This document shows positions 1 to 64,000 of a stretch of DNA of 64,000 nucleotides, in pieces. The stretch comes from Anthoceros angustus. Taxonomy: Eukaryota > Plantae > Anthocerotophyta. The DNA lies in contig MU008189.1 of assembly GCA_010909165.1 (NCBI GenBank), positions 558,001-622,000 on the forward strand. Reading direction: 5' to 3'. The translations under genes and the position numbers were made by a program. Each line of letters starts with the position of its first letter. The stretch's first letter is position 1. The notes under the pieces are model-generated. The model was not told the origin of the DNA. It was given only the letters and a program-made list of their open reading frames with translations, and searched no databases.

Positions 1-697
1 GGAGAGTCGGAAGGAGGGCCCTTTGCACCGAAAATATTGCTTCTCTGGAGAGGCTTGAAGGCCACGCATCCCTTCCCTAGAAGAGGAAAAGGAGGCATGG
101 CTTCCTAGCCTCAAAATGGAGTCCCTAGCCCACCTCACGAGACCTACAGGGAAGGCCCCTCCTCATCACTCGAGAGAGGTTTCTAGAGTCCCATTAAAAG
201 CAGGAGGCCAAAATTTGGGCGAGAGAGGGCCCAACTCCCGAGGAAGGCCGAGCCAAGGCCTCCATGGCGCAAACCCGGTGCCTCCGAAGGCTCACGCAAA
301 TGATGCATTCAGCCAAGTCACCGTCGGTGCAGATTCAATTTATTGGGGCCTATGATGAAGTGCATAAGTTGCCTATCAAAATTTCTCAAGCTTGATAAGA
401 AGGCGGGGATGGAGCAAGTCACGGTAAGATAACTCGGCCTTCACGAGCGGGAAGACAAAATACCAAACGCAACCTAAGGGTCCCCAATTTGTGAAAGATG
501 TCCAATCCGAGCCACATCGCTCTTCTTGGAGAAATAATATCCCCTGGATAGTGAAGAGGGGTGGATTAAGGGACCACACTTATCGACCTTAACCCTTAAT
601 CCCCATATGGGAGCTCTAAGGAGAATAGATCAAAGGCAGCCCACACCTTTCCCCCTAGCCTAAGGATATGGGTATCATCAGCGACAGATGGGAAAAG
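1..697 (-). mobile_element. Degenerate LINE (L1-like) RT remnant, downstream part
   Basis: The minus strand next to the Copia TSD reads ...GCT GAT GAT ACC (ADDT, the RT catalytic motif), followed by an LLRAPIWG segment resembling the YLGxP motif. Many stops and frameshifts. Confidence 0.45.
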
Positions 698-859
698 TGT
701 TAGAGAAGATTTGGGTTAATCTACACTCGATGTACATGGGGTAGAACGTTTAAGGGTTAGATAGTGAAAGGTCACTTGTTAAATACATTTAAAAGCAGTT
801 TTGACACTATTCTTAATTCAATCAGTTATTTGTTTTCCTCCTTCGCCTGGACTTTCTTA
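698..859 (+). repeat. Copia 5' LTR (162 bp, TG...TA)
   Basis: Direct repeat of 7471-7639, immediately followed by the PBS. Confidence 0.93.
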
Positions 860-1955
860 TGGTATCGAGCCTAAGCTCGCCTTTGTGCAACCCTCTGCGC
901 CATGCCGAGACGGATAATGCTCGTAAGGGGCTAGTCGAGTCGGAACATTTGCTAGCGGCCAATTAGAAACTTCTTTCACAGGGCCCCGAACTCGTTCGAC
1001 GAGACAAAGAATAGACCTCTGAAGCCAATTATCCCGAACTCGCTACGGCAATTTGAAGAGAAGCACTGGCGGCGAGGACCACGTCTGCACCTTGGCAAGT
1101 ATCACGAAATCGACACTCTATCGGGACCGTTGTAGGAGGCGAGGCCGTAATCCGGATTTGTTTTACAAGCGCGGATTTACCACCTCTGCCTTCATTCACG
1201 CCATCCAGACCATCCTCAACACCGAAGCAAGTAGCTATCTTCGGAAAAGCAGGCAATTGATCGAATTTGCGGTACCGGATCGACCCTTGCGTCAGAATCC
1301 GACTCGAGAATACTTTGTCTCGCGTGTTGCTTAACCAGGAGCTTCCCACAACTAAGGAGGTTGAAGTCTCCCATACTCTTCCGAGCCTGCGCACAGTGGA
1401 GATTGCTCAGAGCATCAAGGACGTAGCTGATTTCCTACGACAGATCAACCTCAGATTGCAGGAAACAGACGGTGGATGCTCTTAATCCCCATCCACAAGG
1501 CAGGACCTGGCTTCCTGAGCCAGCTTCCGCTGCCCCGGAGCATGGAGCGCAACGGATGGATGCTGCCAGTGGCGCTGATTCGAAGCGTCGCGATCTAGAG
1601 CGACGCCTCTTCGCGATTTCAGAGTCAGGCAGGCACGAAGAGTTTGCACCTCCGCATGCACCCTTTCACACCTAACCGGCATGGCAGCGAATTTGAGTTT
1701 GACAAATGTCGGACTGGCGTTTTGCATCTTGAGTGTCGCCACTGAGTCGGTTGATGAAGAGGTAGCACGGAAGGATCGGACACAAGCATACCTACTTCCC
1801 CTCGAGCAACCATCTTGTTCAAACTACTCCCGCATGTTAGATCTAATACTAACCTTCGGTCCTAGCTTGGTTGTTCGAGTCACGCAACTAGACATGCTTC
1901 GAGTGCGGACTTACCTCGAACTTAAACGTCATTCCTTTCATTTTCTCGAACTTGC

Positions 1956-4900
1956 ATGTCCTCCAGACTATCTGCCGCTGACATCAATGCGTTAGTAAAC
2001 CGGTTGGGACAATTGACTCTACAACCAATCCCACAAGCATCTGCCATGGCAACTTCCACTTCTAGTACCTCCTCTATACCAACGTTCACATCAGATTTTA
2101 AGGAACGAGATAAGTTCAACGGTACCAGGTACCCAGTCTGGCGCGTCAGGATGAGATCAACTCTGCTTGCTCGTGGAGTGTGGAGTGTTGTGGATGGTTC
2201 CAAGCGGGCGATCCGCAGCGCCTCGCCTCCCACATGATGATCGACTGGGATCAACAAGATTCCATTGCCCTACTGATAGGGGGTCTCGATGCCGACTTGG
2301 TCCCTGACGTGGAATTCCTGACAGATGCCTCCGCGATCTGGAGCCAACTTGAGAAGACATATCAAGTCAACAACATTCTCACCCTCTGTGCTGTTCGACA
2401 GGAGTTCTACGGGCTGAGAATGAGAGAGGGAGATAAAATGGCGACTCATACCAGCAAGTTTCGCCATCTTCGTGGGCACTCACGGCGGCTCCAGATGAAC
2501 GACGTCGACTGGCTGTGCTCACCGCCTTCCCCTTCATACCAGCCTTTTGTGACCTCTCAAAATGGTCCCATTAGAACTGCTCAAGCCGCTGGTAGTGCTA
2601 ACACTCTATCTTTTGAAGAAGTCGTGGGTGCCTTATACCAGGAGGAGCAGAGTCGACTTTCTCACGCTGGTGTCCCTAAGGGCAAAACAGAGAAAGTATT
2701 AGCAGCTGGCTTCAGACCCCAAAAGGGAAAAGGAAGATTCAGACCTGGAAACTCCACTGGGCAGAAAAACACTTCTAAGCGATCAGGCAACTGCAACTGG
2801 TGCGGTATTGCTGGTCACTGGGCAAGAGATTGTCGCAAACGAAAGGCAGGTGAGCCACAAAAGCAATCCAAGCCAAATGCGAATGTTGCTGTAAAGGACA
2901 AGCAATCTGGAGACAATGGGAAAGCTCCAGTTAAGATTCTTACAATCTGCTTATCCAACTCCTTGCACCATGATGACTCCTGGTATCTGGACTCTGGAGC
3001 CACCATGCATATCTGTAAGGATGAACAACAGTTCTTCATCCTCGACTTAACTCCAGTTAAGGAGAAGCATCTGCTAGGAGATGAGCAAAATAAGACTAGC
3101 CTCCGAATTGAGGGACAAGGAAAATGCAAGTTCAGACTCCACGACAACACTGAACTCCTATTGGAACATGTGCTTTATGTACCAAGCATGGCCAAGAACC
3201 TTATGTCCTTGAGCCAACTCCTGAAGTTTAAGACCCTCTATATGCAGGCAGACTGTAACCAATGCTCCTTCTACAAACTATCATCCCCAGATCGATGTGT
3301 TTTCAAGGGCGTACCCAAGAATGACCTGTATAGGTTGGATATCTCTTGCTCACCCTTGGACACCACGCATGCTTACTCCACTGGTGTGCAGCGAAGGAAC
3401 AGCCAACAGGAAGCTACCTTGTGGCATGCACGACTCGGACACGTCAATCGTGCTAAGCTCATTGACATGTCAGTAACAGAATGTCACAGAGAGCCCCTTC
3501 CAAAGTGTTTTAAAGACCTGTCCACTTGTGAAGCCTGCATCTTGGCAAAGCAAAAGGAGTCCCCCTTCCCGAACACACCTGCACACAGGGCTACATCTTT
3601 ACTCGAGTTAGTACATGCGGACATATCGGGAAAGGTGCATGAGCCATCTCTAGGAGGAGCCTTATACTTCTTCACTCTGACAGACGATTTCAGCCGTTAT
3701 ACATGGACCTTTCCTTTGCACCTCAAAAGTGATACATTGAGCCGGTTCCAAGACTGGCTACCAAGAGCTCAGACAGTTCCCTCCTCAAGTTCCTTGAGCG
3801 ACAACGGGCCCAATCCTTTGACACCTATCTGCAGGAGCACGGGATCCAACGTCAGCTTACAGTAAGAAAAAGAACCAGACTCTCCTAGGCATGAACCGGA
3901 GCATGCTCATATGGTCAGGGTTATCGCCAGGATACTGGGCAGAGGCCGTGGTCATAACCACTTACATCCTAAACAGAGTACTTACAAGTTCTGTGCCTGG
4001 CAAAACTCCATATGAAGTATTCTGGCGCCGGAAGCCGAGCCTCCTTCACTTGCGTGTTTTTGGCTCTAAGGCCTATGCGGACATTCCTGCTGAGAGACGC
4101 AAGAAGTTGGAGCCCCGTGCACAGAGCCTGATATTTATGGGTTATGGGGAAACAACGAAAGCATAAAAGCTTTATGACACTGCAACAGGATCCGTGGTTC
4201 TAGCTAGAAGTGTCACATTCCTCGAGCTCCCAGCTCCAGTTCACATAATTGTTTCAGCTTCTGAGGGAGCACACAACCCCGAAGATGTCACATCACCTGA
4301 TATCATCCCAGATGTACCTCCTGGCATTTTCCCAGATGACGAGGGCTGTGGAGGATGATGACCCATTGTTAAATCCTGTTCCTGACCCTGTTCATGAGGA
4401 GCCAAACCCTCCAATACAGGCTAACAATGGTGGTGACACTCCCCAAGCCCCACCAGCAGATGCTGATCATCAGACTATCCCTCAGGATCTTGTTCCTGTT
4501 GCTGAAGGAGCCCCTCGACGATCCACCCGTAATCAACCCCCTCCAGACGAGTGGCAAGAGCCCCGCTACCAATCTGTCGACTTCAGATCTTCTTCATATG
4601 CTACACCTGAAGCCCTGTTTGCTAAATCCTCTGACTTACCAGAAGAACCCACCAACCTTAAACAAGCTCCGGCCCTGAACATCTGCAGTGGAAGGCTGCT
4701 GTGGAGGATGAATACCAGTCTCTTATGAAAAACAAGACCTGGGTTCTAGCAGACCTCCCACCTGGACGTAAGCCTATCTCCTGCAAATGGGTCTTCAAGT
4801 TAAATTGAATGCCCAAGGAGAAGTGGCCCGCTACAAAGCTCGCCTCGTTGCCTGAGGTTTTACCCAGGTTGGTGGACTGGACTATCAGGAGACATTCTCT

Positions 4901-6681
4901 CCTGTAGTGAGGACCCAATCCATTCGAATACTTTTAGCTATGGCAACAGAATATGATCTTGACTTACAACAGATGGACGTTTGCACCGCTTACTTGTATG
5001 GTATACTTGATGAGGAGCTGTATATGCTACAGCCAGAAGCCTACCAGGACCCACAATATCCCAACAAAGTTCTCAGGCTTCTGAAATGCATTTACGGTTT
5101 AAAGCAAAGCGGTAGGGTTTGGTACTACACTATGCATGTTTACCTGATCAGTATCGACTTTGTTCAGAGCTCAGCAGACTCGAATGTCTATGTGCTCTTC
5201 AAAGGATCTTCCCTTGTGCTACTCGCCCTTTATGTGGACGACGTCATACTCGCCACAAACGACCAAACACTCTTGTTAGAGGTAAAACATATGCTCAGCT
5301 CCAAGTTCGAGATGAAGGACATAGGCGAGGTTTTACCCGAGTTGGTGGATCGACTATCGAGACATTCTCTCAGTGAGGACCCAATCCATTCGAATACTTT
5401 TAGCTATGGCAGAATATGATCTTGACTTACGGATGGACGTTTGCACCGCTTACTTGTATGGTATACTTGATGAGGAGTCAGTATGCTCTGACGAAGCCTA
5501 CAGACCCACAATATCCCAACAAAGTTCTCGAGCTTCCGAAATGCATTTACGGTTTAAAGCAAAGCGGTAGGGTTTGGTACTACACTATGCATGTTTACCT
5601 GATCAGTATCGACTTTGTTCAGAGCTCAGCAGACTCGAATGTCTATGTGCTCTTCAAAGGATCTTCCCTTGTGCTACTCGCCCTTTATGTGGACGACGTC
5701 ATACTCGCCACAAACGACCAAACACTCTTGTTAGAGGTAAAACATATGCTCAGCTCCAAGTTCGAGATGAAGGACATAGGCGAGCTGAGGTTTTGCCTTG
5801 GGATACAACTCCTCCGAATTAGGTCAAAGGGGTTAATGATCATACACCAATGCAAATACATCAATGAGATATTAAGGAAGTTTAACCTGGATCAGTGTAG
5901 ACCTTCTACCACACCCTATGCAGCTGGTATCAAACTAACTAACCAGCAGTGCCCTCAAGATGCAGCAGAAACCCATGACATGAAAGATATCCCTTACCGA
6001 CATGATGTCGGAAGCCTTATCTTTGTGGCCAACTGGACACGCCCCGACATCCAATACTCTGTCAGTACAGTGTCCCAGTTCTTGGAAAACCTTGGCCGTG
6101 CACACTGGACAGCGGTTAAACGTATATTCCGCTACCTAAAAGGAAGAATAAAGTATGGACTGTTTTACAGGAGCAGTGGTCAGTCTCAGCTTACCCTCAG
6201 TGGTTTTACGGATGCAGACTGGGCCTCAGATACAGATTCGAGAAGGAGTCTCTCCACATATTGCTTTATACTTGCGTCAGGTGCTGTAAATTGGAGCTGC
6301 AAAAAGCAGTCTTCCATAGCACTCTCCTCGACTGAGGCTGAGTACAAGTCGTTGACTGAAGCATCCAAGGAAGTGGAATGGGAAAGAAGTTTCCTAGGAG
6401 ACTTAGGACAAGACCAACCTTCCCCGACCTTGCTTCTCTGCGACAATATTTCGGCGTTGGAGTTAGTGGCCAACCCAAAATTTCATGCACGAACCAAACA
6501 CATTGAGATACAGCATCATTACATTCGAGACGCTGTTAAGCGTGGAATTATAAAGGTTGATTATATCAGTACTGAAGACAATACAGCCGATATCTTGACT
6601 AAAGGGCTTCCTAAATTAAAGCACTATCAGCACATGGCCGGACTAGGCTTACATGACTTTACAGCCTATTCCAGTCAGTAG
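1956..6681 (+). CDS. Copia gag-pol polyprotein (frameshifted in this sequence)
   Basis: KFNGTRYPVWRVRM (gag N-terminus); CNWCGIAGHWARDC zinc knuckle; WYLDSGATMH protease; LWHARLGH...CEAC; VHAD integrase; QMDVCTAY and LYVDD RT; TDADWA, TEAEY, CDN and ADILTK RNase H; stop at 6681. Confidence 0.92.
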
Positions 6682-7470
6682 GAGACTTATCTAGCTGCAG
6701 GGGAGGATGGATCATCTCATACAGTACTCGAGAGATAGCCCTTCCAGCTGCGGTCAAGCACCTCTAATCTGTCACAAGATACAGTGTTCAGTATATCTCT
6801 ACTTGTACAGCTTTATAAAGGGAGCGTGACATGATGCTCGTAAGTGACAATGGCGAAGCGGATGAAGCAACAAGCCTACCTAATCGCATGGCACTACTCA
6901 CAAATTGTTCCTCTCTTCCTTCAGATCAGCCAGAAGTCTCAGAGTCTCTCTCAAAGGCCACAGAAGATTTTCTTCTTCACCCACGTCTTCAGGGAGCTTC
7001 CAGTTCTCACCCTTGACAGGATTTGTGAGTTCTGGCCTGTTCCAGCAAAGACAGGCGCTGACGCAGATTTGGTATCCCCCGATTGTGACTTGCGCTCCCA
7101 TGGAGTGGCGTTCGACCCAGTCTTCGTCGTCTGCTGGCGTTGTCTTGCTGATGTTCCTTGTCTTCTCCCCTCGGACAGCCTTCTTTTGTCTAGCAGCAGA
7201 ATACGTCCTCCCGCTCCTGGTCTTCATCACGGCCGTGAGAAGGACGGTGATGTTGAAGATGATAAGCTCGAGTATCGCCATGCTTGTGGCCATATGGACA
7301 GCCATGGCGAGTCCTTATGAAGCGAGGGAGCTGGACGTTCTCGAGCGTAAGTTTTGAAGAGTAATGGGGCGTGCAGGCACAAGGGAGCTGTGGATTCCAC
7401 GTGACAGAAGGGACTATACAAGCTGAAGGCGGAGATTTACCGTCTTAACCTCGTGTAGCTTAAGAGGGAG

Positions 7471-7639
7471 TGTTAGAGAAGATTTGGGTTAATCTACACT
7501 CGATGTACATGGGGTAGAACATTTTAGGGTTAGATAGTGAAAGGTCACTTGTTAAATACATTTAAAAGCAGTTTTGACACTATTCTTAATTCAATCAGTT
7601 ATTTTTTTTTCCTCCTTCGCTCCGCTCTGGACTTTCTTA
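7471..7639 (+). repeat. Copia 3' LTR (169 bp, TG...TA)
   Basis: Preceded by the PPT and followed by TSD AAAAG. Confidence 0.93.
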
Positions 7640-7644
7640 AAAAG

Positions 7645-8200
7645 TTTGTATCCTTAGTGTTCAAAGAGGGACGTGAGGCTAGCTCCTAGAACTCAATGAT
7701 AATGCCCATCATATACCCTGTTATAGTGCCGTATTTAGTTCAGTGAACTAAGCCTCTCTCCTTCCTTTCCATCATTACTCAATGCCTATGACTACATATA
7801 TGCTTTCAAGTCCACTACTACTCATTACACCACTTGCTCTGTTGGCAAGGCAGCAAAACTAAAGGACTTTTCCCCCGGTATCTCCATCTAGGCCTATCTC
7901 AACAATTGCTCTAGCAACTCTAGAATAAGTTTTCTTACCAAGGCCTGTAACGTTTCAAACTGAGCTGCCATGACCTCCATCTCCTATATCACTAGGAGCA
8001 AGGGCTCCTGTTCCTGTGGACAAGTGGCTCGCTCCACAAATTTAACATCCCCTCACTTTGCAATCTCAACGGAGACCTTTCCCGACTGGTCAACCTAACT
8101 CTTCTCTCTGGGGAGGGACTTCTGTGAATCCTCGCTCTCTCTCTCTGGTGTCGATACTACCTCCAATTCTTACGAGTCTCTGGTCTTTGCTGGCATAGAG
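7645..8200 (-). mobile_element. Degenerate LINE RT remnant, upstream part
   Basis: Minus-strand GLDG and VDLKAY-like RT motif remnants leading toward the ADDT motif on the other side of the Copia. Confidence 0.35.
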
Positions 8201-8899
8201 TAGCAAGTGAGCCAAGATGGGGAGAGAGACGCTTGCCAAGAGTAGAGTCTAACATTGATGGCAAGCGACATTACGGTCCTGCCGGCACGTCTTTACTTCA
8301 GCTGGCTGGTCCCCCCCTGATGCCGACATTCACCCCAAGAACCCTTACTTTCATTCTTTATCATTTTGTCCTGAACAGCCAGATATCTAATGATAGATTT
8401 ATCAAGCTGACCTACAACCACCTAAAATCACCTACATACAACCACGTACTCTTTACAAACACTTGTACTTTCTATTACAATGAATGCAACAAACACTTGG
8501 AGCAATTGTTTGATTCTTATCAAAGGCTGCATAGGGGCCTTTGATTCACTCAGGTTGGGAGGGCATGCCTCATTTTTCCTTGTTCCTCGAGGATGGTTAG
8601 CGAGGGCCTCAAGCCTCTCTCTGCAAGAAGCAATATGGGCAGCCGCAATATGCCGTTCTTTTAGACTCCTCCATTCTTCGACCCTCACGTGCTCACCTTC
8701 GCTCTTGCTCGGAGAAGGGAGGAGGTTTTTGGCTTCTAGCCGACCTTGCATCCAAGCCTTTGAATTGCACCGGCTTTTTTTTCTACCATAACGAGGTTTT
8801 GCATGGGCTTGGTCTAACCTCTGGCTTGTTCTCTCTTGATGTACAACTATGGCCCCCTTAACGACTATGGGACCCACTTAGATCGTTGTTCAACTAGTG

Positions 8900-9400
8900 G
8901 GAAGCACATCCTTGAGGAAGGAACCACATCCTTGAGCTCGCTGAAATGGTTGCCATGGAGATAATGTTGAAAGCATTCTCCACATCGACCTGTAGGGCAA
9001 CTAGTGTGGAGCCCCATGCAAGATAATAATCCCTCCCAATTGTGTGGATTTATGAGTTTTAGGCCAACCCAGGGGGTTCATGAGGACATGCCCGCAGATG
9101 TGAATTCCGTGTAGGGGCTATTACAACTTGAATGTTGTCTGCAACAATTTTTGGTCCCTCTCGAATAAAAAATAAGTGGAGAGAAATGTTATTGAGCAAA
9201 GTGCGCTCACAAGTACATGCAGGAAGGTCATGCTCTTATTCCCCTAGTTAGCTAAACTCATGAGGCCATGGGAAAGGATTTTTCGAGGTTTATCAAGGGC
9301 TGTACGAAGACCTACCACATCCATAAGAACGAGGTAGCTCTGTCCCTGTCCTTTCTTTGTAGTGGCTTTCTTTCGCCAACGTTTTTTTCCACTCCCTTAT
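8900..9400 (-). mobile_element. Degenerate non-LTR retrotransposon RT fragment (CRE-like)
   Basis: The minus strand near 8960-9020 translates ALQVDVENAFNIISMATI, resembling the LxVDxxNAFN motif of CRE-clade RTs. Otherwise decayed. Confidence 0.4.
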
Positions 9401-9809
9401 AGAGGGCGTTGGCAAATGCAATTTTCATAACAACTTCGAATGCGGATGACACGGCATCTTTAGCTCCTGTAGAAAATAGGCCCTTCCTTATCGCAGCCTA
9501 CGACATCTTGGGAGCAATACATAATTTTGAATAAACAATAGCGAAAGCTAATCCCATGGCCCCCCTAGTGGGTTGTTCCTCACCCCCGGGTGTAGATGGG
9601 ACTTCCCCAATCTCTGCATTTTTATAAAGTCTCCATATTCCCCCTTTCACGAGCTGTATCATACGAACATCAGCATTCCACTGAATCAAGTTAGTCATTT
9701 AATTTATACCAATTCAGAAGCGCATTTGCACAAGCGCATGACTGTACGTCGCTGAGAGCTTCCTTATCTTCTTCATCAGCTGAGCTCAAGGGGGGAGTGA
9801 AGGCGAGCA

Positions 9810-10813
9810 ATGGCCATGGCCGCAGCCATGAATGTGGCTGCCTGCGTGCCCGTCGCGGCGCGTGGCGTGCCGACGCAAACGGCATCCACCTCCACGGCTC
9901 TGAAAACCCACCTCTCCAGCAGTATGTGGGGCTCCAAGCCCCTGGTGCTGTGCACGAGACGGCCTCAGATCAAGGCCTTTGCTACCTCCGTGCGTACGGC
10001 CCCTGTTGCCGGTCTGCTGGACGAGCCTGAAGAGACAGAGGAGGAGATCGAGGCCGCCTACCGAGCGCTCTACGGGCCTCCATTTGGGGCTGGGAAGTCG
10101 CAGAGGGAGAGGGAGTCCGGGGAGGATGATGATGAGGAGGGTGGACGACGAGGGAGGCGAGGTAGAGGAGGGGACGACGATAGGGAGCGGGGCGGGAGAG
10201 GCCCACGAGGTCCCAAGGACCTGGAGGAGCGGGTGGTGCAAATCCGGAGGGTGACCAAGGTGGTGAAGGGAGGCAAACAGCTTTCCTTCCGGGCTGTAGT
10301 GGTTGTCGGGGACAAGAAAGGTCGGGTTGGAGTGGGCGTGGGCAAGGCTAAGGAGGTGATCAACGCTGTGCAGAAGTCTGCCCTGGATGCCAAGAGGCAT
10401 ATGGTCACCGTCCCCATGACCAAGTACCTCACGTTTCCCCACAGGTAACAGCCGGCTGGCAACCTGTAGGGTTTCTTCTTCCGAAGGTTGAATGCACATT
10501 GTTGTACTGAGTTGCTCGGTTCCATAAGCACGAGTGATGCTGACAAATGGATTACACTTCCAGGGCTGAAGGTAGGTTCGGAGCTGCCAAAGTGATGCTC
10601 CGACCAGCCGCCATCGGAACTGGAGTCATTGCTGGAGGCTCTGTGAGGGTGGTGTTGGAGCTGGCTGGAGTTGAAAACGCCCTGGGCAAGGAGCTTGGCA
10701 GCAAGAACCCTCTGAACAATGCACGAGCAGTGCTGGAGGCTGTGTCAGGCATGAAGCAGTTCAGGGATGTGGCACGGGACCGCGGGATCCCCATGGAGGA
10801 GCTCTGGAAGTAG
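9810..10813 (+). CDS. PRPS5: Plastid 30S ribosomal protein S5 (uS5c), nuclear-encoded, 2 exons (9810-10444, 10564-10813)
   Basis: Ala/Ser/Thr-rich transit peptide; [37 protein letters not shown]; a GT-AG intron restores [19 protein letters not shown]; ends [10 protein letters not shown]...MEELWK*. Confidence 0.97.
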
Positions 10814-11762
10814 GCTGGCATTCAAGGATTGCTTTCAAATCTTTCCACACTAACTCGTGTAGATCAAGCATCCTAGAAAAAACTCTGGCCTGACAAAGGC
10901 TTCCTGGGGCGCTTATGGACTCCCAAACCTGTCACCTAGTCCTTGCTTGGGCAAGGAGAACGCGGAGATACATTTCCCAGCTGTCGTTAGGACGGAATTG
11001 TTTTCAGGCAGAGGCGTCAATCAGTACACTTGTAGGGGTTTAGGGTTTAGAGCCTCCCACTTCTGTCAAGTTGCTCATGTACAGGCTTGCTGCTGGAATT
11101 GAGGAGCCTCTGTGGCCTCAGATACGATCCTAGAGATGGCTCCATTTTTCCTGGGTATGACACGCCTTCACCCCCGGACTTTCACTTTTTCTTTCCTTCA
11201 CTTAGTTTTCCTTAATACTGATCACGGAATCACTACTAAGTAACTGCCAACCGTGAGCAAGTTTTACGCCCACCCTCCAGACAGCCAACGCCGTCCGTGC
11301 CCATGTGAATTGCCTAAGAGGTCAGTTTGTAGACGGAAGATATCATGATGTGAACACAATAGGTTCAAACGATTGGTTCATTTTCCCCTCATGTATGCTA
11401 CTTGTTGTGGTGGAGGTGTATGCTCCCAGGAGACGACACTTAGCGACTCCTTGTGCACGCCATCTGGCTAACCCTCTGCGGCTGACCAAGGAAAAGCTAA
11501 CACCATGACACGCCATTCTACTTGACGTCTGGCTCCGGATAATCGTGATGCCTTAAATGCTCACATCAATGTCACATTCAGCAGGATTTCGCAAGCAACT
11601 CTCAGACTTCACTTCCAAGTTCCTCGGTCGGAGTTCCCCAACTTTTGCTGATTTGTTTCTGTAGTGCTCTTGCCGTGACTCTGTGCGCAGCAGCAGTCTC
11701 CTACTTGAGTCATTTGGTGCACTTGATCTTCGATTCGTCTTCTGCATTCCACCATCTGCTAC

Positions 11763-12069
11763 AATGGCCAGAACGAAGAAGACGAAAACCACTGGCAGGG
11801 CCTCCGCTGTGGCCAAGAACAAGATGACGAGTCCGCAAGTGAAGTTCACTGATATGCGAGCAGCCAGCTCGGAGAGAATGGCCGTACTCAGGGCCAAAAT
11901 GGGAGAGAAATTGGTGCGGTTGAACGCCTCCATGCTGCTCGCCTTCTCCAAGATCCGTCATCCCGTGAATCCAGTGAAGCGCGTTGCGGCCAAGGAGAGG
12001 TCTAAGGAAATGAAGCAAGCTGCCAAAGGTACATTTCAGAAATCGAGCGAGTTCATGTGTGCGACATAA
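11763..12069 (+). CDS. Small basic hypothetical protein (about 101 aa)
   Basis: ATG in a good context (ACAATGGCC); open Lys/Arg-rich frame starting MARTKKTK; no recognisable domain. Confidence 0.4.
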
Positions 12070-12566
12070 TATTGTTTTTACGTCTGACGCTTGTGGCTCG
12101 TGTCTATGAAAACTGTATGACTCGTCGCACATAGCACCTCCTAACTTCGTTCGGTTGTGCTTCAAACGTTTGCAGAAAGGAAGAAGCAGCAAGTAGCCAT
12201 TGCCGCAAACGTGGCATCCGCCAAGCGAGCTCGCATTCGTGAGAAGAGAGCTGTACAGATGGATAACGTCTTGCACTAAACAGGATTTGCTCCTTGGGAT
12301 GTCCTCTCTCTCTCTCCAAAGGGTCTAGACCTTGTACATAAAAGAGCTCTAGAGTTGATGTAATCTTGCAGAGCCCTACCGCTTTGCGAGGTCTGCAGGC
12401 TGAACGGAGAATGAAATTTTAAGCTAGAATTTGCAAGGTTAGGTTCTGCGGAATATGCTCTTTTATTGATGTATCGCGTGTAAAAGTGCTTACTTTGACC
12501 CTTCTTGTAATAAACACCGAAGCCAAAACTTGGCTTCAACATTTAACCTCTCTATTGCGACAAGGG

Positions 12567-15141
12567 TCAGTGGTTATCACAACACGAGCATAAACCATCC
12601 TTAAAATGGTGGACTCGGTGTGCATCTCTCACAACGATCTCTCTCCCTTCCAGTCTGGAAATTACCTTACTGCCATTGTGGCAGTCATCGCACATTCTGA
12701 GATCCTTGGTGATGAACAGAGGTGTATTTTCAGGAGTGTTCAGAATTCCAAAAGCAATGGCAAGTTTTTCTGCATGTCCACATAGAAGATCCTCCTTTTC
12801 CAACAGGTCAGTCTCAGGCACATGTCCTTGCTCTTTCATTCGAAGATTCAAGTTCTGCAGCATGGTAGAAGTGTCATCCCTTTGGTCTCCAACAATGAAC
12901 TCATGTACCTTCTGATCGACTTCAATCACAGCCTTGGCAGGTTTCTTCTGAGCTCCAGCCAACTTCCTCAACTTGTCTATTTCCTCTGCTTCTTCTTGTC
13001 TGCCAGCATCAGCATAAATTTTCGACATGAGGACATACCCAGCAGCTTGATGGGGATCGATCTGGACGAGCTGATCAAAACAACGTCTTCCCAGCTCCAC
13101 ATTGCCAAACATGTTGCAGGCACTTAGGAGAGATCTCCACCCCACACAGTCACGTTCAAATGGCATTGCCTGCAACATATTTTCTGCCTCATCCAGCTGC
13201 CCTGATCGAGCAAGAATGTCAACCATACAGGTGAAATGCTCGATACTTGGTACAATTCTATGCTGTTCTGTCATTTCTCTGAACAACTCCTTACCTTCGT
13301 TGATTAAGCCTTTGCGACTGCAAGCAACAAGGAGACAAGTGAAAGTTGTTGCATCAGGTTCAACTCCCTGGCATTGCATTTGCTTCAAGCATTGGATGGC
13401 CATGTTAGAGTCATCATGCTGGGTATAGGCGTTGATAAGAGCATTCCATGTCACCACATCTCTTTGTGAAAGTCTGTCAAACACCTTTTTAGCATCCTCC
13501 AGGCTTCCGCATTTAGCATACATGTCCAGTAAGGCATTAGAAATCAGATCATCTGCTTCCAGCCCTTTTGTCGAAATCTCAGCATGTATTTTCTTGCCAT
13601 CCTGTAAAGATCCTGTGCTAGAACACATCTGGAGCAAGTTACCAAATATAACATTGTCTGGAGAAACACCAGCTTGTTTCATTTCTTGAAAAAGATCAAG
13701 GGCTTCTTGACACTGGCCACGCTGAGCATACCCTGCGATCATTATGGTCCACGTCACCACATCTCTCTCAGACAATCCATCAAACACGATTCGAGCATCA
13801 TCTATGTTGTCGCACTCCACATACATGTTCATCAAGGCACTTCCAACAAACGCATCCCCTCCAAGTCCTCGTTTCAAAATTTGACAATGTATCTGCTTGC
13901 CATCTTGCATGGCTCCAATGCTTGCACATGCCTTTAAAATGCTGACAAATGTTATGAGGTCTGGCAAAATGCCATCTTTCAGCATTCTCGAGTAAAGCCA
14001 AAGGGCGTCATGCCCAAGCCCATGTTGAGCATATCGAGCAATCATGGAATTCCATGTAACCACATTCTTGTTCACTAGTCCATCAAATACTATTTGCGCA
14101 TCCTGCAGGCTTCCACACTGCCCGTACATGTTCATTAGGGAGCTCCCAATGAAGACACTAGAATGGAGTCCCTTGGCAAGGATCTGAGCATGGATCTGTT
14201 TGCCATCCTGCAAGGCTCCTATGCTGCTACACGCTTTCAGAATGCTAACATATGTAACGTCATTTGGTGACAAGCCCTCCTCTAGCATCTTTTTGTACAA
14301 CTCCAGGGCTTTTGCACCAAGCCCATACTGAGCATATCCTGAAATCATCACATTCCAAATAACAACATTCCTTGTGGACAACCTTTCAAATACTTGGTGG
14401 GCGTCCTCCAAACTCCCACAGTTTGCATACATGTGTATCAGAGCACTGGCAACAAACAGATTGGACTCAGCCTGACAGTCCAAGACATCCTCATGGACAA
14501 GCTTGCCTGATGTCAGATCTCCTTTACTAGCACAGGCTTTCAGGACTGCCACAAAGATATAGTCATTGGGTTCTGTGGTCGAGTCCCGCATTTTCTGATA
14601 CAGCTCTATGGCTCGTTGAGCGTGTCCACGATCAGCATGTGCTGAGATCAGTGAAGCCCATACGAACACATTAGGGGCATGCAGCTTACTGAAGACCCCC
14701 CTAGCTTCCAGCAATTTTCCATGAGAAGCATACATGCGGATGAGGTGGTTCCCTAGAAAAGTATCCACCTCATGCCCACTCCGGGCAGTGAGAGCATGGA
14801 TGTATTTGCCCGCTTCCAGATCCCTCTTTGTAATGCTCTCCTTCAGAAGCCGGTACAGCATATCTGCAGATATGTATGATCCTCCCCTGCCCAAGAAGTC
14901 CAAAGCTTGGACCGCCTCACGCAGCCGCCCTTCCTCCAGTAACCTGCTCCACTCTTCTGACACCCCGACATACTCCACATGGCTGCCACTTCCTGACACT
15001 CTGCATGTCCAGAGCAGCTGAAACAACGTGAGAACCTCAGCAACATGGGCCACCCATTCACCATTATACAGAGACGAGCCTCAGTTTGGATACCTGACAG
15101 AACCCCGATAATCTCCAACATCTGTCGAGGAGAGTGCCCAT
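12567..15141 (-). CDS. PLS-class PPR protein with E1-E2-DYW:KP domain (candidate U-to-C organellar RNA editing factor)
   Basis: Repeating P-L-S triplets; C-terminus has KKPAKAVIEV, HAEKLA and CDDCH, and ends CSCCDNH. The main exon probably starts at the acceptor at 15017. A small upstream exon 15141-15094 splices in frame (tentative). Confidence 0.95.
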
Positions 15142-15923
15142 GAACAAATAGAATGTCCTCCCTCACCCTTCGACTGGCTCGGTGAAGGCCTCAAGCTCTC
15201 CGTTGCTGTGCTGTTCACGTGGTCCGCACACCCGAGGTCTGTCTGTGGCGATCACCCATTGTCAACTGCAAACTGAGGACCAAGCAACGCCTCATTCTCC
15301 TGCTGGAGCATTACCACATAGTTAAGCAGAACCCACAAAAAGGCCCGAGCTAGAGTCCCACCTCCTGCACAGTCTTGATCCACCAGCGCGAAGGCTTCGC
15401 AAAAAATTCTGCCCTCAGTCCCTCTTTTGAAGCAACGGCATCTGCAACACCATCTTCAACCATGAAAACCCAAAATCCTCGCAGTTCTCGACCACAAACA
15501 AGATCACTCACCACAGCTGGTACCAAAGCAATGCCTTCCGATTGAGGAATCCAGAGTCAGATCACGCCTCTCCGAATTCTCCCTACTGCTGGATTTGCGA
15601 TTTCGGAAGCATAGGTTAACCAGGCTGCCAGCCGCCGGCGTCCTCCTCTTCATGATCACTTCCTACCGGATTGCAGCTTTCGCAGGTCATATAATCTGGC
15701 CGGTTCGCAGCTCACCCTACTGATCCTACTTTATGGACCACCCGGAGCAAATGTGACAGCGTCGCTGTGACACGGATGTGTGGATCCAGCCTTAGTTCAG
15801 GTGGAGGGTGGCAGCCATTACACGCGCTGCGATGGAGTTGTCGTGGTGGGTGTTTGTGTGCTTCCCTCACTGAATTACCCGGTTCTTGTTAAACCTTATT
15901 GGCTGCCAAGAACAAAGGAAGAT

Positions 15924-16931
15924 ATGGCTACAACGACGACAAGTGCGTGCAGAACCTGCCTCTATGTACGAGCCTCCACGCAGTCTTACCTGCATGTCTC
16001 ACGGACATCCTTATCCCCTTCCCAAATTTGTTGCTCCAGCTCTCTCTCCTGTGCTTTGGCAAGCAAGCGTTCATCTCGGGTACTCTCTGGCCGGGGAAGG
16101 GTGGTGTTCCAGGTGCGGGATGGGCTTGATCCAGCATCAGATCAACCGCCCTCCAGCCGAGCAGATGCGGTGCAGCAGGCCGGAGCATCACTGGCTGCAC
16201 TCTTGGAGAAATCTCTCAAGAAGCAGGGACCAGCCACGGTGAAGCAGCGGAAGGATCAGAGGCAGGTGCGGCTTAGGGTAGAGATCCCGGAGCTGGACGA
16301 CTCTCCCGCATCTCTTCTAACCCTGTCGCTGGATCTCGTGTCAGCCTTTGCGTCAGGGAAGAAGGGCCTTCTCACAGATATCGCCCTTTGCTTTGCAGAC
16401 TCTTCTCTCCTGGAGCTTGCCAGGGAAGGGCGTTCTTCCACTAGTTCTGTTCCCCGACTTCATTTTCTCAGTCTGGCGGAGGCCGCTGCTGTACCGCAGG
16501 CGTGCTCTTGCGTTTTTGTGGTTGGCCCACAGTTGCTACATGCGCCTGCTATTGCAAAGATTGCCACGCAAGCTGGAACGAGGCCAGTTGTTGCTGTGAA
16601 TCCGTTCTGGCCAGAAGAGGAGGATGCATACGCAGCTGGGAAGGCTCTGCTGTCTTCCTTCGAAGTTGCCTACTCCTTCACGGCTATATGTATTCAGGGG
16701 TTTTTCAGCAAAACAGAGGGGGTCGTGATGAAGCATGCCAAGAGTGGAGCTCCTAGCGGGAGACCTTGGCTCATTTATGTGAAGGAAGGTGGCAAGTACA
16801 AGTGTGTGAGTAGTCTGAAGTCCCGCCCTGGTGCAGCTGAGCTTGAGACTGCCCTTTACAATGTCATTGCAGCCAATTCCCCTATCACAAAGTCTGTTAG
16901 CTTTCTGAGAGGGTTGGTAACTAGGCAATGA
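15924..16931 (+). CDS. DUF1995-like plastid-targeted protein (intronless, about 335 aa)
   Basis: Ser/Thr/Arg-rich transit peptide from ATG 15924; RLRVEIPEL, VVAVNPFW, FEVAYSF, PWLIY and RPGAAELETAL resemble the plant/cyanobacterial DUF1995 family. Confidence 0.75.
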   Translation: MATTTTSACRTCLYVRASTQSYLHVSRTSLSPSQICCSSSLSCALASKRSSRVLSGRGRVVFQVRDGLDPASDQPPSSRADAVQQAGASLAALLEKSLKKQGPATVKQRKDQRQVRLRVEIPELDDSPASLLTLSLDLVSAFASGKKGLLTDIALCFADSSLLELAREGRSSTSSVPRLHFLSLAEAAAVPQACSCVFVVGPQLLHAPAIAKIATQAGTRPVVAVNPFWPEEEDAYAAGKALLSSFEVAYSFTAICIQGFFSKTEGVVMKHAKSGAPSGRPWLIYVKEGGKYKCVSSLKSRPGAAELETALYNVIAANSPITKSVSFLRGLVTRQ

Positions 16932-17208
16932 GAAGCTAAAAGTGCCGCCTAATTGCTTGCCTTCCAACTCTAACTCTGGATCTGCTCCTGTCTTTGTATC
17001 CTTGGGTCACTCCTCCTCTCGTGCGTTAGTACAAAATGGATGCCTCTAAAGCTCACCTTCACTTCAGCTGCTTCTAACCTGAGCAACGTGTACCACGCCA
17101 GCCACAACTAAAGTGGTCTTCGAACATGGATGATGAAGTTCTTGAGGATTGGGAGCTGATCAGTCAAAATGCAGTCTGCAGGATACTCACAAGCAAGTTG
17201 TATAGAGT

Positions 17209-17720
17209 TTGAATGGGAAGCAACGACAGCTCTTGCTCTTCATTCTCTTAAGTTCCTGCCAACCACTTCAGATTCCAGATGCAGATGGCTGCCCACATGG
17301 CACATACTTCCTTCTTGTTGCGCTACTTCGAAAAACCAAGCTGGGAATTAGGTGCTTACACCCAGGAGGGATCTTCCGCTGTCATTTAATCAAGTGAGCA
17401 AACATTGCTTTTATTATTCTCTGCATGCGTGGATTTCAGTATTAGTCCTCATTGCTTCCGTATCAGCCAAGCTAGCATATGTTTTGGCCTGACAAGCCAT
17501 TTGCCAACCTTCGTGGGCCACTAGATATCTCCGGCGAGCTAAGCAGATTGGTTCACTCGATGACCCTGAATTTGGCCGACAACATTACAGGTCAGCGTAC
17601 CTCCGGAGCTAGGAGAGCTTTCCTCGCTCTACAAGTTAAATCTCAGCAGCAATGTCCTGACGGGAGCAATTCCCACTCAACTCAACAATCTCTACCGGCT
17701 GCGGATGTTATAGAGTAACT
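17209..17720 (+). pseudogene. Plant extracellular LRR (RLK/RLP-type) gene remnant
   Basis: A signal-peptide-like ORF at 17209, then ELSRLVHSMTLNLADN / VPPELGELSSLYKLNLSSNVLTGAIPTQLNNLYRLRML* matching LxxLxLxxNxLxGxIPxxLxxL. A frameshift and a stop follow. Confidence 0.8.
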
Positions 17721-18166
17721 AGACTACGTTGAGAACTTCCGATTTGCCGAACTACATACAATTCATGCTTGCTTCAATGGCCAGCATGATCTTGGTTACC
17801 GAAATGTAACATCCTTGTTCAGGGGACCACAATCCAAACGGAAATGCGTCACAACTGTATGTCGTCCTTGGCTTTCGTGGAGGCTGCCTTCAAATGGCTC
17901 TGCCCGAGTGTACACTGTACAGACGTATATATGTCGAACGGACCGGGAACAAGAACACAAGTCCCAAATCCCGACTCTTGGCCAACATGCTGGAGGCCAG
18001 ACTGGATACCTGCTATTCTGGATACACACTATCGCCGTGACTGTGCCGGGAACGTCGTGGAAACTGTCGTCCACCTGGACGCCCTCTAATCCCCTCCCAT
18101 GTCCCCCCGTCGATGCCTCGTGGGCAGCAGAAGCCAGGCCTTGCATTGTTTTGAACGTTTGCAGCC

Positions 18167-20080
18167 ATGGAGATGGCAGAATACGTGGCCCAGGCTCTGA
18201 AGGACTGGTTGTTGTACCTGGTGCTGGGACTGGCGGCGCTGGCTGTGTTGCTGCAGCGTTGGAAGCAGAGCAGCAGGCAGAAGGAAAGGCTACCGCCTGG
18301 TCCGCCAGGGGTGCCAGTGTTCGGCAATCTTTTCCTTCTTATAACTTCCAGCCATCCGCACCAGGAGCTACACCGCTTGGCTCGACAGTATGGCCCCATC
18401 ATGTCATTGCGGCTGGGGTCGAGGCTGGGGATCGTTGTGTCCTCTCCGGAGATCGCCAAAGAGGTGCTCAAGACTCAGGACCGGGAGTTCGCAAACCGCC
18501 CCTTCACGACTGCCAAGGATGCCATGGGGTACGGGGAGAGCACCATGGGCTTCGCCTCCTACAGCCCACACTGGAGATTTCTCAGGTCAATAGTGAACGC
18601 ACATTCACGATTCTGATGATCGTGCTGGTTCAATGGGACCTGTTCCAAAACCGGGTCGATCGAATTCGAAGCACCTGCTCTAGTCCATACATGTATTGCT
18701 TCGGCTAACGCTGAATGATTGATTGGAACGCAGGAGGGTTGCAAATTCCGAGCTGCTGAGTGCGAAGCGGGTTCAGCAGTTCCAGTCTGTGAGGGAAGAG
18801 GAGTTGTCCAGAATGGTGAAGTCCATCCTGGAGGACAGTCAGAGGTCTCCCGTGGTGGACGTGCAGCAGAGGGCGTTTTTTCTTACCATGAACGTAATGA
18901 CGCGTATCTTGATGAGCAAGAGGTTCTTCTCTTACACCAAATCCTCTCAATCCGACAAAGGCGATGAAGAGGTATGTATGTGATTGATCCCAATTCACTC
19001 ACGAGTCTCCCTCACCCGCGGTGATGTCATTCTGAGCCTGCGAATTCTTGGGCAGGACTTGGCCGAAGAATTTAGAAGTCTCATCGAGGAACTGTTTTTC
19101 CTGGGTGGAGTTTCTTTGATAGGAGATGTCATCCCATCCTTGGGCTTCCTGGACCGGATTATGAACTATGAGAAGAGAATGCGCCGAGTTCACCAGCGAT
19201 TTGACTCCTTCCTGACAACTGTGCTCGAGGAACATAGGCAGACCAGAAATGATCAAGAAGCCAGGAACTACGTCGATATCTTGCTCTCCCTCCCTGGAGA
19301 AGACGGCGCTCCACATATGGAGGAGGTTGTCATGAAGGCACTGGCCATGGTATGCCTCCTGTTAGTAAGCTTACCTTCAGTGCAGTCCAGCATGTTTGAT
19401 ACATTAGTACACTGTGCAATGTGCCCTGAACATCGTTTGTGCATGGCGTGCAGAGCGTGATCACTGCTGGCACGGACACATCTAGCATCACAGTGGAGTG
19501 GGGCTTATCAGAACTCCTCCGAAATCCCCAGGCTCTACAGAGAGTGTACCAAGAGCTGGACGAGGTTGTAGGGAAGGAGAGGGTGGTCACAGAATCCGAT
19601 CTTCCAAACCTTCCCTACTTGCAGGCTGTGGTAAAGGAAACATTCCGCCTTCATCCAGCCGGGCCGTTACTGATTCCACACGTAAGCAGCGAGGCTTGCG
19701 AGGTGGCAGGCTTCCATATCCCTCCCGGAACCACCACCTTCGTGAACGTGTGGAGTATCTCTCGGCAGCCCGACGTGTGGGAGAATCCGCTGGAATTTCA
19801 GCCTGACAGATTCCTCAACAGCGACGTCGACGTGCGAGGCCAGCACTTCCAGCTGCTCCCTTTTGGCTCCGGCAGACGATCTTGCCCTGGTATACACATG
19901 GGGCTTGCTATGGTGCAATACTCTCTGGCGAGGCTGGTGCACAGCTTTGATTGGTCCCTGCCACAGGGTCAGGCACCTGATGAATTGGATATGAAGGAGA
20001 AGTTCGGCCTAACCTTGCCTCGAGCCAAGCCGCTCCTGGCTAATCCTCTGCCTCGTCTACCTCCCCACCTTTATGAGTGA
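18167..20080 (+). CDS. Cytochrome P450, CYP71 clan (A-type), 4 exons (18167-18585, 18734-18971, 19056-19349, 19454-20080)
   Basis: TM anchor, LPPGP hinge, AGTDTS I-helix, ETFR, QPDRF and PFGSGRRSCPG heme motif. All three GT-AG introns restore the frame. Confidence 0.96.
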
Positions 20081-20830
20081 GTCATGAGATCTGCAGAGCA
20101 GGTGAAGATATCTCCGAAGGACAGTCAGGATGGGCAGCAGGTGATGGCAGTTCATGCGGCGGATTCTGAAGGCTATCCTGTTTGGCTGGCTGAGGTGGTA
20201 CTGTACTACCTGTACTCGTTCACTATGGGCACCAAGCCAGCACCACATCACAGATCAGTGTTCTTGTACAGGTCCGTGTGGATAAGTTGTTATGCAACCG
20301 TCAGTTTGTGATCACCATATTAGGAGCTGGAAGTGAGGGCATTTTCGGATGCCATGGTTGTAGAACATGAACCCTGTGTGGCAAGTCACTCACTCTTCAT
20401 GTAAATAGGAGTTCGTGTGTAATTAAGCAGGAATCCTGTTCGGATGGCTCACCCGTTCACATGCTTCACATGCTAGGCCAGTGCTTGCTGATGCTGGCTC
20501 TTTTGTTTGTCTGGGCGAAGCAGGTACAGCGCTTGCAAATACTGGCCGGGCATTTTCTAGGCTCTAAACAAAATCAGCTCCATCTTACTATCAACTCAAG
20601 AATGTGCACATTGTTTCGGTAGTGCCAACTGGAGTGTCTGGGCGAAGCAGCTTCAGTGCTTACAATCTCAAATGTTGTATTAGGACTTCCACACCCATAA
20701 ACCCTAAACCGCGACCCAGAGCAATCAATAGTCTGGCGTATACGTGCCAAATGGGAACAAAAATTAGACACTTGCAATCTGACGAAGCTTCGAACAGAGC
20801 GTTCTTGTTGTTTCCACGAATGCTGCTAAT

Positions 20831-22709
20831 CTATGCATCCAGTTTTTCTGAGATGATACGCAGTAAAAGACTCGTCAGCTTGGCCCGATACTCTTCAGCC
20901 TCAAAAGCGGAGTCTTCATCCTCGGAGGAGTCCTCATCTTCTGAATCTTCATCTTCAGATGTTTCGCTCAGTTCTTCCTCGCTCACATCATCTTCTCGAG
21001 TCTGAGGGAAAAAGCTGGCTTGCGACATCTCGGCGAACTGGTTGGGATCTCTCAGAAAATCTGTAAAGGCAATCCAGGGTCAGAGGAAGGCCATTCCTAG
21101 TTGACAGCTCGCAAAGCTCTAAAGTCAGGAAACGCCGTACCTGGCAGGCGACTACGGTTAGACCCCCTCAATCTCACCAACATGGTCGGAACTCTTGCTT
21201 TCCGAAACACCCACAGCCTGCGATTGTCCAACGACCACAGAAATCCGCCATGCCTAGCCACCTCCACCAGGGGAAATCCGAAGGTCCCAGCCTCCCCGTC
21301 GTGAGACCATCCACAGCATCATAAATGCTCTAGCCATTCCGGCACTCTCCCAGGGGATCATCGACATACTCAGCTTCGTGAATCCTCTCGCCATTCCGGA
21401 AGTTTGAGACGATAGATTTCTCAGTGAAACGCAGCTTGCGAGTGTCCACCACCATTACCGAGTGATCTGAATAGTGGTCACCTTCAGATGTTTCGCTGAG
21501 TTCTTCCTCGACCGTTCTGACACCAACTCTTCGAGCCCGAGGGAAAAAACTGGCTTGCGACATCTCGGCGAACTGGATGGGATCTCTCAGAAAAGCTGAG
21601 TAAGGCTTTCCAAGGTCAGAGGGAGGTCTACTTGACAGCTCGCAAAGCACGCACATCAGGAAACTTCGTACCTGGCAGGCGACTACTGTTCGGCCCCCTC
21701 AATCTCACCAACAGTGTCAAAGCCCTTGCCTTCCGAAACACCCACAGCCTGCGATTGTCCAACGACCACAAAAATCCTCCATGCCTCACCACCTTCACCG
21801 TGAAGAAATCCGCAGCTCGCAGGCTCCCCGCCCGGATATCATCCACGGCATCGTGAATGCTCTCGCCATTCCGGAAGAAACAGGCGATGGATTTTTGAGT
21901 GAAACGTACAAGGGTTTACTACCAGCGTCATGTTATCCGAACTCATGCTTCCTTGCGATCAATTCCTACAATTCCGAGCCGCGCTTTAAACAGCCACCGT
22001 GGTCCCTGTCACCTGGCATTGCGATCGGATCGACACGAGTTAGCCATGACCACCGTACGCCTGACAACCAGGAGGGAGCAAGGATGCACATGACAAGCTC
22101 AGAAGCCTTCTAGGCATTTGCAAGGCACTGTAGCAGGCCCTGCACAGGGGGCGCTCAGAGGCTGAAAAGCCCCAATCTGTTGGCCATCAGTGACCATCAG
22201 ACTCCATACAAGTACTGTTACATACATTTCAATGGCTACTACAACGAAGTTGCTGTCATATATGTAGGCGGATAGAAACCCTAAGAAATGCACACAAGGG
22301 TATCACCCGCTGGAGCTGATGCCAAGGGAATGAGAGACTCCCTGTACAGACTAAAGGCCACCAGAACGCGCTCAGGAACAGTTCAAAATCTCAGAGGTTG
22401 AGAGGCCCTTTACAGGCACCTAAGACCTATCCCGCAATTCAGACACTCACCAATTTTCTCAACACCGAACTCCGGGGTTCTGAGGAAAACACTGCATAAG
22501 GCAGATGAACAGATGGCCAGGAGCAAGATACTGAAATCCAAGGATGCTTGCACACACAGCTCATGCAGTGAAAACCGCATCATGCACACTCTAATCCCAG
22601 GCAACAGCAGCATACAATTCAGGTCAGGTAACCGCCGGTGTCTGAGGAGCCGGAAATCAATCCATAGCGAGCGGAGGAAAGCCATATGTCGATCCTCTCT
22701 GCTGTACAT
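20831..22709 (-). pseudogene. ParB/Srx-like domain gene, copy B (two tandem domains; disrupted or mis-sequenced)
   Basis: Domain 1 from ATG 21946 (DDIRAGSLRAADFFTVKVVRHGGFLWSLDNRRLWVFRKA) runs into domain 2 (VVDTRKLRFTEKSIVSNFRNGERIH), then an acidic tail and LRIISEKLDA*. Upstream exons are homologous to copy A, with one TAG and frameshifts. Confidence 0.7.
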
Positions 22710-22823
22710 ATCCCGGTCCCTACAGTTCTGTTAGGGTGTGGAGGAATTCCGTTAAGGAGGGTGACGGGGCCATACTGCCTGTCCTTTGTTCATTAGTCAT
22801 TGACTCCGCTCTGAGCACTACTC

Positions 22824-23165
22824 TCTGATTTCGAGGAGCCACTCTTTCCCTGGGCGTAAAGGCACCACCTGCTGGGCATCTCATCACAGCGTTCTCATCA
22901 CTTGCAGGGGTGATGAGTAGAAGACTGTTCTGATGTCGGCCGTCGCCTATCCATCACAAACAAGTAATGGCTAAGCGTGTCAGCCCTCGGGCTCGGTTCC
23001 GCACGGTTTCCCTCGGTGCCCGATGACTGACACGCTTGGCCATTACTTGTTTGTGATGGACAGGCGACTGCCTGATTTCGAGGAGCCACTCTGCCACTGG
23101 GCGTAAGGGCACCCTCTGCTGGAGCTCTCATCACAGCTTTCACACGTGCAGGATGAGTAGAAGAC
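22824..23165. repeat. Pair of roughly 100-bp imperfect direct repeats
   Basis: CTGATTTCGAGGAGCCACTCT...GATGAGTAGAAGAC at about 22824-22926 and 23072-23165. Confidence 0.85.
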
Positions 23166-23182
23166 GGTACGTTTCTTCCTTG

Positions 23183-23298
23183 CTTTCATGACCTGTGACT
23201 TGATGATCCCTCACCCTTGATTTCATGACCTGTGACTTGATGATCCCTCACCCTTGCTTTCATGACCTGTTAGTTGATGATCCCTCACCCTTGCTTTC
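23183..23298. repeat. 37-bp tandem minisatellite x3
   Basis: Unit CTTTCATGACCTGTGACTTGATGATCCCTCACCCTTG repeated head-to-tail without spacers. Confidence 0.92.
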
Positions 23299-24762
23299 GT
23301 ACTCAGCAATAAAAACCTTCCTGCTTGACGGTTGTGCAACTGCCCCATCGTTCAACAATTAGCAGTCCCTCCGTCTCGGGTGGGGGAAGAACCTGTGAAC
23401 ATAGGAGGCATCTCATCACCAAAAGCTGCGTCGTCGACGGAATTCGTTTCCCAAAACACTCTTCCTACTGTGCAGTCGCTTCTTTTAACATCGACTTAAT
23501 TTCCTGACTGTTTGCTTTGGCCGGAGGTGATGGTCAAATGACGAAATAGCGTCACACATGCTGGCGACTGCACATCTCTCTATGCGTCGGTGTCAGTCAT
23601 AAATCGTCCAATTCACTCTGGGAGCAAGCGAGTACTCCCTTGTCAGTAATTGCTTGCCAAAACCAAGTCCAACCTGCAACCGACTGCTTCGACCGCTCTG
23701 CATTCCAGTGGCGAATTGAATTCGAGATGCCACCTCGCTGTTGCCAGTCATTCGTGAAGGAGCTGCGGTACAAAAGATTTCATCCCGCATCCACGGGATG
23801 AAATTTGTGCAACTGCGCAGTTGGCAAGGGAAGTGTTTCCAGCAAGCTCATCTTCCAGCGCTGACACTCGCACTGGCCCAGAGTGAAAGCCGGGGCTGCG
23901 CAAATTTCGCATACCGGCTGGATCTCGATTTTTACTGTCCAGGCCTTATCCGTGACAGGCTTGCTTGTATGGCAGCTTCCGGCTGGGTGCCACCGCCCCC
24001 TCCGCCGGCGGATAGGATATCCATGGGGTTATCCACATTCCAGTTGTTCGCGCAATAACGGGCACTTTACTCGTTGAGGAAAGTGTACAACCGAGAGCCC
24101 ATAGCATAGGCCATCTTTGCGTGGTGAGCCAGACCTGACCAGTGGATGCTTCCAATCCAAAAAGCGTAGTGGCCTCGGATATTACAAGATGCCCATTGTT
24201 CATCACCCGACGAGCCCCTCCTTGAACCTGCAACCAAATACGTTGTGCAAAGGCACATCTAAAGAAAGATGTTCACTCTTGTGCTCCTGCTCAGACGTAC
24301 ATAAAACACAAGACGGGCACCCGACTGCTTCAAAGAAGCCATTATACCGGTCGGAATTCGGAAGAGAAGCCTGGAGCATCCGCCAGAGAGTGGCTCTATG
24401 TTTTGCGACAATACCTGGGCTTTTCCGAACCAACGTGAGGATCTTGAAGGATTCACCTGTAGTCGAGGGGCAAGAATTAAGGCTACGCTTCTTGCTGGCT
24501 ACATAAGAGTTCATCACCGATAGCTTGGGATTTTCAAACCCAAACAAGACCGTCATCACAGTAAGTAAGACCCACACCCGAGTGTGAAATACCTCGCTGG
24601 ACAAGACGTCTTGGGATGTTCTTTCGGCTTGGAACCACGACGCTGTGTTTAAAAGCAATGAGCAGTCAGGCGTTTACAAGGCAAACGGGAACAAAAATCA
24701 AACACTTGCAATCTGACGAAGCTTCAGAGCGTTCTAGTTTTGTCTTCATGGATGCTGTTGAT

Positions 24763-26270
24763 CTATAAATCTAGATTTCCAGAGTTAATATGTTGTAAAA
24801 GCTGCGCAAATCGTCCACGGAACTCTTCAGCATCAAACTCGGAGACCTCATCCACCTCATCCTCGGAGGAGTCCTCATACTCGGAGGACTCCTCATCTTC
24901 TTCATCTTCAGATGTTCCGCTGAGTTCTTCCTCGACTGTTCTGAGATAATCTCCTCGAGTCCGAGGGAAAAAGCTGGCTTGCGACATCTTGGCGAACTGG
25001 TTGGGATCTCTCACTAGAGCTGAGTAACGCAATCCAAGGTCAGAGAGCGCATTCCTACTTAGCTCGCAAAGCAAGACAGGACACGTCATACCTGGTAGGA
25101 AACTAGTGTTTCCACGGCGTGACCCCTTCACTCTCACCGACATGGTCCGAACTTTTGCTTTCCGAAACACCCACAGCCTGCGATTGTCCAACGACCACAG
25201 AACTCCTCCACGCCTAACCACCTCCACCGTGGGAAAATCCGCAGGTCGCAGCCTCCCCGCCCGGATATCGTCCACAGCATCATGAATGCTCTGGCCATTC
25301 CGGAAGTACGAGGCGATGGACTTCTGAGTGAAACGCAAATCCCGAGGGTCCACCACCATCGTCATGTTCTCCGAACTCATTGCTTCTTTGCAATCGGTTC
25401 CCGCAATTCCAAGCTGCGCTTTCGACACCACCGTCAGGCCGCAGATATGATCTTCGCATTAGGGCTCACCCTAAGCGCGGAAGTCATGAACCGTGGTTCC
25501 TGTCACCTGGCATTACGACTTGATCGACATAGGTTAGCCATGACCGAACAGCTGACAACGAGGAGGGAACAAAGGCGCATATGACAACCTCGGAAGCCTT
25601 CCAAGCATTTGAAAAGCATTGTGATAGGCCCTCCCTGCACAGTGAGTACTCAGAGGCGGAAACGCCCGAACTCGAAGCTGAAACGCCCGAAGTCATCTGA
25701 CTTCCGAGAAGTACTGCCACATACAGTTCAGTGGCTAATACAATGGTGGTGCTGTCATACATGTAGGCTGCTGGAAGCCCCAAGGGATGAACAGACGGGT
25801 ACCAGACACTGGGGCTGTAGCCAAGGGAATGACAGACTCCCAGACCACGGGACACCAGAATGCTCACAGGACTCCAGATGATACAGATCATAACCTCGAA
25901 GTTGAAAGACCTTTCACAGGATACCTATCAAGCAATTCAGACAGTCATCGATTTTCTCGGCCCCGGACTCCGGAATGTTGAGAAGAGAATTCCAGGAGGC
26001 AGATGAAGAGATGGCCAGGGACCAGGTGCTGAGATCCAATGACGCTTGCCCACACAGCTCATACAGAGAAGTTGTCACGCCAAAGAACACAACTGCGTCG
26101 ATACCCACAGTTCCAATTCCAGGCAACAACAGCCTACAGTTCAGATCAGGTAACAATGTCGGAGTAACCACAAACCAGCCATACCACGCGGAAGAATAGC
26201 TTGCCTCTCGCCTCTCGGTTGCACATCGCCCTAGAATTCATGCGGCTTACTCCTAGCATACATATGTGCA
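24763..26270 (-). CDS. ParB/Srx-like domain protein, copy A (last exon 25385-24763 intact; putative upstream exons about 26270-25925 and 25770-25507)
   Basis: Intact ORF VDPRDLRFTQKSIASYFRNGQSIHDAVDDIRAGRLRPADFPTVEVVRRGGVLWSLDNRRLWVFRKA plus an acidic tail. GT donors at 25924 and 25506 are conserved in copy B, and the 264-nt middle exon keeps phase 1. Confidence 0.72.
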
Positions 26271-27155
26271 GGAGCAGCAGTAAAAATCTCCCACATTCGT
26301 TGTTGCTAGCGCAGCTGCCACCACAATGGTATTTATGTCCAGGACAGGAGATGGTGAGACGTTTCAGGAGTAATCCAGACAGTATCCAGCCACAGAATTC
26401 ACGACATTGCAAGCCTTGGCTCATAGAGTTCCCATCAGCAATTCAGCATTTCCCTCCCTAAAAACAATGATATCCCGTCTCGGATGGGGGAAGAGCCTAA
26501 CTTAGAAAGCATCTCATCAGCAAAAACTGCGTCCTCGACAGAGCTCGTTTCCCAAGACACTCTTCCTCCTGTACAGGCGCTTCTTTTAGCATCTAATTAA
26601 TTTCCTGACGCTTTGCTTTGTTGGGAGCTGCTGGTCGATGACTGGATGGCGTCACACACCTGCTGTCGAGGCACTGGCTGACAAGTCTCGATGCCTCGAT
26701 GTCAGTCATGAATCATCCAATCCTCACTTCTTCATCCGCCAGAAAGAAAAGGGGCAGGCAGACGTCTGTGCACTGCTTTGCTTTCAGGGCATAGTCGGAA
26801 TCGGCCGCCAACAGAACGGAAAACACTGGCAAAGGCGGTGGCAAAGAATCCGGTGGTGGCGGAAAGAGATGAACTGGATGAATTCTTGATTCTCACGTTT
26901 TGCTGCAGCGCTGGGAGCATGGCTCGCAGGGCAATTTCTTGGTTCGAAAATTGACGCCCTCGCCTTGCCTGCTGGAAACCAGCACGTTCTGCACCGAAGG
27001 TAAGAATTCTCGGTCTGGACTCCAATTACTCCCGAGCTACCTCAGAAAGTCCAATCTGCACCCGAATGCTCCCACCGCTCCGTTCCCCGTGGCGAATTGA
27101 GTTCGAGATGCCACCTCGCCGTTGCCAAGTCATTGGTGAAGTAGCTGCGGTGCAA

Positions 27156-27900
27156 TATCGGAAGAGATGCAGAGGCTAGGACAAGCAATCAATCAACAAG
27201 GATAGAAATCATTAGTGAATTAGGTTGTGCCACAAGGGATTAAATACCCTTACACCAAGGGGTGTGACCTTGGTTTTAGATCACTATGTAGCTGACTAAA
27301 CTATTCTAATACTCCCCCTCATACTAATATCTTAAGGCTGATGGGCTAAGCATCTTGACTAGTAGTTGCATGTACACCTAACAGAGCTACACAGGACATG
27401 TGCTGTGTGGTAGACTCTTCATCAAGATGTTGGCTCCCATGAGCTCTGTAGGACGGTACTCAAGTCGCATTTCCCTTGCGGCACACTCCTCATGCATATA
27501 GTGATATTGAAGGTCTATGTGCTTTGACCTGGAGCTGAACTTCGGGTTGCCGGTGAGGGCAAGAGCAGATTGATAATCAATCTTGATGATAACGAGCTTC
27601 TGCTGTGTGTACTAAGTTCATCCAATAGTCTGATGCGATCCACAAGGCAGCCATGTACTCCGACTCGTTGGACAAGAGAGCTTTGGCAGTCTACGGCTTG
27701 GATCCCCAATCAATGGCAGCATCATAGAGCATCAACCTGCAGGCCACACATAAACCATCTCTGCAGCTGTGCATCTTGAAACTGTTTGGGTGAGGGAGTT
27801 CTTCCCAAGTCCCACGTAACCTGCGATGGTATCTAGGCACGTACTCAGAGGACCTCGGGAAGAGTAAAAGTCTCTTCCTGTTGGGATGATACGATGTGTA
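27156..27900 (-). mobile_element. Truncated Copia remnant: RNase H end, PPT and 3' LTR (27156-27311)
   Basis: Minus strand DYQSALALTGNPKFSSRSKHIDLQYHY (RNase H); PPT GAGGGGGAG at 27320-27312 directly followed by an LTR-like segment. Confidence 0.8.
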
Positions 27901-29761
27901 ACATAGGGGAATCAGAACCCTTGCTGAAGATTTCTCCCCCGGGGTTGTTTTGATTTATTTTCAAAATACCAAATTAAAAAAAAAATCTTGAAACCATTGC
28001 GTGTCTAAACTGACAAAATTTGCTGACAATAGAGGATGCACCTCCGCCACAACATCGTTCAAGTTAACAAGCCGAGAAGAAATTGCATATACCCCACCTT
28101 CCCCCAACTTTGAAGATAGGAAATTGCAAATAACTTTCAATCCACAATAATGTACTCAGTCTGGCATTCCTAGGTTCCCTCGACTCAAATGTAGCCTGGC
28201 ACTACACAGTTGGAGTGTGAGCTAAGCGTATACTACATTGCCTTGTCAATCTAGCCCCTGTGTGTTAGAATTGCCACCCCCCAATCCCTTTCGTCGCTTC
28301 CATTCACATCCAAGGCTGCAACTCTAACTCGGAATTAGGAAAAGGAAACCAGGTGCAACATGCAATCACCACACTCTAGGTGTACATCATAGACATCATA
28401 GATCTCCCTCTTGCAAGCCACGTAAGCTCTCTGGCATGATAAAATTTGAAAGCAGTCATGTATAGCCAGATGGTTGCTTATGTGGTTCCAACTTCCATCC
28501 AGCTAAAGCCTCTCAATCTTCCATTTGTGCGTCAATGAAGCTACAATTAACACATGCATCAAACAAGTGCATCTGTGCAGTGTTCCATCAATGAATCTGC
28601 ATTTTTGTGTGCACGGCTTGCAGCTCGAAGCATCCCTCAGTTGAAATGCCGAAAACGTCCAAAGAAGGAATTGAATATACCCCACCTTGCCCAACTGTGG
28701 AGGCTGCAAATCACACAGATAGTAAGCTGAGCCAAGGGTGATCATGAATGATGAAAAGCCCAACAACCAATCCCATTGTCTATCCTCGACATAGTTCGAC
28801 AACGGTTGTCGGCCCATCGTTGGCCAAGTTCATGGTTTTTGCCGTTGCTCCGAACAGCCTGTTGATGTGGCAGGCAAGACTGATGTGTTGGATGGCAGCA
28901 CCAGCTGATTTTAGAGTTGCAACACTGATACATTGATTGGCCACACCAGTTGGGCTCACAGTTGTAAGACTCTGAGCCCAAGGCTCAGTTGGCAGCACCC
29001 TCCAACACCAGTTGGAAATCAGTTGGCACCGCTTCATCTATGCAGGTTTTTGCAATCCATGAGGGCCTTGTTCTATGTTCTACCGAATGATGTAACTGTT
29101 GCTGTGACACAAATGTTCATGGGTTCCACAAATACTAAATGTCAATTGATGAAGCTGATTGAAACACCTTGCACCTTCGGGAGAAGGTTGAAAAGGCATG
29201 ATTGATGTTCGGTATAGGTACTATAGCGGCAATTATGCTCTATCAAGATTTTACCTATGATAAGTTTTCAAGAGTTTACAAACTATATTTGAAGAGGTAT
29301 TTATATAATTTCAAAGAAATACGAAGAAAAGTGATATCTCAAAAGCTATCTACATAATTCCAAAGGGGATAGGAGGAAGAAGGGTGATATCTCAAGAGTT
29401 ATCGCCCTTATATCTGAAGTTATATTTGAAGTCTCAGATCAGTCCGCCTGAGGGATCTTTGTAGAGGGAAGACTATTTTGGAGGGATGAGAAGAGGTTTT
29501 GAAACGTGAGATCATGATTTCCTTTCATTACTTGTTTCAAACCATAGCAGGCAAGGAAGTTTTCCGGCGCCGCCAGCCAACAAAGCCCTTTTTGTTTCAT
29601 GGATTGTTGAATCTCAAGTTTTCCGAGGCAAATGGTTTTTAGCATGGTGCTGTTGACGGTGGATTCGCCATATTGCGCATTTCCGGAACGGTGTCTTTTT
29701 TGTGAAGGGGGTTTCGAAAGTGTGGAGGGGGTTCGTATATTAACCCCCTTCCAGGATTATC

Positions 29762-30005
29762 ATGTTCACTAAGGCATTCTATCAACTTAAGATGGGCGAA
29801 TCAGAATGTGTTGCTGAACATATAAAAACTTTCAGAACAGCAAGGGCTCGTTTAGCATCTTGTGGGACGACGCTGAATGAGAGCCAAACAGCCATAGCTT
29901 TGCTTAGCTCTCTACCTGACAGCTACCATGCCTTCAAGAAAACACAAAACGGAGTCATAAAGCAGGCACAACTTACTGCTCAGCGAGGACAAGGTGTTGC
30001 TTTCT
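29762..30005 (+). mobile_element. Second Copia element, gag fragment (left part)
   Basis: FYQLKMGESECVAEHIKTF...AIALLSSLPDSY is a UBN2-type Copia gag. It continues at about 61850. Confidence 0.8.
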
Positions 30006-31533
30006 CTACCAACAGCGTCTCTCAGCATAGGGGTTATTCTCCATTAAAGGGGTTTGGGTCCCTAAAGACCAAAAAATGACCCCCGAAAACGGCCAAATGC
30101 ATCATCTTTAGCAAAACCACGCTTTAGACATGTCAAAGACATTGACCATGTTATTTTCTCGTGAATACTTACGCTATCAGGGGTTTAAGCCAAGGTGTTC
30201 ATGGATTTCATCTTCACAAGGAAGGGATTTCAAGGATTTTAACGGTGCTAGGAATCCTAAACACCTCTTCATGACGATAGTACTTCCTAGCGGGGTGAGC
30301 AGTGGCAAACCAAACAAAACTAGTCCAGCAAGCCAAAGCTGCGGACGTCCGGAACAATACGCAAAAGTAGCAATTCGCAAGCGAAAAAACGGGGACGTCC
30401 GTATATGAGAACATTAACCGATAGCCCGATCATGGCCATCTCGAGAGGACCAAACTACGACTCTAGAAAGTAGCGGCCCGTGCATTGTGAGTACACAACC
30501 AGGATCTCCATTGTTGGAGTGAAAAACAGTGTGAAAAACACAGAAGGAATTGGAGCAATGCGCCGGACGTTCGGCACATTGGCGGGAGCCTTCGCCGGAC
30601 GTCCGGCGCATTTTCTGGAGACCCCAATCTTGCGGGCGTCCGCCGAGATGGAAATGGTGGAGTGGATGCGCCGGACGTCCGGCGCACATCTATGTATATT
30701 GTTTGAACCTGCAGGGACATTTGCTCGGGATAGGTGCAGATAAACTCAATGGCATAAGAACTCCAAGATTAAGCGCTCCGGTGTCGGATCAGTACCCGGA
30801 TGGGGTGCTGGATCGTGGTGCTTTCAGAATGATAGTTAAGTATTCTTGGGTCGGATAAACACTAGGATGGAGTGTTGATTTTTAGTGATTTGAAAAATTT
30901 GTAAATCATCCCGGTATCTAGGTGTAAAGTCATGAATATTATTTTTGAAAATCATTTGTTGGTTGATGTTATATTCCCACATTCGCTTTGTATACAACAT
31001 GTAAACATTTTTGGCCTTACTCTATGTGCCCCTTCCGATGACTTGCAGCTGGATCTCTTTGATTGGTGCGCCAAATGTCCGGCTCATTCGAGTTTGATGC
31101 ACGTATAGATGCATAGGCCTTGGTTTCTAGATGACCTACTGTAGACGATCTGGACTTGGAAACCCCTGTTGGGACGTGCCCGGAAGTGTTTTTTTTTTTT
31201 TTGGGATCTGTGGTGTGAAAATAAGTCGGGTTGGTAGTAGGCAGAGGTATTTATAGAAGAAATGCCCTTGGCCTATGGATTCTTTTCTTGTTTTGATTTT
31301 TAAGTTAGAAAATAAATGGTCCGGGAATTTGGTGTTCCTTGGCCCATGGACTCGGAATGTTCCCTAAAAAAGTCTATATATGTGAGATAGGGGGTTTGGA
31401 ATAATTAGAGTGTGATAGTCTATAAGTTGGGGTCGACCGCCAGAATGAATGAGTGTGGGGTTGTGGATTGGGATGTGGAAGCGGTCGAGAGGTCGAGCAG
31501 AGTAGGGGAACACAGGAAACTTAACCCTAGGAA

Positions 31534-32336
31534 ATGATGAATCCCGTTCAAACAACGGAGCGCGGGCCGGGAGCGGCGGCGGGCCGGGAGCGGCGGAGGA
31601 GCCCAAGGAGGAGGAGGCGTGTCTGGGGCACCGTGATCGGCGGAGGCGCGAGGCGCAGCGAAGGAAGGAGCTCGAACCCCGTCGGCGACATCGCGAGGCG
31701 CGAGGAGGAGGAAGGCGCGGCAGACTGGCTCCTCCGAGGAGGTAGGAACCGAGACCGACCCCCGTGAAATTCGCAGGTGGCGTTGGTTTGTGGCGAGACC
31801 AGAAGACGTGAGAGGATGGCGCCCAAGGTCACCACCGAATTGTGCTTGCCCAATGGCCGAACATGGATCATTGGAAAGTTCTCGACGGAGGAAGTGGTGA
31901 AGGAGGTGGTGGGTTTCATGGAAGAGCGGTGGAATTACATGAACTGGGGTGAGTGCGAGTGTGCGTCACACAAGGACAAACCAAAGCGGGGATTTAGAGC
32001 GAAGCCGCAGGATTGGGACCTGGAGCTGGTTAGAAGGGTGTATGGGCGCAGTAAGGAGGAGGCGGGCGGGTTGGTGATGGAGCCGTCCGGGAAAAGAAGC
32101 AGCGGCCGCCCGTTAAAGCGGGCGTGATTCGCGAACCCAACGGCCGTTGACGAGGGATTTGGCAAGTGATTGATGGGTCCGCCAGTGGCTCCTATGTTTC
32201 CGCACAAGAAGCGGGATTATTTGTCGACCACTTGCTGCGTTCAGTGAAGTGGTCAAGGGGCGAAGATCGATTGAGGCGAATTCTCTTGACAAGTTGTGTG
32301 AAGAGAGGTTGAACTTGATTTCCTCGCCTCTCTAAT
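31534..32336 (+). CDS. LTR-embedded ORF1 (hypothetical, frameshifted; also at about 51263-52018)
   Basis: Fragments join to MMNPVQ...WRWFVARDQKTVRGMAPKVTTELCLPNGRTWIIGKF...FMEERWNYMNW...LDKLCEERLNLISSPL*. Confidence 0.5.
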
Positions 32337-32339
32337 CCA

Positions 32340-35300
32340 TCTTTATGTTTACGCTAAGCTGAGGTGGAGATTGTAGCCTCCTCCACATGTGGAAGCCGGT
32401 TAGGGAGGTGAAATGGAAGGCGGAGGAGCCCAAGGAGGAAAAATCGGATAGCCGGGAGTCGGTGGCGGCAGGCGGTTCGGAGGAGAAGGAAATTCCCACC
32501 AAAGAAAAGGAGGAGGAGAAGGAAATTCCCACCAAAGAAAAGGAGGAAGACCGGGGTGAAAGGCGGGCATGAAAAGGTGAAGGCGGATGCGCGTCACGTC
32601 AGCAGGCCGCTACTGATGAAAGCCAAACGGCGGTTGGAGGTGGCGAAGAGGAGGCGCGATCCGAGGACAATTTTGGACTGGATGCGATGATGAATCAACT
32701 CCGGAGGGTTTAGGGCGACCTCGAGGCGGACCCTCCTCGGCATGGAAGAGATTTTCAAGGGGACTCCAGCAGCAGAGGTGGATGCAACCGAATTGGTGAG
32801 GGTGCGCAGCTGGGAGGAAAGTTCTCGACGGAGGGATGGCGTCGGCGGGCCGCCACAACAAGTGGACTTGCAGGCTGACCACGTCGATGATCCGGGCCCA
32901 AGCGGTTGTTGGATCAAGCGGCTTTAGCTCTCACCGCTCGTGTGCAGGCGGCGGAGGAAGTGGTGAAGGCCGGGTTTGTGAAGAGGAGGCCAAGCGCAAG
33001 CAACGGAGGAAGACAAGCGGAACCTAGAGGAAATAAGGGCCAAGATTCAAGAAGATTTGTGCAGGCCGGGAGAAGTTGCAAGCCATGACGAGGGATTTAG
33101 GATTGATGGGTCCGCCAGTGGCTCCTATGTTTCCTGCAGACAAGCGGGATTATTTGTCGACCACTTGCTGTTCCTTCATGAAGTGGTCAAGGGGCGAAGA
33201 TCGATTGAGGCGAATTCTCTTGACAAGTTGTGTGAAGAGAGGTTGAACTTGATTTCCTCGCCTCTCTAATCTCACCATTTCGTCCATCTTTATGTTTACG
33301 CTAAGCTGAGGTGGAGATTGTAGCCTCCTCCACATGTGGAAGCCGGTTAGGGAGGTGAAATGGGCGGAGGAGCCCAAGGAGGAAAAATCGGATAGCCGGG
33401 AGTCGGTGGCGGCAGGCGGTTCGGAGGAGAAGGAAATTCCCACCAAAGGAGGAGGAAGACCGGGGTGAAAGGCGGGCATGAAAAGGTGAAGGCGGATGCT
33501 GGCGTCACGTCAGCAGGCGCCGCTACTGATGAAAGCCAAACGGCAGTTGGAGGTGGCAGAAGAGGAGGCGCGATCCGAGGACAATTTTGCTGACCTGGAT
33601 GCAGATGATGAATCAACTCCGGAGGGTTTAGGGCTGACCTCAGAGGCGGACCCCTCCTCAGCATGGGAAGAGATTTTCAAGGGGACTCCACTGGCAACAG
33701 AGGTGGATGCAACCGAATTGGTGAGGGTGCGCACCCTGCTGGGGAGGAAAGTTCTCGACAGAGGGATGGCGTCTGGCGCGGGGCCGCCACAACAAGTGGA
33801 CTTGCAGGAGCTGACCACGTCGATGATCCGGGCCCAAGCGGTTGTTGGATCAAGCGGCTTTAGCTCTCACCGCTCGTGTGCAGGCGGCGGAGGAAGTGGT
33901 GAAGGCCGGGTTTGTGAAGAGGAGGCCAAGCGCAAGCAACGGAGGAAGACAAGCGGAACCTAGAGGAAATAAGGGCCAAGATTCAAGAAGATTTGTGCAG
34001 GCCGGGAGAAGTTGCAAGCCATGACGAGGGATTTGGCAACAGCTTGATGGGTCCGCCAGTGGCTCCTATGTTTCGCAGACAAGAAGCGGGATTATTTGTC
34101 CGACCACTTGCCGCTCCTTCATGAAGTGGTCAAGGCGAAGATCGATTGAGGCGAATTCTCTTGACAAGTTGTGTGAAGAGAGGTTGAACTTGATTTCCTC
34201 GCCTCTCTAATCTCACCATTTCGGTCCATCTTTATGTTTACGCTAACTGCCCCGCTGAGGTGGAGATTGTAGCCTCCTCCACATGTGGAAGCCGGTTAGG
34301 GAGGTGAATGGAAGGCGGAGGAGCCCAAGGAGGAAAAATCGGATAGCCGGGAGTCGGTGGCGGCAGCAATGGAGGAGGAGAAGGAAATTCCCACCAAAGA
34401 AAAGGAGGAAGACCGGGGTGAAAGGCGGGCATCAAAAAAGGTGAAGGCGGATCGGCCACTGTCGAAAACGCGCCACACAGAAATGAAAGCCAAACGGCAG
34501 CTTGGAGGTGGCGAAGAGGAGGCGCGATCCGAGGACAATTTTTGACGGATGCGATGATGAATCAACTCCGGAGGGTTTAGGGCGACCTCGAGGCGGACCC
34601 CTCAAAGATGGGAAGAGATTTTCAAGGGGACTCCACGCAGAGGTGGATGCAACCGAATTGGTGAGGGTGCGCACTGGGAGGAAAGTTCTCGACGGAGGGA
34701 TGGCGTCGCGGGCCGCCACAACAAGTGGACTTGCGGTGACCACGCCGATGATCCGCCCAAGCGGTTGTTGGATCAAGCGGCTTTAGCTCTCACCGCTCAA
34801 GGGGCGACGGAGGAAGTGGTGAAGGCCAGTTTGACGAAGAGGAGGCCAAGCGCAAGCAAGCGGAGGAAGACAAGCGGAACCTAGAGGAAATAAGGGCCAA
34901 GATTCAAGAAGATTTGTGCAGGCCTGTGAGAAGTTGCAAGCCATGACGAGCCAGGAAGCACTCATGGCTCAAATTAAGGATGCCCACGAGACGAACCAGA
35001 GATGCGGGGAGTTGTTGCGAGCCAGAGGCGAAGCGGCCTCGGTGGAAAAGGCCCATAAGCTAGCGGAGCGATATAAGCGGAGCGGATGAGGCACGTGGCG
35101 GGGCGTAAAAGACAAAGGGAAGGAAGCGGGGTAGCAGGACCACGGAGTAGCGGAAGGCCTACCGAGCGGAAGGAAGCGAACCGAGGTAGCCGAAACCTCA
35201 CCTACGCGGTTTCGACGAGCAGTCGTGGAGTCCACTACTGCAGTGGCTAACATTGGCGCAACCAACCCGGGCGGCGGGCGGCGGTGCGACGTGGCGCCTC

Positions 35301-35800
35301 GCGAGGACATAGGCTGTGCAACCGTGTAGCCTACGGGAGGAGGGTAAGCACCTCACCGCAGTAGGGGTCCTATTATATTACGGCACATGGATGAGGAAAC
35401 TTATGTGCCGGTCTATATGTGAATGGAGAACGCGTGCTTAACCTCACCGTCCATGTGCGTGTGGAAATAGGAGGGATCGGGGCCTACCTCGCAAGTGAGG
35501 ACCCGTGCATACTTCTACGCTGGGTGTGGGGTTGGCTCCCTATTATGCGGAGGCGACTTTGGAGGAGTTGAGCGAGGAGGAGGTCCAGCTTGGGTGGACG
35601 AGGCGTAATCCTCGGCAATAGGCGGCCGGAAGATGCGGAAGCCCAGGCGGTACACCTCAAATTCGACGTCCAGCGGTGGCGGTGAGGTGGAAGTAGTGTG
35701 GGAGAACGTCCGGCCGCGTGGCGGGAGCTCGTGGCGGCAGCAATGGAGGACGTGGGGCGGCCAAGTCGAGGTAGGGCGCGAGATAGCGTGGGGCGAGGTG
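32340..35800 (+). CDS. LTR-embedded ORF2 (hypothetical, acidic/coiled-coil; frameshifted and re-iterated; cleaner C-terminus at 55270-55791)
   Basis: WKPVREVKWKAEEPKEEKSDS; EEEAKRKQAEEDKRNL coiled coil; VLLYYGTWMRKLMCPGLYVNGERVLNLTAHVRVEIGGIGAYLQV. Confidence 0.5.
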
Positions 35801-38800
35801 GTAGCAACCTAAAGATAATTTGGTTAGGATGTCGATGGACCTAGGATCGCTCCGAATTGTGGGCGTCCTTCGCGATAGCCATCTTAGGACCTAAAATCCG
35901 GGCGGTGCCCCGGCCGATGTATAAGAGGGGCGAATTAGGTCCCTCACGGATAATTCTGGTTGAGATCCCCACGCCTGTGGCTGGTTGGAGACGTCCGATT
36001 AGAGGGGCGGTGTCGCGACGCTCCTAGGGGTGGTCGAGCTTGCTCCTGGGGAGGAAAGTTCTCGACGGAGGGATGGCGTCGGCGGGCCGCCACAACAAGT
36101 GGACTTGCGGTGACCACGTCGATGATCCGGGCCCAAGCGGTTGTTGGATCAAGCGGCTTTAGCTCTCACCGCTCGGTGCGGGCGGCGGAGGAAGTGGTGA
36201 AGGCCGGGTTTGACGAAGAGGAGGCCAAGCGCAAGCAAGCGGAGGAAGACAAGCGGAACCTAGGAAATAAGGGCCAAGATTCAAGAAGATTTGTGCAGGC
36301 CGGAGAAGTTGCAAGCCATGACGAGCCAGGAAGCACTCATGGCTCAAATTAAGGATGCCCACGAGACGAACCAGAGATGCAGGGGAGTTGTTGCGAGCCA
36401 GAGGCGAGCGGCCTCGGTGGAAAAGGCCCATAAGCTAGCGGAGCGATATAAGCGGAGCGGATGAGGCACGTGGCGGGCCGAGAAAAGACAAAGGGAAGGA
36501 AGCGGGGTAGCAGGACCACGGAGTAGCGGAAGGCCTACCGAGCGGAAGGAAGCGAACCGAGGTAGCCGAAACCTCACCTACCATGTTCTTGAGCGAACGA
36601 CGTGGAGTCCACTACCGCGTAGTCGAAACCGCTACCGACATTGGCGCAACCAACCCGGGCGGGCGGGCGGGCGGCGATGCGGCGTGGCGCCTCGCGAGGA
36701 CATAGGCGCAACCGGTGTAGCCTACGGGAGGAGGGTAAGCACCTCACCGGTGCAGGGGTCCTATTATATTACGGCACATGGATGAGGAAACTTATGTGCC
36801 GGTCTATATGTGAATGGAGAACGCGTGCTTAACCTCACCGCCCATGTGCGTGTGGAAATAGGAGGGATCGGGGCCTACCTCGCAAGTGAGGACCCGTGCA
36901 TACTTCTACGCTGGGTGTGGGGTTGGCTCCCTATTATGCGGAGGCGACTTTGGAGGAGTTGAGCGAGGAGGAGGTCCAGCTTGGGTGGACGAGGCGTAAT
37001 CCTCGGCAATAGGCGGCCAGCGGAAGATGCGGAAGCCCAGGCGGTACACCTCAAATTCGACGTCCAGCGGTGGCGGTGAGGTGGAAGTAGTGTGGGAGAA
37101 CGTCCGGCCGCGTGGCGGGAGCTCGTGGCGGCAGCAATGGAGGACGTGGCCGGCCAAGTCGAGGTAGGGCGCGAGATAGCGTGGGGCGAGGTGGTAGCAA
37201 CCTAAAGATAATTTGGTTAGGATGTCGATGGACCTAGGATCGCTCCGAATTGTGGGCGTCCTTCGCGATAGCCATCTTAGGACCTAAAATCCGGGCGGTG
37301 CCCCGGCCGATGTATAAGAGGGGCGAATTAGGTCCCTCACGGATAATTCTGGTTGAGATCCCCACGCCTGTGGCTGGTTGGAGACGTCCGATTGAGGAGG
37401 CGGTGTCGCGACGCTCCTAGGGGTGGTCGAGCTTGCTCCGGGGAGGAGGGTGATAAAGCAATCTTCGACAAAGGAGGAGGAAACCAAGGGATTGGCGCGG
37501 GCGGGTCCGGAGCTTGCCTGTGTGGCCTGGGGTTCTTCTTTCCTTCACACTTGTCCCCAGTTGTGTTCAATTGAGAGAGAAGTGTTGAGTGGATGGTTGG
37601 AAGCTGCGGGCGAGTTGAGGAGAGAGAGAGAGGGAGAAGATTGGGTGAAGGAGTGACTAAACCGTGCGATGCGAGGTGTGAGAGGGGTTGAGAAGGGAAC
37701 TAATTGAGAGGCTAGCGGTGGAGATTGTGTGAATCCAAAAGAAACCAAACCGGTCCTGGTGGAAGCGTGCAAGGGGAACAATTCCCTTGTAAAATTGTGA
37801 GTGTGGCGCCTTTGTGTGTGTGTGGAGCGGTGAGGATTTGTGGAATTTAGGTCCCTAGGAATCGGTGTGTGTGTGCATGAAGTGTGGAGTGCAGAATAAA
37901 GCCGGATCCGTGCAGTGGGCCGCCCGTGCGAGATCCCAGGGCGTCGGAAATAAGTCGCTAGGGTTTGGGTGTGGGACCCACCTCGGTGGTCGAAGCAACT
38001 ACCCGGTAGTGGTGAGAGCCACCGCGGTCGTGGAATAAGATTTGCGGTCGTGGAATAAGAGTGGTAGCTAGACAAGTCGGGGTAGTAGTGGTTGAGTAGA
38101 TAGGTAAGAGGAGTAATAGCAAGTAAGTCTTGACTTAGGTGAAGGTCGAGTGATAGAAGTTAGCGTCTCTTGGCACAAACCATTCCCTTGGGAGCGAATC
38201 CTAAGCCTACAACGACATTGAGGGTGAATGTGGACCTCACGGTGTCCCCGGACACGAATCCACACTCCACATTTTGGCGCCGTTCAATGGAATGAAATCA
38301 AGGGATAGAAGGAAGAAGGGAACTAACCTAGCTTAAGTAGAGTCTAGCATTACTAGATTGATAGATGGATGCCTCGGGTGGAGACAAGCGATTCGGATCC
38401 GACTGGGGAAACGCTTCGGCAAGGCACGCATGAAAGATTGCGAGAGTTACGAGGAGAGCACGGGCGGAGATCACACTTGGGCGAGGAAGAGGGGCAGGAG
38501 TCGACTCGAACTAGGATCGGATCTTATCGGATTGATTCCCAACTCTCGACTAGCGGTGGAGATTGTGTGAATCCAAAAGAAACCAAACCGGTCTGGTGGA
38601 AGCGTGCAAGGCAGCGTTCCTTGTAAAATTGTGTGAGTGTGGCGCCTTTGTGTGTGTGTGGAGCGGTGAGGGATTTGTGGAATTTAGGTCCCTAGGAATC
38701 GGTGTGTGTGTGTGCATGAAGTGTGGAGTGCAGAATAAAGCCGGATCCGTGCACAGCGGTGGACGCCCGTGGCAGGGATCCGCGGCGCCGTGCGCCGGAA

Positions 38801-39465
38801 ATAAGTCGCTAGGGTTTGGGTGTGGGACCCACCTCGGTGGTCGAAGCAACTACCCGGTAGTGGTGAGAGCCACCGCGGTCGTGGAATAAGATTTGCGGTC
38901 GTGGAATAAGAGCTGTGGTAGCTAGACAAGTCGGGGGGTAGTAGTGGTTGAGTAGATAGGTAAGAGGAGTAATAGCAAGTAAGTCCTGACTTAGGTGAAG
39001 GTCAGTAGCGATAGAAGTTAGCGTCTCTTGGCACAAACCATTCCCTTGGGAGCGAATCCTAAGCCTACAACGACATTGAGGGCGAATGTGGACCTCACGG
39101 TGTCCCTGGACACAAATCCACACTCCACATTTTGGCGCCGTTGCCGGGGAATGGAATCGCTGTCAAGGACGTAGGAAGGACTAACCATAGCTTAAGTAGA
39201 GTCTAGCATTACTAGATTGATAGATGGATGCCTCGGGTGGAGACAAGCGATTCTGGATCTGACTGTGGGGAAACGCTTCTGGCAAGACGGCAACGCCAAG
39301 CAGCGGAAAGATTGCAGAGAGTTACGAGGAGGGCACAGGCGGAGATCACACTTGGGCGAGGAAGAGGGGCGAGTCGACTCGAACTAGGATCGGATCTTAT
39401 CGGATTCAGATTCCCAACTCTCGACTACAGAAGCGGTACAAGGGGCCAGGTACCCCGATTCCACC

Positions 39466-41110
39466 TTGTCTTTTGATCTCTGCTCCCGAGTGCCTAGACC
39501 AGCTGCGGTCCAGTCGAACTTCGTGAATGTAGAGGTCAGTCCAGACGTAGTGGCCGCGTCAACTACCGCAGTCGTTGAAAGTACTACCCCGGTAGTTATG
39601 GCCAGTACTCCGGTGCTCGTTACTACTAAGCAATCTTACCCGTTGTACGGAGAAAAGAAGGGCCATGAGGATCCTGACGAGTTTGTCGAGCGTTTTGAGC
39701 AGTTGACGCTTGCCAACCAGGAGGATGCGCATCGTGCCCAGCTGTTTTATGGAGTCTTACGCGGAGCGGCGGCCAAGTGGTACAAGCGGGAGTACATAGC
39801 TTCTGCCACACCCCCAGCTACTTTTGGGGCCTTGAAGAGAGCTTTTTGTGAAAGGTTCAGAGGGGTCGATGTGGAAGGATATGTCTTGTCCAAACTCGAG
39901 GGACTGCGGAGAGGGAAGAAGGAGACACTGCAGGCTTATGTGGAAAGGTTCCACAGCCTACGGATCGGTGACTCGAGCTAATGGCCATTCATTTGGTTTG
40001 CAAGAGGATTGGCGCTTGCCAACGTGAGGATGCGATCGTGCCCATGCTTTATGGAGTCTTACGGAGCGGCGGCCAAGTGGTACAAGCGGGAGTACATAGC
40101 TTCGCCACACCCCGCCTACTTTTGGGGCCTTGAAGAGAGCTTTTGTGAAAGGTTCGGAGGGTCGATGTGGAAGGATATGTCTTGTCCAAACTCGAGGGAT
40201 TGCGGAGAGGGAAGAAGGCAGCTTATGTGGAAAGGTTCCACACCCTACGGATCGGTCACTCGAGCTAATGGCCATTCATTTGGTTTGCAAGAGGATTGGG
40301 CGGAGATGGGAAGGCACGTCGTCTCAGTGAGAAAAGATTTGGATCGGGCGATTAAAGGCGCCTCGAACTATGAGGAGTCCAACGCGGAAGAGAAGAAGAA
40401 CTCGAACAAGGGCGCGGAAGGACAAAAGAAATACAAAAGAAGAAGAAGTACTATTCGTCCTCCGATGCTGCGGAGGAGGATAGTTTTCAACCGACTCCTC
40501 GGGTAGCTCCACGGAAGAGGAGACCAGCGAGGATTCGGAGGAGAATTCGTCAGAAGGTGAGCGCAACCGAAGGGATAGAAGGAAGAAGGGAAAAAATGAC
40601 TGGGAAACAAGACGACGTGCAAAAGGGAAGGAGCTGCTATATGCACGAAAGGACGCGGAGCAGGTGAGAAGAGAGGTGGAAACAGCAGCCAAAAAGGTGG
40701 AGCAACAAGGGAACAAGATGGAGGAAATGATGGTCAAACTGGAGAAACTCCATCTTAATGCCATCAAGGACCATGATAGAAGAAGGGTTGCTCGGAGCGG
40801 GCGAATCTCTTCGCTCAACTTGTGGACAGCAGGGCACTCGAGGTCGAACTGCCCACAAACAAAAGTGCAACCATCTTGGGCTACGAGGAAGAGGATGAGG
40901 AGATGTGCTTGGAAGATACATACCAAATTCAAGAGGCAACACCGATCTCGGTACCAAAACTTTGTACCCCTCGAGTTTGCGAAACCCCACAGGCATGGGC
41001 ATTCGCAATCGGATGGCAAGGAACCCGGGCAAATGAGTGCGTCAGTTACAATTGCCGAGGGTTCGGGCATCTTGCTGGATGCCCCTCCGCATCTCGCCAG
41101 GGAATGGTGA
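39466..41110 (+). CDS. Gypsy gag (frameshifted)
   Basis: EDPDEFVERFE...LRGAAAKWY...FGALKRAFCERF; CCHC knuckle remnants near 40815 (C..C...GHSRSNC) and 41045 (CYNCRGFGHLAGC). Confidence 0.88.
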
Positions 41111-41777
41111 TTTTGAAAGGTGTGGACGCAAGCAATCGGTCACGTGGCCGGCGTCCTCTGCCGCAAAAAAACAGTGAGGATCGCTCAACCTCCGGTTACG
41201 GCGACCCACCCCCCCGTACAGCAAAGCCCGTTGCCAGCAATGCAAGTCGAAGATGCGCTCATGGCTGTATGGGAGGATTCCGAGGCCAGTGTACTGAGGA
41301 GCCTGGAAGGGTTGGGGGATGTGGACAGTGGGTATTACGGAACTCCTGCGATGGCTGTTCGGACGCGGAGCGGCGAGAGGAAGGCGGACACCCTAAGAAG
41401 GGGAACGGGGGAAAAAGAGGAAGAAGAACGGAGTGGGAGCCTCCATAACGTCCGCAAGTGAGGAGGAAGAGGCGTCTTCATCAAAGCGGGAAGGAAGAGA
41501 AGTCCAACCACAAAAGGCGAGGGACTCGGTATGGAGTCGTGAAAAAGAAAGGGCATGCGAATCCAGTGGACGGGAGCAAGGCACGACGCCACACTTAACG
41601 CGAGGTTGCGATTTGGATGGCATCACGGTGTAACTCCCTTAGCGAGACCGCGGATTCGAGGGTGAAGTGCAAAAAGGACATGGACGGCAGTGGGACTCGA
41701 GTCGACACATGGGGCGAAAAACCCGCAAGAGGAAAAAAGGATGAGTCGGCGTTTCCGCCCGATGTCAGAGGAAGGTT

Positions 41778-44700
41778 ATGGATATGATCCGACAAGAACT
41801 GGAACAGACTCCGACAGTCGTACCTTTGGCCACTGACCCACCTGACCCACCTACCGGCCAGTCTGTTTCAACGACCGCAACATCTCGAACCTACAGGTTC
41901 GAAATGACGGTGGGGGTTGGCAAGGAGAAAGCAGAAAACAGTGTTCCTTTCAATTTGGCGGGCTATCATGGACCAAAAGTTCATGATAACGTTGACGACT
42001 TCGTGGACAATCGCATGCAGACCGTCAAGTGGGGCATTGAAGGCGGCACAACCCAAGAAGAGACGGAACCTTTCCACCCCAAGGCCGAAATCCCTTCTGT
42101 GAATATGGTGGCCATGATGGACACTGTGAGCTCTGAGATAGAAATTGCGGGATGTGTAATCAAGAAGGTGCCGCTAGATTCCGGTCGAGTCAACATCATG
42201 ACAGAGGAGACCGCTCGGAAGCTTGGGTTGCGAGATAGAACATACATCAAAGGTGTTGCGGTGGCGGACATGTCCAAAATGGCGGTAGGGGAGTGACGGA
42301 GTCCTAACCCATATTGGTACCATTCCGTACCTCATGGACTACGTGGTCATTAAACAAAAAGCGCCAGGGTATGAGGTTCTCATTGACGAACATGGATGTA
42401 TGGGGCACGTTGCACCTTCAAATGGGCGAGAAAGGAAGTGGGATTCAAACCTCTGGACTGGGACCCCAAAATTAAGGAGGAAGGATATGTTTGACTTGGA
42501 GCAGAGATACGTACGCAGGGGAGACACCCACTGAAACGGAGGGATACACCTCTGCTGAAGATACCTCTGGGGGAGAGGATGAGAAGGAGAAATTCCCATT
42601 CGCACATATTTCGTGGTCAGATGAAGAGGACGATTACCGGAGAGATATTCCACATTCCATCAACCTATTAGGGTGCTATGGAGTCACAATTGACAACCCG
42701 GTGGTCGGGGAGGAGACCGGGAGGTCGAGGAACAAGAAGTAGAGGTGGCTGAGCCGGGGAGCGACGCATCTGGACAAACTTCGGAGGGGTGCGAGGAGGG
42801 TGTCTCACGTTTTACCTCAGACGACCTATTCCGGGAATGGGGAATGCGCGAAGGAGAACCAAGACAGCCGGAGGAAGGGTTCGGCATCACATCCGCGCCG
42901 GTGGAGAGAGAGTGGGTACAGACGGATGAGGTCAAGGATGTGGAAGTGTTGCCTGGCAAGGTCCTTAAGTTTTCGAACAGGATGAATGCAGACTTGGAAA
43001 GGGGTATGAAACAGCTGTTGGCGGAATTTATCCACGTTTTTGCTTTTGACGTTACAGACATGAAGGGTATACCGAGGGAGTGGGGGGAGCACAAGATTGA
43101 TCTCGAGGGTCAGTGCGGTCCGGATACCGCAATACAAGCTAAATCCAAAGTATTCACTGAAGGTAAAGGAACAATTGGAGCTCTACTTGTGAGACGTCAT
43201 ATATCCTATTGTGACATCGGTGGGTAGCCCCAATTGTGGTGGTTCCCAAAAGCGTAAGGGAAGATACGGTCCGCCAGATTGGAGGAAGTTAAACAAGGTG
43301 ACCAAAAAGACCATTACCCGCTTCCATTCATAGACAACATCGGACTTAGTTGCAGGAGAATGGTCTACTCGTTCGGATGGGTATTCGGGTATAACCATCT
43401 CGTGGAGAGTGATTGGCACATGCCTTCACTACTGGGAACCTATGCCTACAAACGGAGTGCGTTCGGATTAACAGGCACCAGATCCTTCATGCGGATTGTC
43501 AAGATTTTCAAGGAATACCTTAGGGACTTCATGGAGGTCTTCCTGGATGACTTCTGCGTGTTTGGAGCGAAGATCACCTCAACCACCTTCGCAAATGTCC
43601 GAACGGTGTCACAGATTGTGTCTACATCCCGAGAAATGTTATTTCGGCATGCGAATCCAGGACGGGAGCAAGGCACGAACGCCACACTTAACGCGAGGGT
43701 TGCGATTTGGATGGCATCACGGTGTAACTCCCTTAGCGAGACCGCGGATTCGAGGGTGAAGTGCAAACGAGGACAAGGGGCAGGACTCGAGTCGACACAT
43801 GGGGCGAAAAACCCGCAAGAGGAAAAAAGGATGAGTCGGCGTTTCCGCGATGTCGAGGAAGGTTATGGATATGATCCGACAAGAATCGAACAGACTCCGG
43901 TCGTACCTTTGGCCACTGACCCACCTGACCCACCTACCGGCCAGCCTGTTTCAACGACCGCAACATCAAACAGACCGCGGTTGCTGAAATGACGGTGGGG
44001 GTTGGCAAGGAGAAACAGAAGCACAGTGTTCCTTTCAATTTGGCGCTATCATGGACCAAAAGTTCATGATAACGTTGACGACTTCTCGGACAATCCGCGT
44101 ACCGCCAAAGAACTGGGGGCATTGAAGGCGGCACAACCCAAGAAGAGACGGAACCTTTCCACCCCAAGGCCGAAATCCCTTGCGTGAATATGGTGGCCAT
44201 GATGGACTGACCATGAGCTGTATAGAAATTGCGGGATGTGTAATCAAGAAGGTGCCGCTAGATTCCGGTCGAGTCAACATCATGACAGAGGAGACCGCTT
44301 GGGTTGCGATAGAACATACATCAAAGGTGTTGCGGCTGGCGGACATGTCCAAAATGGCGCCGGAGGGGAGTTGACGGGAGTCCTAACCCATATTGGTACC
44401 ATTCCGTACCTCATGGACTACGTGGTCATTAAACAAAAAGCGCCAGGTATGAGGTTCTCATTGGACGAACATGGATGTATGGGGCACGTTGCACCTTCAA
44501 ATGGGCGAGAAAGGAAGTGGGATTCAAACCTCTGGGACCCCAAAATTAAGGAGGAAGGATATGTTTGACTTGGAGCAGATACGCAGTGGGGAGACACCCA
44601 CGAAACGGAGGGATACACCTCAAGATACCTCGGGAGAGGATGAGAAGGAGAAATTCCCATTCGCACATATTTCGTGGTCAGATGAAGAGGACGATTACCG

Positions 44701-47700
44701 GAGAGATATTCCACATTCCATCAACCTATTAGGGTGCTATGGAGTCACAATTGACAACCCGGTGGTCGGGACTGAGGAGACCAGGACGGAGGTCGAGGAA
44801 CAAGAAGTAGAGGTGGCTGAGCCGGGGAGCGACGCATCTGGACAAACTTCGGAGGGGTGCGAGGAGGGTGTCTCACGTTTTACCTCAGACGACCTATTCC
44901 GGGAATGGGGAATGCGCGAAGGAGAACCAAGACAGCCGGAGGAAGGGTTCGGCATCACATCCGCGCCGGTGGAGAGAGAGTGGCATGCACGGATGAGGTC
45001 AAGGATGTGGAAGTGTTGCCCGGCAAGGTCCTTAAGTTTTCGAGCAGGATGAATGCAGACTTGGAAAGGGGTATGAAACATGGAATTTATCCACGTTTTG
45101 CTTTTGACGCATATGAAGGGTATACCGAGGGAGTGGGGAGCACAAGATTGATCTCGAGCCGGGTGCCGTGCCAGTCCGGATACCGCAATACAAGCTAAAT
45201 CCAAAGTATTCTGAAGGTAAAGGAACAATTGGAGCTCTACTGCGACGCATATATCCTATTGTGACATCGGAGTGGGTAGCCCCAATTGTGGTGGTTCCCA
45301 AAAGCGTAAGGGAAGATACGGTCCGCCAGATTGGAGGAAGTTAAACAAGGTGACCAAAAAGACCATTACCCGCTTCCATTCATAGACAACATAATCGGAC
45401 TTAGTTGCAGGAGAATGGTCTACCTGCTCGGATGGGTATTCGGGTATAATCACCACATCTCGTGGAGAGTGATTGGCCCCCAATCCTTCACTCTGATCGG
45501 GAACCTATGCCTACAAACGGAGTGCGTTCGGATTAACAGGGCACCGTGATCCTTCATGCGACTGTCAAGATTTTCAAGGAATACCTTAGGGACTTCATGG
45601 AGGTCTTCCTGGATGACTTCGTGTTTGGAGCAACAAAGATCACCTCAACCACCTTCGCAAATGTCCGAACGGTGTCACAGACAATTGTGTCTACATCCCG
45701 AGAAATGTTATTTCGGCATGCCGAGGGTATTTTGTTGGGGCACCGCATTTTGCGGGGGATAGAGGTCGACCGGATAAGGTCAAAATCATTACCGCCTCAA
45801 GCCACCTACCAAGGAGCTTAGGGATTCCTCGGAATGGTAGGCTATTATCGAAGGTTTGTGAAGAATTTCTCCGGAAGGCGCTCGCTTCGTGCTTCGCAAG
45901 GACCGGAGTGGGAATGGACGCAAAAGAGAGGAGGCCTTCAATGATCTTCGAACCACCCTGATCACAGGACCCACGCTGCGGGGACCGGACTAGACCAAGA
46001 AATTCCACGTGTTTGTAGACGTTTCGGCCTATGCAATCGGTACCATTCTAAGCCAAAGGGATGACAAGAAGCATGATTACCCAATCTATTATGCAGGGAG
46101 ACAGCTCACTGACGCAGAAAAGAAGTATACCACCACCGAGAGGGAGGCGCTGGGAATGGTATACTCGGTTCGCAAGTTTCGTCACTATTTGCTATCCTAC
46201 GAGTTCGTCTTCCATGTGGACCACTTCGCCCTCAAACACCTGGTAAACAAAACTGACTTGTCTGGACGCATAGCAAGATGGATCCTACTCCTGCAGGAAT
46301 TCACGTTCACGGTGGAGACGAGAGGAGGTAGTAAACATGTGAATGCAGATTACATTTCGAGAAATGGGGAATGCGAAGGAGAAATTCCCATTCCATCAAC
46401 CTATTAGGGTGCTATGGAGTCACAATTGACAACCCGGTGGTCGGGGAGGAGACCGGACGAGGTCGAGGAACAAGAAGTAGAGGTGGTCGAGCCGGGAGCG
46501 ACGATCCGGACAAACTTCGGAGGGTGCGAGGGTGTCTCACGTTTTACCTCGACGACCTATTCCGGAATGGGGAATGCGAAGGAGAACCAAGACATGGAGG
46601 AAGGGTTCGCATCACATCCGCGCCGGTGGAGAGAGAGTGGCATGCACGGATGAGGTCAAGGATGTGGAAGTGTTGCCCGGCAAGGTCCTTAAGTTTTCGA
46701 GCAGGATGAATGCAGACTTGGAAAGGGGTATGAAACATGGAATTTATCCACGTTTTGCTTTTGACGCATATGAAGGGTATACCGAGGGAGTGGGGAGCAC
46801 AAGATTGATCTCGTGCGTGCCCCGGATACCGCAATACAAGCTAAATCCAAAGTATTCTGAAGGTAAAGGAACAATTGGAGCTCTACTGCGACGCATATAT
46901 CCTATTGTGACATCGGAGTGGGTAGCCCCAATTGTGGTGGTTCCCAAAAGCGTAAGGGAAGATACGGTCCGCCAGATTGGAGGAAGTTAAACAAGGTGAC
47001 CAAAAAGACCATTACCCGCTTCCATTCATAGACAACATCGGACTTAGTTGCGGGGAGAATGGTCTACCTGCTCGGATGGGTATTCGGGTATAATCACCAC
47101 ATCTCGTGGAGAGTGATTGGCCCCCAATCCTTCACTCTGATCGGGAACCTATGCCTACAAACGGAGTGCGTTCGGATTAACAGGGCACCGTGATCCTTCA
47201 TGCGACTGTCAAGATTTTCAAGGAATACCTTAGGGACTTCATGGAGGTCTTCCTGGATGACTTCGTGTTTGGAGCAACAAAGATCACCTCAACCACCTTC
47301 GCAAATGTCCGAACGGTGTCACAGACAATTGTGTCTACATCCCGAGAAATGTTATTTCGGCATGCGAGGGTATTTTGTTGGGGCACCGATTGGGATAGAA
47401 GTCGACCCGGATAAAGTCAAAATCATCACCGCCCTCAAGCCACCTACCACACTGAAAGAGCTTAGGGGATTCCTCGGGATGGTAGGCTATTATCGCAGGT
47501 TTGTGAAGAATTTCTCCAAGGCAGCCGCGCTTACAGAGTTGCTTCGCAAGGACCAGGAGTGGGAGTGGACGCAGGAACGAGAGGAGGCCTTCAATGACCT
47601 TCGAACCACCCTGATCACAGCACCCACGCTGGGGCCGATCGAACAAGAAGTTCCACGTGTTTGTAGACGTTTCGCCTATGCAATCGGTACCATTCTAAGC

Positions 47701-50700
47701 CAAAGGGATGACAAGAAGCACGATTATCCAATCTATTATGCTGGAGGCACGACGCAGAAGAAGTATACCACCACCGAGAGGAGGCGCTGGGATGGTGTAC
47801 TCGGTTCAAGTTTTCGTCACTATTTGCTATCCTACGAGTTCGTCTTCCATGTGGACCACTTCGCCTCAAACACCGTAAACAAAACCGACTTGTCCGGACG
47901 CATAGCAAGATGGATCCTACTCCGCAAGAATTCACGTTCACGGTGGAGACCAGAGGAGGGAGTAAACATGTGAATGCAGATTACATTTAAAGAGAGGAGG
48001 TTACAGACCAAAACGACGATTTTCCGATGAAGCTCTGCACGAGTTAGAGCGCACCGAACCATAAGGCGAGGGTAAATGGTGGCTCGGCAGAAATGAGAAG
48101 GGAGAACGGATACACAAGGCCCACTCACGAGGAGATGATGGAATTCTGGAACGGGAAAATACCATCGGATCTTTCAAACCCCAGTGCGTTTGTGCACTAT
48201 TCGCGTCCGTTTATGACGCAAAGACAATCTGTACAAATCGGGACCGGATGGGCGGGACAGTTATGGGTAACAAGGAGCAGTTATCCGTCTTGTGAGAGAT
48301 GCACGAGGGGAAGCGGAGGACATTTCGCACATATCACGTGCAAGAAGGTGCTTGAAACGGGTATGGTGGCAAACCATGCATCGTGATGCTAGGAGTTTGT
48401 TAAACGCGCGATGCACGCCGAGGGTTGGGAAACCGTCGCAACCACTCAATGGCCAATGGTTCCGATATTGGCCCCGCGCCATTCGAGAAATGGGGAATAG
48501 ACTTTGTTGGTCCCATACCAAAAACGAGGACGCGACAAAACCAATACATCCTCGTGGCCACAGACTATTGCAGCGTATGGTGGAAGCCCAAGCACTGCGG
48601 TAGACACACTCATGTAGTGGCGAGTTCCTCTATGAATGTTATCACTCGATATGGTGCCCTTGGAGCTTGTCGTGACAGAGGGTCACATTTAATCAGCAGT
48701 TATATCTCATATGACGATCTACTTCAACGTTACCAGAAAACGACTCCTTATAATCCCAAGGCAAATGGCTTAACGGAAAAGGCGAATGGGCTCTTGTGCG
48801 GGATCCTCAACAAGCTAACGGTGGAATACGCGTCGGGATCTTAAGCTTCACTCCGCCTGGGCATACAGGATCGCAGAGAAAATAACAACGCAACAAACAC
48901 CGTACTACCTCACCTACGGCCATTCTCCGGTAATGCCTATTGAGTTTGAAATTCCACCCTGCGTATCCAGGAAACTAACCGCATGGCAGTAGAGGAAAGT
49001 CAGCTGGAACGCCTGGTCAGCTTCGCTAAACATACAGAGGATAGGGAACAGGCGTTGAGCGTCATGCAGGATATTCAGGCGAAACGGAAAATATGGCATG
49101 ACAATCGGTTGCGGAAGCAAGAGTGGGTAGTTCCCGGTGACTTGGCCCTGCTGTACGACAATAGGTACATGCACTTTCCCGGCAAGCTCCACCTTCGATG
49201 GATGGGGCCATATAGGGTTCTCAAGTCTTCAAATGGATCAAGCGCAAGAACTAGGTGGCCTCCACTACCACCGAGAGGAGGCTGGGATGGTCTACTCGGT
49301 TCGCAAGTTCCGTCACTATTTGCTATCCTACGAGTTCGTCTTCCATGTGGACCACTTCGCCCTCAAACACCTGGTAAACAAAACTGACTTGTCTGGACGC
49401 ATCGCAAGATGGATCCTACTCCTGCAGGAATTCACGTTCACGGTAGAGACCAGAGGAGGTAGTAAACATGTGAATGCAGATTACATTTCGAGGCTGAGAT
49501 CAGAGGAGGTTACACAGAACCAAAACGACGATTTTCCGATGAAGCTGTTGAGAGTTAGAGGGCGCGGCCGAACCATAAGGCGAGGGTAAATGGTGGCTCG
49601 GCAGGAAATGAGAAGGGGAGAACGGGATACACAAGGCCCACTCACGAGGAGATGATGGAATTCTTGGAAACGGGGAAAATACCATCGGATCTTTCGAAAC
49701 CCCAGCGGCAGGCGTTTGTGCACTATTCGCGTCCGTTTGTACGACGCAAAGACAATCTGTACAAATCGGGACCGGATGGGCGGGACAGGTTATGGGTAAC
49801 AAGGGAGCAGGTTATCCGAGTGCTGACGGAGATGCACGAGGGGGAAGCGGGAGGACATTTTGCTGCACATATCACGTGCAAGAAGGTGCTTGAAACGGGG
49901 TATTGGTGGCAAACCATGCATCGTGATGCTAGGAGTTTGTTAAACGCGATGCCCGCCGAGGGTTGGGAAACCGTCGCAACCACTCAATGGCCAATGGTTC
50001 CGATATTGGCCCTCGCGCCATTCGAGAAATGGGGAATAGACTTTGTTGGTCCCATACAGCCAAAAACGAGGACGCGACAAAACCAATACATCCTCGTGGC
50101 CACAGACTATTGCACGCGTATGGTGGAAGCCCAAGCACTGCGGTAGAACCTGCTCATGTAGTGGCGAGTTCCTCTATGATTATCACTCGATATGGTTGCT
50201 TGGAGCTTGTCGTGACAGAGGGTCACATTTCGTCAACGAAGTTATATCTCATATGACGATCTACTTCAACGTTCGCCACAGGAAAACGACTCCTTATAAT
50301 CCCAAGGCAAATGGCTTAACGGAAAAGGCGAATGGGCTCTTGTGCAGGATCCTCAACAAGCTAACGGTGGAATACGCGTACGACTGGGATCTTAAGCTTC
50401 ACTCCGCGCTCTGGGCATACAGGACTGCAGAGAAAATAACAACGCAACAAACACCGTACTACCTCACCTACGGCCATTCTCCGGTAATGCCTATTGAGTT
50501 TGAAATTCCTACCCTGCGTATCCAGGAAACTAACCGCATGGCAGTAGAGGAAAGTCAGCTGGAACGCCTGGTCAGCTTCGCTAAACATACAGAGGATAGG
50601 GAACAGGCGTTGAGCGTCATGCAGGATATTCAGGCGAAACGGAAAATATGGCATGACAATCGGTTGCGAAGCAAGAGTGGGTAGTTCCGGTGACTTGGCC

Positions 50701-50859
50701 TCAAGCGACAATAGGTACATGCACTTTCCGGCAAGCTCCACCTTCGATGGATGGGGCCATATAGGGTTCTCAAGTCTTCAAATGGATCAAGCGCAAGAAC
50801 TAGGTGGCCTCCACTACCACCGAGTCAATGGGTGGAGGGTCAAGAAGTATTATACATAA
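41778..50859 (+). CDS. Gypsy pol: protease, RT, RNase H, integrase (fragmented, partly re-iterated)
   Basis: VPLDSG protease; DHYPLPFID and FLDDF RT; [15 protein letters not shown] and YTTTEREAL RNase H; [16 protein letters not shown] and [10 protein letters not shown] integrase; ends [13 protein letters not shown] as in Athila. Confidence 0.93.
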
Positions 50860-50892
50860 GTTGGCGGGACGCCAACAAATGAGAAGGGAGTA

Positions 50893-53800
50893 TGTAAACG
50901 ATCTAGTCTTGGAAACCCTGTTGTGCCAAGTGAATTTTTTGTTTTTGGGATAGTGGTGTGAAAATAAGTCGGGTTGGTAGTTGGGGTATTCATAGTAAAA
51001 ATGTCCTTGGCCTATGGAGTTCTTTTGTTTTATTTTTAGGTTAGAAAATAAATGGTCCGGAATTTGGTGTTCCTTGGCCCATGGACTCGAATGTTCCCTA
51101 AAAAGTCTATATATGTGAGATAGGGGGTTTGGAATAATTAGAGTGTGATAGTCTATAAGTTGGGGTCGACGCGTAGCGAATGAGTGTGGGGTTGTGGATT
51201 GGGATGTGGAAGCGGTCGTAGAGGTCGAGAGTAGGGGAACACAGGAAACTTAACCCTAGGAAATGATCCCGTTCAAACAACGGGCCGGGGAGGAGGAGGA
51301 GGAGGCGCGACGGGTCGAGCGTGTGAGGAGCCGTGATCAGGGGCGGGCGCAGCAGCGAAGGAAGGAGCTCGAACCCCGTCGCGACATCGCGAGGCGCGAC
51401 GCAGAGGAGGAAGGCGCGGCGACAGTGGCGCTCCTTCGAGGAGGTAGGAACCACAGGCCGACCCCGAAATTCGCAGTGAGGTGGCGTTGGTTTGTGGCGC
51501 GAGACCGGGAAGGTGAGAGGGATGGCGCCCAAGGTCACCACCAGTGCTTGCCCAATGGCCGAACATGGATCATTGGAAAGTTCTGGGAGTGGTGAAGGAG
51601 CAAGCGGGTTTCATGGAAGAGCGGTGGAATTACATGAACACAGTGCAGGAGTGCGCACACCAAGGACAAATACCAAAGGGGATTTAGAGCGGCCGCAGGA
51701 TTGGGACCGGAGGTTAGGGAGGTGTATGGGGCAAGGAGGAGGCGGGCGGGTTGGTGATGGAGCTCCAGAAAAGAAGCACGCAGCCCGCCCGTTAAAGCGG
51801 GCGTGGTCCGAACCCAAGGGTTGACGAGGATTTGGCAACAGCAGCTTGATGGGTCCGCCGGTGGCTCCTATGTTTCTCGACAAGAAGCGGGATTATTTGT
51901 CGACCACTTCTTTTGTTCCTTCATGAAGTGGTCAAGGCGAAGATCGATTGGGGGCGAATTCTCTTGACAAGTTGTGTGAAGAGAGGTTGAACTTGATTTC
52001 CTCGCCTCGGCCTCTCTAATCTCACCATTTCGTCCATCTTTATGTTTACGCTATGCGCGGAGGTGGAGATTGTAGCCTCCCTCCACATGTGGAAGCCGGT
52101 TAGGGAGGTGAAATGGAAGGCGGAGGAGCCCAAGGAGGAAAAATCGGATAGCTGGAGTCGGTGGCGGCAGGCGGTTGGAGGAGGAGAAGGAAATTCCACC
52201 AGCAAAGGAGGAAGACCGGGGTGAAGGCGGGCATCAAAAGGTGAAGGCGGATGCGCGTCACCAGTCAGCAGGCGCCCGCTCTGAAAATGAAAGCCAAACG
52301 GCGGTTGGAGGTGGCGCGAGACCAGAAGACTGTGAGAGGGATGGCGCCCAAGGTCACCACCAGTGTGCCCAATGGCCGAACATGGATCATTGGAAAGTTC
52401 GGAGTGGTGAAGGAGCAAGCCGGGTTTCATGGAAGAGCGGTGGAATTACATGAACTCGGGGTGCAGGAGTGCGCGTCACAGGACAACCAGGGGATTTAGA
52501 GCGGCCGGATTGGGACCGGAGTTAGAAGGGTGTATGGGCGAAGGAGGAGGCGGGCGGGTTGGTGATGGAGCCGTCAGAAAAGAAGCACGCAGCGGCAGTT
52601 AAAGCGGGCGAATTCAACCTGGTTGACGAGGATTTGGCAAGCCGATTGATGGGTCCGCCATGGCTCCTATGTTTCGCAGACAAGCGGGATTATTTGTCGA
52701 CCACTTGCTTTTCCTTCGAAGTGGTCAAGGCGAAGATCGATTGTAATTCTCTTGACAAGTTGTGTGAAGAGAGGTTGAACTTGATTTCCTCGCCTCGGCC
52801 TCTCTAATCTCACCATTTCGTCCATCTTTATGTTTACGCTAACTCGCGAGGTGGAGATTGTAGCCTCCCTCCACATGTGGAAGCCGGTTAGGGAGGTGAA
52901 ATGGAAGGCGGAGGAGCCCAAGGAGGAAAAATCGGATAGCTGGGAGTCGGTGGCAGGCGATTCGGAGGAGAAGGAAATTCCACCAAAGAAAAGGAGGAAG
53001 ACCGGGGTGAAAGGCATCAAAAGGTGAAGGCGGATGCGTCACAGTCAGCAGGCGCCACTATGAAAGCCAAACGGCTTGGAGGTGGCGAAGAGGAGGCGCG
53101 ATCCGAGGACAATTTTGACACGGATGCGGATGATGAATCAACTCCGGAGGGTTTAGGGTGACCTCGAGGCGGACCCTCCTCGGCATGGAAGAGATTTTCA
53201 AGGGACTCCACCGGCAACAGAGGTGGATGCAACCGGGGTGAGGGTGCGCACCTGGGGAGGAAAGTTCTCGACGGAGGGATGGCGTCGGCGCGGGCCGCCA
53301 CAACAAGTGGACTTGCGGGAGCTGACCACGCGTCGATGATCCGGGCCCAAGCATTTGTTGGATCAAGCGGCTTTAGCTCTCACGGCTCGATGTGCGGGCG
53401 GCGGAGGAAGTGGTGAAGGCCGGGTTTGACGAAGAGGAGGCCAAGCGCAACGGCGGCCGGACGGAGGAGGAAGGCGCGACGACAAGCGACAAGTCGAGGA
53501 GCCGTGGTCCGGGGCACCGTGATCCAGGAGAGGCGCGAGACTAAGGGAAGGAGCTCAACCCCGCACCGACATCGCGAGGCGCGACGCAGAGGAGGAAGGC
53601 GCGACAGCAGCCGCGCCTTGCCGAGGAGGTAGGAACCCCGAGACCGACCTCCGTGAAATTCGCGAGGTGGCGTTGGTTTGTGGCGCGAGACCAGAAGACT
53701 GTGAGAGGGATGGCGCCCAAGGTCACCACCAAATTGTGCTTGCCCAATGGCCGAACATGGATCATTGGAAAGTTCGAGCTGGGAGTCGGTGAAGGAGCAA

Positions 53801-56800
53801 GCCGGGTTTCATGGAAGAGCGGTGGAATTACATGAACTCGGGACCGCAGGTGTGAGTGCCACCAAGGACAAATACCAAAGGGGATTTAGAGCGGCCGCAG
53901 GATTGGGACCGGAGCTGGTTAGAAGGGTGGGCGCAAGGAGGAGGCGGGCGGTGATGGAGCCGCAGAAAGAAGCACAAGAAGCAGCCCGTTAAAGCGGGCG
54001 AATACGAACCCAAGGTTGACGAGGATTTGGCAACAGCAGCTTGATGGGTCCGCCGTGGTTCCTATGTTTCGCAAAGACAAGAAGCGGGATTATTTGTCGA
54101 CCACTTGCTCCTTCATGAAGTGGTCGAAGATCGATTAGCGAATTCTCTCGATGTTGTGTGAAGAGAGGTTGAACTTGATTTCCTCGCCTCGGCCCTCTAA
54201 TCTCACCATTTCGGTCCATCTTTATGTTTACGCTAACTGCCCCGCTGAGGTGGAGATTGTAGCCTCCCTCCACATGTGGAAGCCGTTAGGGAGGTGAAAT
54301 GGAAGGAGGAGCCCAAGGAGGAAAAATCGGATAGCCGGGGAGTGGCATGGGCCTGGAGGAGGAGAAGGAAATTCCACCAAAGAAAAGGAGGAAGACCGGG
54401 GTGAAAGCATCGCAAAAAAGGTGAAGGCGGATGCGCCACTGTGTCGAAAACGGCCACAGAAATGAAAGCCAAACCAGCTTGAGGTGGCAGGAGGCGCGAT
54501 CCGAGGACAATTTTGCCGACTGGATGCGTATGATGAATCAACTCCGAGGGTTTAGGGTCGACCCTCCTCAAAGATGGGAAGAGATTTTCAAGGGACTCCA
54601 CCGGCAACAGAGGTGGATGCAACCGAATTGGTGAGGGTGCGCACTGGGGAGGAAAGTTCTCGACGGAGGGATGGCGTCGCCGCAACACAACAAGTGGACT
54701 TGGTGAGCCGACCACGCCGATGATCCGGGCCCAAGCATTTGTTGGATCAAGCGGCTTTAGCTCTCACCGCTCAAGCAGGGGCGACGGAGGAAGTGGTGAA
54801 GGCTGTTTGACGAAGAGGAGGCCAAGCGCAAGCAATCGGAGGAAGACAAGCGGAACCTAGAGGAAATAAGGGCCAAGATTCAAGAAGATTTGTGCAGGCC
54901 GGGAGAAGTTGCAAGCCATGACGAGCAGGAAGCACTCATGGCTCAAATTAAGGATGCCACGAGGCGAACCAGAGATGCAGGGGAGTTGTTGCGAGCCAGA
55001 GCGAGGCGGCCTCGGTGGAAAAGGCCCATAAGCTAGCGGAGCGATATAAGCGAGCGGATGAGGCACGTGGCCGGGCGAGAAAAGACAAAGGGAAGGCGGG
55101 GTAGCAGGACCACGGCGAGTAGCGGAAGGCCTACCGAGCGGAAGGAAGCGGCAGAGGTAGGAAACCTCACCTACATGTTCTTTGAGCGACGCTGGAGTCC
55201 ACTACGCGGTGGAAACCTACCGACATTGGCGCAACCAACCGGGCAGGCGGGCGGGCGGCAGGATGCGACGTGGCGCCTCGCGAGGACATAGGCCGAGCAA
55301 CGTGTGTAGCCTACGGGAGGAGGGGTAAGCACCTCGGTGCAGGGGTCCTATTATATTACGGCACATGGATGAGGAAACTTATGTGCCCCGGTCTATATGT
55401 GAATGGAGAACGCGTGCTTAACCTCACCGCCCATGTGCGTGTGGAAATAGGAGGGATCGGGGCCTACCTGCAAGTGAGGACCCGGCGCATACTTCTACCG
55501 CGCGGGTGTGGGGTTGGCTCCCTATGCGGAGGCGACTTTGGAGGAGTTGAGCGAGGAGGAGGTCCAGCTTGGGTGGACGAGGAGCCGTTAATCCTCAGCA
55601 ATAGGCGGCCAGCGGAAGATGCGGAAGCCCCAGGGCAGGGTACACCTCAAATTCGGACGTCCAGCAGTGACAGTGAGGTGGAAGTAGTGTGGGAGAACCT
55701 GTCCGACCAGCGGCGTGGCAGGAGAGCTCGTGGCGGCAGCAATGGAGGACGTAGGGCCAGACGGCCAAGTCGAGGTAGGGCGCGCAGATAGCGTAGGCTG
55801 AGGTGGTAGCAACCTAAAGATAATTTGGTTAGGATGCTGCACTGGACCTAGGATCGCTCCGAATTGTGGGCGCGTCCCTTCGATAGCCATCTTAGGACCT
55901 AAAAATCCGGGGCAGGGTGCCCCAGCCGATGTATAAGAGGGGCGAATTAGGTCCCTCACGTCAGATAATTCCTGGTTGAGATCCCCACGCTGCCTGTGGC
56001 TGGTTGGAGACGTCCGTCCAGGTTGAGGCGGTGCGAGGCGCTCCTAGGGGTGGTCGAGAGCTTGCTCCGGGGGGAGGAGGGGTGATAAAGCAATCTTGGC
56101 GACAAAGGAGGAGGAAACCAAGGGATTGGCGCGGGCGGTCCGGAGCTTGCTCGTGCCCGTGACGCCGGGGTTCTTCTTTCCTTCACACTTGTCCCGCTAG
56201 TTGTGTTCAATTAGAGAAGTGTTGAGTGGATGGTTGGAAGCCTGGGCGAGTTGAGGGAGAGAGAGAGAGAGAGAGAGAGATTGGGTGAAGGAGTGACTAA
56301 ACCAGCGCGATGCGAGGTGTGAGAGGGTTGAGAAGGAACTAATTGAGAGACTAGCGGTGGAGATTGTAGCCTCCCTCCACATGTGGAAGCCGGTTAGGGA
56401 GGTGAATGGAAGGCGGAGGAGCCCAAGGAGGAAAAATCGGATAGCTGGAGTCGGTGGCGGCGGTTCGGAGGAGGAGAAGGAAATTCCACCAGAAAAGGAG
56501 GAAGACCGGGGTGAAAGGCGGGCATCGTGAAAAGGTGAAGGCGGATGCGCGCGTCACCAGTCAGCAGGCGCCCGCTACAGAAATGAAAAGCGGCGGTTGG
56601 AGGTGGCGGAAGAGGCGCGATCCGAGGACAATTTTGACACGGATGCGGATGATGAATCAACTCCGGAGGGTTTAGGGTGACCTCGAGGCGGACCCTCCTC
56701 GGCATGGGAAGAGATTTTCAAGGGACTCCAGCAGCGGTGGATGCAACCGGTGAGGGTGCGCACCTTCTGGGAGGAAAGTTCTCGACGGAGGGATGGCGCG

Positions 56801-59800
56801 GCCGGGGGCCACAACAAGTGGACTTGCGGGAGCTGACCACGTCGATGATCCGGGCCCAAGCGGTTGTTGGATCAAGCGGCTTTAGCTCTCACGGCTCGGT
56901 GCAGGCGGGCGGAGGAAGTGGTGAAGGCCAGTTTGTGAAGAGGAGGCCAAGCGCAAGGAGGAAGACAAGCGGAACCTAGAGGAAGGGCCAAGATTCAAGA
57001 AGATTTGTGCAGGCCGGGAGAAGTTGCAAGCCATGACGAGCAGGAAGCACTCATGGCTCAAATTAAGGATGCCCACGAGGCGAACCAGAGATGGGAGTTG
57101 TTGCGAGCCCAGGCGAAGCGGCCTCGGTGGAAAAGGCCCATAAGCTAGCGGAGCGATATAAGGAGCGGGATGAGGCACGTGGCGGGGCGTAAAAGACAAA
57201 GGGAAGGCGGGTGTGACCACGGCGAGTAGCGGAAGGCCTACCGGAAGGAAGCGACCAGGTGGCGAAACCTCACCTACGCGTTCTTGAGCGACGCAGTCGT
57301 GGAGTCCACTACCGCATGAGTCGACGCTACCGACATTGGGCACGGGCGGGCGGGCGGCGATGCGGCGTGCCTCGCGAGGACATAGGCCGAGCAACGTGTG
57401 TAGCCTACGGGAGGAGGGGTAAGCACCTCAGTGCGGGGGTCCTATTATATTACGGCACATGGATGAGGAAACTTATGTGCCCCGGTCTATATGTGAATGG
57501 AGAACGCGCTTAACCTCACTCCATGTGCGTGTGGAAATAGGAGGGATCGGGGCCTACCTGCAAGTGAGGACCCGGTGCATACTTCTACCGCGCGGGTGTG
57601 GGGTTGGCTCCCTATTATGCGGAGGCGACTTTGGAGGAGTTGAGCGAGGAGGAGGTCCAGCTTGGGTGGACGAGGAGCCGTGTAATCCTCGGCAATAGGC
57701 GGCCACGGAAGATGCGGAAGCCCAGGCGGTACACCTCAAATTCGACGTCAGCGTGGCGGTGAGGTGGAAGTAGTGTGGGAGAACCGTCCAGGCCGTGGCG
57801 GAGAGCTCGTGGCGGCAGCAATGGAGGATGAGGGCGGCAGCCAAGTCGAGGTAGGGCGCGAGATAGCGTGAGGTGAGGTGGTAGCAACCTAAAGATAATT
57901 TGGTTAGGATCTTGCCGACCTAGGATCGCTCCGAATTGTGGCGCGTCCCTTCGATAGCCATCTTAGGACCTAAAAATCAGGCGGTGCCCCGGCCGATGTA
58001 TAAGAGGAATTAGGTCCCTCACGCCGATAATTCTGGTTGAGATCCCCACGCCTGTGGCTGGTTGGAGACGTCCGTCCAGGTTGAGGCGGTGCGAGGCGCT
58101 CCTAGGGGTGGTCGAGAGCTTGCTCCGGGGGGAGGAGGGGTGATAAAGCAATCTTGGCGACAAAGGAGGAGGAAACCAAGGGATTGGCGCGGGCGGTCCG
58201 GAGCTTGCTCGTGCCCGTGACGCCGGGGTTCTTCTTTCCTTCACACTTGTCCCGCTAGTTGTGTTCAATTAGAGAAGTGTTGAGTGGATGGTTGGAAGCC
58301 TGGGCGAGTTGAGGGAGAGAGAGAGAGAGAGAGAGAGATTGGGTGAAGGAGTGACTAAACCAGCGCGATGCGAGGTGTGAGAGGGGTTGAGAAGGAACTA
58401 ATTGAGAGACTAGCGGTGGAGATTTGTGTGAATCCAAAAGAAACCAAACGGTGCCTGGTGGAAGTGCGCAAGGGGAACAGTTCCCTTGTAAAATAATGTG
58501 TGGCGCCTTTGTGTGTGTGGAGCGGTGAGGATTTGTGGAATTTAGGTCCCTAGGAATCGGTGTGTGTGTGCATGAAGTGTGGAGTGCAGAATAAGCGGAT
58601 CCGTGCCGCAGTGACGCCCGTGGCGAGATCCGGCGTCAGAAATAAGTCGCTAGGGTTTGGGTGTGGGACCCACCTCGTGGTCGAAGCAACTACCGGTGAG
58701 AGCCACCGCGGTCGTGGAATGAGATTTTGTCGTGGAATAAGAGGCGTGGTGGCTAGACAAGTCGGGGTAGTAGTGGTTGAGTAGATAGGTAAGAGGAGTA
58801 ATAGCAAGTAAGTCTTGACTTAGGTGAAGGTCGATGTGATAGAAGTTAGCGTCTCTTGGCACAAACCATTCCCTTGGGAGGCGAATCCTAAGCCTAGCGA
58901 CATTGAGGGGCGAATTAGGTCCCTCACGCCGATAATTCTGGTTGAGATCCCCACTGTGGCTGGTTGGAGACGTCCGATGAGAGGCGGTGTGCGAGGCGCT
59001 CCTAGGGGTGGTCGAGAGCTTGCTCCCGGGGAGGAGGGGTGATAAAGCAATCTTGACAAAGGAGGAGGAAACCAGATTGGCGCGGGTGGAGCTTGCTCGT
59101 AACGCCGTGGCCTGGGGTTCTTCTTTCCTTCACACTTGTCCCTAGTTGTGTTCGAATTGAGAAGTGTTGAGTGGATGGTTGGAAGCTGGGCGAATTGAGA
59201 GAGAGAGAGGAGAAGATTGGGTGAAGGAGTGACTAAACATGCAGCGATGCGAGGTGTGAGGAGTTGAGAAGGGAACTAATTGAGACTAGCGGTGGAGATT
59301 TGTGAATCCAAAAGAAACCAAACCGGTCTTGTGGTGGAAGCGTGCAAAACAGCGTTCCTTGTAAAGTGTGAGTGTGGCTGTGTGTGTGTGTGGAGCGGTG
59401 AGGGATTTGTGGAATTTAGGTCCCTAGGAATCGGTGTGTGTGTGCATGAAGTGTGGAGTGCGAATAAAGCCGGATCCGACGCGGCGGTGGGCCGTGGCGA
59501 GATCCGCGCGTCGAAATAAGTCGCTAGGGTTTGGGTGGGACCCACCTCGTGGTCGAAGCAACTACCGGTGAGAGCCACCGCGGTCGTGGAATAAGATTTA
59601 GTCGTGGAATAAGAGCTGGTAGAGGAGTCGGGGTAGTAGTGGTTGAGTAGATAGGTAAGAGGAGTAATAGCAAGTAAGTCTTGACTTAGGTGAAGGTCGA
59701 TGGCGATAGAAGTTAGCGTCTCTTGGCACAAACCATTCCCTTGGGAGCGAATCCTAAGCCTACAACGACATTGAGGGCGAATGTGGACCTCACGGTGTCC

Positions 59801-59824
59801 CTGGACACGAATCCACACTCCACA
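50893..59824 (+). repeat. Gypsy 3' LTR
   Basis: Starts TGTAAACGATC two bases after the PPT and ends ACTCCACA followed by TSD CCTAC. Confidence 0.85.
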
Positions 59825-61851
59825 CCTACATTTTCCAAAATTCGACATTTATGATGGTGGTTTTTAATGGCCAACCTTTTGAAGACGACAATGTTTCACA
59901 ATGTTTTGCAGAGAAGCAAGAAAATAAATAGAATAGATGATTTGTCCTTGAGTAATGAAAGCACATCGGATGTGTCGAACACAAGTATAAGAGGCATCTG
60001 CGCTTGCGAGCCTAGTGAGGCAGTATCTGAAGAAGAAAGAGGGCTGATCGCCATGGGGTTTTGACCAAATGGTGAGTATTTCGGTGAGGCTCGAAGGAGG
60101 ACATGTCTATACCTTTGTGGCGCCCACAGGTGGCGGCTAGGTGTTCGAGACGAACTATAGCCAAGCTTGCGAGATTTTGAATTTAAGATCGACTTGCTCC
60201 ATGTGCCACCCATGGATAGATTAAGGTTGAAAGCGATGCGGACTTGACAAGAAGAAATGTAAGCTCAAGAGTTTGATCAAGAACGGTTGAGGAGGCCTCA
60301 CCATCCTTTACCTTGTCCAATTCTCATGAGCCTAATCTGCTGATCTAAGTGCGGCTTATCTCTACGGAGGGGCCGGTCGGGCAGGGTATGCTGTGCAGGA
60401 TTGCTCGAATCACGGGGTTTGAAAAGAGAATTGATGTGAGTGTGGCGCCTTTGTGTGTGTGGTGAGGGATTTGTGGAATTTAGGTCCCTAGGAATCGGTG
60501 TGTGTGTGCATGAAGTGTGGAGAAGCCGATCCGCGGCACGTGACGCCTGCGGGGATCCGCGGCGGAAATAAGTCGCTAGGGTTTGGGTGTGGGACCCACC
60601 TCGTGGTCGAAGCAACTACCGGTGAGAGCCACCGCGGTCGTGGAATAAGACGGCGTGGAATAAGAGCTGGTAGCTAGACAAGTCGGGGTAGTAGGCTGAG
60701 TAGATAGGTAAGAGGAGTAAGCAAGTAAGTCTTGACTTAGGTGAAGGTAAGAGCGATAGAAGTTAGCGTCTCTTGGCACAAACCATTCCCTTGGGAGGCG
60801 AATCCTAAGCCTACAACGACATTGAGGGGCGAATGTGGACCTCACTGTCCCCTGACACGAATCCACACTCCACACCTACATTTTCCAAAATTCGACATTA
60901 TGATGGTGGTTTTAATGGCCAACCTTTGAAGACGCATAATGTTTCACAATGTTTTGCGAGAAGCAAGAAAATAAATAGAATAGATGATTTGTCCTTGAGT
61001 AATGAAAGCTTGATGTAGTCGAACACAAGTATAAGACAAGACGCTCGCCACCGCGAGCCCTAGTGAGAGCCAAATGTATAAGAAAGAGGGCTGGCCCGCC
61101 TGAATGGGGTTTTGACCAAATGGTGAGTATTTCAAAGGAGGCTCAAGGAGGACATGTCTATACCCACCGTGACGCCCACAACAAATGTGGCGCAATGTAG
61201 GTGTTCGAGACGAACTATAGCCAAGCTTCGCCAGAGATTTTGAATTTAAGATCCGACTTGCTCCATGTGCCACCCATGGATAGATTAAGGTTGAAAGCGA
61301 CGGACTTGACAAGAAGAAATGTAAGCTCAAGAGTTTGATCAAGAACGTTGAGGAGGCCTCACCATCCTTTACCTTGTCCAATTCTCCACTACGGGGCCCA
61401 ATGCCGCAGATCTGGCGGCTTATCTCCGACACGAGGCTGTGTCGGCTGACAGGTATGCCCGCCGTCCGGGATTGCTCCGATCAAGGGGTTTGAAAAGAGA
61501 ATTGATATGAGTGTTGGTGCGGTGGCACAAGCAACTTGAACGAAAGTGCTTGCCTACACAAGTATTGACGCAACCCTCTCCAAACCCGGTGTATTGCACC
61601 TCTTTGGAGTATAAGTGCGACGTTCGGTGCACTCCGACTCTTTGGAGCATAAGTCGCTATCATCCAAGCCACTTGGTACAAAGGTGTGTCTCATTTGTGC
61701 GGACGGTGGGCACATTAGGTCTTCTTTTGGGCTCGGATGCATGGGGCTGTGGGTTCGCAAATCACGAAAACGATTGAAATGAGACATGTGCATTTACGGA
61801 TGGTTGGGGCCAAAATGGGGTTGGAGACAAACCCCTATCTTTGAGAACACT

Positions 61852-62968
61852 TACCTCGAGTTGAATGGAGCCGTCATGGAGGAAGAGGCCTCACGTGGCT
61901 CGGTCAAGACATCATATGCAGAACTCAAGGCCGAGCCTCTTCGTGATAAAAGGAAGAGGAAGGGGAAGAGGCGGTACCAACTGGCGGCGGCTCTCATATG
62001 GCAATAATAGACCCTCATCATCTCGCAGCACCAGTGAGAAAAGGCACTTGTCATTGGTGTCAACTGGAAGGACATTATGAAAGGGAATGTTGAAAGAAAA
62101 AGGCTAGGGCGCCTAGAAGAGGTCCCCCACCCACTTCAAATGTGGCATACAAGGCACCAGGGCTAGCGCTATTAGCTGTCTACTTGACCTCTAGAAATAA
62201 CATGCATATGAGTGGTTAGGGTATAGTCCACCTTACGTGTGCTGGAGGTGAAGTCTTGCAACTTGACTATGTTTATCATGTACCACAAATGGCTAAAAAT
62301 CTTGTTTCTGTTAGACAGCTCACTATGTCACAAAGATACAATGTAAACTTCAGCAGTCAGACCTGTGCTATTCAAGATGTTAGCAACTCCACAAAAAAAA
62401 AATTGTATGAAGGAAGGCTGTTTCATGACCTTGATCGTCTTGAATTGGAGTCCTCCCCAATCTCTAACCTTGCACGATTCAACAAAGCACAGTTATCAAC
62501 CTTGTGGCGCTCTGATTAGCTCATATCAACTCACGAAATTCCTCAAACTAAGTTCTAGCAATCTTTATGAAGACACATTACCTACCTTAGCTGTCGCTTC
62601 TTTCTTTGAGCTATGTATTCCAAGAGTCGAAGTTTACCTTTTCCAAATTAGACGCAATACGAGCTACACATCCGTTGGAACTGGTCCACACGGATTTGAG
62701 TGGCCCTATGTCAGGCCCTTTATTTAACCACTCATTGTTTTTCATGCGGATCGTGGATGATGCCACGAGGATAACTTATACCTATTTTCTGCGACACAAG
62801 TCAGAGGTAGTTGACAAATTTGAGGAGTACATAGACATGGCCGAATGGCAACTAGGCACTCGCCTGAAGACAGTACGTAAAGATGGGGGAGGCGAATTTA
62901 TTGCAGGCCATTTTACTCAGCTTTGTGTATCCAAAGGCATCCTTATGCAGAGGAGTGTACCATATTCT
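61852..62968 (+). mobile_element. Second Copia element, right part (gag knuckle, protease/pre-integrase, integrase)
   Basis: YLELNGAVMEEEASR; CHWCQLEGHYEREC* at about 62050; VYHVPQMAKNLVSV; LELVHTDLSGP...IVDDATR...KTVRKDGGGEF. Confidence 0.85.
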
Positions 62969-62988
62969 CAGGCTCCGCCCTCCTTCAA

Positions 62989-64000
62989 CAGTGTCTCTCT
63001 GGATAGGGGTTATTTTCCATTTAAGGGGTTTGGGTCCCTAAAGACCAAAAAATGACCCCCGAAAACAGACCAAAATGCATCATCGTTAGCAAAAGAACTC
63101 TTTAGACATGTACTGAAAGACATTGACCATGTTATTTTCTCGCAAACACTTACGCTAACAGGGTTTAAGCTGAAGAAGGTTCGCGGATTTCATCTTCACA
63201 AGGAAGGGATTTCATGGATTTTTAATAGGTGCTAGGAATCCTAAACACCTCTTTCGCAAGCGATAGTACTTCCTAGCTGGGTGAACAGCAGGCAAACCAA
63301 ACCAAACTAGCTCAGCAAGCCAAACTGCGCCGGACGTCCGGCGCAACCAACACGTAAAAGAAGCAATCATAAGCCGAAGAAACAGCTGGCAAGGCGCAGT
63401 GTGAGAGAACATTAATCAATAGTCTGATCATGGCCATCTCGAGAGGAACAAACTATGACTCTAGAAAGTAACGCTGGACGTCTGGTGCACTGTGAGTACA
63501 CAAACCGTGGGATCTCCATTGTTAGAGTGAAAAACAGAGGAAGGAATTGGAACAATGCCCGACGTTGGCACATTGGTGCGATCTGCTAAAACTCTGTGAC
63601 GTCCAACGCCGCCTGAGACCCCAATCTTGGCAAGGCGTCCAGATGGAAGTAGGAGTAGATGCACGCCAAAACGTCCTCAATGTATATATATTGTTTGTAT
63701 CTACCCAAACAATGTCCGTTTAGTAAGGGTGTAGATAAGCACAATGGCTTAAAGACTCCAAGGTTAAGAACCCTTGGGCCGGATCAGTTCTTGGATGGGG
63801 TGCTTATTTTTGGTGCCTTGAGAACTCCAGGGTTTAGCTCTCTTACGTTGGATTAGTACTAGGATGGTTTGCTTGTTTTTGTTGCTTTGAAAACTTTGTA
63901 AAACTCAAATGAAGCAACCTAGAGGCGGATTAATGCGGGATGGAGTGTTGATTTTTAATGGGTTTGAAAAATTTGTAAATCATCCGTTCTAGGCATAAAG
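62989..64000 (-). mobile_element. Second copy of the hAT-like element end (runs off the window)
   Basis: Colinear homology with 30013-30930 (GGGGTTTGGGTCCCTAAAGACCAAAAAATGACCCC etc.), including the 20-bp palindrome at 63326-63345. It interrupts the Copia integrase. Confidence 0.7.

Follow-up and report, generated by a model that had tools for sequence, protein, structure and literature searches.

A window of 64,000 nucleotides of the Anthoceros angustus genome (contig MU008189.1, positions 558,001 to 622,000) contains three related domains that resemble the toxic tips of bacterial polymorphic toxins. The question raised by this locus is what such a domain is doing in a land plant, and whether it represents an undescribed system, as the original prediction proposed. 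The explanation that we favour, to which we assign a probability of about 0.6, is that the intact gene encodes a stand-alone Tox-ParBL1 protein which was inherited vertically and which would bind and hydrolyse nucleoside triphosphates (NTPs).

One intact gene was identified, on the minus strand (Table 1). The open reading frame (ORF) that holds it has 222 codons (24763-25431), and its first ATG, at position 25380, gives 205 codons if the transcript is left unspliced. This ATG has an in-frame stop codon upstream, and the starts of homologues differ from it by no more than a few residues. The existence of extra N-terminal exons further upstream (25386-26270) is not supported: none of the 164 homologues aligns past window position 25404 and no Pfam matches were found in this region. 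The duplicated upstream flanks differ from each other by many indels with lengths that are not multiples of three. The domain begins around residue 5 of the plant protein and carries RFTQKSI near its start together with LWSLDNRRLWVFRKA, a motif which is the same in all three domain copies of the locus. No RHS, HINT or secretion domain was detected in the plant protein by Pfam scan or homologue alignment, and no exact-sequence record was found for the 205-aa product. Two weak tblastn matches in the window (11833-11952 and 59108-59356) proved to be spurious once translated.

The segment following the domain, originally described as a conserved linker, consists of two different things. One part of it is a putative short intron; the remainder belongs to the domain, as its C-terminal part, and ends in a strand, FFPR(V/T)RG, conserved from bacteria to plants. 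Exactly the 24 codons of the putative intron are absent from homologues, and the site measures 72, 76 and 80 nt in the three paralogous copies, whose conserved downstream frame is retained only after splicing. Moreover, in the AlphaFold (AF2) model of the unspliced product the pLDDT falls below 50 across the stretch that the intron encodes. This predicted 72-nt intron, indicated by the comparison of paralogues, is a new detail. Once it is removed, the locus would encode a small cytosolic protein of 181 aa, the first 125 or so residues of which would form a stand-alone Tox-ParBL1 domain, a divergent branch of the ParB/sulfiredoxin (ParB/Srx) superfamily.

Table 1. Features of the Anthoceros locus (positions in the window)
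Feature	Position	Strand	Observation and basis
Intact gene	24763-25380	-	Coding sequence from first ATG to stop; product 181 aa if spliced, 205 aa with intron retained; ORF list and sequence
Exon 1	25092-25380	-	N-terminal two thirds of the Tox-ParBL1 domain; RFTQ..I and LDNRRLW (residues 64-70); alignments
Predicted intron	25020-25091	-	Phase 1, GT..AG, 72 nt; comparison of homologues and paralogues
Exon 2, first part	24925-25019	-	Two short helices and final strand FFPRTRG, forming the C-terminal third of the domain; homologue alignment
Acidic tail	24766-24924	-	Glu/Asp/Ser-rich; ends in a short amphipathic helix-like stretch
Decayed tandem paralogue	20831-21946	-	Two domain copies; sequence, ORFs, repeats, intron analysis
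Copy 2	about 21672-21946	-	Frameshifted; lacks 5 nt relative to the intact copy, near the N-terminus
Copy 3	about 21141-21455	-	Internal duplication with stop codon and frameshift
Introns of decayed paralogue	21596-21671 and 21061-21140	-	Intron analysis
Last exon of decayed paralogue, with acidic tail	20831-21060	-	
Duplicated unit A	20720-23535		Repeat families D1-D9 and D11; upstream-flank alignment
Duplicated unit B, carrying the intact gene	24654-26636		Repeats; upstream-flank alignment

At the level of sequence the domain was not recognized by the available family models. A Pfam scan of the window protein gave no match at E up to 1, including to PF02195, and the bacterial toxins that carry the tip gave no ParB_N match at E 0.001-0.01; when the window protein and the bacterial tips were scanned against Pfam and NCBIfam, no family covered the domain. 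Searching the PDB by sequence, whether with the single protein or with profiles A1 and A4, yielded chance matches only, to the acidic tail, to Nup53 or to a beta-lactamase.

The ParB/Srx fold that had been anticipated was nevertheless recovered from structure, using an AF2 model of the window protein and an AF2 full-domain model of a lycophyte homologue, both of which match almost only ParB and sulfiredoxin structures. In the first, residues 1-88 have block-mean pLDDT values of 70-95, mostly around 90, with a strand-helix topology; the second has a pLDDT of 94.3 and a pTM of 0.88, and in it the C-terminal third of the domain is also ordered and packed (H92-99, H103-109, E117-119). All 50 matches listed by Foldseek against the PDB for the window model are ParB, Noc, KorB, sulfiredoxin, PadC, SbnI, SerK, Atu1540 or similar proteins, and the 50 listed for the lycophyte model are likewise all ParB/Srx proteins. 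In an exhaustive VIA search the window model matched Arabidopsis sulfiredoxin (AtSrx, 6ky4) with Z 7.8 over 77 aligned residues and PadC with Z 7.0 over 82, while Z of at least 2 was reached by only 16 of 48,161 chains; for the lycophyte model the corresponding number was 12, led by Atu1540 with Z 7.7 over 108 aligned residues. In both searches the ten best chains are all ParB/Srx proteins. Z values of 7 to 8 are middling when taken alone, and the case for the fold stands because almost all the matches are proteins of this superfamily. We consider the assignment of family and fold to be very probably correct.

Both AF2 models contain the alpha+beta core, composed of a strand, a helix, a beta-hairpin and a second helix beginning at the phosphate-binding motif. 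Residues D65-N66-R67-R68 are placed at the beginning of helix H66-74, after strands E52-57 and E60-63. Among 73 bacterial, plant and animal sequences the N, R and L of DNRRL do not vary, and across the family alignments N-R-R is invariant or nearly so. Columns P10, Q17, I20, F24, V55, D66 and R69 are near-invariant. Among close relatives, T18 of RFTQ shows at least 90% conservation, and in some bacterial tips a serine takes its place. The invariant Asn-Arg-Arg at the strand-helix junction would occupy the position of the phosphate-binding GxxR of ParB, sulfiredoxin and ToxB.

The closest structural relatives differ from the Anthoceros protein in several respects. Arabidopsis sulfiredoxin ranks with the best structural matches (Z 7.8 and 7.5) and is likewise a single-domain eukaryotic ParB/Srx protein, one that uses ATP. 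However, its catalytic Cys-His-Arg is replaced here by Asn-Arg-Arg, the stretch equivalent to F-G/S-G-C-H-R reading S-L-D-N-R-R and having no cysteine, and no sequence similarity between the two is detectable. The CTP-gated DNA clamps ParB, Noc and KorB share the N-terminal nucleotide-binding fold and the two arginines of the P-motif (GERR versus DNRR), but the helix-turn-helix, the C-terminal dimerisation domain, the ParA-binding motif and the PF02195 match are all absent here. The best match to the full-domain model, Atu1540 (2hwj), is a ParB-like protein from structural genomics which has no sequence similarity to the family and adds nothing on mechanism.

A profile built from the plant proteins retrieved 3,419 cluster representatives (50% identity) at E up to 1e-3. 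In bacteria it found the same domain at the C-terminal end of Rhs and pretoxin-HINT toxins with E of about 1e-17 to 1e-25, so that the homology to polymorphic toxin tips that had been proposed holds at the sequence level. PT-HINT lies directly upstream of the domain in sequences P0110, P0135, P0250 and others, and Rhs_assc_core was found above the cutoff, upstream of the domain, in P0098, P0137, P0154 and P0200. Among the fold neighbours in the ESM Atlas, too, there are PT-HINT and RHS proteins. Other bacterial members that could be named are from Nocardioides, Cupriavidus, Massilia and a Thermomicrobiales MAG. The A6 protein search, in which matches to the HINT part of the first sequence dominated, added few tip carriers. 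In four bacterial loci a small gene is located directly downstream, overlapping the toxin gene by 4 nt in three of them, and these loci look like toxin cassettes as judged from gene arrangement. The four small genes do not make up one family and gave no SUKH or Imm44 Pfam match; one of them is DUF7660. The domain that stands by itself in the plant protein serves bacteria as the warhead at the C-terminal end of Rhs and pretoxin-HINT toxins.

A family with these properties has already been defined. Tox-ParBL1 was described by Zhang, de Souza, Anantharaman, Iyer and Aravind (2012, Biol Direct 7:18; PMC3482391) as having a predicted ParB fold, a conserved N-terminal S/T, an [NT][RT][RT] motif in which the last two positions are mostly R, and RHS/HINT contexts, and was reported at that time from Viridiplantae, metazoans and fungi. 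The same authors proposed a residue-level equivalence of [NT][RT][RT] to GxxR and treated sulfiredoxin and Tox-ParBL1 as independent acquisitions (PMC3482391). The type member is NGK_2271 of Neisseria gonorrhoeae, a MafB-class toxin, and the published description gives Imm-SUKH or Imm44 proteins as the immunity partners of the bacterial members. The conserved S/T and N-R-R correspond here to RF(T/S)Q and N-R-R, the tips occur on RHS/HINT proteins and the plant members stand alone; no contradicting feature was found, and the 2012 paper gives no plant gene structure, clade analysis or function. The family thus matches Tox-ParBL1 as judged from motifs and architectures, the comparison being with the published definition and not with the sequence of NGK_2271. 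Since motifs, fold, toxin architectures and range all agree, and plants were already listed in 2012, the locus is not a new kind of system, and the gene adds to the known Tox-ParBL1 family. As the original prediction held, no plant member that has been characterised by experiment was found in the literature. Nor did we find a curated Pfam or NCBIfam model, a solved structure or a biochemical study of any Tox-ParBL1 member, bacterial or eukaryotic.

The plant gene itself has none of the other parts of a polymorphic toxin system. It has no N-terminal trafficking or repeat region, and its neighbours are the decayed paralogue and retroelement fragments; therefore we regard it as a stand-alone descendant of a toxin domain and not as a toxin system.

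As to what the domain does, the most informative relative is ToxB, a ParB-CTPase-fold ATPase toxin of CdiA proteins that was recently reported to bind and hydrolyse ATP through a GNHR P-motif, to be inactivated by the R108A substitution, to have no DNA-binding capability and, as wild type, to kill Nicotiana benthamiana cells (Kaljevic et al. 2026, bioRxiv 10.64898/2026.05.05.722872). ToxB and the Tox-ParBL1 family belong to the same superfamily, share the toxin-tip role (in the case of the latter, through its bacterial cousins) and the phosphate-binding motif at the strand-helix junction, GNHR versus DNRR, and both lack a DNA-binding or dimerisation domain. On the other hand, ToxB was found through PF02195, which misses the Tox-ParBL1 family, and it is rare and carried on CdiA, whereas the Tox-ParBL1 family is large and carried on Rhs and PT-HINT toxins. 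ATPase activity has been demonstrated for ToxB; for Tox-ParBL1 it is suggested by analogy. The Asn-Arg-Arg and the conserved P...RF(T/S)Q segment may bind an NTP, which the protein would hydrolyse or from which it would transfer phosphate. We hold this chemistry, argued from the superfamily and from the position of the motif, to be evenly balanced between right and wrong. As a sister ParB-fold toxin is now known to be an ATPase that kills plant cells, the copy that plants have inherited has become a timely and testable question.

A different activity, namely that the domain is a nuclease (DNase or RNase) and that the plant protein has nucleic acid, and not free nucleotides, as its substrate, was also weighed. 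The very basic domain (pI 11.49) would fit nucleic-acid binding, and Osa, a ParB/Srx protein described as an ATPase/DNase, is among the structural matches. Zhang et al. argued in this direction from the predominance of nucleases among polymorphic toxin tips, but also noted that the original claim of a ParB nuclease was built on wrong assumptions (PMC3482391). The invariant columns contain no acidic metal-binding motif of the type common in nucleases, and ToxB, the only ParB-fold toxin studied in depth, is the ATPase described above. A nuclease is, in our opinion, unlikely.

The plant members that could be named come from liverworts, Sphagnum, a lycophyte, Ginkgo and conifers, and all 31 named plant rows fall in one clade (SH-like support 99, SH-aLRT 96), separate from the bacterial tips. 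No angiosperm is present among the 120 best matches. The patchy eukaryotic spread that had been suspected was indeed seen in the homologue searches, but the clade, reaching from liverworts to conifers, contradicts the suggestion that the family is lineage-specific and possibly horizontally acquired. It fits a single old acquisition followed by vertical descent, as far as the tree can tell. A recent acquisition from bacteria by Anthoceros would draw on the clear homology of the bacterial toxin tips, among which a Thermomicrobiales ORF is 51% identical over 65 residues. The tree speaks against it, as do the closest relatives of the gene, which are other land-plant proteins (up to 55% identity), the predicted spliceosomal intron and the position among ordinary plant genes (PPR-DYW, DUF1995, P450), and we consider such a transfer extremely improbable. 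That the plant genes form one old clade, seemingly missing from flowering plants, is a starting point added by this analysis, and Marchantia Mp6g06960, which has a paralogue in Mp1g12670, offers a tractable model for the plant family.

Retention of one clade across liverworts, mosses, lycophytes and gymnosperms could also mean that the protein has been tamed into a non-toxic nucleotide-gated switch or adaptor, membrane-anchored in many relatives, with a housekeeping or signalling role outside conflict. Canonical ParB proteins are CTP-gated switches, and many eukaryotic members are predicted to be membrane-anchored: hydrophobic C-terminal anchors recur in 13 of 69 plant members and 27 of 83 others, and ten non-plant members have CaaX-like ends. 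However, both features, the anchor and the CaaX end, are lacking in the product of the Anthoceros gene, and the apparent absence of angiosperms from the 120 best matches, the highly variable tails and the local duplications with pseudogenes would be unusual for a core function. We find this role quite unlikely.

The three related domains of the original prediction are present according to ORFs and repeats, although two of them are broken. A repeat search revealed a segmental duplication of about 3.43 kb between units A and B, which establishes the tandem duplication that had been predicted; unit A itself contains another, internal duplication of about 531 nt. The start-to-start spacing of the repeats is mostly 3424-3499 nt (3101 for D9 and 3934 for D11), and the three-copy families over the domain show 64-88% identity in most cases, with 67% for the intact copy in family D1. 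This repeat structure is far beyond chance. The family can hardly be called expanding here, as two of the three domain copies have decayed. Vertical inheritance in the land-plant clade would have been accompanied by repeated local duplication and decay, which at this locus left an intact gene and, 3.4 kb from it, a defunct paralogue with two domains.

With so much decay, with next to nothing of the stretch covered by the one RNA run listed, and with retroelement fragments on its flanks (a zf-RVT match at 24203-24658, copia and Ty3-like elements), the whole locus might be an unexpressed duplicated gene pair and the intact ORF a silent relic. We judge this to be very unlikely: the 181-codon spliced frame is open with its GT..AG sites intact, all family-invariant residues are retained, and dN/dS between copies is below 1 (0.29-0.65, leaving out exon 1 of the pair copy 1 versus copy 3).

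Toxin ancestry and birth-and-death dynamics suggest that the stand-alone Tox-ParBL1 protein takes part in biotic conflict or in controlled cell death, which we regard as doubtful. A bolder proposal is that the bacterial warhead domain has survived in non-flowering land plants to carry out cell-autonomous defence or programmed cell death by actively consuming NTPs; in Anthoceros an acidic tail, mimicking an immunity protein, would keep it in check in cis, and in relatives the C-terminal membrane anchor would restrain or localise it. This proposal is highly improbable, yet if true it would constitute a eukaryotic toxin with a built-in antitoxin derived from polymorphic toxins.

The Glu/Asp/Ser-rich tail that had been attributed to each domain was found in the intact copy and in copy 3; that of copy 2 was truncated by the internal duplication. 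The last 60 residues of the intact product (coded at about 24766-24945) have a pI of 4.05 and 23 D/E versus 3 K/R. Speculatively, such a tail may mask the basic domain in cis. Its maximum of 47% D/E per 40-residue window is the highest among the 152 family members with tails; as a tail of this kind is nearly unique to the Anthoceros gene, the family as a whole cannot depend on it for its function. The combination of a basic domain and an unusually acidic tail in one protein is a new detail, and the locus illustrates both birth-and-death dynamics and this rare acidic-tail variant.

On the minus strand an open frame extends from a GTG at position 25431 to 24763, and its first ATG, at 25380, starts a gene of 205 codons. 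The motifs quoted in the original prediction, RFTQKSI close to the start and LWSLDNRRLWVFRKA in the middle of the protein, are present in this frame, and the two further related domains that it had reported were recovered on the same strand. Repeat searches of the window found three-copy families that span the domain and two-copy families that delimit a segmental duplication of ~3.43 kb (20720-23535 vs 24654-26636); within its first unit a further stretch of about 531 nt is itself duplicated. Immediately upstream of the RFTQ motif copy 2 lacks 5 nt relative to the intact gene and is therefore frameshifted, and in copy 3 a short internal duplication introduces a stop codon and a frameshift. Since both extra copies are broken, the locus consists of one intact gene and one decayed paralogue that formerly had two domains; two or three tandem domains are also found in many other family members. 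The dN/dS values among the copies (0.29-0.65, on small samples of 42-75 codons) point to constraint, past or present.

The window protein, when aligned with 13 homologues, carries an insertion of exactly 24 residues following position 96, and the corresponding DNA opens with GTATG and closes with TCAG. The inserted segment measures 72, 76 and 80 nt in the three paralogous copies. Two of these lengths are not divisible by three, and in those copies the conserved downstream frame ..RDP.QFA.MSQASFFP.. joins the upstream one only if the segment is spliced out; read through, the same 76- and 80-nt segments run into stops. The homologue gap, together with the lengths and frames of the paralogues, therefore gives good evidence for a predicted phase-1 intron at 25020-25091, whose removal would leave a product of 181 residues. 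The coding sequence of the Diphasiastrum and Marchantia orthologues is uninterrupted, and the spliced window protein aligns with them free of gaps at the intron site, so that on sequence comparison the predicted intron is a lineage-specific gain. Part of what had been described as a conserved linker is thus intron; the remainder is indeed conserved in the homologue alignment, as the C-terminal third of the domain, which finishes with a strand FFPR(V/T)RG kept from bacterial toxins to plants.

No Pfam or NCBIfam match was obtained for the domain in profile scans, nor any PDB match in sequence searches. Residues 1-88 of the window protein were modelled by AlphaFold with block-mean pLDDT values between 70 and 95, for the most part near 90. 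As had been anticipated, all 50 Foldseek matches listed against the PDB were ParB/Srx proteins, namely ParB, Noc, KorB, sulfiredoxin, PadC, pNOB8 ParB, SbnI, SerK and Atu1540. In an exhaustive structural alignment against 48,161 representative chains only 16 reached Z 2 or more, headed by Arabidopsis sulfiredoxin (Z 7.8, 77 residues aligned) and PadC (Z 7.0, 82 aligned). A model of the complete domain of a lycophyte homologue, built on a 73-sequence alignment (pLDDT 94.3, pTM 0.88), matched Atu1540 best (Z 7.7, 108 residues aligned), followed by sulfiredoxins, SerK, KorB, PadC, SbnI, Spo0J and Osa; 12 chains had Z 2 or more and the best ten were ParB/Srx proteins. The Z-scores alone are middling, and it is because nearly all matches belong to ParB/Srx proteins and two independent models agree that the modelled domain is shown to have this fold.

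When a profile built from the plant proteins was run against 1.84 billion representatives, 3,419 proteins matched with E of 1e-3 or below, 1,079 of them with E of 1e-10 or below. In the bacterial members, among them proteins of Nocardioides, Cupriavidus and Massilia, the domain lies at the extreme C-terminus, either immediately after a pretoxin-HINT domain (P0110, P0135, P0247, P0249, P0250, P0252 and P0271) or immediately after an Rhs-associated core (P0098, P0137, P0154 and P0200, all four above the TIGR03696 cutoff). The ESM Atlas structural neighbours also include PT-HINT and RHS proteins. The profile matches, the toxin architectures and these neighbours make the resemblance to polymorphic-toxin tips a true homology.

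The bacterial loci resemble toxin cassettes: at three of them the toxin gene shares its last 4 nt with a small gene, and the small downstream genes do not form one family. One of them, at locus L001, encodes a DUF7660 protein (E 2e-23) that follows the ParBL1 ORF and overlaps it in another frame of the same strand; DUF7660 may be an immunity protein against this type of toxin. At L005 the first Rhs toxin and its partner are followed by an orphan cassette with PT-HINT and a ParBL1 tip, overlapped by 4 nt by a 138-codon gene, and beyond it by a YD-shell fragment with a small partner. The partners of 137 and 138 codons in L003 and L005 look mutually related, matched no Pfam family and are candidate members of a new immunity family.

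These features correspond to Tox-ParBL1, defined by Zhang et al. [quoted passage not shown] The same authors proposed that eukaryotic Tox-ParBL1 arose from polymorphic toxins, independently of sulfiredoxin. The present family fits every listed feature tested, the likeness being drawn by the published definition and not via the type protein NGK_2271. Our literature search found only that paper on Tox-ParBL1 in the relevant sense, and no experimental work on any member. Contrary to what had been suggested, the system is hence not undescribed: the family was described in silico in 2012, no bench study of it was found, and the window gene is a new member that stands out by a young intron and an unusual acidic tail.

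The N-R-R residues are invariant in the alignment and, in the AlphaFold models, stand at the start of the helix after the beta-hairpin. In the ParB/Srx superfamily the motif established at this position is GxxR, which binds phosphate; the nucleotide that ParB binds and hydrolyses is CTP, and sulfiredoxin and SerK use ATP. ToxB, a ParB-fold CDI toxin of CdiA proteins whose motif reads GNHR, is an ATP-binding and ATP-hydrolysing protein; changing its arginine abolishes all activity, and its killing of N. benthamiana cells depends on that residue (Kaljevic et al. 2026, 10.64898/2026.05.05.722872). We infer that the plant protein binds and turns over a nucleoside triphosphate, which would be held by N66-R67-R68 and the P12...Q19 segment. 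The main rival reading takes the domain for a nuclease, the activity that Zhang et al. (2012, PMC3482391) favoured for ParB-type toxin domains. As to the biological role of the plant protein, a part in defence or in controlled cell death is speculation.

The spliced domain (121 residues) has a pI of 11.49, with 23 K/R vs 11 D/E, and the 60-residue tail a pI of 4.05, with 23 D/E vs 3 K/R; speculatively, the tail could mask the basic domain in cis. Tails with 40% D/E or more occur in only five members, the window protein being the most extreme. A strongly hydrophobic C-terminal segment is present in 13 of the 69 plant-clade members with tails and in 27 of the 83 others, Marchantia members have clear transmembrane tail anchors in their sequences, and ten non-plant members have CaaX-like ends. 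Outside the plant clade, members (P0218, P0226, P0237 and P0239; P0220 and P0232) end either in a Cys-rich CaaX-like sequence (..CCCIIL) or in a hydrophobic tail anchor. Because such segments and ends recur, C-terminal membrane anchoring appears to be a recurrent eukaryotic theme, from which the window gene departs, and the tails suggest that eukaryotic domains were repeatedly tethered to the cytosolic membrane face.

Six rotifer, chytrid or unnamed eukaryote-like proteins (P0015, P0093, P0116, P0131, P0144 and P0203) have the domain C-terminal to several unnamed repeats (..LNGRQK.LP.. then ..F.DGS..W..) that gave no Pfam match. Two members are long, P0045 of Calypogeia fissa (1154 aa) and P0118 (1423 aa), one with a Tf2-type SH3 and chromodomain and the other with an N-terminal DnaJ; the former fusion may be a gene-model artefact joining a retroelement.

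Among plants, members were found in the liverworts Riccia fluitans, R. sorocarpa, Marchantia polymorpha, M. paleacea and Calypogeia fissa, the moss Sphagnum, the lycophyte Diphasiastrum complanatum, and the gymnosperms Ginkgo, Picea sitchensis and Cryptomeria japonica. None came from angiosperms among the 120 best of 207 matches, in a search that sees proteins of 113-359 residues. In the domain trees a well-supported branch (SH-like 99 with 238 rows; SH-aLRT 96 with 89 rows and a mixture model) sets apart all 31 named plant rows, the window protein included, and a second group of this kind is made up of bivalve sequences. The alignment, of only about 115 columns, covers the plant grouping and not deeper relations such as one or several eukaryotic acquisitions. 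Since the plant rows group together, the pattern agrees with a single ancient acquisition followed by vertical inheritance rather than with a recent transfer into A. angustus, against the lineage-specific horizontal origin first proposed. In Cryptomeria and Riccia sorocarpa, too, the genes seem to be locally clustered, as their locus tags run consecutively on the same contigs.

The upstream flanks of the two duplicated units, 25386-26270 (minus strand) and 21950-23300, can be aligned with 74% mean column identity and differ by numerous indels of lengths not divisible by three. Neither any of 164 homologues nor any Pfam family matches 25386-26270, which looks more like a duplicated non-coding flank, 5'UTR or promoter. 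The 151-codon ORF is probably a fragment of a non-LTR retroelement between the duplicated units. The neighbours of this land-plant locus are listed in the table; more exons of the P450 gene may lie in the ORFs at 17815-18708 and 18984-19460. From 30000 to 62000 the plus strand has a strong positive GC skew (up to 0.33) and a positive AT skew, with a GC content of 0.50-0.59, and this stretch probably consists of nested LTR retroelements.

Features of the window and of two loci carrying ParBL1 genes
Feature	Location	Strand	Basis or remark
Copia-type LTR retrotransposon	2180-6681	plus	gag, Pol beta-barrel, pre-integrase, RVT_2
PPR protein, E motif and DYW deaminase, intronless, 828 codons	12567-15053	minus	domain matches
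ORF with DUF1995 domain	15780-16931	plus	domain match
Cytochrome P450, C-terminal half	19439-20080	plus	E 1e-65
Domain copy 3	about 21141-21455	minus	sequence, ORFs, repeats; stop and frameshift
Domain copy 2	about 21672-21946	minus	sequence, ORFs, repeats; frameshifted
151-codon ORF	24203-24658	minus	adjoins intact gene downstream; weak match to zf-RVT (reverse-transcriptase zinc-binding), E 1e-4, below Pfam cutoff
Ty3-type RT-RNaseH ORF	47200-47973		within the skewed 30000-62000 stretch
Stand-alone ParBL1 ORF, 101 codons	L001 6010-6560 (with DUF7660 gene)	same strand	Thermomicrobiales MAG
Polymorphic-toxin locus	L005 1-8146		metagenome contig, textbook arrangement; full Rhs toxin with Tox-REase-9 tip and partner first
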